Shown: positions 1-64,000, counted from the first letter of the stretch. The stretch is DNA of 64,000 nucleotides from Niameybacter sp. (GCF_036655075.1 NZ_JAVVQU010000002.1:94-64093); one strand, 5' to 3'. A program made the numbers and translations. The notes: generated by a model not told the origin, from the sequence alone.

Positions 1-444
1 AAAGCTCTTGAAAAAGCTATGTTGCAATTAGAGCAAGCTAATGAAGAGGAAAAAGCTATTTTAAAATCACAAATTTCTTCTCTTAAAGATAACTTGAAAG
101 CTGCTGAAGAAAAAATGATGCGTGCAAAATCTATGGCTGAACAAACTAAATCTGGCTTTGTTTATATTATATCCAACGTTGGTTCTTTCGGAGAAAATAT
201 TTATAAAATTGGTATGACTAGAAGATTAGATCCAACAGAACGTATTAATGAGTTGTCAAACGCGTCTGTTCCTTTTGCATTTGATATACATGCTACAATT
301 TATACTGACAATGCCCCTGAATTAGAGCGTAACTTACATAAAATGGTCGGAGATAAAAGAGTTAATAAGGTTAACTTAAGAAAAGAATTCTTTGATGTAT
401 CACTCTCTGAAATTGAAGAAGAAAATTCTGAATCAGTTGCATGA
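1..444 (+). CDS. DUF4041/T5orf172 (GIY-YIG-like, MUG113) domain protein, C-terminal part; 5' end lies outside the window
   Basis: Frame 1 is open from base 1. A coiled-coil stretch is followed by GFVYIISN..IYKIGMTRRLDPTERINELSNASVPFAFDIHA..RVNKVNLRKEFF, the conserved T5orf172 core. Confidence 0.75.
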   Translation, partial: KALEKAMLQLEQANEEEKAILKSQISSLKDNLKAAEEKMMRAKSMAEQTKSGFVYIISNVGSFGENIYKIGMTRRLDPTERINELSNASVPFAFDIHATIYTDNAPELERNLHKMVGDKRVNKVNLRKEFFDVSLSEIEEENSESVA

Positions 445-526
445 TACATGGATTAAGGTTTTAAAGGCATGTACAAAGTAATATTTTGTATATGTCTTTT
501 ATTTTAACTATTAGGGGGAATTAAAA

Positions 527-1474
527 ATGAATTATGATTTTATTGCTATTGACTTTGAAACAGCAAACGAAAAACGTATGAGTGTATGCTGTGCTGCGCT
601 CATATTTTTTAAGAACGGGGTTATTATAGACGAGAAAGAATGGTTGATTAAACCACCTGCTATTTGCAACTATTTCAATGATCTAAACATACAAATCCAT
701 GGTATTACACCTGAGCAAGTCGAAACTGCTCCTGAATTTGATACAATCTGGGAGGAATTCTATAGTTATATTGATGGTGAAATGCTTATTGCTCACAATG
801 CACCATTTGACATGGGTGTATTAACTAACTTAATTCATCACTACAATCTAACATCACCTTCTTTAAATTTTGTATGCACTTGTAACATTGCACGTAAAAC
901 TTGGGATAAGCAAGTAAATTATACACTAAAAAATATTGCTAACCAACTCGGTTACCTATTTAATCACCATGATGCTCATGACGATGCCAAAACATGTGGG
1001 AAAATTCTATTAGAAGCTCTTAAAGTACATGGAGTTAATTCTATAGATGAACTTGCCCAAAAGATCGATATGCGTATTGGTAAATTATCTCCTAGTATCG
1101 GCTATATATCCTGTAGTATTTCTAAAGGCTATAAAGGTCTTGGTGGTAAAAATGATGATGTTCGTGTTAAAGATATTGTTGCAGCCACTGCAGAATTTGA
1201 TGAAGACCACCCTCTATTTGAAAAAAAGGTTGTCTTTACAGGCTCTCTAATCAGTATGACCAGACGTGTAGCCTTGCAAAAAGTTGTAGATTGTGGTGGG
1301 CAAATTGCAAAATCCTTTACAAAAGATACTCATTATTTAGTAATGGGACTTCAGGACTATTCACGCTTTGCAGATGGCAAAGAAAGCTCCAAAACTAAGG
1401 CGGCTAAACAATATATTCAAGATGGTCATTCCGTAGAGATTATAGATGAGGATACTTTCTTGAGAATGTTATAG
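527..1474 (+). CDS. DEDDh (DnaQ/epsilon-like) 3'-5' exonuclease fused to a C-terminal BRCT domain
   Basis: Exo motifs are present: IAIDFETAN (Exo I), AHNAPFDMGVL (Exo II), HHDAHDDAKTCG (Exo III, H-x4-D). The C-terminus KKVVFTGSL..MTRRVALQKVVDCGGQIAKSFTKDTHYLVMG is BRCT-like. An AGGGGGAA RBS lies upstream. Confidence 0.8.
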   Translation: MNYDFIAIDFETANEKRMSVCCAALIFFKNGVIIDEKEWLIKPPAICNYFNDLNIQIHGITPEQVETAPEFDTIWEEFYSYIDGEMLIAHNAPFDMGVLTNLIHHYNLTSPSLNFVCTCNIARKTWDKQVNYTLKNIANQLGYLFNHHDAHDDAKTCGKILLEALKVHGVNSIDELAQKIDMRIGKLSPSIGYISCSISKGYKGLGGKNDDVRVKDIVAATAEFDEDHPLFEKKVVFTGSLISMTRRVALQKVVDCGGQIAKSFTKDTHYLVMGLQDYSRFADGKESSKTKAAKQYIQDGHSVEIIDEDTFLRML

Positions 1475-1483
1475 GTTGGTAAT

Positions 1484-1528
1484 AAAAGTAGGAGGTTTAG
1501 CTAGCTACTAACTCAACCTCCTACTTTT
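1484..1528. terminator. Rho-independent terminator after the exonuclease gene (bidirectional shape)
   Basis: Perfect 14-bp stem AAAAGTAGGAGGTT/AACCTCCTACTTTT with a 17-nt loop, followed by a T-rich run. Confidence 0.7.
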
Positions 1529-1668
1529 ATTTTTATTATTTTTCATCAAGGTTAATATTAAAGTGCCAATTAATAACCGAAATATTAAAATTGTGTTATC
1601 TTTTAATTCTTTATAACTATTGCTTATAATTTTGGTAGATATACTCTAATCAGTGATTTAAGTATTTC

Positions 1669-1698
1669 TTGTATTGCAAACGTGTATAATGTTATAAT
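1669..1698 (+). promoter_or_regulatory. Sigma-A-type promoter with extended -10, driving a structured leader and small ORF
   Basis: TTGTAT (1669-1674), 18-nt spacer, TGtTATAAT (1690-1698). The leader downstream has hairpins (CCGTGC/GCACGG, ATAGAT/ATCTAT) and CCTCC (1745-1749) complementary to the SD at 1788-1792. Confidence 0.4.
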
Positions 1699-1803
1699 AA
1701 TCCAGTGAATGCCGTGCAGGGTGGCACGGGGGTTGTAGGATAATCCTCCTTTGAGGCTATGAGATAGATTTGATCTATGTCACAAGCGGAGGGGGTGTTA
1801 TGA

Positions 1804-1980
1804 ATGGACCATGTACTGCTAATGATAATTATAGTGATTGGTATCACTATTTATCCTAGACGAAATACCTTTTTCGATAAAATTAGATTTAAAGCTGGAC
1901 TAAAAGGCTTTGAATTTGAATTAAGTGCAAAAGAAAAGAGTGTTCCACCCGTCAAAAGCGAACACTCTAACCGTAAATAA
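1804..1980 (+). CDS. 58-aa small membrane peptide (candidate type I toxin), below the ORF-track cut-off
   Basis: Hand translation gives MDHVLLMIIIVIGITIYPRRNTFFDKIRFKAGLKGFEFELSAKEKSVPPVKSEHSNRK: one N-terminal TM helix and a charged tail. A strong SD GGAGGGGG (1788-1795) precedes it. An alternative ATG at 1800 gives only 19 non-hydrophobic aa. Confidence 0.4.
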   Translation: MDHVLLMIIIVIGITIYPRRNTFFDKIRFKAGLKGFEFELSAKEKSVPPVKSEHSNRK

Positions 1981-2060
1981 TCTTTTATGATTTTATTCAT
2001 AGCCCCGAAAATTAAAAACCTTCAGGGAAGCATCAGTGTTAGCGCACTGGTGCTTTCTTT
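1928..2060 (-). ncRNA. Candidate cis-antisense sRNA (antitoxin) convergent with the small ORF
   Basis: A minus-strand extended -10 TGtTATAAT lies at 2075-2067. A minus-strand terminator (AGAGTGTTC/GAACACTCT at 1937-1968, then TTTTCTTTT) sits inside the 3' end of the small ORF. The predicted RNA is about 130 nt. Confidence 0.3.
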
Positions 2061-2062
2061 AC
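2026..2062 (+). terminator. Terminator-like hairpin after the small ORF
   Basis: Stem GCATCAGTG/CACTGGTGC (one G-U pair), extendable by GGAA/TTTC, followed by TTTCTTT. Confidence 0.45.
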
Positions 2063-2204
2063 TTATATTATAACACAACACATTTAAAATTAAACAAGGA
2101 ATTTTAAAAATTAATTCTTAAAATTTAAGTTTCTACTCTCTATTGAATAAACTCACTAGATAAAGTATCATAATGAATATAGACATACGGAAAGGATGAA
2201 TCCG

Positions 2205-2495
2205 ATGGAACAAACACTTAATAAAATTTTAGAGGCACTTCAAGTTCTGCAAAAAGGTCAAGAAGATTTGAAGCAAGTACAAGACGAAATCAAAGCTGAT
2301 GTAAAAGAAATTAATCGTAAAGCTGATATTATTTTTAATCAAACAGCTAACCTCACTGAATTTACTACATCAACCTCTTCAAGTCTTAATTCAATAGAGT
2401 ATAAGATTGACTCTATTGAACAAGAGATTGCAACCATAGAAAAAGTAACTGCTAAAAACTGTTACGACATTACTCATTTAAAAGCTATTAAATAA
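2205..2495 (+). CDS. Hypothetical 96-aa coiled-coil protein immediately upstream of the recombinase
   Basis: ORF 2196..2495. The AAAGGA SD abuts ATG 2196, so it better serves ATG 2205. Heptad-like, Q/E/K-rich sequence with no recognisable catalytic motif. Confidence 0.55.
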   Translation: MEQTLNKILEALQVLQKGQEDLKQVQDEIKADVKEINRKADIIFNQTANLTEFTTSTSSSLNSIEYKIDSIEQEIATIEKVTAKNCYDITHLKAIK

Positions 2496-2562
2496 CAACA
2501 CAAACTCTAAGCTCCTTGTAGAATTCTACTTGGGGCTTGTCTTATATACTAGGAGGCATATC

Positions 2563-3129
2563 ATGAAAGTAGCAATCTACTCCCGTAAGTCCAAGACTTC
2601 TGACAAGGGAGAGTCTATAGATAACCAAATTCATATGTGCAAGGAATACGCTGCTGCACATTTTGAGGATCCGGAGTTTTCCATTTTTGAAGATGAAGGC
2701 TTCTCTGGCGGAAATATTAACCGCCCACAATTTAAAATTCTTATTGATGAAATCAAAAAAGGTATGTATGACGTGCTCATGTGCTATCGCTTAGACCGTA
2801 TCAGTAGAAATGTATCGGACTTCTCTTCTACACTTGATTTATTAACTAAGCATAGTATAGGATTTGTATCTATTAAAGAAAACTTTGATACCACAACACC
2901 TATGGGGCGCGCCATGATTCACATCTCTTCTGTATTCGCCCAGTTAGAAAGAGAGACTATAGCTGAGCGTGTTACAGACAACTTGCTTGAACTGGCCAAA
3001 CTGGGGCGCTGGTTAGGAGGCACTTCTCCTCTAGGCTATAAAAGTCAAAAATTTTCTTATGAAACAGGAGGTAAGACTAAATATTATTCTATTCTTGAGC
3101 AGGATCTGGTCACAGCTTCTATTGTTTAA
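2563..3129 (+). CDS. Large serine recombinase, N-terminal resolvase/catalytic part, ended by an in-frame TAA at 3127-3129
   Basis: MKVAIYSRKSK(T)S..ESIDNQ, YRLDRISRN and FAQLERETIAERV are hallmarks of the serine recombinase catalytic domain. An AGGAGG RBS precedes ATG 2563; the track start at 2530 is TTG. Confidence 0.85.
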   Translation: MKVAIYSRKSKTSDKGESIDNQIHMCKEYAAAHFEDPEFSIFEDEGFSGGNINRPQFKILIDEIKKGMYDVLMCYRLDRISRNVSDFSSTLDLLTKHSIGFVSIKENFDTTTPMGRAMIHISSVFAQLERETIAERVTDNLLELAKLGRWLGGTSPLGYKSQKFSYETGGKTKYYSILEQDLVTASIV

Positions 3130-3855
3130 ATGATTTTTGATAAATACTTAGAACTTGGCAGTATCTCCAAAGTTGAAACCTATCTCCTGCAAAATGGGAT
3201 CAAAACCCCTAAGCAGGCAAACTTTAGTTCTAATGTAATTCGGAATATCCTTATCAACCCTGTTTATACTGTAGCTGATGCTACCACTTACGATTATTTT
3301 AACAAGCTTGAATGCATACTTCCTAAATCCAAAGAGGATTTTAACGGGACTTATGGCCTTATGCCTTACAATAGGCACAAAAAAGGTAAAAGCAATTTAG
3401 CCAATCCCAAGGACAAATGGATCATTTCCATTGGAACACATATGCCCATTATATCTAGTATCGACTGGATAAAGGCGCAAAAACAACTTAAAGCCAATAG
3501 TGACCTCGCCTTCTCCAATACTGGTACTTCGCCTGCTTTACTCAGTGGACTGTTATACTGCAAGCACTGTGGTTCCGTTATGCAAGTTGCTGGGCAAGGT
3601 GTGTTAGCGGATGGGACTGTCTGTTACAACTACAGATGTACCACCAAGACCAAGAGCCGTGGCAAACTTTGCAACAGCGACAATATTAGTAAGGGATATG
3701 CCTTTGATGCACTTGTTGTTAAGAGGGTGCGCAAATTAATAGATGCTGCTACACTACATCAAAAGAAAACCCTTATGCGCAACCTAATTAAGCGTATTGA
3801 GTGGGATGGTACCAATGCGGATATCTTCTTTTACTTTAATCAAAGTCCGTTGTGA
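3130..3855 (+). CDS. Large serine recombinase, C-terminal recombinase and zinc-ribbon part, same frame as 2563..3129
   Basis: IFDKYLELGSISKVETYLLQNGIKTP..IRNILINPVY is the recombinase domain. LLYCKHCGS..YNYRC..KLC is the zinc ribbon. The ATG directly follows the TAA (TAAATG) and no SD is present. Confidence 0.8.
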   Translation: MIFDKYLELGSISKVETYLLQNGIKTPKQANFSSNVIRNILINPVYTVADATTYDYFNKLECILPKSKEDFNGTYGLMPYNRHKKGKSNLANPKDKWIISIGTHMPIISSIDWIKAQKQLKANSDLAFSNTGTSPALLSGLLYCKHCGSVMQVAGQGVLADGTVCYNYRCTTKTKSRGKLCNSDNISKGYAFDALVVKRVRKLIDAATLHQKKTLMRNLIKRIEWDGTNADIFFYFNQSPL

Positions 3856-3859
3856 AGGG

Positions 3860-4135
3860 AACCATCCTACCCTTATTCGTATCATGGTAGCCAAATCACT
3901 TCTTCGTAATGCTAAGCCCATCATCATCGCCATTTCCACTAACGACGGCTTAGGCCTTAACTTAGAAAACATTGGTCATCTGCTCCCTAACCAAAGTGTT
4001 TACTTCGTACCCTTTGGTCAAGACAACTGTGTGGCAAAACCTTACTCCTTAGTGGCTGACTTAAATCTTGTACCCGAAACACTTCAACTTGCTCTAGAAG
4101 GCAAACAAATTCAACCTATGTTGATTAAATACTAA
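3860..4135 (+). pseudogene. dpaB: 3' fragment (about the C-terminal 90 codons) of dipicolinate synthase subunit B
   Basis: AKSLLRNAKPIIIAISTNDGLGLNLENIGHLLPNQSVYFVPFGQDNCVAKPYSLVADL..GKQIQPMLIKY matches the C-terminal half of SpoVFB/DpaB. No N-terminal half and no dpaA lie upstream. The first ~20 codons of ORF 3797 read through element DNA. Confidence 0.7.
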
Positions 4136-4187
4136 GTTAACTATTTAATCACCTTTTTGTTGTTATCCTTTTACACCATGATGACTT

Positions 4188-4973
4188 CTAAGCTTCTTGT
4201 CCGTATACTTCTAACTGTGAAAGGGCAGGGAATGGTGAAGGATCGTCTGCTTTTATTAAGTTTCCAATTTCTACCCATTCAATCATTTTAGCTTCAAACT
4301 GAATCTCTTGAGCCTTATCTGTTTTCACTAAATCCCACACCAGTTGACTCCCATCTGAAAAGGTAAGCGTTGCCTGTTCCCACCATGCATCATGTGGAAA
4401 ATCGGCCCGAGTGTAGAGACGTATCTTATCCGTCACAATGCTTCTTCCAAACTCAACTTTCATGACTGCATTTGGATTTTGGTTAATCCCCCATGACTCA
4501 TAAGGCCATATACCGTGGGAATGATTTTCGCAGTTGCCGTTGATGGCATTTTTTGCAGCAAACACAGACTCGCCTCTTGTCTCTACATTGGCAGAGGCAT
4601 GTGGGAAGCAATGAGTATCCCCATGCTGGTCATATTTGTTCAGGGTAAGATTTTTGTATACACCGATTTCTGCCTTTGTCGCCAAACGCGCCTTCAACAA
4701 ATGTATGTTGCCACTAAAACTTTTAGGTGAATAACAGACCTTTTTCTCTCCAAATGGCACGGCATAAGACATTGTCTCCTCTGTTAAGAGAACAAGACTT
4801 TCGCCTATGGCATCATCTAGTTGAAGCATTAAGAAGACTTGCTTTTCACTACAGGTCACTACAATTTTATCGTCCTCTTCGTAAGGCATACTATGGACTA
4901 AATACACCTCATCTACGCCTGCTGCATGGCTAACTAAGGTCTCATCTTTTTTTAAGATTGCTATTTCTAACAT
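4188..4973 (-). CDS. Hypothetical protein with a discoidin/galactose-binding-like C-terminal domain
   Basis: 261-aa ORF. AKNAINGNCENHSHGIWPYESWG..IRLYTRADFPHDAWW..SQLEVYG resembles F5/8 type C-like carbohydrate-binding modules. It is adjacent to kduD and kduI. Confidence 0.5.
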   Translation of the reverse strand: MLEIAILKKDETLVSHAAGVDEVYLVHSMPYEEDDKIVVTCSEKQVFLMLQLDDAIGESLVLLTEETMSYAVPFGEKKVCYSPKSFSGNIHLLKARLATKAEIGVYKNLTLNKYDQHGDTHCFPHASANVETRGESVFAAKNAINGNCENHSHGIWPYESWGINQNPNAVMKVEFGRSIVTDKIRLYTRADFPHDAWWEQATLTFSDGSQLVWDLVKTDKAQEIQFEAKMIEWVEIGNLIKADDPSPFPALSQLEVYGQEA

Positions 4974-5029
4974 GCACTTTCCTCCTTGAAAAATACATCC
5001 TTAACGATTTAAGGATGTATTAAAATGAA

Positions 5030-5836
5030 TTATTTAGGTTGTTTACCAATATAGGCTAAGATGCCACCATCTACATAAAGAATATGTCCATTAACAAAGT
5101 CTGAAGCTTCTGAAGCTAAAAAAACTGCTGGACCACTTAAATCTTCTGGTGCCCCCCAACGTTCTGCCGGTGTTTTAGCAAGAATAAATTGGTCAAATGG
5201 ATGTTTGCTACCATCTGCTTGCACCTGGCGAAGTGGTGCTGTTTGAGGTGTTGCAATATAGCCAGGTCCAATTCCATTACATTGAATATTAAAAGCACCA
5301 TATTCAGAAGCAATGTTTTTGGTAAGCATTTTTAAGCCTCCCTTAGCTGCAGCATAGGCAGATACAGTCTCACGTCCGAGTTCACTCATCATAGAACAAA
5401 TATTGATGATCTTTCCTTGTCTTCTTTGAATCATGGCAGGTAATACAGCCTTAGATACGATAAAGGGTGCATTCAAGTCTACATCGATCACTTCTCTAAA
5501 TTCATCCGCGCTCATTTCACACATAGGAATTCTTTTAATAATCCCTGCATTATTAACAAGAATATCTACACTTCCAATCTCTTCTTCAATCTGTGCAACC
5601 ATTTGATTCACAGCTTGTTCATCCGTTACATTACACACATAACCATGGGCTTTAATGCCTTCTGCTGCATAAGCTGCAAGTCCCATATCCACTTTTTCTT
5701 GAGTCAAATCATTAAAGCACACCGTTGCGCCTGCCTCAGCATAAGCCTTGGCAATAGCAAAACCAATCCCGTATGAAGCACCTGTTATTAAGGCTACTTT
5801 GCCTTCTAGTGAAAAAATATTTTTACGCATCTTCAT
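5030..5836 (-). CDS. kduD: SDR-family 2-dehydro-3-deoxy-D-gluconate 5-dehydrogenase / gluconate 5-dehydrogenase
   Basis: GKVALITGASYGIGFAIA Rossmann motif, NNAG, and the YAAAKGGLKMLTK catalytic YxxxK. It lies directly downstream of kduI. Confidence 0.8.
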   Translation of the reverse strand: MKMRKNIFSLEGKVALITGASYGIGFAIAKAYAEAGATVCFNDLTQEKVDMGLAAYAAEGIKAHGYVCNVTDEQAVNQMVAQIEEEIGSVDILVNNAGIIKRIPMCEMSADEFREVIDVDLNAPFIVSKAVLPAMIQRRQGKIINICSMMSELGRETVSAYAAAKGGLKMLTKNIASEYGAFNIQCNGIGPGYIATPQTAPLRQVQADGSKHPFDQFILAKTPAERWGAPEDLSGPAVFLASEASDFVNGHILYVDGGILAYIGKQPK

Positions 5837-5841
5837 TCCCC

Positions 5842-6705
5842 TTATCTTAAATCTTTATTGTCAATGCCATCCATGTCTGTAAATACTTGATTTTCACCAA
5901 CCATACCCCATATAAATGTATAGGCACGAGAACCACTTCCTGCATGAATAGACCAGCTTGGTGAAATAATCGCTTCCTCATTTCTCATCACAACATGTCT
6001 TGTTTCGGTAGGTTCCCCCATATAATGCATCACAAAAGCATCTTCTGGCATTTCAAAGTAAAGATAAACTTCCATTCTTCTATCATGTGTATGACATGGC
6101 ATGGTATTCCAGACACTCCCTGGTTTTAATGCAGTCATTCCCATGACCAACTGACAGCTTTCTACTTGACCTGGTAAAATGTATTTATTAATCACACGGT
6201 GATTAGACTCTTCCAAACATCCAAGTTCTACACGATTTTCCTCTTTGATGATGACAACGCCTTCTTCTGCTTCCCCTTCAAGTTTAATTAACGTGGTAGG
6301 GTAAGCTGTATGTGCTGGTGCACTATTGATATAGAATTTGGCAGGATGTTCTGGGCATTCACTTCTAAAGGAAATATCTTTTGCGCCCATTCCAATATAC
6401 ATACCATCTTTGTAGTCTAAGGCATAGCTTTTTCCATCTACAACAATCGTACCTGAACCTCCGATATTAATCACACCCATTTCTCTTCTTTGTAAGAAGT
6501 AATCGGCTCTTAGTTCTTCTCCTGCTGCCAGTACAAGTTCTTTGTCTACTGGTACTGCTGCACCTATCATAATACGGTCAATGTGACTGTACACCCATTT
6601 CATTTCATCTTCTACAAAGAGATTTTGAATAAGGAATTCCTCTCTTAAACGCTCTGTTGTGTAATGTTTCACATCTCTTGGGGATACTGCTGTTCTAATT
6701 TCCAT
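5842..6705 (-). CDS. kduI: 5-dehydro-4-deoxy-D-glucuronate isomerase
   Basis: 287-aa cupin protein. The N-terminus MEIRTAVSPRDVKHYTTERLREEFLI and the HTHDRRMEVYLYF metal site are typical of KduI. Confidence 0.85.
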   Translation of the reverse strand: MEIRTAVSPRDVKHYTTERLREEFLIQNLFVEDEMKWVYSHIDRIMIGAAVPVDKELVLAAGEELRADYFLQRREMGVINIGGSGTIVVDGKSYALDYKDGMYIGMGAKDISFRSECPEHPAKFYINSAPAHTAYPTTLIKLEGEAEEGVVIIKEENRVELGCLEESNHRVINKYILPGQVESCQLVMGMTALKPGSVWNTMPCHTHDRRMEVYLYFEMPEDAFVMHYMGEPTETRHVVMRNEEAIISPSWSIHAGSGSRAYTFIWGMVGENQVFTDMDGIDNKDLR

Positions 6706-6889
6706 TTTTTCCGCTCCTTTAACCTATTTGTTAGCACTTGTGCTTTTATATACTTTAGTTTAACATACTATTTTATCTATTTCTTGGCACAAATTGTTCA
6801 AAATATGGGTTTTTTTGAACTTCTTTCATTGAACATTCTTATCTCTATTGCTATACTAAAATGATCTTATGATACAAAAAGGAGCTTAT

Positions 6890-7753
6890 ATGAAAGTACT
6901 TTCTTCCTGCAAAGAAGCTATCACCCACTGTATTGAACACAAATATTTTGCCATTGCGCACCTCTACAAAGAAGAAACAGCCATGAATATGCATATTCAT
7001 GACTGCCTTGAAATTTATTATTCGATCTCGGGTGGTAAACAGTTTTTAATCGGCAACAAATTTTATGGGATTGCTCCTGGCGATATTTTTGTCATTAATC
7101 AATACGAAAGTCATCATCTCACCCAAATAGATACAGAAATTCACGAGAGAATTGTTCTTTCCATCTCTCCAGAATATCTTAAACAACTTTCTTCTGTACA
7201 AACTGATTTATCTTGTTGTTTTCATACCCACTCAGACGCCTTTAGCCATAGACTTTCCTTAAACAAAGAGCAACAACAGCGCTTTTTATATTTCATCAAC
7301 AAAATCACTTCTATTCAGGGATATGGTGAAGACTTACTCCAGCGTGCTGCCTTTATTGAATTAATGATTTTTTTAAACAGTGCCTACCTAGAAAATACCC
7401 AATGCCTCTCCGTAGAAGATCTATCACCTAAATACAATAAACAAGTGGATGATATTTTAGCCTATATCAACCGCCACATTCACGAGACGATTACAACCAA
7501 AAAGCTGTCTCAACAATTCTTCTTAAGTGATTCTTATATTTGTCGCGTCTTTAAAAGTACTACAGGGATGACCATCAATAAGTACCTTACCGCTCGGCGC
7601 ATTAGTATTGCCAAAGCCCTTCTAGCCGATGGTCTAAGCGTCAACGAGGTTTGTGAATGCTGTGGATATAACGATTATAGTAACTTTGTTAAGACCTTTA
7701 CAAAAATAGTAGGCATATCTCCTAAGAAATATGCCCAACTTTCTGTATGCTAA
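6890..7753 (+). CDS. AraC-family transcriptional regulator (cupin sensor plus HTH), divergent from kduI
   Basis: The C-terminus KLSQQFFLSDSYICRVFK..ARRISIAKALL..VCECCGYNDYSNFVKTF is an AraC double HTH. An AAAGGAG RBS favours ATG 6890 over 6869. Confidence 0.85.
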   Translation: MKVLSSCKEAITHCIEHKYFAIAHLYKEETAMNMHIHDCLEIYYSISGGKQFLIGNKFYGIAPGDIFVINQYESHHLTQIDTEIHERIVLSISPEYLKQLSSVQTDLSCCFHTHSDAFSHRLSLNKEQQQRFLYFINKITSIQGYGEDLLQRAAFIELMIFLNSAYLENTQCLSVEDLSPKYNKQVDDILAYINRHIHETITTKKLSQQFFLSDSYICRVFKSTTGMTINKYLTARRISIAKALLADGLSVNEVCECCGYNDYSNFVKTFTKIVGISPKKYAQLSVC

Positions 7754-7780
7754 CAGTCTAACCCCTTCTATCGTAGTGCT

Positions 7781-8950
7781 TTATTTATGCGCTTCTAAAG
7801 CCCATTTTCTTTTCTTCTTTTTATACTCATACGCTCTATCAATATATACTTTAATTAATGCTGCTACAGGCGCAGATAAAATCATACCTACCCCACCGTA
7901 GTAACTGCCGCCTATAATGACTACAATCAAAATCCATACAGGTGGCAAGCCAATTTTATCTCCTACCACTTTAGGCTCAATAAAGTTTCCATCTATTTGT
8001 TGATAGAGCAAAAGTAAGATACATCCTGTCACTCCCAATGACACACTATCTAGTAAGCCTAGTACTAAGGCAAGGACAGCTCCCACCAATGGTCCTACAT
8101 AGGGAATCATATTAGTAATCCCAGCAACCGTTCCAATCAGTACAGCAAAAGGATGTCCAATCATCAGCATCAGTCCCGTAGAGATCGCCCCTACAATCAT
8201 GCCTGCAAAAATAGTACCTACTATAAATCCACCAAGAATTTCATTGATATCTTCTACAACCACTCGCACATAACGCTTGATGGTAGGTGAAAAAATTACA
8301 TCCCCAAAACGGTCTATAGCTGCAAAGAGACGTTCTTTATCTTTAAGAAAGTAAAAGGTTAAAATAAGGGTTGCAATAACATCAATAACCACTCCACTGA
8401 AATTACCTGCCAGCTTCCCAAGTGGCTCTGCCCATGTTAAGAGAAACTCCTTAGACTGTATGAGACTGCTCGTATCCATTCTAGTCTCTTCCAAAATATG
8501 AGTCAGTTCTAAAAGGCTTGTTTGCATGGATTCACCCATCTGGAGTTTGCTTGTAAGTACATTACGCACATTCTCGATAATAGGTGGTACTAAAAAATGC
8601 ACAAGGAGTATGAGTCCAATTCCTACCCCTATAAAAATGAGCGCAATACTTATAAGTCTTATGCCGAGGAAACCACCCTTATTTATATTTCCTTTAGTAT
8701 ATTTTTTATATATTCCTATTAATTTACTTTCTAAACAAATCATTGGGCGATACAAAATATACGCTAATGCTGAGGCATATAAAATAGGTGAAATCACATC
8801 CATAAACTTTCCTGTTTGATGAAGCAAGCTTTGCATGAGCATCCCACCATTTTTAAATAGACTATAGACCCCTAGTACAAGTACTACCATAATCAATAGA
8901 AACGTGCCCCATTCTATGTATTTTTTATATCTTGTCAACCATGTTTTCAT
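7781..8950 (-). CDS. AI-2E family (UPF0118/PerM/YtvI-like) integral membrane transporter
   Basis: 389 aa and multi-TM. The motif GITNMIPYVGPLVGAV..GNFIEPKVVGDKIGLPPV is characteristic of the family. Confidence 0.8.
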   Translation of the reverse strand: MKTWLTRYKKYIEWGTFLLIMVVLVLGVYSLFKNGGMLMQSLLHQTGKFMDVISPILYASALAYILYRPMICLESKLIGIYKKYTKGNINKGGFLGIRLISIALIFIGVGIGLILLVHFLVPPIIENVRNVLTSKLQMGESMQTSLLELTHILEETRMDTSSLIQSKEFLLTWAEPLGKLAGNFSGVVIDVIATLILTFYFLKDKERLFAAIDRFGDVIFSPTIKRYVRVVVEDINEILGGFIVGTIFAGMIVGAISTGLMLMIGHPFAVLIGTVAGITNMIPYVGPLVGAVLALVLGLLDSVSLGVTGCILLLLYQQIDGNFIEPKVVGDKIGLPPVWILIVVIIGGSYYGGVGMILSAPVAALIKVYIDRAYEYKKKKRKWALEAHK

Positions 8951-9118
8951 GCTATTTGATATCCTTTCTTTATGTATACACGTTATTATATACTATCACA
9001 AGCCCATTATCATCGTTTTTATGTTGTTTTATCTGCTTTATTCTTATTATCTTTTTTATAGGAACCTTTTAGTTCGTTCTTTCGTCTAATTGTTATTAAA
9101 GTCACAAGGAGGCACGTT

Positions 9119-9569
9119 ATGAAAAAACTATTATCTTTATTTTTACTAGGCTTTGTGGCCTTTTCTAACTTACCAACCTATGCCACACAAGTGCCTAGTA
9201 CAACTCAAGCCACTCCTGCTATAGATGCCCTCATCCTATTACACTGGCTGAAATGATGTATGGTATTATCAATGCGACGCAAGAAACTTTACACCCAATT
9301 ATGGATACCCATTATGCCTTACCTGCTATGCACACTTAAACAACTCACGTATTGAATCCACTGTCCAAGTTGGCTACGCGGCTTATGTCTACAGTAGTGT
9401 TCAAGCTATTGGCATGTCTGCACCCCTTAAACTTACTGTAGCACCACGCTTTATAGAGGGCACCCTCTATGTTCCTGTGGAATATTTTAGTCTGTTTGCT
9501 CATTTAAGTGAACAAACAGGTACACTTACCTTTAACCTTCGTTGGTGTATTCCCTTAGCCTTACTATGA
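9119..9569 (+). pseudogene. Decayed secreted-protein gene with a copper-amine-oxidase-N-like (stalk) domain and at least 2 frameshifts
   Basis: AAGGAGG RBS and signal peptide MKKLLSLFLLGFVAFSNLPTYA. The reading frame changes 2 to 1 to 3 (stops at 9254 and about 9343). The last frame reads VAPRFIEGTLYVPVEYFSLFAHL. Confidence 0.5.
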
Positions 9570-9592
9570 ATAAGTGGATAGGGCTCTATGCC

Positions 9593-9639
9593 AAAATAGC
9601 TCTAAAACTAATTGTTAATCTTAGTTTTAGAGCTATTTT
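9593..9639. terminator. Bidirectional terminator between the pseudogene and mobA
   Basis: Perfect 18-bp stem AAAATAGCTCTAAAACTA/TAGTTTTAGAGCTATTTT. Confidence 0.75.
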
Positions 9640-9679
9640 ATTGATAGCAGGTTATTTTCAGAAATTCTATTGCTATTTA

Positions 9680-10273
9680 TTAGAGGCTATCCCCTTTGAG
9701 TTTTGTATATTCCTCTGGTGTATTCACATTCATAACCACATTTTCAGCCATTCCCATCTCCTCTAGAGTCACATAACATACATGACTTTGTCTAAGGAGA
9801 TATTGAAGTCGATAATTTTTTTCTTCTATCATCTTTTTCATAAGGGGCAACATTTTTTTAGAATAAATACCTGCAGTGGCATAGGCACGTCCTTGCCTAT
9901 CTTGCACCATGACACCTTCCCATCTTTCATCTACATAACTCATTAACTTTTGAATAAAGCTTCGGTCTACGTGTGGCATATCACAGGCACAAACAAAAAG
10001 ATAAGGTTCTGGAATTTGACTTAAGGCTGTATAAATACCACCTAGTGGACCTATTTCCCTATATGCATCAATCAGTACGGGGTAATCTTCACAAGGTTTA
10101 TTGGCTTTACAATCTACTGAAAGATACACAGGTCCACAACTTTTTAGTTCTTCTACAAGTCCTTCCCAAAAGGGTACCCCTTTATAGGTCAACCACGCCT
10201 TATTTTGTCCCATTCGGCTACTTTTCCCACCCATAAGTAGCAACATAGCTATTGGATTATCTATTAATTTCAT
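9680..10273 (-). CDS. mobA: Molybdenum cofactor guanylyltransferase
   Basis: LLLMGGKSSRMGQNKAWL is an NTP-transferase motif. The protein is 197 aa and sits at the end of the Mo operon. Confidence 0.85.
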   Translation of the reverse strand: MKLIDNPIAMLLLMGGKSSRMGQNKAWLTYKGVPFWEGLVEELKSCGPVYLSVDCKANKPCEDYPVLIDAYREIGPLGGIYTALSQIPEPYLFVCACDMPHVDRSFIQKLMSYVDERWEGVMVQDRQGRAYATAGIYSKKMLPLMKKMIEEKNYRLQYLLRQSHVCYVTLEEMGMAENVVMNVNTPEEYTKLKGDSL

Positions 10274-10279
10274 CTTTGC

Positions 10280-11341
10280 TTACTCCTTTAAATACACCAC
10301 TTTTGATGGTTCGATGCCAAGTATCCCTCTATCTTCTAATAGATTAGGCATACCTTTTTGTAGGCTACATTCCAAATAGATTAACACAGCTTGCTGTGGA
10401 TTCATTTTTTGTATACCCATAGGTTTTAATACATAAATCATCTTATCTAGACTATCTATTTGGCGCACGATTTGGCACATGATTACATTTTCATCCCATG
10501 CTTCTTTTTTAAACATAAATGCATCTTGACCTAGAGCAATAAAATGCGTCCCCTCTGGAATAGGTGGTAACTGTGTTAACGTACATGCCCACTCTGGAAC
10601 ATAAAGTGCTTGCTCCCCTACTTGTTCAACCCTTACCATATTCTTAAAGCCACATATTCTGGCTTCGGCTCTTGTAGAAGGTGATGCAAAGACTTCTTTT
10701 TTGGGGCGAATCTCTGTAAGCTTCCCTCCCTGAATGACCCCTATATAGGTCGCTAAATGGTCTACTTCCTCTTGATTATGGGAGACGAATACAATAGGTT
10801 TAGCAAAAGCTCCCATCACCTCTAACATCACTTGCTCCAGTTCCCATTTTAAATAACTATCTAAAGCTGCAAAGGGTTCATCCAACAATAACACCTTTGG
10901 CTCTGCTGCCAACATTCGTGCAAGCGCTACTCTTTGCTGCTGTCCACCTGAAAGTTGGCTTGGATAATGCTTTTCTAAACCTTCTAATTGAAACAACTTG
11001 ATAAAGTTTGAAATTACTTGTGTGCTTTTAGACTTAGGTACACTGATTCCTATATTTTGTGCAACTGTCATATTGGGAAAAAGGGCATAGTTTTGGAACA
11101 AATAGCCTACACCACGTTCCTGAGGTGGTAAGTTTATATGTTGTTTGGAGTCATATAACACCTTTCCACCTAGTTCAATATATCCCCTATCTGGTGTTTC
11201 AATACCTGCAATGCATTTAAGGGTCATACTTTTTCCACAGCCTGATGCACCCAGTAAGGCTAGGACACCTTGCTCTGTTTCAAAGGCTACCTCTAGTAAA
11301 AAATCTCCCAACTGCTTCTCTATTTCTACAATGAGTTTCAT
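10280..11341 (-). CDS. modC: Molybdate ABC transporter ATP-binding protein
   Basis: Walker A GASGCGKS, signature LSGGQQQR, Walker B LLLDEP, and a C-terminal TOBE-like extension. It is downstream of modA and modB. Confidence 0.85.
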   Translation of the reverse strand: MKLIVEIEKQLGDFLLEVAFETEQGVLALLGASGCGKSMTLKCIAGIETPDRGYIELGGKVLYDSKQHINLPPQERGVGYLFQNYALFPNMTVAQNIGISVPKSKSTQVISNFIKLFQLEGLEKHYPSQLSGGQQQRVALARMLAAEPKVLLLDEPFAALDSYLKWELEQVMLEVMGAFAKPIVFVSHNQEEVDHLATYIGVIQGGKLTEIRPKKEVFASPSTRAEARICGFKNMVRVEQVGEQALYVPEWACTLTQLPPIPEGTHFIALGQDAFMFKKEAWDENVIMCQIVRQIDSLDKMIYVLKPMGIQKMNPQQAVLIYLECSLQKGMPNLLEDRGILGIEPSKVVYLKE

Positions 11342-12018
11342 TTTTTATTCCCTCCCTTTTTTAGCCATTGACCTTGCTGACTTTGTATGAGTTGTAACAA
11401 GACAATCGTACTAAAAGAAATGGCTACCATAATGCCTACCCATTCATAGGCACGGGCGCGGTCTCCATTTTGAACAGCTGTATAGACTGCTGTCGCCAAT
11501 GTCTGTGTTTTCCCTGGGATATTCCCAGCTAGCATAATAGTCGCACCAAATTCACCTAATGCTCTAGCAAAAGATAAAAGTGTCCCTGCCAATACCCCTC
11601 GCCAACAATTAGGAAGGATAATGCTATAAAAAATTTTTTTCTCTGAAAGGCCCAATGTTCTTGCTGCATCCACCCAATCCGGATTCACTTGTTCAAAAGC
11701 ACCTCTTGCTGTGCGATACATAATAGGAAAGGCCACTACCATAGCGGCAATGACCGTACCTGTCCAAGAAAAAACAATTTGAATGCCCCATTTTCCTAAC
11801 CATTCTCCAACTACACTCTGTTTGCCCAAAAGCTGTAGCAAGAAAAAGCCGACTACAGTAGGGGGCAATACCATCGGAAGTGTGAATACTGTGTCTACGA
11901 CAGTTTGCAGACGCTTTAATTTCATTGTCCACCTTGCAGCATAAATACCGATTAAAAAGGTAAGCAAAGTACTACAAAATGCTGTTTTTAAGGATAATAC
12001 CAAAGGGGTTCCATCCAT
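11338..12018 (-). CDS. modB: Molybdate ABC transporter permease
   Basis: 226 aa and multi-TM, with the EAA-type loop DAARTLGLSEKKIFYSIILP. Confidence 0.85.
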   Translation of the reverse strand: MDGTPLVLSLKTAFCSTLLTFLIGIYAARWTMKLKRLQTVVDTVFTLPMVLPPTVVGFFLLQLLGKQSVVGEWLGKWGIQIVFSWTGTVIAAMVVAFPIMYRTARGAFEQVNPDWVDAARTLGLSEKKIFYSIILPNCWRGVLAGTLLSFARALGEFGATIMLAGNIPGKTQTLATAVYTAVQNGDRARAYEWVGIMVAISFSTIVLLQLIQSQQGQWLKKGGNKK

Positions 12019-12032
12019 TATTTTTCCTCTTT

Positions 12033-12869
12033 CTATTTATTTTCCGTTTGATTGCTATAGGGCGTAAAACCATACTTTTCAAAAAGTGTATTAGCTTCTT
12101 TGGACTTCAAAAAGGTTAAGAAATCTTTAGCCGCTTGCTTATGCAGACTATCGGCTATAACCCCTGCTGGATAAATAACTTCATCTGTACTTAACGGGTC
12201 AGCTATAGCCACAACCTCTACCCGTTCTTCTATGGCTGCATCTGTTTGATACACAACACCGCAATCTACATTTTCTGTTGCTACCCAATCCAATACCTGC
12301 CTTACACTTGTTGCCAAGTTGGCTTTACCTAGTACCTCTTCCCACAGGCCTAACCTTTCATAAAGGGTTTTTGTATAGTCTCCTACTGGTACATTTTCAT
12401 TACCTACGGCAATCATTTCAACTTGCTCACTGATGACATCTTCAAATCCACTAAGACGTGGTGTATATCCTTTAGGCTGAATCAAGACAATCTGATTTTT
12501 TAGAAGCTTAATCACACTTTCAGCTTCTACCAGGCCTACTTGACTTAGGCTATTCATCTGCTTCATAGCAGCCGAAATAAAAACATCTGCTGGTGCGCCC
12601 TCTTCAATTTGCCTAGCAAGTGTCCCTGACGCATCAAAAGAAAAGTTAAGTTCTATCTCTGGTGCATAAGTCTGATATGCAGCCTCTACCTCACTGAGTA
12701 CATCGGATAAGCTAGAAGCAGCTAACACATAAAGTTCAACAGGCTCTATTTTTTCTGACTCAGGTAAAGATGCCTTTTGCACAGCACATCCAGCAAGAAA
12801 TGTACTGACTAAAAGAAGCCCTGTACACAAGGCACGTTTCACCTTGTCATTTCTTTTTATGCTTCGCAA
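12033..12869 (-). CDS. modA: Molybdate-binding lipoprotein
   Basis: Lipobox LAGC. AASSLSDV..FSFDASGTLARQIEEGAPADVFISA is typical of ModA. Confidence 0.85.
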   Translation of the reverse strand: MRSIKRNDKVKRALCTGLLLVSTFLAGCAVQKASLPESEKIEPVELYVLAASSLSDVLSEVEAAYQTYAPEIELNFSFDASGTLARQIEEGAPADVFISAAMKQMNSLSQVGLVEAESVIKLLKNQIVLIQPKGYTPRLSGFEDVISEQVEMIAVGNENVPVGDYTKTLYERLGLWEEVLGKANLATSVRQVLDWVATENVDCGVVYQTDAAIEERVEVVAIADPLSTDEVIYPAGVIADSLHKQAAKDFLTFLKSKEANTLFEKYGFTPYSNQTENK

Positions 12870-13306
12870 GGTGTGCCCTCTATACGCGTCATCTCCATAC
12901 CTACTTTTACTTTACCACCTTTAAGTACACGGCAAAACACACCTTCTCTAGGCATAATACAATCCCCCATCTTATGGAAGATTTGACAATGATTGTGACA
13001 TTTTTTCCCAATTTGAGTCAGTTCTAGACGTACCTCTCCACATTCAAACTGTGTGCCTACAGGTAAAGTCTTAAAGTCAAAACCTGCAACGACAAAGTTT
13101 TCACCAAATGCACCAAAGTCTACTTCTGCACCACGCTCACGGAATGCTTCTACTTGTTCATATGAAAGTAGACTAATTTGACGATGCCATTTTCCTGCAT
13201 GTGCATCCCCTTCCATCCCATGATCTTCTAAAATCATAATCTCATCTACTTCGTGTTTTTGTGTTCCTTTTTCTAAACTTGTACACACTGCCATTACTTT
13301 TCCCAT
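12857..13306 (-). CDS. MOSC domain-containing protein
   Basis: 149 aa. ILEDHGMEGDAHAG..RQISLLS..GENFVV..IGKKCH is a MOSC beta-barrel pattern. Confidence 0.7.
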   Translation of the reverse strand: MGKVMAVCTSLEKGTQKHEVDEIMILEDHGMEGDAHAGKWHRQISLLSYEQVEAFRERGAEVDFGAFGENFVVAGFDFKTLPVGTQFECGEVRLELTQIGKKCHNHCQIFHKMGDCIMPREGVFCRVLKGGKVKVGMEMTRIEGTPCEA

Positions 13307-13308
13307 TT

Positions 13309-13821
13309 TTATACCTTCTCTTTCATTTGTGAATTGATAAGCTGCTCTATATGTACGGCTATATCAGCTGCATCATTTAAGTCCCATACGGGTACACTTG
13401 GATGTTCAAAAGCAAAATCACTTGCAATGCCTATAAGTGTCTCCACTTTACACACACTTTCGTTAGAATTTCCATCTCTTATAATTTCAATTTTAGGGTA
13501 GTGGCTTCCTTTAAAGCCTTCTAATAGGATTAGGTCTGCTTCTGGAAAGCAAGCTATAAGTGCCTCTTCCTTTGTATGTTCTTGCCTTTTAACAATCATA
13601 TATTTATGGTCTGAGAAAATGGCCGTCCCATAAGCACCTGCTTCAAAATGTGCATAGGTATCTGTTCCTTTCACATCTGCCTCAAAATCATGTCCATCGT
13701 GTTTAATCGTGGCCACTTTTAGACCTTTTTTTGTGAATTCTGGAATCAACTTGGTAATCAAAGTTGTCTTACCTGAATTTTTCACGCCACTTATTGCAAA
13801 CAAATAAGGCGTTCTTTTCAT
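13309..13821 (-). CDS. mobB: Molybdopterin-guanine dinucleotide biosynthesis adapter protein B
   Basis: P-loop ISGVKNSGKTTL and ATIKHDGHDF. ATG 13821 has an AAGGTGA RBS; the track start at 13857 is TTG. Confidence 0.8.
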   Translation of the reverse strand: MKRTPYLFAISGVKNSGKTTLITKLIPEFTKKGLKVATIKHDGHDFEADVKGTDTYAHFEAGAYGTAIFSDHKYMIVKRQEHTKEEALIACFPEADLILLEGFKGSHYPKIEIIRDGNSNESVCKVETLIGIASDFAFEHPSVPVWDLNDAADIAVHIEQLINSQMKEKV

Positions 13822-13843
13822 ATGCTTCACCTTTTTATCAAAT

Positions 13844-15049
13844 TTAAAGGCGTACAACCGTAACGGTATCGCCTATTTCAAGTCCTGGTGTGCCAGGTGC
13901 TATTTCTACTAAACAATTACAGCCAAGCATGGAGGATAACACCCCGGATGCATGTAAGCCTTTTGGAAGGGTTATTTTCCCTTCTTGGTAAATGGCACGA
14001 ATATATCTGCGATTTTTACTTGCCTTAGGGAAAGCATCTTCCATGACACCTTTTACTAAAGTTGGGCATAACCCTTCATCATGACTCATCTTTGCTAACA
14101 ATGGGCGTGCAAGTAGTTCAAAAGTTGTAACCGCTCCAAAAGGATTCCCTGACAAACTTAGAATCGGTTTCCCTTGGTACAAGGAATAAATGACCGGTGT
14201 GCCTGGTTGTAATTTCACTTTCCAAAAGACACGCTCTGCACCAAGCTGTGGGAGTGCATCATGTAAGATATCTTTTTTCCCAACAGATACACCGCCTGTT
14301 GTTACGATTAAGTCTACATCTTTTTCTACTTGTTCCATAGCTGTAGCTACAGTCTTGGCATCGTCTTTTGGGGTAACAATATGGCGCACTTCTATGCCAA
14401 GCTCTAACATTCTTGCCACTAATAAAGATAAGTTACTATTATAGATTTTACCTGGTAAAAGGGGTTGGCCTGGTGGTGTCACCTCATCGCCTGTTGTCAA
14501 AAGTGCCACTTGTGGCTTTCTATAGACAGGTACTTGGTCATAACCCATACTGGCTAAAATGCCAATTTCAACGTAGCCAATCTTCATGCCTTGTGTGAGC
14601 AGCTGGTCGCCCTTTTTAAAGTCTTCACCTTGGTAACAGTAATTTGCATAAGGCTTGAGGGTCTCATACACTTCTACCACTTCTTCGCCATAGTTAGTAC
14701 TTTCTTGACGGACACAACAATTACACCCTTTTGGAATTGCTGCCCCTGTCATAATGCGTACAGCTTCCCCTGATTGGGGCCTCACCTTACTGGTACATCC
14801 TGCAAAAACCTCATCTACCACTTTAAGTGTTACTGGTTTTTCTTGGGATGCATCATAAATGTCTTCTGCTTGACAAGCATAGCCATCAATAGGCGAACGG
14901 TTAAACGGAGGTTGATCTATAGTTGACTTTTGATCTTTTGCCAAGATACGTCCTAAGCTTTTTAGTAAAGGAACGTTTTCGATTTCTACGATTTCATGTA
15001 CACTTTCCTTGATAAGGCTTAGGGCCTCTTCAACGGTTACACCCACCAT
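13844..15049 (-). CDS. moeA: Molybdopterin molybdenumtransferase
   Basis: 401 aa. PPFNRSPIDGYA, RIMTGAAIP and VTTGGVSVGKKD are MoeA motifs. Confidence 0.85.
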   Translation of the reverse strand: MVGVTVEEALSLIKESVHEIVEIENVPLLKSLGRILAKDQKSTIDQPPFNRSPIDGYACQAEDIYDASQEKPVTLKVVDEVFAGCTSKVRPQSGEAVRIMTGAAIPKGCNCCVRQESTNYGEEVVEVYETLKPYANYCYQGEDFKKGDQLLTQGMKIGYVEIGILASMGYDQVPVYRKPQVALLTTGDEVTPPGQPLLPGKIYNSNLSLLVARMLELGIEVRHIVTPKDDAKTVATAMEQVEKDVDLIVTTGGVSVGKKDILHDALPQLGAERVFWKVKLQPGTPVIYSLYQGKPILSLSGNPFGAVTTFELLARPLLAKMSHDEGLCPTLVKGVMEDAFPKASKNRRYIRAIYQEGKITLPKGLHASGVLSSMLGCNCLVEIAPGTPGLEIGDTVTVVRL

Positions 15050-15051
15050 CT

Positions 15052-16077
15052 TTATACCCCTTTCCCAAAGCTACAGTTTGGATAATGACAAGGTTTACAT
15101 CCTAAGCAGAGTCCACCATGTCCAAGTCGTGCAAAGTCTTTCTTTGTAAGCGTTACACCTGCTGCCACACGTGGTAAGATAAGGTCAAAGATGGTTGCCT
15201 TTGTATACATCACACACCCTGGTAGCCCCATAATAGGTGTGCCATCTGTAAAGTACCCCATCAAGAACATGGCACCTGGTAAAACAGGTGCGCCATAAGT
15301 CACAATTTGTGCGCCTGTCCCAGCAATAGCCCCTGGTGTTAAGTCATCAGGATCCACACTCATGCCACCTGTACAAATAATCAGTTCCATCCCTGCTTCT
15401 TTTAAAGCTAAAATAGCTGCTTGAATCTTTTTTTTATCATCATTGACTGTAATATGTTCTTCTACAGTCATCCCATATAGACTTAACTTTTCACGGATAA
15501 CAGGTGTAAAGGTATCTTGAATTCTGCCATAGTACACTTCACTTCCTGTCGTAACAATCCCAGCTTTTAATGGTCTATAAGGACGTAGACTTGCAAGAGG
15601 GGTCTCTCCTACAACTTTTACAGCCTCTTCCATCTTCACTTTTTCAATAACAAGTGGGATAACGCGCGTGCCAATAAGCTTATCCCCTTTTTGTACAGGC
15701 GAAAAATTATGGCGTGTTGCAATCATAATTTCATCTAAATCATTAACTGCTTCTAGACGCTTAGTATCAATGCAAAAAAGTCCCTCACATCCTGCTACAA
15801 GTTCAATCTTACCTTCTTTAACAGGTGTTGCTGTCATATGCTCATTTTGACATAAGTTACAAAGTATTTCAGCTGCTTCATTTTCGTGAAGTTTCGTTTC
15901 ATCTTTTTCCCATACGTAAAGGTGGTCTTTTCCTAAAGATAATAAAACGGGAATATCCGCTTCAGTTACCACATGTCCTTTACGAAAAGCCACATCTTTG
16001 ACCACATCTTTGACAATTTGTGTAATGTCGTGACAGATAATATGGCCTACTGCTTCTATCGTTTTAATCTGTCTCAT
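15052..16077 (-). CDS. MoeA-related molybdopterin-binding (MoCF_biosynth domain) protein with a Cys-rich C-terminus
   Basis: 341 aa. IVTTGSEV..ICTGGMSVDPDD is the MoCF-binding fold. The C-terminus is GGLCLGCKPCHYPNC. Confidence 0.65.
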   Translation of the reverse strand: MRQIKTIEAVGHIICHDITQIVKDVVKDVAFRKGHVVTEADIPVLLSLGKDHLYVWEKDETKLHENEAAEILCNLCQNEHMTATPVKEGKIELVAGCEGLFCIDTKRLEAVNDLDEIMIATRHNFSPVQKGDKLIGTRVIPLVIEKVKMEEAVKVVGETPLASLRPYRPLKAGIVTTGSEVYYGRIQDTFTPVIREKLSLYGMTVEEHITVNDDKKKIQAAILALKEAGMELIICTGGMSVDPDDLTPGAIAGTGAQIVTYGAPVLPGAMFLMGYFTDGTPIMGLPGCVMYTKATIFDLILPRVAAGVTLTKKDFARLGHGGLCLGCKPCHYPNCSFGKGV

Positions 16078-16089
16078 GTCTTTATCTCC

Positions 16090-16578
16090 TTATTTTCTTG
16101 CACAATTTTGAGCAGTGCCCATCAATATCTCAAGTCCATGTCCAATCTCTGGAAGGATATACTCTAAGCACTCACGAACTGCTTTAGGACTTCCTGGCAA
16201 ATTCACAATTAAAGTCTCCTTGCGAATCCCAGCTGCCGCTCGGCTGAGCATTGCTCTTTTTGTAAACTGCAAGCTATAAGCACGCATAGCTTCTGGAATA
16301 CCGGGTACGAGTCGCTCGGCAACTGTAAGGGTAGCTTCTGGCATACAATCTCTTTTAGAAAATCCTGTTCCGCCTGTTGTTAAAATCAGGTCTGCTTCTT
16401 GCTGATCTGCAAGATGTGCCATCGTCTCTGCTAACAATTGCTCCTCATCTGGAAGCAAAAGACGTGCAACCACTTCATAACCTGCTGCTTCAACCAGTTG
16501 TGCAATAACTGGTCCGCTTAAATCTTCTCGTTCACCTCTATATCCTGAATCACTTGATGTGATAATTGCAACACGCAT
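16090..16578 (-). CDS. mogA: Molybdenum cofactor biosynthesis protein (MogA/MoaB type adenylyltransferase)
   Basis: 162 aa. RVAIITSSDS and ILTTGGTGFSKRD are MogA/MoaB motifs. Confidence 0.8.
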   Translation of the reverse strand: MRVAIITSSDSGYRGEREDLSGPVIAQLVEAAGYEVVARLLLPDEEQLLAETMAHLADQQEADLILTTGGTGFSKRDCMPEATLTVAERLVPGIPEAMRAYSLQFTKRAMLSRAAAGIRKETLIVNLPGSPKAVRECLEYILPEIGHGLEILMGTAQNCARK

Positions 16579-16581
16579 TTC

Positions 16582-17565
16582 TCATCCTCCTATTTGCGAC
16601 ATACTGCGCTGTTCTTCTTGATCGATTTTAGTCTCATGAAAATGGTGACTTTCAGGCTTATGATAAATAGCTTCTTCTATCGCCTTTGTTAAAGTTTCAT
16701 CGCTCTCTCCTTGGCGAATAATACTTTTTAAGTCCACCCCTTTTTCATATTGCAAGCATGTCTTGAAATAACCCTCTGCCGTTAACCTTACGCGATTACA
16801 CGTTGCACAAAACTTATGGCTGATGGCACTAATAAATCCAATCTTACCTTCAAATCCCGGTAAATCATAATATTCACAAGGGCCTTCACCTAATGGTTTA
16901 TGATAAGGGGACATCTTTCCATAGGTATTTTCAAGGACTGCTTTCACCTCTTTTTGGCTACGAAATGGCAGGTCTTTGCCATAGCCTATAGGCATGACTT
17001 CAATAAAACGTATATGCACAGGTTGGGTTCTTGCAAGTTCCACTAAACGTGCAAAATCAGAGGTTTGAGTTGTAACAGGTACGCAATTAATTTTAACCGT
17101 TAACCCAGGGTACTTAGCTGCACTTTCAATCCCTTCTACAACCTCTTGTAAACCCTCTCTTCTTGTAATGCGCTTATACTCAGCCCTATCCAATGTATCT
17201 AAACTCACATTAATCCCATCAAGTCCTGCTTCAACTAAGTGGCTTAATTGTTTTTTGAGTAGTACACCATTGGTTGTAAGGGTTACTTTTTCAATTCCAG
17301 GAATGGCTTTAAGTGCTTTAATAAGCACATGGACATCTTTACGCACTAAAGGCTCTCCGCCTGTTAGTTTAATTTTTTTCATCCCTAATGTGGCACCTAC
17401 TGTACAAATCCTAATAATTTCTTCATAAGTCAGGATTTTATCTGAATGCATAAGTTCGATGCCTTCTTCGGGCATGCAATAGATGCATCGATTGTTGCAT
17501 TTATCCGTAAGTGATACACGTAAATAATCAATACCTCTACCTTGTCCATCTTTAATCATCGTCAT
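16582..17565 (-). CDS. moaA: GTP 3',8-cyclase (radical SAM)
   Basis: CNNRCIYCMP radical-SAM cluster and C-terminal CATCNRVRLTAEG. ATG 17565 has a GAAGGA RBS. Confidence 0.9.
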   Translation of the reverse strand: MTMIKDGQGRGIDYLRVSLTDKCNNRCIYCMPEEGIELMHSDKILTYEEIIRICTVGATLGMKKIKLTGGEPLVRKDVHVLIKALKAIPGIEKVTLTTNGVLLKKQLSHLVEAGLDGINVSLDTLDRAEYKRITRREGLQEVVEGIESAAKYPGLTVKINCVPVTTQTSDFARLVELARTQPVHIRFIEVMPIGYGKDLPFRSQKEVKAVLENTYGKMSPYHKPLGEGPCEYYDLPGFEGKIGFISAISHKFCATCNRVRLTAEGYFKTCLQYEKGVDLKSIIRQGESDETLTKAIEEAIYHKPESHHFHETKIDQEEQRSMSQIGG

Positions 17566-17566
17566 C

Positions 17567-18055
17567 TTATCCTTCTTTTTTATTAATGAAGTGGCCACTT
17601 TTACCACCTATCTTCTCTTCTAAATGGACCTGTGTAATCTCCATTGTTTTATCAATAGCTTTGCACATATCATAAATGGTTAAAAGAGCAATATTAACCC
17701 CTATAAGCGCTTCCATTTCTACACCCGTTTGCCCCTCGGTTTTCACTGTACAGCTTGCAGTGATTGCCAAGTTTTGTGCATCTATTTCAAAATCTACTTT
17801 GCATTTTTGAATCATTAAAGGATGACACATAGGAATCAGGTTAGAAGTTTGTTTAACCGCCATAATCCCAGCTACTCTTGCTACACCAAGGACATCACCT
17901 TTTTTTACGTTTCCTGCAAGGATTTGCTCCATAACTGCTAGATTGACAAGGATTTTCCCTTTTGCAGTAGCTGTTCTAGATGTATGGCCTTTTTCAGAAA
18001 CATCCACCATAATTGCATTGCCTTTTTCATCAAAATGGGTTAATTGCTCACTCAT
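17567..18055 (-). CDS. moaC: Cyclic pyranopterin monophosphate synthase
   Basis: [34 protein letters not shown] are MoaC motifs. The start is uncertain (18055 or 18088). Confidence 0.85.
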
Positions 18056-18194
18056 TCTTTTATCCGCTCGCTTTCTTAAACATAACATTAGTTATTTTTT
18101 TGTCACATGAAATGGATTATATCATTTATGTTAACGCTTTTCAACTTAGACAATTATTTCACAATATAGTTTTAGTTTACAGTTATGTTCTAAC

Positions 18195-18223
18195 TTGACA
18201 AACCACTAGCTGGACGTTATGCT
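18195..18223 (+). promoter_or_regulatory. Candidate sigma-A promoter of the TetR gene
   Basis: TTGACA (18195-18200), 17-nt spacer, TATGCT (18218-18223). Confidence 0.35.
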
Positions 18224-18260
18224 CTTAACATATATTATCCTAATAAGCAGGTGTTGTGCT

Positions 18261-18902
18261 ATGACAGAAAAACTTGACCTACGTGTAGAGCGCACACAAA
18301 AAACCATTCAACGCGCTTTTATCGATTTACTTCATATAACGCCTTATCCAAATATTTATATTAAAGATATTGCCGAAAAAGCTATGATTAATCGTAAAAC
18401 TTTTTATACTTATTATGACAATAAAGACATTCTTTATGACGAAATAATCTCTCTTTTTTTTGAGAGATTATGTTCAACCTTTATCTATGAAAAACAAGTT
18501 CCTACCCATGGTGGGGGTAGAGAAGATCTAAGTAGTGATGTTTACCAATTTCTTGCCCTACTTGAAGCCGAGAAAGAAGACCTATTCTACTTACTCCATC
18601 CGACTTTGAATCCATTGTGGTTCCCTCTTCTAGAAAGCACTATTATCATGAAGAAAAATGAACTTCATATTCGCTCTTCCAAAAAAGAAAGTGCAGAAGA
18701 TATTCCTTTCAAGCTGTATATTGATACGATTTCTTCACTTTTTGTCATCTGGATTTACTGGTGGCTTAGCCAAGAAGAGTATACCCTTGAACAAGGTACC
18801 AAACATCTTTGTCGTATGATGAATAAGACAATGCCTAATATTTTCCGCTACTCAAAACCCCCACTCTACAATGAAAAAGACGAGGATTATTGCACCCAAT
18901 AA
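18261..18902 (+). CDS. TetR/AcrR-family transcriptional regulator
   Basis: The N-terminal HTH RTQKTIQRAFIDLL..IKDIAEKAMINRKTFYTYY is typical. ATG 18261 is preferred to the track start. Confidence 0.8.
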   Translation: MTEKLDLRVERTQKTIQRAFIDLLHITPYPNIYIKDIAEKAMINRKTFYTYYDNKDILYDEIISLFFERLCSTFIYEKQVPTHGGGREDLSSDVYQFLALLEAEKEDLFYLLHPTLNPLWFPLLESTIIMKKNELHIRSSKKESAEDIPFKLYIDTISSLFVIWIYWWLSQEEYTLEQGTKHLCRMMNKTMPNIFRYSKPPLYNEKDEDYCTQ

Positions 18903-18935
18903 TCCTCGTCTTTTATATATTCTATATTTATACTT

Positions 18936-19616
18936 TTACGCAAATAGTTCGCTTTCTAATAACTCTAAGTCTACTCTTATAAAGGCTTCTAAACCTTTTG
19001 CAAACTGTGGATATACAAAATCAGTTGGAGCTTGTTCCATATCTTTTGCATATTGTGGAATCCAAGTTAATAAATGCTCTTTGATAAAAGTCTTTTGACC
19101 TTCTAATGTGAATTTTAAAGTTTCTAAGTCCCCTTGTGCAAAAGCTTCTTGTGCACGGGCACTCATTTTCGCCATAAAGTGTAGTTCTATAGCTAAATGG
19201 TCATCTGCTACTTGTAAATAGGCCTGTGGTACAAAGCCATATTGTTGATAAGCTTTACGTACAGCTACTGTACTTTCTAAAAAGAGCATTTTCTCTCTCC
19301 CTAAGTACATAGAAGCCCAAGGATATGCTACAAGTTTGCCTGGTCCAATAAGTAGCTTGGTATACTCTGTTTTCACCTGTTCTAAGAACCCCTCTTCTTT
19401 AAGCTTCATCTTTAAATCCATGGCATGTGCACTCATTGCATCAAAGGTATCATCTGCCTCTGTAGTATAAAGTGACCAAGCAATGGCCGTATGGTCTGTA
19501 GCCATTTGTTTTAAAAGTTCATCACTTGGTTCCCCTCCAAAAAGGGCATGGGTTAATTCATATAGATAAATTCTATTTGCTAAAATAATTTCTTGAATTT
19601 CTTTTTTATTTTCCAT
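18936..19616 (-). CDS. TorD/DmsD-family redox-enzyme maturation chaperone
   Basis: ANRIYLYELTHALFGGEP..DDHLAIELHFMA is a TorD-like pattern. The start is ATG 19616 or GTG 19661. Confidence 0.7.
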   Translation of the reverse strand: MENKKEIQEIILANRIYLYELTHALFGGEPSDELLKQMATDHTAIAWSLYTTEADDTFDAMSAHAMDLKMKLKEEGFLEQVKTEYTKLLIGPGKLVAYPWASMYLGREKMLFLESTVAVRKAYQQYGFVPQAYLQVADDHLAIELHFMAKMSARAQEAFAQGDLETLKFTLEGQKTFIKEHLLTWIPQYAKDMEQAPTDFVYPQFAKGLEAFIRVDLELLESELFA

Positions 19617-19647
19617 TTGATTGTCTCTTACTTTCTTTAAATTTCTC

Positions 19648-20676
19648 TTAGGCCCCTTCACAAGCTATACAAAGAGCTGTCGCTTCACCTTTTGGAATAG
19701 GACGTCCACACTTTGTACATCTACTTTGTTCTATGGTATTAAGGGTTGCAGGCATTAAGTTTCTTACTTGGACTTTGGTCATTCCGCTTATTCCTCCTTC
19801 TGGGCAAAGGGCCTCACATAGTCCACACTGAGTACATTTTAAAAGATGTAAGTTTAAGGCACTTACTGTATCATCCACTTTCACCCATTCGAGTGCGCCT
19901 TGGGGACATATTTTTTCACATAATCCACATCCCCAACAGCAGTCAGTCAATTGAGGTACTTGCCAAGTGAAGGTCTGCTCCATACAACTCATCTGATTAT
20001 GTAGAAGCATCCTATACCAAAGGCCTGAGGCATGTTGCTCTTTTCCTAAGAAGTCTGGAACAAGTTTCGCCACTGACTTTTTAGAAGTCTTAAGAAAAAG
20101 TCCCATAAGTTCTCTTCTTGAGTAGGCCACCTTCTCTACTTCATGCTCATCTAAGTTTAAGATCAGATGTTCACTAAAGCAAGCTTCTCCCACAACCTCC
20201 ATCACTTGCATCAGCTGTTGCTTTAAGCTTTCAACGGCCTCTTCTTGATGACAATTTTGGCAGCTTCTTACATCTAGTATAACTTGCTTTTGCAAGATTA
20301 AATAGGCCATAAACTCCCACGGTATACTGGCTAAGCAAGGTACCTTTAGACTCTCACACTGGGTATTGTGGGTACAACTCATCCATACCTTTTCCCCTCT
20401 TTGTTCTATCATTTGATACAGTTTGGTCATCGTATTCTTAGAGGAGGCAATAGCCCTTGATGGACAAACTACAACACACTTATTACAATCTTTACACCCG
20501 TTCCAATCCGTTACTTTCCCTGGTCTTTTGTAAATGTTTGCCTCGCATTGTGTCTTACATAGGGTACACACTTTTTTACGCTGCTTATGATTCATGCAAT
20601 GACTTATATCCACAGTAGGATGGTCTTGCTCGGTCATCTTATCAAATACATATTGGGTTAAAATGCCACCTAGCAT
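19648..20676 (-). CDS. Cytoplasmic poly-ferredoxin (multiple 4Fe-4S motifs, NapF-like)
   Basis: CKDCNKCVVVCP, CWGCGLCEKICP and CTQCGLCEALCP, plus further Cys clusters. No signal peptide or TM segment. Confidence 0.7.
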   Translation of the reverse strand: MLGGILTQYVFDKMTEQDHPTVDISHCMNHKQRKKVCTLCKTQCEANIYKRPGKVTDWNGCKDCNKCVVVCPSRAIASSKNTMTKLYQMIEQRGEKVWMSCTHNTQCESLKVPCLASIPWEFMAYLILQKQVILDVRSCQNCHQEEAVESLKQQLMQVMEVVGEACFSEHLILNLDEHEVEKVAYSRRELMGLFLKTSKKSVAKLVPDFLGKEQHASGLWYRMLLHNQMSCMEQTFTWQVPQLTDCCWGCGLCEKICPQGALEWVKVDDTVSALNLHLLKCTQCGLCEALCPEGGISGMTKVQVRNLMPATLNTIEQSRCTKCGRPIPKGEATALCIACEGA

Positions 20677-20698
20677 CCTATTCCCCCTTTCATTTCAT

Positions 20699-20744
20699 AA
20701 AAAAGGGGGTCGTGCTTAATATCCTTCTAAAGCGACCCCTTTTA
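20699..20744 (-). terminator. Intra-cluster terminator or attenuator-like hairpin between tatC and the ferredoxin gene
   Basis: Stem GGGGTCG/CGACCCC with a 20-nt loop, flanked by A and T runs. The RBS of the ferredoxin gene follows immediately. Confidence 0.4.
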
Positions 20745-20749
20745 AAATA

Positions 20750-21502
20750 TTATTCTTGTTGAGCTTTCAACTTTTTCTTATATAAAAACTGACTGATTCG
20801 TATACTGATTTCAAATAACAAAATCATGGGTATCGCCACCATCATTTGAGATACAACATCCGGTGGTGTAATAATCGCACAAATGACAAAAATAATAATG
20901 ATAATAACTTTTCTACCTTGTATCAACCATTCTGGCTTAAGTATCCCAAGCTTTGTTAACACTGCAATCACTACAGGCATTTCAAAAATCATACCAAATG
21001 TGAGTAATGAAGTCATCACAAAACTAATATAGTTGGTAATAGATAGACTGGCTGTAACATGTGCCGACATATTGATATTAATAAAAAAGCTTAGCATAAA
21101 TGGAAAGACGATGATATAGGAGAAGTATGCACCTACACCAAAGCAAATCAATCCAAAGAAAAGTCCTACTAAAATCGATCTGTTTTCTTTTTTATTCAGC
21201 CCAGGTTTTAAAAAGGCCCATAGCTGATATAAAATAACTGGTAAAGCACATATTGTTCCTGCAATGAAGGTCACTTTAATATACTGCATAAAAAGTTCTG
21301 CTGGTGCAAGGTAAATCAATTTATAACCATAGGATTTAGCCACATCCACTAATGTATTGACAATAAGGTGGGAAAAGTTAAAGCAGACTACACAAGTAAT
21401 GGCTAAAGTGATTGCAACAATCACTAAACGCTTTCGCAACTCTCCCAAATGGTCAACAAGTCCCATGATTCCAGCTTTATTCGCTGATTTCTTCTTGTTC
21501 AT
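20750..21502 (-). CDS. tatC: Twin-arginine translocase subunit TatC
   Basis: 250 aa with 6 TM segments. LVDHLGELRKRL and PPDVVSQ are TatC motifs. Confidence 0.9.
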   Translation of the reverse strand: MNKKKSANKAGIMGLVDHLGELRKRLVIVAITLAITCVVCFNFSHLIVNTLVDVAKSYGYKLIYLAPAELFMQYIKVTFIAGTICALPVILYQLWAFLKPGLNKKENRSILVGLFFGLICFGVGAYFSYIIVFPFMLSFFININMSAHVTASLSITNYISFVMTSLLTFGMIFEMPVVIAVLTKLGILKPEWLIQGRKVIIIIIFVICAIITPPDVVSQMMVAIPMILLFEISIRISQFLYKKKLKAQQE

Positions 21503-21647
21503 TGAGTTCTCCGCCTACTCCATCTTTAAACCCTTTAAGTGTTTTTCCAAAAGTTTTACCAAGCTTTGGTAATTGTTTTGGTCCAAAGATAACGATAACG
21601 ATTGTAAGTATGACTAATAATTCAGGTACACCCATTTTTCCAAACAT
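21477..21647 (-). CDS. tatA: Twin-arginine translocase subunit TatA (56 aa, below the ORF-track cut-off)
   Basis: Hand translation gives MFGKMGVPELLVILTIVIVIFGPKQLPKLGKTFGKTLKGFKDG.. with a GAGGAG RBS. It overlaps the tatC start by 26 nt. Confidence 0.8.
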   Translation of the reverse strand: MFGKMGVPELLVILTIVIVIFGPKQLPKLGKTFGKTLKGFKDGVGGELNEQEEISE

Positions 21648-21741
21648 TTTATATTGTCTCCTCTTCTAATTGCTATTTTGTATAATTTTTGGTGGCGAGG
21701 CTTTCTTGTTGAAGGGTTTGTGTACCTTCTGAATGCGTTGC

Positions 21742-22053
21742 CTATTCAGTAGTCTTTACTGGTGTTGATGTTGTTTTCACACTACTGATTGGTTTTCCAA
21801 TTTGATTAATAGTTGCTTTAACTTCTGTTAAAGGTTCTGAAACCTCTTTTGCAATCTTTTGGAGTGGCTCAGATACTTCTTTTAAAGGTTCAGCTATACT
21901 GGTATTCATTTCCTCTACAAATTTACCCGAATAGTCTTTAAAAGTGCTCAAAGCCTGCCCTAATTTCTTTGCATAAAGTGGGAGCTTCTCAGGCCCTAAA
22001 ACAATCAGTGCTACTATAAAGATTATGATTAACTCAAAAAATCCAATTTTCAT
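21742..22053 (-). CDS. Second TatA/TatB-family protein (TatB-like GPEKLP motif)
   Basis: MKIGFFELIIIFIVALIVLGPEKLPLYAKKLGQAL. The C-terminal tail carries a repeated EVSEPL unit. Confidence 0.7.
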   Translation of the reverse strand: MKIGFFELIIIFIVALIVLGPEKLPLYAKKLGQALSTFKDYSGKFVEEMNTSIAEPLKEVSEPLQKIAKEVSEPLTEVKATINQIGKPISSVKTTSTPVKTTE

Positions 22054-22186
22054 AAGGATTCATCCTTTCGCCTTAATTGCGTATTCATTATAGCAAGGCT
22101 CATCATTTTATGTCAACTTTCCCTTTGCTTAATGAAGTAAAAGAGACTGGTAAGCCAGCCCCTTTTTACCCCTTTTCATCTAATAC

Positions 22187-22750
22187 TTAGACGTGTTTTT
22201 CTGTAAAGTTTTCTTCTGTAGCCGCAGCTTTTGGCTTAATTGCAAGATTTGGTTTTGTTTCGTTACTTGGTAAAATTGGTAATTCATTCACTGGTTTTTC
22301 ACCTTGGAAATCTTTCATTTCACCAAACTTTAAGCAACGCATCATACATGCATCTACACAAGCTGGATTTTTTCCTTCTTGTCTTTGTGCATAACAACTA
22401 TCACATTTGCCCATTTTTTCAATGGATTTTACAAATTTAGGTGCTTTGTAAGGACATGCTTTACTACAGCTTAAGCAGCCTACGCAAAGTTCTTGATCTA
22501 CAACAACTGCACCTTCTTCAGTTTTGTACATTGCACCTACTGGACATACTTCTACACAAGCTGGTTTGTCACAATGGTTACAGCTTGCAGAGTAGTGATA
22601 AAATCCTGGATTTGGAAACGCTCCTGCTTCGTATGTTTTTACTGTACGGAAGTTTACGCCTGTTTCTGTATTATTTCTATCTTTACATGCGATAAAACAA
22701 GCTTTACAGCCAACGCATGTTGTCATATCAAAATAAAATCCTTTTGCCAT
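22187..22750 (-). CDS. dmsB: DmsB-type 4Fe-4S electron-transfer subunit
   Basis: CVGCKACFIACK, CNHCDKPACVEVCP and CVGCLSCSKACP, laid out as the four-cluster ferredoxin of DMSO-reductase-family enzymes. Confidence 0.8.
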   Translation of the reverse strand: MAKGFYFDMTTCVGCKACFIACKDRNNTETGVNFRTVKTYEAGAFPNPGFYHYSASCNHCDKPACVEVCPVGAMYKTEEGAVVVDQELCVGCLSCSKACPYKAPKFVKSIEKMGKCDSCYAQRQEGKNPACVDACMMRCLKFGEMKDFQGEKPVNELPILPSNETKPNLAIKPKAAATEENFTEKHV

Positions 22751-22756
22751 CTTCTA

Positions 22757-25435
22757 TTATTCCTCCTCAGCAAATATTATACGTTGTGGCACTTCAATGT
22801 CTTTGGGAAGGGCTTCTTCGTATTTTTCAAAGTTACAAATACATGTGTTAAAGCCTGATACCCCAAGACCTGTTGAGTTACCGCCACAAAGAATGTTGTC
22901 AGAACCTGCTTTATCAATACCTGTTTTTTCATCAATGTCTGCCCATGTACCATGTGGTAAGCCAATAACACCTGGCATCATACGGTTTGTTACACAAGCT
23001 TGACGAAGTACTTGACCATGTTTACTTGAAACAAGAACTGTATCTCCATCTACAACCCCTTTATCTTTTGCATCTAAAGTTGCAAGGAATACTGGGTTTG
23101 GACAGGCTTCACGTAACCAAATATTGTTGTCAAAGATTGTATGAGAACGTCTTTGGTAGTGTGGGTTCATAACTTGGTATGGATAATCCCCTTTATCACC
23201 TTTTTCAAAGTCACTAAATGTATCTTTATAACCTTCTAATGCATCTACATATTTTGGAATAGGTGGTACATCACTGTATCCTTGTGAAGAAATAAGGTCA
23301 CTTAAGTATTGTGAGTAAATTTCTAACTTCCCACTGTTACTCCAAAGTGGATTTTCTTCTGGACTTTCACGGAATTTATCGTAAGCGATGAAACCATATG
23401 GGTCTCCTTCGTAACGACGTACTTGGTAAATACCATCTTCTAAGAATTTCTTAAGTGGTACACGACCTGCATGAGGTGTTGCTTCATAGCCCCACTCTTT
23501 GATATCTTCTTCTGTCACTTCGATTAAGTCTTCAAATCCTGAACCATCTTCTTTAATCACTTGTGCTGTTACAAGTTGGTTAAAGAATTCTTGTCTTTGT
23601 GGCATCGTGTAAAGGTCATCTGGATTGATATCAAACTTCTTAGCAAGTTCTGAAATAATCCATGAATCATCTTTTGCTTCAAAGAGTGGTTCTATCACTT
23701 TAGAGAAGGCAATGATCATTTCACGGTTTATCCGTGTTGCGAACATTGGGTCTCTTTCCCATGTTGTTGTAACAGGTAATACGATATCGGCATATTTTGA
23801 ATTTGTTGTTAAGAAGTGTGATTGACTCACTACAAACTCAACTTCTCTATGTGCACGAATACCTTCATTCATACCACTTCTTGTTTGAAGTGCTGCAACT
23901 TGTGCATGCCAAATCATTTGAATGTTAATTGGTTGCTTTGTTACTTTTTTAGTTAAGTCAATGCCTTCAATACCAGCTTTCCAGTTTGGATTGCCACAGA
24001 TTCCGCTAAGTGCTGCTGTTGGTGTGTATTCTTTGTTAAGAATTGCACGCCAAAGTTCTGTATTGTTGATTGAAATTGGTGCATGCTTTTTGATACCTGC
24101 TGGTGCACCTGCTGAACCTGGATAAATAAGGCTTGGACCCATGTTTGCTGTATAGTTCCAACATGAAACCCCTGCAGTATGACCAGATTTACCATAGTGA
24201 CCACCCATAGCTGCTACTGTCATGAAAAGCTGTGGAAGAGACTCTGAGTTATATGTACGTGCTGGTGACCAACCTGTAAGCATAGATACTTTATTGTCTT
24301 TGCCAAGTACTCTAGCAAGTTCAATGATATCTTCTACATTGGCACCACAAATTTGGGCTGCCCATTCTGGTGTTTTTGGTGTGTTGTCGTATTTACCAAG
24401 TACATAGTCTTTAAAGTTTTCATTAGTTCTTGCATCACTTGGCATAGTCTCTGCATCAAAACCTACTGTACAACGTTTTAAGAAGTCCCAGTCAATAAGT
24501 GGGTTCTTTTCACTATCTTCTGTAATCATTGTGTAAGCCAGTGCATGTAAAAGTGCTGCATCTGTACCTGGACGTACTGGAATCCATTTTGCATCTAAAA
24601 TAGAAGCTGTATCTGTATAAATTGGGTCAATAACAATGAATTTAGCACCTGCTTTTTTCATTGCTAAGTAATGTTGTGTTGCATTTCCAAGTGCACTCCA
24701 TGCTGGGTTTGCACCAAAGAGTACGATGTACTCTGAGTTTCTCATATCGAAACGGTCATTGATAATTTCTGAGAATTTACAGCCCTCACCTACACCGATT
24801 ACAGATGAGTTCCACCAGCTTCCCCATGAACTTGTACCCCATTCTGTTGTGTAAGGACCCATTGCACCAAGTAAAGTTTTTCCTTCACCGTTTGCATAGA
24901 TAGAAGTTGGGCCGTATTTGCCTTGGATTCTTTTGATTTCGCTAGCAACGATTTCAATCGCTTCTTCCCAGCTAATTCTTTCCCATTCATCTTGTCCACG
25001 AAGTGATTTGTCTCCACCTCCTGGTGCCCAATTTTTACGTTTCATTGGGTATTTTAAACGATCTGCTCCAAGTACTTGTTGTCTTTGTGAGCGACCACGA
25101 AGACAAGCTCTTTGTTGTGGGTAGTCCATGCTATCTTCGTGTGTATCGTCAGTTTTTTGTCTTACGACAATACCATCTACGATTAACGCTTTATTTAAGC
25201 ATCTTCCTCCACAGTTGTGCCAACATGGTGCTGTTACCCATGTGCCACCTTCTTCTTTATTTTCAATTGGGCTATGTTCAAGATCATCAAATTTATCATC
25301 TGATTCAGTTACTTTGTTTGCACTACATCCAGCTAAAGATAAAGCTGAAACAGCTGCTGTCGCTACAACACTTCCTTTTAAGAAGTCACGACGTGTTACT
25401 GCACGGTTCATTAGTTTATCAAGAATTTTTGACAT
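22757..25435 (-). CDS. DMSO-reductase-family (bis-MGD) molybdopterin oxidoreductase catalytic subunit, Tat-exported lipoprotein; substrate unknown
   Basis: Twin-arginine signal TRRDFLKG followed by lipobox LSLAGC. FS0 motif CWHNCGGRC..ACLRG. 892 aa. Confidence 0.8.
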   Translation of the reverse strand: MSKILDKLMNRAVTRRDFLKGSVVATAAVSALSLAGCSANKVTESDDKFDDLEHSPIENKEEGGTWVTAPCWHNCGGRCLNKALIVDGIVVRQKTDDTHEDSMDYPQQRACLRGRSQRQQVLGADRLKYPMKRKNWAPGGGDKSLRGQDEWERISWEEAIEIVASEIKRIQGKYGPTSIYANGEGKTLLGAMGPYTTEWGTSSWGSWWNSSVIGVGEGCKFSEIINDRFDMRNSEYIVLFGANPAWSALGNATQHYLAMKKAGAKFIVIDPIYTDTASILDAKWIPVRPGTDAALLHALAYTMITEDSEKNPLIDWDFLKRCTVGFDAETMPSDARTNENFKDYVLGKYDNTPKTPEWAAQICGANVEDIIELARVLGKDNKVSMLTGWSPARTYNSESLPQLFMTVAAMGGHYGKSGHTAGVSCWNYTANMGPSLIYPGSAGAPAGIKKHAPISINNTELWRAILNKEYTPTAALSGICGNPNWKAGIEGIDLTKKVTKQPINIQMIWHAQVAALQTRSGMNEGIRAHREVEFVVSQSHFLTTNSKYADIVLPVTTTWERDPMFATRINREMIIAFSKVIEPLFEAKDDSWIISELAKKFDINPDDLYTMPQRQEFFNQLVTAQVIKEDGSGFEDLIEVTEEDIKEWGYEATPHAGRVPLKKFLEDGIYQVRRYEGDPYGFIAYDKFRESPEENPLWSNSGKLEIYSQYLSDLISSQGYSDVPPIPKYVDALEGYKDTFSDFEKGDKGDYPYQVMNPHYQRRSHTIFDNNIWLREACPNPVFLATLDAKDKGVVDGDTVLVSSKHGQVLRQACVTNRMMPGVIGLPHGTWADIDEKTGIDKAGSDNILCGGNSTGLGVSGFNTCICNFEKYEEALPKDIEVPQRIIFAEEE

Positions 25436-25512
25436 ATTCTTGCCCCTTCCTTATGTGTATGACAAAATTCATTATAGCATAGACTTTGTCTTTTTTATGA
25501 CACACTCAGAGG

Positions 25513-25538
25513 GTAAGTGTTACTTAGGTAACACTTAC
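25513..25538. promoter_or_regulatory. Perfect palindrome GTAAGTGTTAC-TTAG-GTAACACTTAC upstream of the molybdoenzyme gene (candidate operator)
   Basis: 11-bp arms with a 4-bp spacer. It is centred about 61 nt upstream of a TSS inferred from the minus-strand extended -10 TGcTATAAT (25471-25479). Confidence 0.4.
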
Positions 25539-25768
25539 CTCTTTATTGTTACTTTTTAAACAAACTTTCTAGGTTATAAACTTTTTTTACACTGCCCATT
25601 TTATAAGCTTTTTTAGCTATCAATGTTTCAATAAAATTTATTAAAACTATAAAAGGCTTTAAGCCATCCATCCAACTATTCATGGACTTAAACCCACTTA
25701 AGGGGCTACTGATGGAAGACTACAGCAACTGAATGCACTAAAAATGCATTCTCCAATGCTATCAACCC

Positions 25769-25815
25769 AAAACCTAAAGGCAGTGACTTCAAATGAAGCC
25801 ACTGCTTAGGTTTTT
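25769..25815 (-). terminator. Terminator after the arylsulfotransferase gene
   Basis: Imperfect long stem (AACCTAAGCAGTGGCTTCA/TGAAGTCACTGCCTTTAGGTT on the minus strand) followed by TTTT. Confidence 0.5.
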
Positions 25816-25847
25816 CGTGTTGCTATTTAATTTACTCTTTGTGTGCT

Positions 25848-27716
25848 TTAAAAGGTTACATGTACCCCTGTTTGGAACTTCTCGTCATCAATGACAACGG
25901 CTATGTTAAAGTCGCCTTTTACGCCTTCTTTCATCACGTTCATTTGTATTGTGCGTTTAAGCTCTGCTTGGAAGCTTGCAACACAGATGGCTGTGAAAGT
26001 TTTCTCAGTTGTTGGCACATAGTATTGGTAAGTTTTCTCTTCTCCTTCTAACAGAAGCATGACTAGTTGACCTTTTGCAAATTCTGCATTGAATACCAAA
26101 CGATCAATCTCTTCTGTAAAATGTGCTTTATAGCTTTCTGGTACAAGGTTTCCTTCATCTTTAAGGTCTGGGATTTCTGTTAAGCATTCCTCTGTTACCC
26201 CAAGTGTTCCAAGAATTTCACCTTTACCTAATTCAAGATTTGTACCTCCATGGTAAAGTGGCATTTTTTCTGCACGGTAGTAATTACATGGCACTTGCAT
26301 TTCAAACATGACTTGATCGTCTAAAATTTCTACAGTGATGGCGTTGCGTGTAATATTATCACTTTTTGATACTGCACTCTTCATAAGGTCTTCAGTTGGT
26401 TTCCCATCTTCCATAACAATCCCCCCTGAGTGTACAAGGTAATGTCCATCTGCATAGTACTCTACATTACAAATGTATGGAGAGAAGAATTCACCCCCAC
26501 GCTCTTTACCATATTGCCATACTTGCTCAATAGTCCTGTTTTTTGTGTCAATTTTATAACGAACACCTCTTGAGTAGTTCTCACTATTTTTGATGTAGGC
26601 TTCTTTACGTTTGGCACGGTATTGACCATTATCAAAGCACATGACATCGCCTTCTGGTGTAATGAGGCATGCATGTTGTTCATATTGCCATTCAAAGTTC
26701 TCCCCTACTGGTGTAAAGAAGTATTTGTCTACTAATTCTTCTGGCCACCCTTCTGGATTTCCAAGAATCCAGTTCAGCTCACAGGTATCATAGTCCACAT
26801 TGATGATTGCATCTTGATGTCTCCCTGAGAAGGAAAGGGAATTTGTCTTTTTGTCGTACCATACTGCATTGTTGTGGAACCAGTCATGTGCTGTCCAGCT
26901 TCCTGACTTACCTACTTCTTGTGAAAGCACACTTTGAATATCCCATTTTTTAATAATTTCTCCCGTATTACGATTTACAAGTACACAAAGGTCTTCAATA
27001 GTCCCTCTTGTGAAATCTTGTGTTAAGATCATAATATTCCCATCTTCCATTTCAAGTTGGTCATGGTGATACCCCCCTGGCAAACGGAATTCTTTGTACA
27101 TTTTCCCTGCCATATCCATTTCTACAACCCCTGTAGTTGTATAAGGTTTTTCTAAGAAGCGTTGAGATCCAATAAGGAAGTGTCCATTTTGAATACGTTT
27201 AATATCAAATACAAAAGTATCTGCAAGGTACCAACGGCATTCCCCTTGATAATCATACGCTGCACAGTATGCTTTGCCTGTTGGGCTTACAAACATTAAA
27301 TTGTCTTCCATATAGGCACTTGTTGTTTCTATTTTAGTAGGTTGCACTGCCATTGGATGTAGTGGGCTGGTTTCAATTTGGAAAGTATGTACTTCCCCTG
27401 TAGAAAGGCTTAATTCTACTGTATTATTGTATCCGCCATAAAGCCCAAGAACTGGCAAAATATGTGTTGTTGCTACTGGGTAAGTATGGCTGATGGTCCC
27501 TGCTGCTTCCTTCCCTTTTACAGCTACAGTTACAGCTACAGGTTCTTCTGTCTTAAATAGAACGACTGCGGCTAACGGAACTACATGATACGGATTTAAT
27601 TTCACATAAGGCTGGTCATATGTGTATTTACCTGTCTCAAGTTCGGTAAGCATTGCTTGCTCATTTTCAAATTGTACATCAATAAGGTGTTGGATTTTTT
27701 TCATTTCAACTGACAT
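25848..27716 (-). CDS. Arylsulfotransferase (ASST family), no signal peptide
   Basis: 622 aa. The N-terminal Arylsulfotran_N-like region (YTYDQPYVKLNPY..PLAAVVLF) and beta-propeller region (HHDQLEMEDGN, HDWFHNNAVWYD) fit the aryl-sulfate sulfotransferase family. Confidence 0.7.
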   Translation of the reverse strand: MSVEMKKIQHLIDVQFENEQAMLTELETGKYTYDQPYVKLNPYHVVPLAAVVLFKTEEPVAVTVAVKGKEAAGTISHTYPVATTHILPVLGLYGGYNNTVELSLSTGEVHTFQIETSPLHPMAVQPTKIETTSAYMEDNLMFVSPTGKAYCAAYDYQGECRWYLADTFVFDIKRIQNGHFLIGSQRFLEKPYTTTGVVEMDMAGKMYKEFRLPGGYHHDQLEMEDGNIMILTQDFTRGTIEDLCVLVNRNTGEIIKKWDIQSVLSQEVGKSGSWTAHDWFHNNAVWYDKKTNSLSFSGRHQDAIINVDYDTCELNWILGNPEGWPEELVDKYFFTPVGENFEWQYEQHACLITPEGDVMCFDNGQYRAKRKEAYIKNSENYSRGVRYKIDTKNRTIEQVWQYGKERGGEFFSPYICNVEYYADGHYLVHSGGIVMEDGKPTEDLMKSAVSKSDNITRNAITVEILDDQVMFEMQVPCNYYRAEKMPLYHGGTNLELGKGEILGTLGVTEECLTEIPDLKDEGNLVPESYKAHFTEEIDRLVFNAEFAKGQLVMLLLEGEEKTYQYYVPTTEKTFTAICVASFQAELKRTIQMNVMKEGVKGDFNIAVVIDDEKFQTGVHVTF

Positions 27717-27739
27717 TTTATTCTCTCCTTTATTCTCTG

Positions 27740-28230
27740 CTATTTAAATAATTTTTGTTTCACATTCATAGGCGGTAACTTTTCTTTTTCAAACATTTCC
27801 GTACGAACAGCTTTAAGTAATGTTACATCTGGACGATAAATGTATTTTAATACAAATACCAATCCAATAATTAAGGTCATTCCAAGTACAAGAGATACAC
27901 CAAGATAAGTCATCTGATTGATGGCTATGCCAGAAATAGCTTCAAAGTGGCATACTTATCACCTGGTTTATAGCCAATTTCTTTAAATAAACCATAGAGA
28001 ATCGGCCAGAATAAGAAGATCGCTGTATCTGTAGAAGTTAAAATATAAACACCTAAGAAAATTCCCAGTACCTTCATGCCCATCGGTGTAATAGGTTCAA
28101 TAGGTACTAAATAGCCCATTCCAAACATAAGAAGTAGTCCAATACTACAATGTACTAAATATTTCACATTGATTTTACTTGAGGTCTTGACTTCAACACC
28201 CTTCATTTCTATCACTGCTTCATTTGACAT
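27740..28230 (-). pseudogene. Truncated and frameshifted permease gene remnant upstream of the arylsulfotransferase
   Basis: MSNEAVIEMK..IGLLLMFGMGYLVP..MKVLGIFLGV ends at TAG 27925. A second frame continues as ISGIAINQMTYLGVSLVLGMTLIIGLVFVLKYIYRPD.. to TAG 27740. The total is far shorter than any multi-TM permease. Confidence 0.5.
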
Positions 28231-28469
28231 ATGATTCACTTCCTTTCTATTTGTTAAAAGAATATCATATCCAATTTTAAACACCACTAGTCTACGCTAA
28301 CATTTTAAAATTTTTCAACAAAAATATATTAAAATACCTATATTTATATTATAATTTGAATAATAGCTACGATGTACACTTAACCTCTTCTAGTACATTA
28401 TACTTTATCCAAACCTAGGCTACTTTTTGGATTGTTAATTTATTTACAACTTTTAACAGGAGGTATACG

Positions 28470-29147
28470 ATGAATCAACTAGACGATCAACATTTCAAAC
28501 TACTTTGCCAAGCTGGCACCCTTGAACATTTTCCTAAAGGTCATATTTTTTATGATGGCTATGAAAATCACGAATCCATTTACTGCCTCTTCGAGGGTCT
28601 ATGTGCCTTAATGAGTCTAAAGGATTCAGGCAAAGAACATATTTATCACTATATCAAGGCTGGTAGTATTATCGGTTTTATTCCTGCCTTCTTAGCATAC
28701 ACAAATACAGAAGATACCTCTTCAGAAGCTTACTTCTTAATTAAAGCTAAAAGTGACTGTCAAGTCTTTCGTCTAGATAAGACTCTCTTTTTTGAGCTCA
28801 TGCAAGCTCATCCCCAACTTTTAGAATTTGTTATGCTCTCTATGGCTAATATTTCACGTGACTTGCTCAAGCATTTTTATACTGCACAAGAAAGTAATGC
28901 TGCTTCAAAAATAGCCTTTACACTCCTGTCTTTAGCAGAGGCACATGAGGATTGTCGTATCCTACATAAAGAATTTAACTATCATGAGCTTTCAAAGTAT
29001 TTGGGTATTCATCATGTCACCGTTACCCGTATCATGGGGTGTTTAAAAGATGAGGGTATTATCGTAAAAGTAGGGCACTCTATAAAAATTATTAATCAAG
29101 AAGCTTTAATGGACTATGCTCAAAGCAAGAAACTTTTACAATACTAA
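28470..29147 (+). CDS. Crp/Fnr-family transcriptional regulator
   Basis: 225 aa. An N-terminal cNMP-binding-like beta-barrel and the C-terminal HTH ELSKYLGIHHVTVTRIMGCLKDEGII. Confidence 0.8.
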   Translation: MNQLDDQHFKLLCQAGTLEHFPKGHIFYDGYENHESIYCLFEGLCALMSLKDSGKEHIYHYIKAGSIIGFIPAFLAYTNTEDTSSEAYFLIKAKSDCQVFRLDKTLFFELMQAHPQLLEFVMLSMANISRDLLKHFYTAQESNAASKIAFTLLSLAEAHEDCRILHKEFNYHELSKYLGIHHVTVTRIMGCLKDEGIIVKVGHSIKIINQEALMDYAQSKKLLQY

Positions 29148-29193
29148 GACGTAAATCACATATTTTCTCATACTACTTATTATTCAAAGACAT

Positions 29194-29241
29194 AAAAAGC
29201 GATAAGACTAACTATTTTCTTAGTCTTATCGCTTTTTTTTA
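29194..29241. terminator. Bidirectional terminator
   Basis: Stem AGCGATAAGACTA/TAGTCTTATCGCT flanked by A5 and T8. Confidence 0.75.
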
Positions 29242-29270
29242 TACCGCTTGATCTATTTATTCTATTTTTA

Positions 29271-29765
29271 CTATTTAATACTTTGTATAATGTCAATCAT
29301 ATCTGTAGGACTTAATCCCATAGTACTGGTAAGTGAGTAGCTGTAAGTACCATCTGACCAAGTTGCAACATAGATAGCCTCTAATGTTCCTTTTAAAAGT
29401 ACATCACCTTCTTGTTCCTCTAAGCTTGCTTCGAGTTTAATAGGATACACATTATAGTCTCCACTTATATCCTCTTCCCCTTCACCCATCCGATAGGTTA
29501 AGGTATCAGCTTCGCTTGTATAGATGATTTCTGCGATTTTGCCCTCAATAACTGCCAATCTCTGACGTTCATAGCCTTCTATTCGTGTTGGAATCTTCAG
29601 TCCAAAGGGTGCAACACTTTTAAGCTGGTCAAGTGTTTGGACTTTTTTAATAGAGTTGGGCATACTTGTTCTACGCTCACCAACGTCCTCTCTCGATAGA
29701 CTTTTTTTTGTTAAAAAGAATCCACCAAGTAAAGCAGATACGAGTAAGGCTTTCCCATTTTCCAT
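29271..29765 (-). CDS. Hypothetical membrane-anchored or secreted protein
   Basis: 164 aa. An N-terminal hydrophobic segment ALLVSALLGGFFL, then a soluble domain (DISGDYNVY..WSDGTYSYSL). I do not recognise the family with certainty. Confidence 0.5.
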   Translation of the reverse strand: MENGKALLVSALLGGFFLTKKSLSREDVGERRTSMPNSIKKVQTLDQLKSVAPFGLKIPTRIEGYERQRLAVIEGKIAEIIYTSEADTLTYRMGEGEEDISGDYNVYPIKLEASLEEQEGDVLLKGTLEAIYVATWSDGTYSYSLTSTMGLSPTDMIDIIQSIK

Positions 29766-29871
29766 AGAGTCCCTCCATTTTCTTTTGTCACCATCATTTT
29801 ATTCCTGGCGCGTGTGTTAGGAGGCTTAGTTTTTTATTAAAATTTAAAGTCTGTATAAACTTTGTAACTTA

Positions 29872-31110
29872 TTACTCAAATAGCATGGTTTTACCTGTTA
29901 CACGAGACGCTTCTGCTGCAAAAGCTAATACGTGGCTTGCTACAGAAATTTGAATATCTGTGAGTTCTGTAGAGCGTTCACCTGTAGCAATGAGGCGGAC
30001 AAAGTCACGCATGAGTCCTGTATCACCCCCACCATGTCCATTAACCACTGCGGATGGGTAAATAATATCTGTTTGCCCCGTGATAAAGTCATGAATTTCA
30101 ATTTGTGGTTTGTTATCAAAAATGGCACGAAGCTCTCCTTGTGTTCCCATAATCTTAAGGGTACGTGTGAAGTCCTTTGTAAAGGCACACATGGTAAGAG
30201 ATACCGTTACACCATTTTCAAAGTTTAGTGTAACAATTTGGTGATCAACTACATCATTGTCTGAATGGAATACACAACGTCCATAATCATTTTCTTTTAA
30301 AGCTGCTAAGACTTTTTCTGAGTTATTAGGTTCCATGCAGAAAGCACTTGCGCCCCACTTCTTCTCTGTCACATAAACTGTCGGTGCATCATATGGACAC
30401 GTTGCACTATGAGGGCATCCATCTTGACAGCGCATTGTCGCCCCTTCTGGTGCATTTTTTGCTTTAAAGTAAGTTAACTCTCCAAATGAAGATACCTTTG
30501 TACAGCGACTTCCTATAAGCCATTGAATGATATCTAAATCATGGCAACATTTTGCTAAAATCATAGGTGTACTCGTCTTGCTGTTTCCCCAATTCCCGCG
30601 AACAAAACTATGAGAATAATGGATGTGATTAACATTTTCATTATGATTCATCGCTACAACTTGCCCAATACGCCCTCCATCTAAAAGCTTCTTAATCGTT
30701 TTAAATAACGTGGTATAGCGAAGCACATGGCATACAACGACATGTAAGTCTTTTTCAGTGGCTTTATCGGCAATAGCTACACATTCCTCTTCTGTCGGTG
30801 CGATAGGTTTTTCTAAAAGTAAGTGATACCCTTGTTCTAAAGCCATCATGGCAGGTTCAAAGTGCATTTGATCTTGCGTACAAATCATAGCTGCATCTGC
30901 AAACTTAGGTAACTCTAAAATTTGCTCCCAAGACTCAAAACAGTGTGCCTCATCAATTTGATATTTTTCTTTTAAGAACTCGCGACGTTCTTTGATGGGC
31001 TCTGCAACCCCTACAATTTTAAATTCATGAGGATGACTTACCGCGTAAGGCGCATAAGCAAATCCTCCTCTTAAGCCACCCCCGACAATAATAGCAGTTA
31101 CTTGTCTCAT
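29872..31110 (-). CDS. Gfo/Idh/MocA-family NAD(P)-dependent oxidoreductase
   Basis: N-terminal Rossmann motif IIVGGGLRGG, EKP motif LLEKPIA, 412 aa. Confidence 0.8.
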   Translation of the reverse strand: MRQVTAIIVGGGLRGGFAYAPYAVSHPHEFKIVGVAEPIKERREFLKEKYQIDEAHCFESWEQILELPKFADAAMICTQDQMHFEPAMMALEQGYHLLLEKPIAPTEEECVAIADKATEKDLHVVVCHVLRYTTLFKTIKKLLDGGRIGQVVAMNHNENVNHIHYSHSFVRGNWGNSKTSTPMILAKCCHDLDIIQWLIGSRCTKVSSFGELTYFKAKNAPEGATMRCQDGCPHSATCPYDAPTVYVTEKKWGASAFCMEPNNSEKVLAALKENDYGRCVFHSDNDVVDHQIVTLNFENGVTVSLTMCAFTKDFTRTLKIMGTQGELRAIFDNKPQIEIHDFITGQTDIIYPSAVVNGHGGGDTGLMRDFVRLIATGERSTELTDIQISVASHVLAFAAEASRVTGKTMLFE

Positions 31111-31306
31111 TAGTTTTCTCCTTAATAATAACGTTAGTTTAAATTTTTACTTAAATATATTTATAATTTAATCTTTTACATTAAAATACCATAAATAATA
31201 GTCTTTTACAAATATTTTTTCTCTTATTATAAATTTTTCTTTGCCTCTCCTCTTACATACCCTATTCCCTTTAGGACTATCCCCTCAGTCACAGCCTAGT
31301 GAACAA

Positions 31307-31335
31307 AAAAAAGAGATACCTAAGGTATCTCTTTT
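31307..31335. terminator. Terminator after the GNAT gene
   Basis: A8-AGAGATACC-TAA-GGTATCTCT-TTT. Confidence 0.7.
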
Positions 31336-31958
31336 CAACGTCTTATCATACAGTATTGCACCATATGCTCATAATTAATTTCTTCTACAGTTTCAAACTG
31401 AAAATGTCTATATAGATTAATATTATCCGCATTTTGTGTTTCTAATGTAAGTGGTAAGTTTCTATTCTTTGCCTCTTGAATGGCATAGTCTACAAGGATT
31501 TTTGCTTTACCCAGTCCACGGTATTCTCTTTGGACAGCTAATAAATCCAGATGGATATAGTCTCCTTCTACTTTTTGATGAATCCACTCCGAAGACATAT
31601 GTCGAACAGTCTTTAACATGCGACAAATATCATCTACTTTAACAAATCTCAAAAAATCTGTTAATTTACAAGTCGCATAAAATAGGTCTCTATAATAGAC
31701 TGACCTACTTGTAAAACGTTCTTCATAATAAATGTAGGCAATAGCCGTCATATCTTCTGAGGTTGTCACTAACTCTCCATATTTACCAAATATATCTAAA
31801 TACAATTTAAAAAAGACTTCTAAAGCCTCTAATCTTGTTTCATCATTTGGAAAGATATAAACATAAAGCGGATCATCATAAAATGCATCTGCAAATAAAT
31901 GTGCAATGCGTTTTCTAGTTAAGTTGTTTTGTTTAATCCTAATTAAAATAATATTCAC
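31335..31958 (-). CDS. GNAT-family N-acetyltransferase
   Basis: LLAVQREYRGLGKAKILVDYAI is acetyl-CoA binding motif A (Q/RxxGxG/A). Confidence 0.75.
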   Translation of the reverse strand: MNIILIRIKQNNLTRKRIAHLFADAFYDDPLYVYIFPNDETRLEALEVFFKLYLDIFGKYGELVTTSEDMTAIAYIYYEERFTSRSVYYRDLFYATCKLTDFLRFVKVDDICRMLKTVRHMSSEWIHQKVEGDYIHLDLLAVQREYRGLGKAKILVDYAIQEAKNRNLPLTLETQNADNINLYRHFQFETVEEINYEHMVQYCMIRR

Positions 31959-31961
31959 CTT

Positions 31962-32258
31962 CTAAAATAGATTCATAATATAGACTGCACTAACGGCCAC
32001 AATCGACACTTGAAGTAAACTTCCACCCAAAAAGGCAAGGCCTATGCTTATCCCTGCACCTACTATACCACTTAATAAGCTTCCTGTCGAACTAAAAATA
32101 GCTGGAAATGTCATGGCAGCTAATACGGTATAGGGCACATAGTATAAAAAGGATTGCAGAAATTTGGACTGTATTTTCTTTTTCATTAAGATAAGAGGGA
32201 TCGCTCTTGGTAAATAGGTTACAAGAGCCATGACCCCTATTGCCAATAATATGTACAT
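31962..32258 (-). CDS. azlD: Branched-chain amino acid exporter small subunit AzlD
   Basis: 98-aa hydrophobic protein whose start overlaps the stop of azlC, the canonical pair. Confidence 0.75.
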   Translation of the reverse strand: MYILLAIGVMALVTYLPRAIPLILMKKKIQSKFLQSFLYYVPYTVLAAMTFPAIFSSTGSLLSGIVGAGISIGLAFLGGSLLQVSIVAVSAVYIMNLF

Positions 32259-32965
32259 TATGTAAAATCCTCCTCTTTAATTGGAAATAACCATGCACTT
32301 GCACTACTACCTAGTAATGTAATAATAATAATTTTCCAACCCTCTGTTAAATTGCGTAAAAACGGTACAAAATGTAAACTGATACTGATTAAAATTGTAA
32401 ACAGCACCACAATTCGTACAGCCTTAACTTTTTTCATCCCAGGTATAATGAGGGCGATAAACATAGCATATAAGGCAATACCCATAGCCTGTTGGAGACT
32501 AAAGGGTAAAAGTGAAGAAGCATATGCACCACAAAAGGTTCCTAGAATCCATCCTATATACGGTCCTACAATAATCCCTAACATATGTAGAAAAGGAATC
32601 TCTTTCTTTTCCAATGAAGCAAGTGCAAAGGTCTCATCAGTAATTCCAAATGCTAAGATTAATTTTTTAACTAAGCTCATTGATTCAAGCTTTTGACTAA
32701 TAGCTAAGGACATGAGCATATAACGTATGTTAATCACAAAGGTTGTTACCGCAATCTCCAATAGTGGACCACCCACTAGCATCAGCTGGGTTCCTGCAAA
32801 TTGGCCTGCTGATGTAAAATTGGTTAAGGATATAAAGGCTGCTGTTAAAGGGCCTACTCCCCCTGAAGCTGCCATAATCCCAAAAGTAAAAGCGACAGGG
32901 AAATAACCTAGTGCAATAGGCATAGCCTTCCTAAGTCCTGAATTAAAAATCTCTTTCTTATCCAT
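32258..32965 (-). CDS. azlC: Branched-chain amino acid exporter AzlC
   Basis: 235 aa and multi-TM. GYFPVAFTFGIMA..TNFTSAGQF is AzlC-like. Confidence 0.8.
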   Translation of the reverse strand: MDKKEIFNSGLRKAMPIALGYFPVAFTFGIMAASGGVGPLTAAFISLTNFTSAGQFAGTQLMLVGGPLLEIAVTTFVINIRYMLMSLAISQKLESMSLVKKLILAFGITDETFALASLEKKEIPFLHMLGIIVGPYIGWILGTFCGAYASSLLPFSLQQAMGIALYAMFIALIIPGMKKVKAVRIVVLFTILISISLHFVPFLRNLTEGWKIIIITLLGSSASAWLFPIKEEDFT

Positions 32966-33157
32966 TTTTCATACTCCCCAACATAATCTCAGGTTCTTCT
33001 TCTGTAAACATTATGTATAAAATGAAAACTGCCTGTAGTCTATTATAGATAATAGGGCTGTCGTAAGTTCGCCTCATAAGACGTACTTTTTACAACAGCC
33101 CTATATTGTATAACTATCCTAACTTTATGCTATAACCCTAAAGTTTATGCACAAAAT

Positions 33158-35284
33158 TTATTCTGTAACAGTTTCTTCACGTTTTGCTTTTTCAAGTAAA
33201 ACTTTTCTTGAAAGGTTCACACGACCTTGTTTATCAATTTCCATAACTTTAACTTGGATCATATCCCCTACTGCTACCACATCTTCCACCTTCTCTACAC
33301 GTTCATGTGCAAGTTGGGAAATGTGTACTAAACCTTCTTTACCTGGTAACATTTCTACGAAAGCACCGAAGTTCATAAGTCTCACAACTTTAGCATTGTA
33401 TACTTCTCCCACTTCGATATCTTTAGCAATACCTTGAATAATTTCAATTGCACGTGCTGTTTTATCTGGATCTGTTCCACAGATGAACACACGTCCATCA
33501 TCTTCAATATCAATTTTAACACCTGTTTCATCAATGATTTTGTTAATCATTTTACCTTTTGGTCCAATAACCTCACTGATTTTTTCAGGATTAATTGTGA
33601 TTTGAATAATTTGTGGTGCATAGGGTGAAAGTTCTTCACGTGGTGCAACAATAGCTGGCGCCATAATTTCATCTAAGATGTAAAGACGTGCTTTTTTTGT
33701 TTGCTCGAAAGCTTGACGAATAATTTCTGGTGTTAACCCTTGGATTTTCATATCCATTTGGATTGCTGTAATCCCTTTATGTGTGCCACCCACTTTAAAG
33801 TCCATGTCGCCGAAGAAGTCTTCTAAGCCTTGGATATCAGTAAGCATAACGAAATCATCATCTGTATCTCCTGTTACAAGACCTACTGAAATCCCTGCAA
33901 CTGCTGATTTAAGTGGTACACCTGCTGCCATAAGAGAAAGTGAAGATGCACAAATACTTCCTTGTGAAGTTGATCCGTTTGAGCTTAATACTTCTGAAAC
34001 AGTACGGATTGCATATGGGAATTCATGCTCTGATGGTAATACTGGTAAAAGTGCACGTTCTGCAAGGGCACCATGTCCAATTTCACGACGGCCTGGTGCA
34101 CGTGGTGATCTTGCTTCCCCTACTGAATAAGGTGGGAAGTTGTAGTGGTGCATGTAACGTTTAGATACTTCTAATTCATCTAAACCATCTAAAGTTTGTG
34201 TATCTGCTAAAGGTCCTAATGTTGTAAGTGTTAATACTTGTGTTTGACCTCTTGTAAACATCCCTGAACCATGTACACGTGGTACTAAATCGATTTCAGC
34301 TGTAAGTGTACGGATTTCATCAAGTGCACGACCATCTGGACGTTTGTGCTGTTTTAAAATCATACGACGTACTGTTTTCTTTTCAAAGTTGTAGAAAGCT
34401 TCGCCTAAGTATGCAAGCGCTTCTTCTTTGCCTTGTGCAGTAAGTTTTTCAATCACTTCGTCTTTTAATACTTTAAGTTGTGCTTCACGTACTTGTTTGT
34501 CATCAGTGAAAACCGCAGTTTCCATACGTTCATCACCTATTACAGCGATAATTTCTTTTTGAATCTCTTCTGGTACTGTAGTTGTTGTATAACTTTCTTT
34601 CTTAGCTTTACCACAGTCTGCTTTTACTTCATTAATGAAAGTAACGATTTCTTGATTCACTGCGTGTGCTTTCATAATGGCTTCAAACATTACATGATCA
34701 GCTACTTCATTAGCACCAGCTTCAATCATCATCACTTTTTGACTTGTTGAAGAAACGGTTAAGGCTAAATCACTTACTTCTCTTTGTGCAGAAGTTGGGT
34801 TGATGATGAGTTCACCATCTACTAAGCCTACTTGTACAGACCCTACTGGACCTGCAAATGGAATATCTGAAATGTCTACTACAAGTGATGCAGCAATCAT
34901 TGCTGTAACTTCTGGGCTACAGTCTTGGTCTACAGACATAACTGTTGTTGTAAGTACAACATCATTGCGGTAGTCTTTTGGGAAAAGTGGACGCATAGGA
35001 CGGTCAATAACACGTGATGTAAGAATCGCACGCTCTGAAGGACGTCCCTCACGTTTAATATATCCACCTGGGATTCGCCCTACTGCATAGAATTTTTCTT
35101 CATAGTTTACACTAAGAGGGAAAAAGTCAATCCCCTCTTTTGGTTCTTCACTGGCTACAACAGTTGCAAGAATAGTTGTTTCACCATAACTTACTAAAGC
35201 ACTTCCATTAGCAAGGCCAGCCATTTTACCGATTTCCACTTTAAGTGGTCTACCTGCTAGTATAGTTGAATAATTTTTTATCAT
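33158..35284 (-). CDS. pnp: Polyribonucleotide nucleotidyltransferase (PNPase)
   Basis: Two RNase PH domains, a KH domain and an S1 domain (GEVYNAKVVRLMNFGAFVE). A GAAAGGGG RBS favours ATG 35284. Confidence 0.95.
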   Translation of the reverse strand: MIKNYSTILAGRPLKVEIGKMAGLANGSALVSYGETTILATVVASEEPKEGIDFFPLSVNYEEKFYAVGRIPGGYIKREGRPSERAILTSRVIDRPMRPLFPKDYRNDVVLTTTVMSVDQDCSPEVTAMIAASLVVDISDIPFAGPVGSVQVGLVDGELIINPTSAQREVSDLALTVSSTSQKVMMIEAGANEVADHVMFEAIMKAHAVNQEIVTFINEVKADCGKAKKESYTTTTVPEEIQKEIIAVIGDERMETAVFTDDKQVREAQLKVLKDEVIEKLTAQGKEEALAYLGEAFYNFEKKTVRRMILKQHKRPDGRALDEIRTLTAEIDLVPRVHGSGMFTRGQTQVLTLTTLGPLADTQTLDGLDELEVSKRYMHHYNFPPYSVGEARSPRAPGRREIGHGALAERALLPVLPSEHEFPYAIRTVSEVLSSNGSTSQGSICASSLSLMAAGVPLKSAVAGISVGLVTGDTDDDFVMLTDIQGLEDFFGDMDFKVGGTHKGITAIQMDMKIQGLTPEIIRQAFEQTKKARLYILDEIMAPAIVAPREELSPYAPQIIQITINPEKISEVIGPKGKMINKIIDETGVKIDIEDDGRVFICGTDPDKTARAIEIIQGIAKDIEVGEVYNAKVVRLMNFGAFVEMLPGKEGLVHISQLAHERVEKVEDVVAVGDMIQVKVMEIDKQGRVNLSRKVLLEKAKREETVTE

Positions 35285-35469
35285 AACAATACCCCTTTCG
35301 ATTGTTACGAGGCATTTCACATCGCTTGCGCAATCTTATAAATGCTTAGCTCTTATTTGCATAGATCCTTGCAGACTGTAAAACAGCTTATAGGCTTTCA
35401 TATATAGCATCCCCTAAGAACTTGTAACATTGCACAATAAGTATGTGTACGCCTCGTCTATATTACAAA

Positions 35470-35495
35470 AAGGGCGGAAACCTCCGCCCTGTCCT
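35470..35495 (-). terminator. Terminator or attenuator between rpsO and pnp
   Basis: On the minus strand, AGGGCGGAGG-TTT-CCGCCCT followed by TTTTT. Confidence 0.7.
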
Positions 35496-35505
35496 GTCAA
35501 AGTTA

Positions 35506-35769
35506 TTATTTTCTGATTCCTAATTCTTTGATGATTGCACGGTATCTTTCGATGTCGTTTCTTACTAAGTAATCTAAAAGACCTCTTCTTTTACCAATCA
35601 TTAAGAATAAACCACGACGTGAGTGGTGATCTTTTTTGTGTGTACGTAAGTGATCTGTTAAGTGATTGATTCTTTCTGTAAGAAGCGCGATTTGAACTTC
35701 TGGAGAACCAGTATCGTTAGCAGTTCTTGCGTGTTTTTGCATAATTTCTTGTTTTAATTCTTTAGTCAT
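35506..35769 (-). CDS. rpsO: 30S ribosomal protein S15
   Basis: 87 aa. [32 protein letters not shown]. Confidence 0.95.
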
Positions 35770-35888
35770 TTTGACTTCCTCCTAAGATTGTAAGTGTTCC
35801 GTTTACTAAGATAAAGGTCGGAGTGTCCAAAATCTGAGTAACGGTCTAAATCCTTAATTAGTATAGCATACAGGCTGTACGTTGTAAA

Positions 35889-36818
35889 CTACTTCTGCAT
35901 GTTCCTTAAAAATATTCTTACTTGTTCAGTATCAGTAGCTATCTGGCGTGAAAGGGCTTCAATATTTTCAAACTTTCTTTCTGCACGAATAAATCGGTGG
36001 AAGGAAACTTCTATTTCCGCTCCGTACAAATCCCCTTCAAAATCCATAAGATGGGTCTCTATCATTTTCATACTCCCACCTACTGTTGGGTTATACCCTA
36101 CATTAGTTATACCCATATATTGATGATTATATACTTTTACTGTTGTTGCATAGACACCATTGGGCGGATGAATACGGTCAGGGTCTGCAATCATGTTTAA
36201 AGTTGGAAAACCTATCGTACGTCCAATCTTTCTACCATGAACCACTGTACCTACTACTGTATAAGGATGTCCCAAAAGTTCCTTGGATTCTTCCATCTTT
36301 CCTTCACTAATGAGCCTTCTAATATGGGTACTTGAAATCACTTCCCCTTCTATTTTAACAGTATCCACTACAATAATTTCTACATCATACTTTTCACCTA
36401 ATGCACGCATACAAGCCACATTTCCAGTTTTTCCTTTACCAAAGAAATAATTGCTGCCAATCACAATGGCATGAACATGAAGCTTATCTAACAGTACTTC
36501 TTTAAAAAACTGTTCTGGACTGATTGATGCAAACGCGTTATTAAAAGGATACTCGATAAATACATCCATTCCTTCTTCTTTAATCCTATGTTTGCGGTCT
36601 TGTCTAGACATAACAAGAGGCTTAGGTTGATTTCCTAATACCCATGTAGGATGTGGATAAAAGGAAAGTGCAACAGCTAAAAGATGTTTTTCTTTAGCTA
36701 ATCTTTTAGCTTCTTGCAAAAGTTTTTGATGACCTTTATGTACACCATCAAAGTTTCCTAATACAACCACACTTTCTTTTTCAAGTTCTAGTGTTGTTTC
36801 CCCACACTTGTATTGCAC
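35889..36818 (-). CDS. ribF: Bifunctional riboflavin kinase / FAD synthetase
   Basis: GNFDGVHKGHQ in the FAD synthetase part and PTLNM..GVY..NVG in the kinase part. GTG 36818 follows AAAGGAGGTG. Confidence 0.9.
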   Translation of the reverse strand: MQYKCGETTLELEKESVVVLGNFDGVHKGHQKLLQEAKRLAKEKHLLAVALSFYPHPTWVLGNQPKPLVMSRQDRKHRIKEEGMDVFIEYPFNNAFASISPEQFFKEVLLDKLHVHAIVIGSNYFFGKGKTGNVACMRALGEKYDVEIIVVDTVKIEGEVISSTHIRRLISEGKMEESKELLGHPYTVVGTVVHGRKIGRTIGFPTLNMIADPDRIHPPNGVYATTVKVYNHQYMGITNVGYNPTVGGSMKMIETHLMDFEGDLYGAEIEVSFHRFIRAERKFENIEALSRQIATDTEQVRIFLRNMQK

Positions 36819-36858
36819 AGTCCCACCTCCTTTTAGCACAAAGTGTGCTATAAAATCA

Positions 36859-37749
36859 TTACATAAAGTTTCTTTCCATCGTAAGTTGTTGTTTCTGTTT
36901 GTCTATTGTATATAGTCCGATAAACTTCTCGGCTTCATCGTAAACACGTACAAAAGCTACATCCTCTTCTGGTAAGGTATGCACTGCTTCAAAACGTACT
37001 GGATTGCCATTATAAAGTATTTTGTTATATGCTTCTTTAATCGTGACAGCTGGATACGTTTTAAACAGCTCTTCTATCGTATGCACATAAGGCGTTATAA
37101 TCTCCTTATAAGCTTCTAATTCCTTAAGGGTTATACTTTTGGAAAGTTCAAAATGCCCTACTCTTGTACGGAGCAAAGATTCCATATAAGCACCGCAGCC
37201 AAGCTTTCTTCCAATATCTGTGCAAAGGGTACGAATATAAGTTCCTTTAGAGCAGTCAACACGTATTTTAAAGGATGTTTCATCAATCCATTCTAAAAGT
37301 TCACATCCTAAAATAGTCACTTCTCGACTTGGACGATCTACTACAATACCTTTACGAGCTAATTCATAAAGGCGTACACCATTCACTTTAATGGCAGAGT
37401 ACATGGGTGGAATTTGGGTATATGCCCCTTCAAAGCTCTTTACCACTTCTAGTACTTGCTCTGGTGTTACATTCACAGGAAAAGTCTCTAAAATCTCACC
37501 CGATGCATCTTCCGTTGTGGTATATGCCCCAAGACGTACAACAGCTTCATAGCATTTATCTGCATCCGTTAAATAAGGCACAACCTTAGTTGCTTTTCCA
37601 ATGCAAAGAGGGAGTACCCCTTCTGCATCAGGGTCTAATGTTCCAGTATGCCCTATTTTACGCTCACGTAAAATACCACGTGCTTTGGCTACTACATCAT
37701 GAGAAGTAAAGCCCTTTTCTTTATAAATATTAATGATACCACTTAGCAT
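36859..37749 (-). CDS. truB: tRNA pseudouridine(55) synthase
   Basis: GIINIYKEKGFTSHDVV..GHTGTLDPDAEGVLP. Confidence 0.9.
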   Translation of the reverse strand: MLSGIINIYKEKGFTSHDVVAKARGILRERKIGHTGTLDPDAEGVLPLCIGKATKVVPYLTDADKCYEAVVRLGAYTTTEDASGEILETFPVNVTPEQVLEVVKSFEGAYTQIPPMYSAIKVNGVRLYELARKGIVVDRPSREVTILGCELLEWIDETSFKIRVDCSKGTYIRTLCTDIGRKLGCGAYMESLLRTRVGHFELSKSITLKELEAYKEIITPYVHTIEELFKTYPAVTIKEAYNKILYNGNPVRFEAVHTLPEEDVAFVRVYDEAEKFIGLYTIDKQKQQLTMERNFM

Positions 37750-37762
37750 AAACATCCTCTTT

Positions 37763-38716
37763 CTAGCTGTTTATCAATTCTTTCATTTTATCTTTAACTT
37801 GCTCAGTTACTTTGTCCAGTGTTCCAGTTAAAGTGGCTCCTGCCGCTAAAACATGTCCCCCACCACCCAATTGACTACAAAAGTTTGCCACATCATAAGG
37901 TGGGTTCGCACGCATGCTTAGCTTATAGTTGTTCTCACCTTTAGGGTAAATAAAAGCTATTACCTCTACCCCTTCAATGTTTTTCAAATAGCTTACAACA
38001 CCATCTAAGTCCTCTTTAGTCGCTCCACTGGCTTCAAATTCTTCTAAGCTCAACGTTGCTAAATATAATTCTTGTTCATGGACACTTTGCAAATGGCTTA
38101 CTGCCATACCTTGCAACTTAATGGTCGCTAGCGATTTTTCATGAATCAACTTACGATACAACGTCGATGCATCAAAATCTAGTGCCATTAACTTAGCGGC
38201 TGCTAAATGCGTGCTTGGTGCAGTACAATTATGCATAAATCCACCCGTGTCTGTTACAAGACCAGTGTAAAGAGCTTGTGCAAGTGCTATATTAAGTGGC
38301 ACTGCTAATACCTCTACAAGTTGATAAATTATTTCACAAGTTGATGATGCTTCTTTTTGCACATGATTATAGCTACCATAAAGAGTATTAGTCGTATGAT
38401 GGTCTATATTAATCGTTACACGTGCAGCTTTAAAGTAAGTGTCATACCCTACTAGTCGGTCTACATCCCCACAGTCTAACGCAATAAATGTATCCGCTGG
38501 TTCTTCTAAACATATTGCCCAATTACAAGTTTCTAATAAGTACTCAAACTTTCTAACGGGTTCTTCTAAAAGAATGGTATAGCGCTTACCAAGTAAAGCA
38601 CAAATTTGCCCCATAGCCACCATAGCCCCGATGGCATCACCATCGGGGTTTATATGTGCACTTATGGTGAGATGGGTGGCCGTATTAATCGCTTCGATAA
38701 TTTGACCAAATTTCAT
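37763..38716 (-). CDS. nrnA: DHH/DHHA1 phosphoesterase (NrnA-type oligoribonuclease / pAp phosphatase)
   Basis: HINPDGDAIGA, DHH (IDHHTT) and GGGH motifs. Confidence 0.8.
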   Translation of the reverse strand: MKFGQIIEAINTATHLTISAHINPDGDAIGAMVAMGQICALLGKRYTILLEEPVRKFEYLLETCNWAICLEEPADTFIALDCGDVDRLVGYDTYFKAARVTINIDHHTTNTLYGSYNHVQKEASSTCEIIYQLVEVLAVPLNIALAQALYTGLVTDTGGFMHNCTAPSTHLAAAKLMALDFDASTLYRKLIHEKSLATIKLQGMAVSHLQSVHEQELYLATLSLEEFEASGATKEDLDGVVSYLKNIEGVEVIAFIYPKGENNYKLSMRANPPYDVANFCSQLGGGGHVLAAGATLTGTLDKVTEQVKDKMKELINS

Positions 38717-38717
38717 C

Positions 38718-39071
38718 TTAGTTATGACCCTTTACAGCTTCTTCAATCAGCTTAGACATTTTCATACCATAAGCAATTGTCTCATCTAATTTAAAAATAA
38801 GCTGTGGGGTAGCACGTAAATTAATACGTCTTGCAATTTCTTTACGAAGGAATCCTCCCGCTGCTGTAAGTCCAGCGATGGCTTCTTCTTTCTTATCTTC
38901 TTGTAATACACTAATAAACACTTTAGCATATTTCAAGTCATTCGTTGTTTCTACATCCATAACAGAAACCATAGCTCCAGATACACGAGGATCTTTAATT
39001 TCTGTACGTACAAGTTCTGAAAGTTCTTTGCGAATTGCTTCGTTTATCTTGATGATACGTTGACTAGCCAT
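38718..39071 (-). CDS. rbfA: Ribosome-binding factor A
   Basis: 117 aa. RIIKINEAIRKELSELV..DPRV. It lies downstream of infB. Confidence 0.9.
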   Translation of the reverse strand: MASQRIIKINEAIRKELSELVRTEIKDPRVSGAMVSVMDVETTNDLKYAKVFISVLQEDKKEEAIAGLTAAGGFLRKEIARRINLRATPQLIFKLDETIAYGMKMSKLIEEAVKGHN

Positions 39072-39086
39072 TTATCTATACACTTC

Positions 39087-41294
39087 CTATCTTGGGATCT
39101 CTTCCATGATGAAGGCTTCAGCAATGTCACCTTCTTTAATATCATTGAAGCGTTCAAACATAAGACCACATTCGTAATTTGTATTTACTTCTTTTACGTC
39201 ATCTTTGAAACGTTTAAGAGATGCAAGCTTACCTTCATATACAACAATACTGTCACGAACGATACGGATACCACTATGGCGCGCTACTTTACCATCTAAT
39301 ACATAACCACCTGCAACTGTACCTACTCCAGATACTTTGAAAGTTTGACGAATTTCAATGTGTCCTGTTACTTTTTCAACGAATTCTGGGTCTAACATAC
39401 CTTTCATCGCAGCTTTAATATCTTCAATGGCATTGTAGATAACGCGGTATAGACGAATATCAATTTCTTCACGGTCTGCTATTGCTTTTGTTGCAGTATC
39501 AGGTCTTACATTGAAACCGATAATGATAGCACCTGATGCAGATGCAAGCATTAAGTCAGACTCTGTGATCGCACCTACTGCACCATGGATGATGCGAATA
39601 CGTACATCTTCATTTGAAAGACGTTCTAAACTTTGTTTAACCGCTTCTACAGAACCTTGTACGTCTGCTTTAACGATTATGTTAAGCTCTTTCATTTGAC
39701 CTTCTTGAATTTGGTTGTAAAGATCATCTAAAGATACTTTTTGTTGTGATTGGCCAAGAATTTGTAATCTGCCTTGTGCTTTTACTTTATCAGCAGCTTG
39801 ACGAGCTTGTTTGTCACTATTTGCCACGTAGAACATATCCCCAGCAATTGGCACTTCTGAAAGACCTAAAATTTCTACTGGTGTAGATGGACCTGCTTTT
39901 TTCACTTGACGGCCTTTATCATCTACCATCGCACGGATACGGCCATAAGCAGTACCTGCTACAATTGGATCTCCTACTTTAAGCATACCACGTTGTACAA
40001 GTACAGTTGCAACTGGTCCACGGCCTTTATCAAGTTGAGCTTCAATGATAGTACCACGTGCTTTACAGTTAGGATTTGCTTTATAGTTGTTCATTTCTGC
40101 AACTAAAAGAACCATTTCAAGTAAGTTTTCTAAACCTTCACCTTTAAGTGCTGATACAGGTACACAAATTGTTTCCCCACCCCAGTCTTCTACTAAAAGA
40201 CCTTGATCAGCTAACTCTTGTTTAACACGGTCCGGATTCGCACCTGGTTTATCCATTTTGTTAACTGCTACAATGATTTCGATGCCTGCAGCACGTGCAT
40301 GGTTAATCGCTTCAATTGTTTGAGGCATAACCCCATCATCCGCTGCTACTACTAAAATAGCGATATCTGTTACTTGAGCACCACGCATACGCATTGCTGT
40401 GAAAGCCTCATGTCCTGGTGTATCAAGGAAAGTGATCTTTTTGCCATTTAATGTAACTGTTGAAGCACCAATATGTTGTGTAATACCACCAGCTTCTCTT
40501 GTTGTTACATGTGTTGAACGAATTGCATCAAGAAGTGATGTTTTACCATGGTCAACGTGTCCCATTACTACCACAACTGGAGATCTTGATTCTAACTCTT
40601 CTTCTCTATCTTCAACTTCTTTGAAGATTTCTTCAAGTAAGTCTTTTTCTTCTTCTTGTTCAACGATGATATCGAATTCTTCAGCTACTTGAGCAGCCAT
40701 TTCAAAATCAATTTCTTGGTTGATTGTAGCCATTGTACCTTTTTTCATAAGGTGTTTGATAATCTCAATTGCTGGCATATCTAATTTTTCTGCAAAATCA
40801 CGAATACTAATACTTGCAGGGATTTCAATTACTTTAATTTCATCATTTACATTTTTTGTGTTTTCATTGTCAAATTTTTGTTGTCCCATATTTCCTGCCT
40901 TTTCTACCTTTTTATTTTTATTTTTCTTCTTATTCTTGCCTTTAGTAGATTTCACTTGATGTGTTAAATCAGGTCTACTATACGTTTTATTGGTTTGTGG
41001 GGTTGTTTGCTGCTTAGATGGTGATGTTGGCATGTTTTCTTGTATTGTTTCAACTTTTTTAGCCGTTTCAAGTTTAGATAATGTAGGTGTAGGTAGCTTA
41101 ATGACTTTGTTAACATCAACTTCTTTATCTTTAGTTTCTTGCTTGTAGTATTCCATGATTAGATTCACTTCATTCTCTTGCAAAGAACTCATATGGCTAT
41201 GTACATCAAAACCATATTGTTTTAATTGATCAAGGATTTCCTTTGTACTCTTGTTAAGTTGTTTCGCAATTTCATAGACTCTCACTTTTGACAT
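39087..41294 (-). CDS. infB: Translation initiation factor IF-2
   Basis: [13 protein letters not shown] and the G-domain [21 protein letters not shown]. Confidence 0.95.
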
Positions 41295-41321
41295 GAATCC
41301 ACCTCCATAAACAATTACGTT

Positions 41322-41648
41322 TTATCCATCACTTTTTATCATGTCAGTTATCTTCTCCGCCAATTTTTCGTCTTTTATTCCAATAACCACTCGGGTTTCT
41401 TTTCCAAGCATTCTACCTAGTTCATTACGATCGCCCCATACAAAATAGGGAATCGCACGATAGCTACATTTGTCACTAAATAATTTTAGCGTATTTTTTG
41501 AAGCATCTTCTGTTACAATAACCAGCTTAACTTGTTCACTCATTACCGCTTGCTTCACTGCAAACTCACCTGATATAAGCTGTCTTGCTTTTTGACACAG
41601 ACCAATTAATTGATAAATTCTTTGATTATTCATTTGCTTCAAACTCAC
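41322..41648 (-). CDS. ylxQ: L7Ae-family RNA-binding protein YlxQ
   Basis: 108 aa. GLCQKARQLISGEFAV. It lies between ylxR and infB. The start is uncertain (41648 GTG or 41633 ATG). Confidence 0.8.
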   Translation of the reverse strand: MSLKQMNNQRIYQLIGLCQKARQLISGEFAVKQAVMSEQVKLVIVTEDASKNTLKLFSDKCSYRAIPYFVWGDRNELGRMLGKETRVVIGIKDEKLAEKITDMIKSDG

Positions 41649-41898
41649 TTTTTAGTTGATTATAAATTTGCTTATCAACGCTCATTTTATAAGAGCGTTC
41701 AAGCCCTTTATTTTTCTCAGCTTGGGTGAGACAATTGATGTTTTTACAGATGTATGCCCCTCTTCCTGGCTTTTTACCTGTAAAATCAAGTGAAAAGTTT
41801 CCTTCACTGTCTCTGACAATACGTATCATTTCACGTTTATCTTTCATTTCACCGCAACCTGTGCACTTACGTAAAGGAATTTTTTTCGCTTTCATCAT
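41626..41898 (-). CDS. ylxR: YlxR/DUF448 RNA-binding protein
   Basis: PLRKCTGCGEMK..RIV..GRGAYIC. Confidence 0.85.
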   Translation of the reverse strand: MMKAKKIPLRKCTGCGEMKDKREMIRIVRDSEGNFSLDFTGKKPGRGAYICKNINCLTQAEKNKGLERSYKMSVDKQIYNQLKSEFEANE

Positions 41899-43037
41899 TA
41901 GATCTCTTCACCCTCACTTGGTTCTGGTTGGCTTTTAATATCTATTTTCCAGCCTGTTAACTTCGCTGCAAGACGAACATTTTGTCCACCTTTACCAATA
42001 GCTAAAGTCAAGATGTTTTCTGGCACAATAACTTTTGCACTTCTTTCTACACCACGCTCTGTTTCTGTCTCTTCTAAAGCAACTTCTAACACTTTAGCTG
42101 GACTAAGTGCAGCTTCGATAAACTCTTTTGGTTCTTCACTCCAACGTACAACGTCAATTTTCTCACCGTTTAACTCTTCTACCACTAAGCTAATACGTTT
42201 ACCTTTTTCACCAACACATGCACCAACTGGGTCAACAGCTGGATCATTTGAGTGTACAGCGATTTTTGTACGAGAGCCTGCTTCTCTTGCAATACTTTTA
42301 ATGACAACAACGCCTTCTTTAATCTCTACAACTTCTTGTTCGAAAAGACGTTTTACAAGATCTGGATGTGTACGAGATACACCAACCTGTGGGCCACCTT
42401 TTTGTTTAGCATCTGGACGTTGTTCGTTTTTATTGAAGTCTTTTACATTAAGCAATAAGAAAGCTTTTTGTGGAAGGCCTTCTTGTTCACCCATAATACC
42501 TTCAAAAGTCTCATTTGGCATTGCTTCTGTAAGTGGAAGAGATGCTTCAGCATGTTCAAGTTGTACGATAAAACCATTTTTATCTTTTCTTAACACTTGG
42601 CCTTTTACTAAGTCATTCAGCTTCACGCTGTATTCGTTAAATACCATTTCACGTTCAGCTTCTTTGATTTTTTGAATAACAACTTGTTTTGCATTTTGAG
42701 CTGCAATACGTCCGAAGTTTCTTGGTGTAATCTCTACGTCTACAACGTCATCTACACTAATAACAGGATTAATCTTTTTCGCTTCAGATACACCAATTTC
42801 AGCAATATCTACTATTATTCCTTCATCTTCCACTACTTTTTTAACAGAGTAAACTTTTACATCCCCTGTTTCTTCATTAATATCCACGCGAATAATAGGT
42901 TTAATAGCGCCTACGTTGCCAAAATGCTTTTTACAAGCTGCTTCGATGGATTGACGGATCGCATCAAATAATCTCTCTCTATTAATTCCTTTTGACTTAG
43001 CAATTTGGTCAATTGCTAACATAAAATCTTGATTCAT
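41898..43037 (-). CDS. nusA: Transcription termination/antitermination factor NusA
   Basis: An S1 domain and two KH domains (GACVGEKGKRI, AIGKGGQNVRLAAKLTGWKIDI). Confidence 0.95.
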   Translation of the reverse strand: MNQDFMLAIDQIAKSKGINRERLFDAIRQSIEAACKKHFGNVGAIKPIIRVDINEETGDVKVYSVKKVVEDEGIIVDIAEIGVSEAKKINPVISVDDVVDVEITPRNFGRIAAQNAKQVVIQKIKEAEREMVFNEYSVKLNDLVKGQVLRKDKNGFIVQLEHAEASLPLTEAMPNETFEGIMGEQEGLPQKAFLLLNVKDFNKNEQRPDAKQKGGPQVGVSRTHPDLVKRLFEQEVVEIKEGVVVIKSIAREAGSRTKIAVHSNDPAVDPVGACVGEKGKRISLVVEELNGEKIDVVRWSEEPKEFIEAALSPAKVLEVALEETETERGVERSAKVIVPENILTLAIGKGGQNVRLAAKLTGWKIDIKSQPEPSEGEEI

Positions 43038-43062
43038 GGTAATCCTCCTCTAATGCCCTACT

Positions 43063-43527
43063 TTAAAATAAAATAGCCAATCTTACACTGACTACATTCT
43101 TCATTGGAATTTCAATTGTTTCCCCATCTTCGTCACAAATGGTAAGTGTTTCTTCTGTTTTATTAATAAGTTCACCTTGAAGGCTTTTTTGTTTATTAAT
43201 AGGTGTATAAAGCTTTACATCCACGACTTCTTCTTTGAAACGTTCGAAGTCTTCTGCTTTCTTAATGATGCGGTCAAGACCTGGTGAGCTTACTTCTAAC
43301 ATATAAGCTGGCTCAATAGTATTTTTTTCATCTAATATAGCTTCAATAGCACGACTTGTTAGGCGACAATCTTCAATATTTACGCCACCTTCTTTATCAA
43401 TGTAAATACGAAGATAATAGGAAGGTCCTTCTTTTACGAACTCTACATCTACAAGTTCATAATTGAAGTCTGCAAGAATTGGCTCAAGATAAGTAGTCAC
43501 TTCATCTACTATTTGTTTTTTGTTCAT
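43063..43527 (-). CDS. rimP: Ribosome maturation factor RimP
   Basis: FNYELVDVEFVKEGPSYYLRIYIDK..SSPGLDR. A GAGAGGA RBS precedes ATG 43527. Confidence 0.9.
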   Translation of the reverse strand: MNKKQIVDEVTTYLEPILADFNYELVDVEFVKEGPSYYLRIYIDKEGGVNIEDCRLTSRAIEAILDEKNTIEPAYMLEVSSPGLDRIIKKAEDFERFKEEVVDVKLYTPINKQKSLQGELINKTEETLTICDEDGETIEIPMKNVVSVRLAILF

Positions 43528-43685
43528 ACTAATCATCCTCTCATACAAATAGTTTGACTTATTCTGGGTGAACTATTCATTTTGTTAAGAAAAGTTTACC
43601 CAAGCATATAGAAAGAGTGGGCGATTAACCCACTCTTTCACGTCACAATAATATATACTACAAAAAGTATAACCTCTTTTTATGT

Positions 43686-43718
43686 AAAAATCAAGACTCT
43701 ATTCAAAATAAAGTCTTG
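43686..43718 (-). terminator. Terminator after ispG
   Basis: On the minus strand, CAAGACT-13 nt-AGTCTTG followed by ATTTTT. Confidence 0.5.
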
Positions 43719-43753
43719 TATAAAAACACTGAAGTCTTTACTCTTTACAGGTG

Positions 43754-44809
43754 TTATAGCAATTCTTCAAGTTCTTGCATAAAGGTTTCAATTAATACAT
43801 CTTCTGGAACTTTACGGATAATTTGACCCTTTTTGAAGATGAGTCCTTCTCCTTTACCCCCTGCAATACCAATGTCTGCTTCTCTTGCTTCTCCCGGCCC
43901 ATTGACTACACACCCCATGACTGCAATACGCAATGGTTTTTTGATATGTGCAGTACGTTTTTCTACTTCAGTAGCCAGACCAATTAAGTCTACATTGGTA
44001 CGTCCGCATGTTGGACAAGAGATGATTTCTACACCAAAATTACGAAGCTCTAGAGATTGTAACACTGTTTTTGCACAAGTAATTTCCTCTATTGGATCAT
44101 CCGATAAAGAGACACGTATTGTATCACCTATACCACGAGATAAAATAGCCCCTAGTCCAACAGATGATTTGACAGTCCCTTTATATAAAGTTCCTGACTC
44201 TGTAATCCCTACATGTAAAGGATATTTATAATGGGCTGCAAATAAATTATAAGCTTCAATCGCTAATGGAACTGTGGATGCTTTTAAAGAGACTACAATA
44301 TCTTGGAAATTCATCTCTTCTAAAATATCAATATGCTTCTTGGCACTTTCCACCATGGCTTCTGCACACACCTTACCGTATTGCTCAAGCAAACTTTTTT
44401 CTACTGAACCTGAATTTACCCCAATACGGATAGGAATGTGATATGCCTTAGCTTTTTCTACTACTATTCTTACTTTTTCCTCATCTCCAATATTACCCGG
44501 ATTAATGCGCAATTTATGAATACCATTTTCCATAGCCATAAGTGCTAAGCGATAATCAAAATGAATATCTGCTACAAGTGGAATATGAATACGTTTTACA
44601 ATTTGTTCGATACTTTTTGCTGCTACTTCATCCGGAACAGCCACACGTACAATTTCACAGCCCGCCTCTTCTAATCTAAGAATTTGATTTACTGTAGCCT
44701 CTACATCATGAGTCTTAGTATTGGTCATTGACTGAATGGCCACAGGTGCACCACCACCCACAAGTACGTTACCTATTTTAATTTGTCTTGTCTGTTCTCT
44801 TGTATACAT
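43754..44809 (-). CDS. ispG: 4-hydroxy-3-methylbut-2-en-1-yl diphosphate synthase
   Basis: [25 protein letters not shown] and GCVVNGPGE. Confidence 0.95.
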
Positions 44810-45837
44810 TATCCAAACACCCTTCTTAAGTCATTAAAGAGTACGAATACCATAAGCACCATCAAGAGAATAAAGCCAATAGTATGCACCATATTCTCTT
44901 TTTCTGGATCTACAGGTTTACGTCTAATCATTTCTATGATGCTAAACACAATACGTCCACCGTCTAAGGCCGGCAAAGGTAATAAGTTAAATACTGCCAA
45001 GTTTGCAGAAAGAATACCTGCTAGTTGTACAAGTGTCATAACTGCAGTCATCAAACTCTGCTTCATGCCTTCATTCCACATTTCTGAGCTAATCTGTACA
45101 ACACCTACTATACCTGCTAAATCTTGTACAGGCACTTCGCCTGTAATAAGCATGACAAAAGTTTGAGCAATCTGTACCACTACCATCACACTATCTCTTA
45201 AGCCACCCCATACAATTTCTGTAAACGTAGCAGGTGCTTTACCTGGTCTAAAGCCATACATATAGCGTCCCGATTCAACCTCTTTAGGTTCAATATTTAA
45301 AGTGCGTACTTGTTTATTGGCATCCACCACTTGGAAAGTATGGGCGTCTTTAGCTATCCCTAGCTGCTCCTTAATTTCTGCAAAGTTTTTAGTAGGTGTA
45401 CCGTTGATTGATACAATAGTCTCACCGACTTGAATGCCTGCTTGATGTACAGGTGAATTGGGTTCAATAAAAGAAACCGTATTACTTGCTGTTCCAGCAT
45501 AACCAATAATCGTTGCAAAGATTACCCAAGCAAGTAAAAAGTTCATTACTGCTCCAGCAATAAAAATAATAAATTTTTGCCAAGGCTTTTTATTCATCAT
45601 GGAGTCTTCCTCGTAGGAATCCCCACCTTCACCTTCTATAGCACAAAATCCCCCTAAAGGTAATGCTCGTATAGAATAGAGTGTGTCACCACGTTGAATG
45701 CCAAATAATTTAGGGCCCATCCCTATGGCAAATTCATTTACACGTACTTTGAAAAAACGCGCTGCTAAAAAGTGCCCTAATTCATGGATTAAAACAATAA
45801 GGGCAAACATTAACACAATCATAATGATTTTGCTCAC
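44809..45837 (-). CDS. rseP: RIP (site-2) zinc metalloprotease RseP/RasP
   Basis: [12 protein letters not shown], a PDZ segment and [11 protein letters not shown]. Confidence 0.9.
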
Positions 45838-46997
45838 TGTTTTTGTACCTCCTGTCTACTCATTACTCTCGCCCATTCATCTATCCCTATAATTTCATCA
45901 AGGCTTGGTCTATTTATACATATGTGCTTTGCCATAACTTCATGAATAATACTTGGAATTTGTAAAAAGTTAATTTGCTTCTTTAAAAAAGCATCTACTG
46001 CTACTTCATTCGCAGCATTGAGTACGGCTGGCATAGTCCCCCCAACGACCAACGCATCATAGGCAAGCCCTAAACATGGGAATAAATCTTTTTTAGGTGG
46101 ATCAAAGGTAAGCTTAGATAATTTTGCAAAGTCCAGTGGATGCACACAAGGAGTTGGTTTACGCTCTGGATAGTAAAGGGCATAAGCAATAGGATGCATC
46201 ATATTAGGCAGCCCCATTTGAGCCATTGTAGAACCATCTTTGTATTCCACCATAGAATGGATAATACTTTCACGATGGACAATCACATCTATTTGCTCAG
46301 GTGTTACATCAAATAAATGTTTAGCCTCTATGACCTCTAATCCTTTATTCATTAAACTAGCAGAATCAATCGTAATTTTACTTCCCATACTCCAGTTCGG
46401 ATGCTTCAAAGCAGCTTCTACTGTCACATCTTGGAGCATCTCTTGGGTATAGTCTCTAAAAGGACCACCTGAAGCTGTTAAAATAAGTTTTGAAACGGCA
46501 TGGTGCTCATTCCCGCGTAAACATTGAAAAATAGCACTATGCTCACTATCTACAGGTAAAATGGATACCCCATAGTCTCTAGCCGCTCCCATTACTAATT
46601 CGCCTGCTGTAACAAGGGTTTCCTTATTTGCTAAGGCAATAGTCTTGCCCTTTTTAATAGCCTCTATCGTTGGAATAAGCCCAATCATGCCGACGACAGC
46701 TGTCAATATACTATCGGCTTCATCCATCGTTGCCACAGCAATAAGCCCTTCCAGCCCTGATACTACTTCAACCAGTAGCCCCTGTGCTTGTACACGATTT
46801 TTAAGTTCTGAAGCTTTCTTTTCATCCATAACACAGACCAACCTTGGATGAAACATATTAATTTGCTGTTCTAACAAATTAATATTTCGATGTGCGCTAA
46901 GACCTACGATCTCTAAAGAAGGATCACTGGCAACTACTTCAAGTGTTTGTGTGCCTATAGAACCAGTAGAACCTAAAAGTGCAATTTTCTTTATCAT
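45834..46997 (-). CDS. dxr: 1-deoxy-D-xylulose 5-phosphate reductoisomerase
   Basis: LLGSTGSIGTQTL, LANKE, DSEHSA and HPNWSMG. Confidence 0.95.
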   Translation of the reverse strand: MIKKIALLGSTGSIGTQTLEVVASDPSLEIVGLSAHRNINLLEQQINMFHPRLVCVMDEKKASELKNRVQAQGLLVEVVSGLEGLIAVATMDEADSILTAVVGMIGLIPTIEAIKKGKTIALANKETLVTAGELVMGAARDYGVSILPVDSEHSAIFQCLRGNEHHAVSKLILTASGGPFRDYTQEMLQDVTVEAALKHPNWSMGSKITIDSASLMNKGLEVIEAKHLFDVTPEQIDVIVHRESIIHSMVEYKDGSTMAQMGLPNMMHPIAYALYYPERKPTPCVHPLDFAKLSKLTFDPPKKDLFPCLGLAYDALVVGGTMPAVLNAANEVAVDAFLKKQINFLQIPSIIHEVMAKHICINRPSLDEIIGIDEWARVMSRQEVQKQ

Positions 46998-47028
46998 ATC
47001 TTGATTAACTCCTCTTCTATATTGCCCG

Positions 47029-47844
47029 TTAAGCAATCAAATTAAGCCCTACTATACATTCTAATGCAATGGCAATAAATGGGGCAACAAATAAAATGCT
47101 ATCAAATCGGTCTAGCACCCCACCATGACCTGGAAAAATATAACCAAAGTCTTTTACATCTAAAGTCCGCTTAATAGCTGATGCAGCTAAATCACCAAAT
47201 TGGGAAAGAATTGCACTTACAAAGACAATACCTACAATAAAAATAACTTTTTCACCCATTTCAGGATAAGCAAATTGGGTGTAGCTTACTGTGTAAATAT
47301 AGGCAATAATACCTGAACCTATAGCCCCACCAATAGCACCTTCTATTGTCTTTTTAGGACTTAATATAGGCGCTAACTTATGCTTACCACAGAGTTTACC
47401 TGTGAAATAAGCACATGTATCACTTCCCCAAGCGCTAATAAAAATAAGCCACACAAGGAAATCGCCATATTCTGCGCCACGAATCATTAATATGAAACTA
47501 AGTAAAAGGCCAACATAAAGTGGAGCAAATAAAGTAAGTGCAACATCCACAATGTTATGTTTAGGATAAGTGAGCACCATACCTATTAAGAGTATGATTA
47601 AGGAAACACTTGTAAAAATGCCAAAGTGTTTCATCATCCATTCGTACGTACAGAAAAAGATAAGTCCTATGCCATAGCCTAACCATTTAATAGGTTTATA
47701 TTTTTTTTCAGTAACTTGATAAAATTCATGCATACCAATCAAGGCGACTATCCCCCCTACAATCTGCAAAGTAGGATTGCCTAAAGCTATGAGTAAAATA
47801 ACAAAAGGTATACCAATGACAGCTGTTAATACTCTTTTAAGCAT
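47029..47844 (-). CDS. cdsA: Phosphatidate cytidylyltransferase
   Basis: SDTCAYFTGK..KKTIEG..GHGGVLDRFDS. Confidence 0.9.
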   Translation of the reverse strand: MLKRVLTAVIGIPFVILLIALGNPTLQIVGGIVALIGMHEFYQVTEKKYKPIKWLGYGIGLIFFCTYEWMMKHFGIFTSVSLIILLIGMVLTYPKHNIVDVALTLFAPLYVGLLLSFILMIRGAEYGDFLVWLIFISAWGSDTCAYFTGKLCGKHKLAPILSPKKTIEGAIGGAIGSGIIAYIYTVSYTQFAYPEMGEKVIFIVGIVFVSAILSQFGDLAASAIKRTLDVKDFGYIFPGHGGVLDRFDSILFVAPFIAIALECIVGLNLIA

Positions 47845-47855
47845 AACACTTCCTC

Positions 47856-48566
47856 CTATTCACTTTGACCAAATCGTCTTTTACGATTACTATACTCCAA
47901 GAGGGCAAGGTCAAATGCTTTTACTGTAAAGTCTGGCCATAAACAATTTGTAAAGTAAAACTCACTGTAGGCTAATTGCCATGGTAGATAGTTACTTGTA
48001 CGCATTTCTCCACTTGTACGAATCATTAAGTCCGGATCCGGTATCCCTGCAGTATCTAAAAACTGCTCAAAATAAGTTTCATCCACATCCTCTGCTTTTA
48101 AACCCTTTTGTTGCAATGCCATTATCATCTTGCGACTTGCACGAATGAGTTCATCTCGTCCACCATAATTAATAGCAATGTTAATACAAATACCTGTTTT
48201 ATCTTTTGTAAGCGTCTCTAGCTGTTCAATTTGTCCCCTAATATCTTCTGGTAATCCATGACGATCCCCTATGACATGAAAACAAGCATTTTTACGCTTA
48301 GCTTCTTTAATATGTTGTTTTAAATATTGACGCAGTAGATTCATGAGCCCCTCTACTTCATCTTGTGGTCTTTTCCAATTTTCTGTAGAAAAAGCATACA
48401 ATGTCACATATTCAATCCCCAAACTTTCAGCGTGCTGAGTAATCTTTTTGACAACATCAGTGCCTTTCTTATGACCTTCATTGCGAGATAGACCTTTTTC
48501 TTTTGCCCATCTTCCATTTCCATCCATAATAATCGCAACATGTCGCGGTAATTTTGTCTTTTCCAT
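47856..48566 (-). CDS. uppS: Isoprenyl transferase (undecaprenyl diphosphate synthase)
   Basis: HVAIIMDGNGRWA, FSTENWKRP and RTSGE.R.SN. AAAGGAGG precedes ATG 48566. Confidence 0.95.
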   Translation of the reverse strand: MEKTKLPRHVAIIMDGNGRWAKEKGLSRNEGHKKGTDVVKKITQHAESLGIEYVTLYAFSTENWKRPQDEVEGLMNLLRQYLKQHIKEAKRKNACFHVIGDRHGLPEDIRGQIEQLETLTKDKTGICINIAINYGGRDELIRASRKMIMALQQKGLKAEDVDETYFEQFLDTAGIPDPDLMIRTSGEMRTSNYLPWQLAYSEFYFTNCLWPDFTVKAFDLALLEYSNRKRRFGQSE

Positions 48567-48623
48567 CCTTACGCCTCCTTTATAAAACAATAAAACCCCT
48601 CAATATTGAGGAGTTTTAAATGA

Positions 48624-49178
48624 TTAAACAGATAAAATTTCTTTATTTTTATTCTCAATATGGCGATCAATTTCAGAAACAAATTTGTCTGTTAATTTTT
48701 GCACACCGTCTTCAACTGTTTTTAATTCATCTTCTGTCATTTCATTTGCTTTTTGTGCTTTTTTGAAAGCATCCATTGCATCACGACGAATGTTACGGAT
48801 AGCAACTTTAGCATTTTCACCTTTTTTCTTGGTTTCTTTTGTAAGTTCTTTACGACGGTCCTCAGTAAGTTCTGGGAACACAAGACGAATCACTTTACCA
48901 TCATTAGAAGGGTGAATACCAAGATCAGATTCATTAATTGCTTTTTCAACAGCCTTAAGAAGTGTTCCATCCCAAGGTTGAATAACAAGCATACGTGCTT
49001 CCGGTACACTGATGTTACCTACTTGCGCAACTGGTGTTGGGCTTCCATAGTAATCAACTGTAATACGGTCTAATACGTGTGGATTTGCTCTTCCCACTCT
49101 GATCGTGTTGAACTCATCTAAAAGGGTATTGATTGTCTTTTGCATTTTTTCTTCATAATTTTTAATTTGTTGGCTCAT
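48624..49178 (-). CDS. frr: Ribosome recycling factor
   Basis: 184 aa. LDEFNTIRVGRANPHVLD..IRNIRRDA. Confidence 0.95.
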   Translation of the reverse strand: MSQQIKNYEEKMQKTINTLLDEFNTIRVGRANPHVLDRITVDYYGSPTPVAQVGNISVPEARMLVIQPWDGTLLKAVEKAINESDLGIHPSNDGKVIRLVFPELTEDRRKELTKETKKKGENAKVAIRNIRRDAMDAFKKAQKANEMTEDELKTVEDGVQKLTDKFVSEIDRHIENKNKEILSV

Positions 49179-49196
49179 AAAATATCCTCCTATAAG

Positions 49197-49904
49197 TTAT
49201 TCCACATAAATAGTGGTGCCTATTTTTTCGCCAGCTGCTGCTTTTAAAATACCGTTAGGCATGTCTAAATCAAAAACAATAATAGGTAATTTTTGATCAA
49301 TACATAAAGTAGCTGCTGCTGCATCAATTGCTTTTAAATTTTTGTTTAAAAGCTCTTGGCATGAGATACTTTCATATTTTTTAGCTTCAGGGTTAAGTTT
49401 TGGATCACTATCATATACACCATCAATATTTTTAGCAAAAAGAAGTGCACCTACTTCTACTTCGCAACCTCTTAAAGCCGCACCTGTATCTGTAGAAAAG
49501 AATGGATGTCCTGTGCCACCTGCAAAGAAAACAATTTTCCCTTTTTTCATATGTAAAAGCGCATGCTCTTTAGAAAAAAGTTCAGTCATATTTCCAACTG
49601 CAAATGGTGTTTGAACAACAGCTTCTACACCTTCTGCACGGCAAACATCAGCCACATAAATGGCATTCATAACTGTTGCAAGCATACCAATTTGGTCTGC
49701 TTTTGTACGATCCATATCACCACTTGTACGGCCTCTCCAGAAGTTTCCACCGCCAATTACGACACAAACTTCAATCCCTGTTTGAACAAGTTCAATAAGT
49801 TCACGTACAACACGTGTAATCACACCATGGTCAAAGCCTCTTTGTTTTTCTCCAGCGAGTGCTTCACCGCTTAATTTGACTAGTACACGACTATATTTTT
49901 GCAT
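49197..49904 (-). CDS. pyrH: UMP kinase
   Basis: YSRVLVKLSGEAL..VIGGGNFWRG. ATG 49904 follows AAGGTGA; the track start is the GTG inside the SD. Confidence 0.95.
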   Translation of the reverse strand: MQKYSRVLVKLSGEALAGEKQRGFDHGVITRVVRELIELVQTGIEVCVVIGGGNFWRGRTSGDMDRTKADQIGMLATVMNAIYVADVCRAEGVEAVVQTPFAVGNMTELFSKEHALLHMKKGKIVFFAGGTGHPFFSTDTGAALRGCEVEVGALLFAKNIDGVYDSDPKLNPEAKKYESISCQELLNKNLKAIDAAAATLCIDQKLPIIVFDLDMPNGILKAAAGEKIGTTIYVE

Positions 49905-50002
49905 AATCTTCACCTTCCTGCTATGAATACTCTACCACAAAATGTTTTGTATTTCTAGATATAAAATAAAATAATTCCTTTATTTTCTAAGGCTTGCGCC
50001 GT

Positions 50003-50029
50003 AAAAAAGGGGACACAACGTGTCCCCCC
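50003..50029 (-). terminator. Terminator after tsf
   Basis: On the minus strand, GGGGACAC-GTT-GTGTCCCC followed by TTTTTT. Confidence 0.75.
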
Positions 50030-50048
50030 TAATGTGCTAATCTACTGA

Positions 50049-50960
50049 TTAGTTACCAGCCATTTGTTTAGCAACTTCTTCTGCAAAGTTTTCTTCTACT
50101 TTTTCGATACCTTCACCAGTTTCGAAACGTACGAATGCTCTAACTGCATCAGCGTTACCAAGTTCAGCTGTAACATATTTAGCAACTGTTAAATCTGGAT
50201 CTTTAACATATTCTTGTTCAAGTAAACAGATTTCTTTAAGTTGTTTGTTTAATCTTCCGATTACCATTTTTTCAATGATGTTTTCAGGTTTCCCTGGGTT
50301 TTCATTGATTGCTTGGTGCATTAAGATTTCTTTTTCTTTTTCTTGTTTTTCAGCAGAAACATCAGCCGTTCTGATGAATTCAGGATTAACAGCAGCAACT
50401 TGCATTGCTACGTTACGGCCTACTTCAAGAGCTTTTTCATCTGTTGATCCCATTTCAACTACAGCAATAATTTTACCACCACCATGTGTGTAAGCAGCAA
50501 ATGTACCATCTGTTGTCATACGTGCAATACGACGAAGTGTTAAGTTTTCACCGATTGTAGCGATTTTTTCTGTTAAAACATCACCAACTGTTTTAGATGC
50601 ATCTTCACACCATGGAAGTGCTTTTAATGCTTCTACATCAGCTACTTCGTTATTAAGTACCATTTCAGCAACTTGATTAACGAATGTAATGAATTGTTCA
50701 TTTTTAGCAACGAAGTCTGTTTCTGAGTTGATTTCAACTAAAGCAGCTGTTTTGTGATCAGCAGAAATCATTTCTTTTACAAGACCTTCAGCAGCAACAC
50801 GACCAGCTTTTTTAGCAGCTTTTGCTAAGCCTTTTTCGCGTAATACTTCGATAGCTTTTTCAATGTTGCCATCTACTTCATTTAATACACTTTTGCAGTC
50901 CATCATGCCTGCGCCAGTTCTTTCACGTAACTCTTTTACCATTGCAGCTGTAATAGCCAT
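50049..50960 (-). CDS. tsf: Elongation factor Ts
   Basis: AMVKELRERTGAGMMDCK..NSETDFVAKN. Confidence 0.95.
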   Translation of the reverse strand: MAITAAMVKELRERTGAGMMDCKSVLNEVDGNIEKAIEVLREKGLAKAAKKAGRVAAEGLVKEMISADHKTAALVEINSETDFVAKNEQFITFVNQVAEMVLNNEVADVEALKALPWCEDASKTVGDVLTEKIATIGENLTLRRIARMTTDGTFAAYTHGGGKIIAVVEMGSTDEKALEVGRNVAMQVAAVNPEFIRTADVSAEKQEKEKEILMHQAINENPGKPENIIEKMVIGRLNKQLKEICLLEQEYVKDPDLTVAKYVTAELGNADAVRAFVRFETGEGIEKVEENFAEEVAKQMAGN

Positions 50961-50980
50961 AATTCATTACCTCCAGATTA

Positions 50981-51727
50981 TTATTCAGCGATTACTTCTG
51001 CTTCGCTGTTTACTGTTTCATCTTCTGCGTTTGCTTCAAAGATTTCACCTTGTTTTGTTTCTATGATTGCATCTGCCATTTTAGCAACGATTAATTTAAC
51101 CGCACGAATAGCATCATCATTACCTGGGATTACGTAATCAACTTCTTCTGGATCACAGTTAGTATCAACGATAGCTACTACTGGAATTCCTAAGATATGA
51201 GCTTCTTGGATAGCAATTTTTTCTTTTCTTGGGTCAACTACGAACATAAGGTCTGGTAATTGTTTCATTTCTTTAATACCACCTAAGTTCTTTTCAAGTT
51301 TGTCCATTTCTTTACGAAGTTCAATTACTTCTTTTTTAGGAAGTACTTCGAAAGTACCATCTTGTGCCATTTCTTCTAATTGTTTAAGTCTAGCAACACG
51401 ACTTTTGATTGTAGAGAAGTTTGTAAGCATTCCACCTAACCATCTTTGGTTAACGTAGTACATACCACAACGTTCTGCTTCTGATTTAACAGAATCTTGA
51501 GCTTGTTTTTTAGTACCTACGAATAATACTTTACCGCCTTCTTCGCCTACTTGACGAATTGTAGCGTAAGCTTCATCGATTTTTTTAGCTGTTTTTTGTA
51601 AGTCGATGATGTAGATACCGTTTCTTTCTGTGAAGATGTATTCTTTCATTTTTGGGTTCCATCTTCTTGTTTGGTGACCGAAGTGTACACCCGCTTCTAA
51701 AAGTTGTTTCATTGAAATAACGCTCAT
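50981..51727 (-). CDS. rpsB: 30S ribosomal protein S2
   Basis: [19 protein letters not shown].. Confidence 0.95.
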
Positions 51728-52013
51728 TTTAATTCCTCCTGGTTGGTCCTCCGCATAGTTTATAATGCAAAATACTTATACAAGCACCGCTTTTGCATCA
51801 CGCTATACGTGTGTTTTATTTTCGCATTGAATTATATCATACTCTATGCTATAACACAATATCTTATTTTTTATTTTTATTTTTTGGCATTTCTTGTCAG
51901 ATGTTCTAACACTAAGTCGTAGGCTCCCATAAGAGGTAAATGACATTTTCCTGTTAGAAGTTTAGTCGTCATCTGCTGCTCATAAACATAACGTCTAAAT
52001 GCCACAGCATCTT

Positions 52014-52232
52014 CTATAATGCCTTTTGATTCTCAGAACTCACTGATTTGTGTCGCACTATAGTCACCACTGTTGGTGGTTTTGTAGGTTCTACTTCATC
52101 TTTGGCTACTGTTTCTTGCATGACCTCTTGTGGCCTAATATTCAATCCTACATAGTCCATCACCAGCCCTGACAGCATGATGCCACTCCCTACCCCCATA
52201 AACCAGTCCAAGAACTTTTCTCTTTTCCTCAT
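52014..52232 (-). CDS. Hypothetical small membrane protein, possibly frameshifted at its 3' end
   Basis: 72-aa ORF with one TM segment (FLDWFMGVGSGIMLSGLVM) and a GAGG RBS. An open frame downstream (IEDAVAFRRYVYEQQ..LTRNAKK, to about 51883) would continue it after a 1-nt shift. Confidence 0.35.
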   Translation of the reverse strand: MRKREKFLDWFMGVGSGIMLSGLVMDYVGLNIRPQEVMQETVAKDEVEPTKPPTVVTIVRHKSVSSENQKAL

Positions 52233-52236
52233 CGTC

Positions 52237-52407
52237 TTACCTCATCTTGTAAAGTGAAAGCATGAGTTGTACTTCACTTTTGCCTTTATTTACTTTTTTT
52301 GCGATGTCTTCTACACTTAATCCTTCTTCTGAAAATCTAATAATTTCATCATAGCATTTTGTTTCTTCTTGTGCAAGATATAGCACTTCTACAGAGCGTG
52401 TAGTCAC
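52237..52407 (-). CDS. Hypothetical 56-aa HTH-like protein (GTG start), below the ORF-track cut-off
   Basis: Hand translation gives VTTRSVEVLYLAQEETKCYDEIIRFSEEGLSVEDIAKKVNKGKSEVQLMLSLYKMR. The stop lies 5 nt before the next ORF. The start and the reality of the gene are uncertain. Confidence 0.3.
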   Translation of the reverse strand: MTTRSVEVLYLAQEETKCYDEIIRFSEEGLSVEDIAKKVNKGKSEVQLMLSLYKMR

Positions 52408-52678
52408 CTTAGCCCCCCCGTTACAGTATATACTAAATCTCTTTCACCCCATGACCAATAGTTTTGACAACTAGAGTACCTGTAGCAGTGTAGAGCTCTA
52501 TCCGTACACCCATAGTTAGCTCCAGTCTCCTCTGCCAATGAAGGAAGTGTATTTTGCTCGGTATAAACAATCGGTGTTAAATTTTTTACATCAATATTAT
52601 ACTATTTATTTTTGTCAATAGATCTTCACATTTTTATCATTGTTTTTAAATTCAAGTTGTTATTCAATTTTAAAAAAA

Positions 52679-52722
52679 TAAAGTAATATACTCGTATATC
52701 ATTAAACGAGTGTATTACTTTA
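52679..52722 (-). terminator. Terminator after spoIIM
   Basis: 15-bp stem AAAGTAATACACTCG/CGAGTATATTACTTT (one mismatch) followed by ATTTTTTT on the minus strand. Confidence 0.65.
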
Positions 52723-52738
52723 TTCTTTATGTATTTAT

Positions 52739-53305
52739 TTAAAATAGGCTTCTCACCATTGGCTGTATATAAGCATCTACCAAACTAATCAAAAGGGCAC
52801 CAGCAATACAGAATACAACAAGTTGACGATAGGTTGCTCCATAGACCTCATGACCTTTTAGCCCATATCTTAAGCTATGCTCTCCTACCATAATCCCTAA
52901 AAACAGTAGTGTTACCCCCTGTAACCCAAAAAGCAAGAGACTCATCCATATCCCCTTCAAACCAAAGAGTAATAACACACCACAGATGCTAAATCCATAG
53001 CTAAAACTCATAAAAAACAGAATAGCTACTGCAACAAATCTTGTTGTTTTAGTAAACCCTGATGCCCATATTCCTAGGAGTTGGATGAGGTGAATACACA
53101 ACGCTTTTTTGAAAATCTCAAAATTTCCATCTCTCAAAGCGCTCTCTCCCTGTACAATAGCAACTAAGCTTTCAAAAAAAATCTTATCTTTTTTTACACT
53201 TATACAATAGAAACTCCCTATTAGTATGCCTATGATACAAACCATAACCCATATTAAATTTGTATTCATAAACTTTTTTGATAACGGTTTCACAGTATGG
53301 CTCAT
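52739..53305 (-). CDS. spoIIM: Stage II sporulation protein M-like membrane protein
   Basis: About 188 aa with 5 TM segments and overall SpoIIM-like topology and length. ATG 53305 is preceded by GAGGAGG. The family call is by resemblance only. Confidence 0.55.
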   Translation of the reverse strand: MSHTVKPLSKKFMNTNLIWVMVCIIGILIGSFYCISVKKDKIFFESLVAIVQGESALRDGNFEIFKKALCIHLIQLLGIWASGFTKTTRFVAVAILFFMSFSYGFSICGVLLLFGLKGIWMSLLLFGLQGVTLLFLGIMVGEHSLRYGLKGHEVYGATYRQLVVFCIAGALLISLVDAYIQPMVRSLF

Positions 53306-53371
53306 TCTACGCCTCCTCATAAGGTTTGTCTCTCTTTCTACCTTATGAAAGGACGTCCCACTTTAGAACTT

Positions 53372-53908
53372 TTAAGATTCTTGCTTTAACCTATTTTCTA
53401 CTGCTAGTAGTCCCACTATTGTTTTACTATCACAAATCTCCCCTGTAAAAATCATATGAATAGCTTCTTGAATGGGATAAGTCACCACTTCAATATATTC
53501 ATCTTCATCTAAGTGCTGCTGCCCTACTTGCAAGTCTTGTGCCATATAAAGATGGAGTCGTTCATCACTAAGGCCTACTGCCGTATACATACTACAAATC
53601 TTAGTCATCTTTCCCGCTTTAAAGCCGACTTCCTCCTCTAGCTCTCTTGTTGCACATGTGAGTGGGTCTTCGCCTTTTTCAAGCTTTCCTGCCGGTATTT
53701 CAAGCACATAGCCATCTTCAGCATTTCTATATTGTTTCACCAATATGACTTCTTTCCCAGTCGTCACAGGAACTACAGCTGAAGCACCATTATGTACAAC
53801 TAAATCCCACTGTGCAACAGAGCCATCCTCAAACTGTATTTCATCTTGTACGATAGTAAATATTTTTCCTTTATAAACTTCTTTTCTTCCTATACGCTTT
53901 GCCCCCAT
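53372..53908 (-). CDS. nudF: NUDIX hydrolase (ADP-ribose pyrophosphatase type)
   Basis: Nudix box GKLEKGEDPLTCATRELEEEVG. Confidence 0.8.
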   Translation of the reverse strand: MGAKRIGRKEVYKGKIFTIVQDEIQFEDGSVAQWDLVVHNGASAVVPVTTGKEVILVKQYRNAEDGYVLEIPAGKLEKGEDPLTCATRELEEEVGFKAGKMTKICSMYTAVGLSDERLHLYMAQDLQVGQQHLDEDEYIEVVTYPIQEAIHMIFTGEICDSKTIVGLLAVENRLKQES

Positions 53909-53918
53909 ATGTCCCTCC

Positions 53919-54710
53919 TTAACTCATTTTGTTGGCTTTTTCAAAACAAGCTGTCATGCCACTAATCACACTATGTCTAAAACCCGTTTCTTCTAACTTA
54001 GCTACCGCTTCAATAGTTGTTCCACCAGGAGAAGTTACCGCATCCTTTAAACTTCCCGGATGCTCTTTAGTCTGAAGTACCATTTCACACGCACCTTTTA
54101 TAGAAAGTGCTGCCATTTCATAAGCCATTTGACGTGGCACACCAAAACGAACAGCTGCATCTGCCATCGCTTCTATGAACATATATCCATAGGCTGGTGA
54201 AGACCCTGACAAAGCAACGATTGCATTCATCTGATTTTCTGCAATTTTGAAACTACGCCCAAAAGCATTAAAGTGTGCTTCCACTACTTGAAGTTCTTCA
54301 CTTGTTACAGCGCCTTCTTTATAACAGTACGCCGTCACACCTTGGCCGACTAAAGCAGGTGTATTAGGCATAGTACGTACAAGTTTTGTATGCCCACCTA
54401 AAAGCATCTCCATCTTCTCTAAGCTGATTCCAGGTGCAACCGTAATCACAACTTGTTCCTTTTTAATCAACTCTTTAAGTTCTTTACAAACTGACTCATA
54501 ATATTGAGGCTTTACACTCAACACAATATACTCACTTGCCTGTATAAGTTCTTTTATGGATTTACATCCTAAAATACAACTTGCTTCAAACTTCTTATAC
54601 TGAGACTGATCTACATCAAATACAGCAACCTGTCCTTCAAACTTTTTAGTGATGGCATCAATCATAGCACCACCCATATTTCCTACACCTACAAATCCAA
54701 AACGACTCAT
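53919..54710 (-). CDS. proC: Pyrroline-5-carboxylate reductase
   Basis: FGFVGVGNMGGAM..MPNTPALVG..VTSPGGTTI. Confidence 0.9.
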   Translation of the reverse strand: MSRFGFVGVGNMGGAMIDAITKKFEGQVAVFDVDQSQYKKFEASCILGCKSIKELIQASEYIVLSVKPQYYESVCKELKELIKKEQVVITVAPGISLEKMEMLLGGHTKLVRTMPNTPALVGQGVTAYCYKEGAVTSEELQVVEAHFNAFGRSFKIAENQMNAIVALSGSSPAYGYMFIEAMADAAVRFGVPRQMAYEMAALSIKGACEMVLQTKEHPGSLKDAVTSPGGTTIEAVAKLEETGFRHSVISGMTACFEKANKMS

Positions 54711-54837
54711 ATATAACCTCTTTTCTTAACTTTATTTCAAAATTTTTATACCTATGTTATAATTTATAGTATAATATTTTTCCTTTGCATACAATGTTAT
54801 TATAACATTGTACAACCTAAAAGAAAGGAGTGATTTT

Positions 54838-55317
54838 ATGTGGTTACTTTGGTTAGTTGTAGGCATTGCCTTTGCTATTGCAGAAATTATCAATAACGGA
54901 TTTTTCCTTATATGGTTTGCAATAGGCGCTATTGCAGCACTTTTAACGTCACTGATTACAACAAGTGTTCCCATCCAACTCATTGTTTTTTTGACTCTTT
55001 CTTTCTTACTACTCATCACTTTAACAAGATACTGCTCCGCTCACTTCGCTAAAAAAGATACCATTCCAACTAATATCGATGCACTTATCGGTAAAACAGG
55101 TACTGTACTTACATTCATTGGCACCGATAGCTCTCAAGTAGGTCAAGTTAAGCTAGACGGGGAAATTTGGAGTGCTATTTCATCTGATGGATTATCTATT
55201 GAAAAAGGCATAACTGTCATTGTAGATGAAATTCGTGGTGTTCGCTTAATTGTTCATCCAAAATCTTCTACCCTTTTAAATACATCCTCTCATAACACAC
55301 AAGAGGAAACACTTTAA
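54838..55317 (+). CDS. NfeD-family membrane protein (C-terminal OB fold)
   Basis: Two or three TM segments, then GKTGTV..G.VKLDGEIWSA..GITVIVDEIRGVRLIV. A GAAAGGAG RBS precedes ATG 54838. Confidence 0.8.
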   Translation: MWLLWLVVGIAFAIAEIINNGFFLIWFAIGAIAALLTSLITTSVPIQLIVFLTLSFLLLITLTRYCSAHFAKKDTIPTNIDALIGKTGTVLTFIGTDSSQVGQVKLDGEIWSAISSDGLSIEKGITVIVDEIRGVRLIVHPKSSTLLNTSSHNTQEETL

Positions 55318-55355
55318 GTTTAGTATGCTATCCATCACATAAAGAGGGATTGCCC

Positions 55356-55484
55356 ATGCCCTTAACTATTGGAATTATTATTTTAACTCTATTAAAATGA
55401 TCAAGCAAACTTGTACTTCCGTCAGATGCTGTGAACTTCCTAGGTACTTTTAAAGACAGCAAAGAAGTTATGGGTAATCACTAG
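55356..55484 (+). pseudogene. Deletion remnant of the SPFH/band-7 partner gene of nfeD
   Basis: AAGAGGGA RBS, then MPLTIGIIILTLLK followed by a stop. A second frame gives an SPFH-like C-terminal tail SSKLVLPSDAVNFLGTFKDSKEVMGNH. The whole SPFH core is missing. Confidence 0.5.
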
Positions 55485-55545
55485 AAACTTGCTTCAGATA
55501 AAGCGTTTTTATACTCGCTATATAGCTTCTTATAAAAACGAGTGT

Positions 55546-55613
55546 TGTCCCAGCTCAATAGTAAAAGGTCTAAGAAACAAGTTTCTTAGACCTTTTACTA
55601 TTGAGCTGGGACA
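55546..55613. repeat. 68-nt perfect palindrome (33-bp arms, 2-nt centre)
   Basis: TGTCCCAGCTCAATAGTAAAAGGTCTAAGAAAC-AA-GTTTCTTAGACCTTTTACTATTGAGCTGGGACA. A 10-bp-stem hairpin (55504-55540) precedes it. It lies between the SPFH remnant and the 3' end of purB. Confidence 0.8.
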
Positions 55614-55655
55614 TTAAATGATTTGATAGTTTCTTAAATCTAATATCATTTATTT

Positions 55656-57086
55656 CTAAACGCGTACTTCACCTTCGCGTCCAAGTACATTTTTATTGGC
55701 ATCTAGTAGTGGTTGAATCACTTCACCTACAAAGTCATCCACTTGAAGTGCTGCACAGCCAATAAAGTTTTCTGGTTTTAAAATACTGCGTAGCTCTTCT
55801 TCTGACATTTTAAACGTGCCATCTGCTAAAATACGTTCGATTAAGTCATTTGGTCTACCTTGTTCTTTAACTTCTTTTGCTGCTTCCATAGAAAGCACAC
55901 GAATTTTTTCATGAAGCTCTTGACGGTCTCCACCACGTTTTACACCTTCCATCAAAATAACTTCTGTTGCCATAAATGGAAGTTCACTTAAAATACGTGT
56001 TTCAATGACCTTTGGATAAACAACAAGGCCATCTGCTACGTTCATATACGTTTCTAAAATAGCATCTACTGCTAAGAATCCTTCAGATACTGCAAGACGC
56101 TTGTTAGCACTATCATCAAGTGTTCTTTCAAACCATTGTGTAGAAGAAGTGATTGCCGGATTTAATGCATCACAAATTACAAACCGTGCTAACGCACTCA
56201 TACGCTCACTACGCATTGGATTACGTTTGTATGCCATGGCAGAAGATCCAATTTGATTTTTTTCAAAAGGTTCTTCAACTTCTTTTAAATTTTGAAGTAA
56301 ACGGATATCATTACTAAATTTATAAGCAGATTGAGCGATTTGACTTAGGGCATTTAAGATTTGACTGTCTATTTTTCTTGTATACGTTTGACCCGTTACA
56401 GGGAATACATCTGCATACCCTAATTTATTTGCAATACGTTTATCTAACTCTTTAACTTTACTATAGTCCCCTTCAAAAAGGTTTAAGAAAGTAGCTTGTG
56501 TACCTGTGGTTCCTTTTGCTCCTCTTAAACGTTTTTCTCCAAGCAAGTGGTCAATTTCTTCTAAATCTAGCCAAAGCTCTTGTAGCCAAAGTGTAGCTCT
56601 TTTACCTACTGTTGTAAGCTGCGCAGGTTGAAAATGTGTAAAACCTAAAGTTGGGAGTTCTTTATATTTAAGTGCAAAGTGAGTAAGTTTTTCCATAACA
56701 TTTAATACTTTTGTACGTAAAACTTCTAAAGCTTCATACATAATGATTAAGTCTGTGTTATCTCCTACATAGCAACTTGTTGCACCTAAGTGAATAATAG
56801 GCATTGCACTTGTAGCCTGTTCTCCATAAGCATGCACATGAGCCATAACGTCATGTCTTACTTTCTTTTCCCATGCATCCGCTGTCTCATAATTGATGGT
56901 GTCTGCATAACGTTTCATCTCTTCTATTTGTTCATCTGTAATAGCAAGTCCAAGCTCTTGTTCCGTTTCAGCAAGGGTTACCCATAATTTACGCCAAGTT
57001 TTAAACTTTTTATCCTCTGAAAATAAATAAAGCATTTCACGACTTGCATAGCGACCTGCTAAAGGACTTTGATAAGTATCTCTCAT
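55656..57086 (-). CDS. purB: Adenylosuccinate lyase
   Basis: YQSPLAGRYAS.EM, GATSCYVGDN and the signature GSSAMAYKRNP. Confidence 0.95.
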   Translation of the reverse strand: MRDTYQSPLAGRYASREMLYLFSEDKKFKTWRKLWVTLAETEQELGLAITDEQIEEMKRYADTINYETADAWEKKVRHDVMAHVHAYGEQATSAMPIIHLGATSCYVGDNTDLIIMYEALEVLRTKVLNVMEKLTHFALKYKELPTLGFTHFQPAQLTTVGKRATLWLQELWLDLEEIDHLLGEKRLRGAKGTTGTQATFLNLFEGDYSKVKELDKRIANKLGYADVFPVTGQTYTRKIDSQILNALSQIAQSAYKFSNDIRLLQNLKEVEEPFEKNQIGSSAMAYKRNPMRSERMSALARFVICDALNPAITSSTQWFERTLDDSANKRLAVSEGFLAVDAILETYMNVADGLVVYPKVIETRILSELPFMATEVILMEGVKRGGDRQELHEKIRVLSMEAAKEVKEQGRPNDLIERILADGTFKMSEEELRSILKPENFIGCAALQVDDFVGEVIQPLLDANKNVLGREGEVRV

Positions 57087-57363
57087 ATGCTTCTTCCTCT
57101 CTTTCACACGCTTATTGCGCCTCATTCTCTTATATTATAATGAATTTTTAAGAGAAACTCAACAAAATTCGAACCTTTTATGTTTTTTTTTACTTTTTGT
57201 TCACTTTTCATTTTTCTTTCATCTTTATCTTTTAACTTTCTGCTTACATTTATACGTTTTCCAACTTATCCGATTTATGCATCCCCATACGTCATTTTGG
57301 CCCCCACCTCTACAACCTATCTGCCCACGCAAAAAGGACTGCGTTTAAACACAGCCCTCTCAA

Positions 57364-58554
57364 TCATCTTAAACTTTCAACAAAGTTGTTTAACCTCGCA
57401 ATACCTGTTTGAATCATTGTCTCTTTCATCGCATAAGATAGGCGAATACAATCAGATGCTCCAAAATCTTGACAAGGTACGACTGCTACATTTTCAGCCT
57501 CTAATAACACTCTGGCAAAATCTGCCGCAGAACAAATCTCTTCATCGTTATAATGTTTGCCAAAAAGTGCAGATACATTGATAAAACAGTAAAATGCACC
57601 ATGTGGTTTAATTAAGTCAAATCCAGGGACTGCACTTAATCCTTCATACATTAATTTACTTCTTCTTTCAAAGACTTCCACCATATCCCTTGCAAAACTC
57701 TGATTTAGATCCAGTGCTGCCTCTGCTGCTTTTTGTGCAATAGAGTTGGGATTAGAAGTTGCATGACTTTGAATATTCGCAGCCGCTTTAGCCACCTCTA
57801 CAGGGGCTGCAATGTACCCAATACGCCATCCTGTCATTGCATGACTTTTAGATAAACCATTTATGGTAACTGTATGATCATAGATTTCCTGAGATAATGA
57901 AGCAACACAAGTATGCTCTGCACCTTCATATACTAGGTATTCATAGATCTCATCAGACACTATCCATAAATCATGCTTAACCGCCATCTGAGCTATTGTT
58001 TGAATTTCCTCACGTGTATAGACAACACCTGTGGGATTAGATGGCGAATTTAAAATAAGTGCACGTGTCTTAGGATTTATTGCTTTTTCTAAGTCCTCTG
58101 GCTTCATTTTATAGCCATCACTTTGACGTGTTTGAAGAATTTGTGGTATACCATGTGCCATTTTAATCATCTCAGGGTAGCTTAACCAAAATGGTGCTGG
58201 AATAATTACCTCATCACCTGGATTTAACAGCGCCATAAAAGTATTCACTAAAGAATGTTTTGCACCATTACTCACTACAATTTGCTCCGGTGTATACATC
58301 ACATTATTTTCAACTTGCAGTTTATGGGCGATAGCCTTTCTTAAACTCACAATCCCTGCTACAGGTGTATATTTTGTAAACCCTTCTTGAATAGCTCGAA
58401 TGGCTGCTTCTTTTATATAATCAGGTGTATCAAAGTCTGGTTCACCTGCACCAAATCCAATAACATCAATTCCCTCAGCCTTCATAGCATTAGCTTTAGC
58501 AGTAATTGCTAATGTAGAAGAAGGCGCTATACTATTTGCTAATCTAGAAATCAT
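57364..58554 (-). CDS. Class I pyridoxal-phosphate-dependent aminotransferase (aspartate aminotransferase type)
   Basis: GAGEPDFDTP, SPSNPTG and LSKSHAMTGWRIGY (PLP lysine). GGAGGGTGAGG precedes ATG 58554. Confidence 0.85.
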   Translation of the reverse strand: MISRLANSIAPSSTLAITAKANAMKAEGIDVIGFGAGEPDFDTPDYIKEAAIRAIQEGFTKYTPVAGIVSLRKAIAHKLQVENNVMYTPEQIVVSNGAKHSLVNTFMALLNPGDEVIIPAPFWLSYPEMIKMAHGIPQILQTRQSDGYKMKPEDLEKAINPKTRALILNSPSNPTGVVYTREEIQTIAQMAVKHDLWIVSDEIYEYLVYEGAEHTCVASLSQEIYDHTVTINGLSKSHAMTGWRIGYIAAPVEVAKAAANIQSHATSNPNSIAQKAAEAALDLNQSFARDMVEVFERRSKLMYEGLSAVPGFDLIKPHGAFYCFINVSALFGKHYNDEEICSAADFARVLLEAENVAVVPCQDFGASDCIRLSYAMKETMIQTGIARLNNFVESLR

Positions 58555-58919
58555 ATCCTCACCCTCCATATAATAATTGAAATATTACAATTATTATAAT
58601 TTATTTGTCTGACTTTTGCAAGATTAATTATAAATCTTTCATTTATTATTCTAATACTATTTTATTCACCTCTCTCATTTTTGTTCTATATGCTTAGCTT
58701 TTTTATTTTTTATCTCTCTAAGTTACACCAAAATGATACCCTATCATTCTAGTCTCATAAAATATTTGTCCATTTTATGATCTTATTTTATAATATACAT
58801 TCATTTTTTATACAAATTATTAATATACTACTGTAAAAAATTACTTATAGACTACTCGATTTTCTATATGATGGGATATTTAGCCTCTTTATAAAATAAG
58901 ACTTTTCATAGAGCAAAAA

Positions 58920-58955
58920 AAAAGGGTTGTATACGAATATATACAACCCTTTTAT
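58920..58955 (-). terminator. Terminator after rny
   Basis: On the minus strand, AAGGGTTGTATA-6 nt-TATACAACCCTT followed by T9. Confidence 0.8.
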
Positions 58956-60485
58956 CTATTTCGCGTACTCTGTAGCACGCGTTTCTCTTATAATACTTAC
59001 TTTAATTTGACCTGGATATTCAAGGTCCTTTTCAATCTGTTTGGTTACTTCTCTTGCAAGTAATATAAGTCCTTCATCATCCACTTCATCCGGAACAACC
59101 ATAATACGTACTTCACGACCTGCTTGAATTGCAAATGATTTCTCAACACCTTTGAAAGATGTCGCAATTTCTTCAAGTTTTTGCAAACGTTTAATGTATG
59201 TTTCTAATGTTTCACGACGTGCACCTGGACGAGCAGCTGAAATTGTATCAGAAGCTTGTACAATAACAGCTATAGCTGTTTCTTGATCCACATCACCATG
59301 ATGAGCTTCAACTGCATTAATAACTACAGGATTTTCGCCATATTTACGACAAAGGTTAGCACCAATACTTACATGTGAACCTTCTACTTCATAATCAACA
59401 GACTTACCAATATCATGAAGTAAGCCAGCACGTTTTGCAAGACGAATATCTAAACCTAATTCACCTGCAATAAGACCTGCTAAGTTAGAAACCTCAATAG
59501 AATGTCTTAATACATTTTGACCATAACTTGTTCTAAACTTCATCTTACCAAGTAAACGAATAAGTTCTGGATGGAGACCATGAACACCTGTTTCAAATGT
59601 TGCTGCTTCTCCTTCTTCACGAATAAGTACTTCTATTTCTTTACGTGCTTTTTCTACCATCTCTTCAATACGAGCTGGATGGATACGTCCATCTACGATA
59701 AGTTTTTCAAGAGCAATTCTTGCAATCTCACGGCGGATTGGATCAAATCCTGAAAGAATAACAGCTTCTGGTGTATCATCAATAATAAGATCAATACCTG
59801 TTAAAGTTTCTAAAGTACGAATATTACGGCCTTCTCTACCAATAATACGACCTTTCATCTCATCATTTGGTAATGGTACAACAGATACAGTTGTATCTAC
59901 TACATGGTCTGCTGCGCATTTTTGGATAGCATTTGTAAGAATTTCTTTAGCCTTTTTATCAGCTTCCATTTTAGTTTTAGCTTCAACTTCTTTAATAAGA
60001 AGTGCTGACTCATGTTTGACTTCATCTTCGATGGTCTTAAGAAGGTATTGTTTAGCAGCTTCTGAAGTTAAACCTGAAATACGTTCAAGTTCTTCCATTT
60101 GCTTTCTTTCAATCTCTTCCGTTTGTTGTTTAGTTTTTTCAATTTTATCTAATCTAGCTTGAAGTTGTTCTTCTTTTTGCTCAAACTGATTAGATTTTTT
60201 ATCAAGTGATTCTTCTTTTTGCAATAAACGTCTTTCAAGTTGATGCAATTCACTTCTACGTTCTTTTACTTCTTTGTCTAATTCATTTTTAACTTTAATA
60301 TTTTCTTCTTTTGCTTCTAAGAGCATCTCTCTCTTTTTAGCTTCTCCAGTCTTTATAGCATCATCTATGACTTTTCGCGCTTTTTCTTCTGCTGAACCAA
60401 TTTGCGCTTCTGCGATACGTTTTCTATAAAGAATGCCTGCTGCAAAGCATAATATTCCAACTACAATAACAATCAGGACTACCAT
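58956..60485 (-). CDS. rny: Ribonuclease Y
   Basis: An N-terminal TM segment, a coiled coil, a KH domain ([12 protein letters not shown]) and an HD domain (LLHDIGK). Confidence 0.95.
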
Positions 60486-60604
60486 AACTACTCCAGTTAT
60501 GGAAACATTATTTATGATATGACCACCTCCCTATTTTTGTGCTAAAAACGTGCAAATAACAACATAATTGTATAACTTTTTAAAATCACTGTCAAGCATT
60601 GGCA

Positions 60605-61240
60605 TTAGTCAATAAATCCTTCTTCTTGCTGTCTAATGCAACGTTCTACTGTACTATAAGAAAAACCTCGTGTTAAAATTCGATTAATAATTTTTTGTTT
60701 GTCCTTGTACTCGAGCTCAGAATGGTATCTAAATTTATTTAAAAAATATAAAATGTTTTCCTCTTCCTCTTGAGCATACTGCGCTTTATAACTTTCTAAG
60801 TCATTCACAGTGACACCTTTTGTATAAAGTTCAGATTGTATTTTTCTTAAACTTTTATGAGCGTACTTGACTTTTGAATCCATATACCGCTTTACAAAAT
60901 TTTCGTCATTTATATAATTATATTTTTTCAGAAAAGTGATGACTTCCTCTATAATCCATTCACTATATTCTGCTTTTGCTAAAGCTTGACGCATTTGGAG
61001 TTCTGTCTTATCGCCTCTTGCAACACTATTTAAGGCACGCATTTTAGCCTTATCTAACTGTATTTGACTCATCAACCCCTCATAGCCTGTTTCATCTAGC
61101 ACCATTCCTGCAACAAGATTATAGCGCTCTACAGCCTTATTGCTTACACCAAACGAAAAACTTCCATTGATAAAGATTGAAGAACGATCGGGGTCCTTTT
61201 TTTGCACTTCTATTGCTGTGATTTCATATTTTGTACCCAC
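60605..61240 (-). CDS. recX: Recombination regulator RecX
   Basis: 211-aa helical-repeat protein immediately downstream of recA. Repeated Y..L..KG.. units are present. Confidence 0.8.
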   Translation of the reverse strand: MGTKYEITAIEVQKKDPDRSSIFINGSFSFGVSNKAVERYNLVAGMVLDETGYEGLMSQIQLDKAKMRALNSVARGDKTELQMRQALAKAEYSEWIIEEVITFLKKYNYINDENFVKRYMDSKVKYAHKSLRKIQSELYTKGVTVNDLESYKAQYAQEEEENILYFLNKFRYHSELEYKDKQKIINRILTRGFSYSTVERCIRQQEEGFID

Positions 61241-61503
61241 TTTTTAATTATTCCCACTTTCTATTGTTTTTAAACCTCTTCAGTATACTATATGCCCCTC
61301 ATTTCAACAAGAAAATGGCCTGTATAGCATTTCTTACGTCACCCCTTCAAATACCCTATATCATATATAAACAATGCATCAAGGCGGCATTTATCACCTT
61401 ATATCAAGATATCCTTGTTTATTATCATCTTAACTCAACTTATATACTTTCCTTAAGCTAATCTATATATTTATCAATGCTAGGTGATCAAACCTTTTCC
61501 TAA

Positions 61504-61540
61504 TAAAAAAGGTACTAACATAATTCTCATGTTAGTACCT
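61504..61540 (-). terminator. Terminator after recA
   Basis: On the minus strand, AGGTACTAACA-9 nt-TGTTAGTACCT followed by TTTTTT. Confidence 0.75.
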
Positions 61541-61545
61541 CCTAC

Positions 61546-62598
61546 CTAATCTTCTAAATCAAGTAGCATATCTTCTTCTAACTCTTCTTCGTGACCTTCT
61601 ACTTGTGCTTTATTTACGCCGTAGTGGTTACGTACAGCCAGTTCAATTTCTTCAAGTAAGACTTGATTATCTTTTAAGAAAATTTTTGCGTTTTCACGTC
61701 CTTGACCTAGACGAATATCTCCGTAGGAATACCAAGCACCACTCTTATTAACGATGTCAATATTAGCTGCAAGGTCAAGTACATCACCTTCTTTAGAGAT
61801 GCCTTCTCCATACATAATATCAAATTCAGCTTGTTGGAAAGGTGGTGCAACTTTATTTTTAACAACTTTAACACGTGTACGACTTCCAATAAACTCATTA
61901 CTTTGTTTAAGTGTCTCTATTTTTCTAACATCTAAACGTACAGATGCATAGAACTTAAGCGCACGTCCACCTGTTGTTGTTTCATTACTACCAAAAGTAA
62001 TCCCCACTTTTTCACGTAACTGGTTAATGAAGACAACTGTACATTTTGATTTATTCACAACCCCTGTAAGCTTTCTTAAAGCTTGTGACATTAATCTAGC
62101 TTGAAGACCCATATGAGAGTCACCCATATCCCCTTCGATTTCTGCACGTGGTACAAGTGCTGCTACAGAGTCGACAACAACAAGGTCTATTGCTCCTGAA
62201 CGCACCATTGTTTCTGCAATTTCAAGTGCTTGTTCACCATTATCTGGTTGTGAAATATAGAGTTCATCAATATCTACACCAAGTTTTTTAGCATAAGCTG
62301 GATCAAGGGCATGCTCAGCATCAATAAATGCTGCAATGCCACCTATTTTTTGTACTTCTGCAATCATATGAAGGGTTACTGTTGTCTTACCTGATGATTC
62401 AGGTCCATAAACTTCAATAATTCTTCCGCGAGGTACGCCTCCAACACCTAATGCGATATCTAAGCTTAATGAACCTGTTGGAAATGTAGAAATGTTTGTT
62501 TCAGTAGCTTCCCCAAGCTTCATGATAGAACCTTTCCCAAATTGCTTTTGAATTTGAGATATCGCTGCGTCTAATGCTTTCTTTGATTCGTTATTCAT
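61546..62598 (-). CDS. recA: Recombinase A
   Basis: GPESSGKTT Walker A, and the IDAEHALD and VVDSVAAL motifs. Confidence 0.97.
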
Positions 62599-62619
62599 CG
62601 TTTCACCTCTTCGTCATAT

Positions 62620-62633
62620 CGAACGTTTGTTCT
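62620..62633 (-). promoter_or_regulatory. LexA/DinR SOS (Cheo) box in the recA leader
   Basis: CGAACGTTTGTTCT on the plus strand and AGAACAAACGTTCG on the minus strand. This fits the Firmicute consensus CGAAC-N4-GTTCG with one deviation. Confidence 0.75.
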
Positions 62634-62641
62634 TTAGAGTT

Positions 62642-62670
62642 ATTATACCCAACTTCTATTCAAATAGCAA
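62642..62670 (-). promoter_or_regulatory. recA sigma-A promoter
   Basis: On the minus strand, TTGCTA (62670-62665), 17-nt spacer, TATAAT (62647-62642). Confidence 0.7.
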
Positions 62671-62673
62671 GTC

Positions 62674-63915
62674 TTAATTCTGAAGTTTTTCAAACAGTCT
62701 ACAAAGGATATGTTTAACTGCTTTATTTCTCACTTCTTGTCTAGAACCTTCTAGTCTAAGCTCATAAGTAAAGGTTTCTTCTGGCAAAGCAATCCCAATG
62801 TACACAAGCCCTACAGGCTTTTCTAGTGTCCCTCCATCCGGTCCCGCTATTCCTGTAGTGGAAAGCCCAATATGCACACCGGCCATGTGGCGAATCCCCT
62901 CTGCCATTTCATGTGCTGTCTGGTGACTCACTGCACCATATTGGTCTAGTGTTGCTTCTTGTACACCTAAATATTTCATCTTGGCTTCATTGCTATAGGT
63001 GACAACCCCTTCTTTGAAGTAACTTGAAATGCCACTACAATTTACAAGCGTTCCAGCTAAAAGGCCACCTGTGCAAGACTCCGCAGTAGAAACGGTCCAC
63101 CGCTTTTTTTGTAGTATTTTCAAAATACTTTCCTCAATTTCTTCTTCATTATAACCAATCACATAGGGTTTTAATCGACTGACAATGCTATTTTTTATCT
63201 CTTCCCCACGCGCATACGCTTCTTCATAGTTCTTTTTATAAGCGCGTATACGTAAAATAATTTCTAACTTGCCCACATAAGGTGCTACAACTACATCTTC
63301 GAACGTCCCAAGCAAATCACCTATTTGCTCTGCTAAATGACTCTCACCAATACCAAAGCACTTCACATCTACTGTATAAAATACACCTTCCATCTGTTTC
63401 TCTAAGTAGGGGCAAACCTGCCCATTAAACATAGCAATAAGTTCATGTGGAGGTCCTGGCAAAAGGACTATCATTTTCCCCTCATACTTGATTAGGCATC
63501 CCGGTGCTGTTCCACATGTATTTTCTAAAATGTGAGCATCTGTTGGAAAATAAGCTTGCCTCTTATTATTCTCCGGTGTTGTTCGATTGGTCCGCTTAAA
63601 ATAGTCTACAATCCCTTGATACACATCTTCGTAGAAAACGAGTGGCTTATTTAGAGCCTGACACACTACCTGCTTTGTTAAATCATCTTCTGTAGGCCCA
63701 AGTCCCCCTATTACAAAAACAATCTCAACTCGCCTTAAAGCATAGTGCAAGGCTTCTTCTATATCTTCTTTTACATCACCAACTGCTGTATGGTAAGCAG
63801 TCAAAACACCATAGTCTTGCAGTCTACTGGCAATAAAACTCGCATTGGTATTAATTGTATGCCCTGTTACGACTTCATTGCCAACTGCCAAAATTTCTGC
63901 CTTCATTTCCTTCAT
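62674..63915 (-). CDS. cinA: Competence/damage-inducible protein CinA (MoCF-binding domain plus PncC NMN deamidase domain)
   Basis: AEILAVGNE..GGLGPT.DD in the N-terminal domain and TAESCTGG in the C-terminal domain. Confidence 0.9.
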   Translation of the reverse strand: MKEMKAEILAVGNEVVTGHTINTNASFIASRLQDYGVLTAYHTAVGDVKEDIEEALHYALRRVEIVFVIGGLGPTEDDLTKQVVCQALNKPLVFYEDVYQGIVDYFKRTNRTTPENNKRQAYFPTDAHILENTCGTAPGCLIKYEGKMIVLLPGPPHELIAMFNGQVCPYLEKQMEGVFYTVDVKCFGIGESHLAEQIGDLLGTFEDVVVAPYVGKLEIILRIRAYKKNYEEAYARGEEIKNSIVSRLKPYVIGYNEEEIEESILKILQKKRWTVSTAESCTGGLLAGTLVNCSGISSYFKEGVVTYSNEAKMKYLGVQEATLDQYGAVSHQTAHEMAEGIRHMAGVHIGLSTTGIAGPDGGTLEKPVGLVYIGIALPEETFTYELRLEGSRQEVRNKAVKHILCRLFEKLQN

Positions 63916-63949
63916 CCTCTCTCTTTAGATTTTTTCAACCTAGAAATGC

Positions 63950-63979
63950 AAAAAAGGTAGGAAGCTTATCTTCCTACCT
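63950..63979 (-). terminator. Terminator of the gene lying beyond the right edge of the window
   Basis: On the minus strand, AGGTAGGAAG-5 nt-CTTCCTACCT followed by TTTTTT. Confidence 0.7.
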
Positions 63980-64000
63980 AGTATAACACTATTTTTACCC

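Follow-up and report, generated by a model that had tools for sequence, protein, structure and literature searches.

Elements that split sporulation genes and are excised in the mother cell are a classic example of programmed DNA rearrangement in bacteria, and those described in the literature surveyed are few and come mostly from Bacillus. The closest of them is vfbin, a prophage-like element located in spoVFB (dpaB) of Bacillus weihenstephanensis KBAB4 (Abe et al. 2013, cited in PMC10747680, PMC4191935 and PMC6957869), which is the published precedent for dpaB as a target gene. The locus described here lies in a window of 64,000 nucleotides (the whole stretch of DNA that was analysed) from Niameybacter sp. 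(GCF_036655075.1 NZ_JAVVQU010000002.1:94-64093), and it shares with vfbin, as the latter is summarised in these papers, both the target (dipicolinate synthase subunit B) and the class, i.e., the interruption of a mother-cell sporulation gene by a prophage or prophage-like element. This layout, with a serine recombinase at the edge beside the 3' half of the gene, is present in the relatives N. massiliensis, L109 and L110. On the other hand, the host belongs to a lineage of the Clostridia (Cellulosilyticaceae) and not to Bacillus, and the likeness concerns the target and the class as these accounts give them. The copy in the window also has a dead recombinase and lacks a matching 5' half, so that it is not a working counterpart of vfbin.

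Further systems are skin (in sigK, with SpoIVCA) and SPbeta (in spsM, with SprA/SprB) of Bacillus subtilis, and skinCd of C. difficile (PMC4191935, PMC5025042, PMC5499854). The likeness to these elements lies in the position of a large serine recombinase (LSR) gene, which borders the element next to half of a sporulation gene, and in a short crossover core with att arms in imperfect inverted repeat. Their recombinases, however, are intact, have a partner recombination directionality factor (RDF) and have been shown to excise the element during sporulation, which is not so for the window copy.

Not all elements of this kind are prophages. The gin element of B. cereus ATCC 10987, which is small and not a prophage, sits in gerE (PMC5595907). 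In a similar way, a 6.4-kb non-phage element with a 540-aa recombinase occupies dpaB in L109, which indicates that the present family includes minimal forms made up of a recombination unit plus cargo, and the remnant visible in the window (a defence gene fragment, an exonuclease and the recombinase) is of similar size. The excision of gin restores gerE, whereas the window remnant cannot be cut out by its own recombinase.

One other arrangement is relevant here. When phage 21 or e14 integrates, icd is kept intact, given that the element supplies the 3' end of the gene, and the displaced duplicate of the 3' fragment comes to lie at the far end of the element. A whole host gene together with a displaced duplicate of its 3' fragment is the arrangement that we infer at the window locus, although the integrases of the phages are of the tyrosine type and their att design normally includes the duplication, whereas that of the window would be a secondary accident in a serine-recombinase element. 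Both are listed among the icd-integrating phages of E. coli (PMC12540744).

The features of the element remnant and of the adjoining chromosome are as follows.

1..444, + strand: 3' third of a PD-Lambda-1-like defence gene (DUF4041 plus T5orf172/GIY-YIG-type), cargo; Pfam T5orf172 and MUG113, phrog_1847.
527..1474, + strand: DEDDh (DnaQ-like) 3'-5' exonuclease with a C-terminal BRCT domain, cargo; Pfam RNase_T and BRCT, PRK06195 (E 2.8e-86), phrog_192.
1804-1980, + strand: small cargo ORF of 58 aa, function unassigned; called as a gene in several assemblies.
2196-2495, + strand: small cargo ORF of 99 aa, coiled-coil-like; phrog_5553 (E 1.4e-9); called as a gene in several assemblies.
2563..3129, + strand: LSR pseudogene part 1, catalytic domain; 188 codons, then an in-frame TAA at 3127-3129; Pfam Resolvase (E 5e-38).
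3130..3855, + strand: LSR pseudogene part 2, recombinase and zinc-ribbon domains; coiled coil lost in frame at ~3738/3739.
3868..3894, no strand assigned: element-side (P) arm of an attR-type junction; crossover dinucleotide AA placed by homology at 3893-3894.
3889..4157, + strand: 269-bp block 'R', made up of the 3' 247 bases of dpaB (TAA stop at 4133-4135) and 22 bases downstream; 100% identical to contigs L103, L104 and L106.
4188..4973, - strand: DUF7402 protein, the first chromosomal gene rightward; Pfam DUF7402; also found 3' of the intact dpaB in contig L105.

The defence gene piece matches PD-Lambda-1 in PADLOC (E 5e-77, profile positions 296-446 of 491), and its reading frame is open at the window start. 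Full-length proteins of this family have ~490 aa; only the last third of the gene has ever been assembled, in the window and in all the public contigs, and a homologue search for the full-length protein of the window species gave partial ones only. For the exonuclease, the phrog_192 match is annotated as a DNA polymerase exonuclease subunit, and PRK06195 is an NCBIfam model. Beyond 4158 the rest of the window is ordinary chromosome, where the DUF7402 gene is followed by kduD and kduI and by further core genes (an AraC regulator, molybdate uptake, molybdenum cofactor synthesis, a molybdopterin oxidoreductase and an arylsulfotransferase, and then pnp, ribF, infB, nusA, ispG, dxr, tsf, rny and cinA). 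The G+C content is 31-35% in 1-3000 as against 37-42% in the chromosome to the right.

The original prediction had read bases ~3860-4135 as the C-terminal ~90 residues of DpaB, and had left the identity to a profile search. This search confirms 3889-4135 as DpaB, i.e., its C-terminal ~82 residues, with matches to NCBIfam NF006161 (profile positions 111-193 of 196, E 3.9e-34) and to TIGR02852 (positions 106-187 of 187, E 2.3e-31). The translation of 3797-4132 also matches the DpaB structures 3lqk (residues 113-195 of 201, E 1.3e-24) and 3mcu (111-192, E 8.5e-23), and Pfam gave no match at E<=0.01. The start of the fragment has to be moved, however, given that the homology with intact DpaB proteins begins at ~3881-3889, 3' of the recombinase stop. 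The overlap with the recombinase, which had also been predicted, thus involves only the ORF stretch 3797-3880, an accidental upstream extension that is not DpaB, while the recombinase stop at 3853-3855 and its transcription toward the fragment are as described.

The fragment scores 118 bits against a family cut-off of 156 and falls below what is expected of a full-length (~195 aa) member, the sole cause being the absence of ~110 N-terminal residues. Judged by these matches, the piece is a true fragment of the DpaB family and not a member gene. The prediction that neither dpaA nor the N-terminal half of dpaB precedes the fragment holds for the ORF list and the domain matches of the window, where none was found. 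A 'hypothetical protein' from metagenome bins of Niameybacter sp. matches the fragment with 100% identity, and the best relatives of the fragment are likewise short C-terminal pieces located on long contigs.

The recombinase gene (2563-3855, + strand) has the Resolvase, Recombinase and Zn_ribbon_recom domains of Pfam, and its TGA stop (3853-3855) lies 26-34 bases upstream of the DpaB fragment, on the same strand. The catalytic part matches PF00239 (E 5e-38, residues 3-150) and the phrog_95 integrase (E 1e-61), and carries the Y-x-R-x-S serine motif (MKVAIYSRKS..., Ser10), while the second ORF has both the recombinase domain (PF07508, E 2e-17) and the zinc ribbon (PF13408, E 3e-9). The large serine recombinase that had been predicted at this edge is thus present in its domains, but not as one ORF, given the in-frame TAA at 3127-3129. 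This codon aligns with K189 (AAG or AAA), which is invariant in three orthologues of 540 aa, and a further 110 consecutive residues (orthologue positions 393-502), which make up the coiled-coil insert of the zinc-ribbon domain, are absent from the window gene. What is encoded is neither an uninterrupted polypeptide with a coiled coil nor an intact recombinase at the element edge.

The TAA is carried by at least 12 assemblies, i.e., by all the others of the species that were examined, which rules out a sequencing error and a feature of a single sample; an alternative genetic code was also rejected, given that dpaB itself terminates in TAA. One assembly has a C for T at 3853, which makes the ORF 18 codons longer. 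LSRs depend on the coiled-coil motif for synapsis and for their control by the directionality factor, and no RDF candidate was identified among the small ORFs of the window. Read from its sequence, the gene is a pseudogene, whose product would not be expected to excise anything.

A recombinase in two pieces (the 188-aa catalytic ORF and a 241-aa DNA-binding ORF) might nevertheless still work on the junction, as the stop and the start adjoin in TAAATG, which could permit coupled translation, and both ORFs are otherwise well conserved, with 83% identity to the intact N. massiliensis orthologue. We find this hardly credible, given that the entire coiled-coil motif is absent, that no partner att site is known, and that the nonsense codon occurs only in the window species, the three orthologues reading Lys-Leu or Lys-Ile at this point.

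The relatives provide the context in which the junction can be interpreted. Orthologues of the window LSR with 540 aa are located at the right end of elements of 6.4-46 kb in N. massiliensis and other Cellulosilyticaceae, all of which use one fixed site in dpaB, at the codons Ala-Lys-Ser (~residue 115), and leave the gene in two halves, with att sites of the usual LSR type. In the complete type genome of N. massiliensis, a prophage of 45,914 bp parts a 120-aa N-terminal half of DpaB, which adjoins phage lysis and tail genes, from an 83-aa C-terminal half, which is preceded by the intact 540-aa recombinase and a phage lysogeny module, and the split falls at the same codon as the window junction. 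Other strains of N. massiliensis have an uninterrupted dpaA-dpaB, i.e., an empty site. In L109, a 17.9-kb contig of another metagenomic genome, the halves of dpaB are 6,358 bp apart and enclose the non-phage element, and in another host a prophage with the same recombinase adjoins the C-terminal half of dpaB. N-terminal fragments of DpaB from 17 related taxa all break between '...TPV(V/L)LAA' and 'N...', and in some related genomes both dpaA and dpaB are interrupted; in N. massiliensis DSM 100592 each of the two genes contains a prophage. When species-representative genomes were scanned with the fragment, dpaB was intact in all of the 80 loci retrieved, which points to the split as a lineage-specific state that is borne by the element; no Niameybacter was among the 80, given that the 8-residue patterns of the scan were too strict. 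Viral relatives of the window LSR are at most 50% identical, except for the N. massiliensis prophage region itself, and the recombinases of GenBank phages are less than 40% identical.

Given these relatives, the crossover point can be placed by homology. The window sequence CCCTTATTCGTATCATGGTAGCCA, followed by A, aligns with the attR of N. massiliensis (CCCATATTCATATCATGGTAGCAA, followed by A) and with that of L110, which would place the crossover dinucleotide AA at 3893-3894, just outside the interval of ~3845-3885 that had been predicted. The comparison of attB, attL and attR in N. massiliensis gives GCAAA as the core, and the attP rebuilt from its attL and attR (CCCATATTCATATCATGGT-AGCAAATGCA-ACCATGATATGAATATGGG) has perfect 19-bp inverted arms around the central AA. 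A palindromic attP of this kind would be the pattern expected for a large serine recombinase; the free-phage attP pattern was not found in viral contigs. Taken with the relatives, the alignments show the window layout to be an attR-type junction of an LSR element family that integrates inside dpaB.

The dpaB of the window species itself is known from other contigs, in which the order is amylase - dpaA - dpaB and dpaB is uninterrupted. Its 5' part was found only in a seamless join to a 3' part identical to 3889-4157, with no substitution in the 269 bases. A search with an N-terminal-half profile, built from the closest intact DpaBs, recovered from the window species one intact DpaB of 195 aa, two partial proteins of 132-133 aa that read straight across the split point, and the C-terminal fragment. 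No N-terminal half of DpaB of the attL type was found for this species in a collection of 5.8 billion proteins.

These results bear on the original prediction that the locus is a developmentally excised element, in which the 5' half of dpaB, together with dpaA, would lie at the far left of a larger element that is excised in the sporulating mother cell. The layout holds for the family, as N. massiliensis and L109 show with their split dpaB and the relatives with their intact recombinases, and it is consistent with a fragment that is still 100% identical to the functional allele and with a left flank that lies out of sight beyond the window. For this copy, on the other hand, the proposal is most improbable: the LSR has a premature stop and no coiled coil, the search that gave no attL-type N-terminal protein for the species retrieved such fragments from the 17 related taxa, and every 5' part of dpaB in the species reads straight into a 3' part. 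The proposed search for a 5' half preceded by dpaA thus led to the intact dpaA-dpaB only. Of the two gene halves that should flank an intervening element, and that do so in the relatives, only the 3' part adjoins the element within the window.

The contigs with an intact dpaB show how far the shared block extends. In L103, L104 and L106, the identity with the window ends exactly after 4157, 22 bases past the dpaB stop; L106 terminates at this boundary, while L103 and L104 run on into unrelated DNA, here called 'X', which contains a terminator-like hairpin and the first part of a new gene. L105, by contrast, continues into 4158-5024 (the DUF7402 gene) as in the window, and thus represents the empty, element-free allele. 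The recombinase-bearing contigs L002 and L012 end 26 bases beyond the right boundary of the block, and every public contig with the first genes of the window stops 30-52 bases left of base 1, inside the PD-Lambda-1-like gene. Neither the window nor the dpaA-dpaB contigs gave a match to Rfam or in a tRNA scan, so that an RNA gene does not account for the contig breaks. An insertion sequence, for which 'X' was considered as a candidate, would account for them; the 22-residue ORF start in 'X' had no Pfam or PADLOC match, its opposite strand has no long ORF, and no copies of it were found in the window or the other loci. Exact-pattern scans of viral and metagenome contigs for 'X' and for the left extension returned nothing. 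'X' and the left extension share 15 bases in inverted orientation (GAGGCCACTGAAAAA), which is no more than chance would give against the full set of loci.

We lean towards the reading that an intact dpaB precedes the remnant, which would be enclosed by two copies of the 269-bp block, and that the fragment in the window would be a non-functional duplicate of the 3' end of the gene and not one half of a split gene. The order would be amylase - dpaA - intact dpaB (block copy 1) - 'X' - ... - PD-Lambda-1 fragment - exonuclease - dead LSR - block copy 2 - DUF7402. This order would explain the attR-type left edge, the sharp right edge 22 bases past the stop and the absent attL, as well as the presence of both types of contig in the same assemblies and of an identical block beside a decayed recombinase. 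At least six assemblies contain the dead LSR together with DpaA or an intact DpaB, at accession numbers 52 to 2,446 apart, and in one of them the accessions are consecutive (MEG2374983-86), across two contigs.

These assemblies are metagenome bins, apparently of one study (judged only by the consecutive run and the accession numbers), and presence in the same bin can thus reflect co-resident strains. The main rival explanation starts from this point. The contigs with an intact dpaA-dpaB would come from co-resident strains, while the strain with the remnant would have lost dpaA, the 5' half of dpaB and the left part of the element by deletion, and the fragment would be a dead stump in a strain without DpaAB. 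A number of observations count against the order with two block copies and for such a mixture: three bins have dpaA without the recombinase and six the recombinase without dpaA, and, among the sequencing-run assemblies, the exonuclease gene was detected in six runs and the full-length dpaA in only about two. In addition, L106, a k=31 contig, runs unbroken from dpaA through the block start, where a break would be expected had the recombinase junction been as abundant in that sample. The two types of contig have no physical link either, and the DNA from 'X' to base 1 was not recovered, which also weighs against the duplication. The missing attL, the dead recombinase and the element-free allele of L105 in the population are what a mixture of strains would give as well, and the dpaA-dpaB contigs, each of ~5 kb, share their left end, like one arm of a strain bubble in an assembly graph.

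A mixture of strains does not, however, explain why contigs with an intact dpaB exit into new DNA exactly 22 bases past the stop, nor why L002 and L012 end 26 bases beyond that boundary. It would require the same pair of strains in at least six samples, and a neutral stump should differ from the live gene, yet there are no differences in 269 bases. Given this, we regard the mixture as a serious but rather unlikely explanation. Under either of the two, duplication or mixture, the fragment is not half of a gene that the window LSR rejoins. The window copy is a fossil and not a working developmental switch, and developmental excision at this locus is unlikely.

For the duplication that we favour, aberrant excision offers a plausible origin, as a model. 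An ancestral dpaB prophage may have been excised aberrantly, capturing the 3' end of dpaB up to 22 bases past its stop, and the captured piece may then have served for its homologous recombination into an intact dpaB. As dpaB would be left whole by this event, the recombinase would have become dispensable and decayed, and developmental excision would be neither required nor possible at the locus. The remnant could then disappear only if the 269-bp copies recombined homologously with each other, leaving an empty allele like that of L105.

It is possible, and we put this forward tentatively, that the locus records an escape, in which a dpaB-targeting prophage captured the 3' end of its target, re-entered homologously and rebuilt dpaB before its recombinase decayed, and that, together with the relatives, it marks spoVF as a hotspot for three recombinases. 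The window copy is in any case a cautionary one, given that a recombinase that points at a gene fragment is insufficient evidence of a developmental switch. In annotations of the locus, the 'hypothetical' or 'HFCD family' proteins of 83-106 aa and the two 'recombinase family' proteins should be labelled as pseudogene pieces.

Finally, the relatives extend the dpaB target to gut and environmental Clostridia (Niameybacter, Cellulosilyticum and allied uncultured genomes), in which one conserved insertion codon is used by elements that range from a 46-kb prophage to a 6.4-kb mini-element, and the elements of the Cellulosilyticaceae would form a worthwhile set of new members of the dpaB-splitting kind. 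If the escape is true, the spoVF operon of this family would be a hotspot for three serine recombinases, of 486 aa and 565 aa in dpaA and of 540 aa in dpaB, and some genomes would need two independent excisions for dipicolinate, while the window genome would have shed this dependency. The window copy may thus exemplify how the dependency on the excision of a gene-splitting element is lost.

The premature stop of the recombinase pseudogene is directly followed by an ATG (TAAATG, window 3127-3132), as a result of which gene callers report two adjoining entries, each labelled "recombinase family", one of 188 aa and the next of 241 aa; in the three 540-aa orthologues the matching codons encode Lys-Leu or Lys-Ile. 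Window position 3853 is polymorphic (T/C) among the assemblies; a C at this site converts the recombinase stop from TGA to CGA, so that translation runs on for 18 codons into the dpaB fragment and yields the 259-aa recombinase variants. A further polymorphism, G/A at window position 307, replaces Asp with Asn in the first ORF of the window.

At the left edge of the window, bases 1-444 match an anti-phage defence protein of the PD-Lambda-1-like kind (PADLOC E 5e-77) and encode its C-terminal third. Approximately 290 residues at the N-terminus of this protein are absent from both the window and every public assembly. The contig breaks inside this gene all fall within about 20 bases of one another, a clustering that suggests a repeat or a rearrangement junction at this point. 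In addition, the 15-base sequence GAGGCCACTGAAAAA is found in the DNA downstream of the intact dpaB (5251-5265 of L103, a contig of the same species) and again, in inverted orientation, 22-36 bases to the left of window base 1, a pairing that may reflect either chance or the trace of a rearrangement.

The contigs that carry the order amylase - dpaA - dpaB (L103, L104, L096 and L108) have left ends approximately 4.6 kb upstream of dpaB, all within about 110 bases of one another. Given these common starts, several assemblies break at either end of this 5-kb segment; neither an RNA gene nor a repeat that would account for the left break of these contigs was found.

Elsewhere in the window, an arylsulfotransferase gene (25848-27716, minus strand; ASST, Pfam E 4e-108) adjoins a molybdopterin oxidoreductase and a large molybdenum-cofactor gene cluster (9680-18088), and is unrelated to the dead recombinase and the dpaB fragment. 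The AI-2E family transporter is a single protein of 389 aa in the window (7781-8950), whereas one assembly (L001, 7327-8503) has it as two separate calls, a 207-aa and a 181-aa piece, probably due to a frameshift or an assembly indel.

Among the relatives, both operon genes are split by small elements in a 17.9-kb Logan contig of SRR25909051 (L109, 2989-16420).

Elements splitting the dpaA-dpaB operon in L109
dpaA element: ~5.5 kb, split at about codon 135; 565-aa serine recombinase, nitroreductase and MarR regulator
dpaB element: 6,358 bp; 540-aa recombinase, metallophosphatase and helicase

In N. massiliensis, a second prophage, which encodes a 486-aa serine recombinase distinct from the 540-aa enzyme, is inserted at nucleotide 775/776 of the 873 of dpaA (L097 8411-10004, L101 4411-6004, and L102), so that no more than the final 98 bases of the gene remain beside dpaB. 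A 91.9-kb IMG/VR entry, which terminates directly after the 540-aa recombinase, may span both of the N. massiliensis prophages, those of dpaA and dpaB. Given the second insertion, the type genome of N. massiliensis therefore has one prophage in each of dpaA and dpaB.
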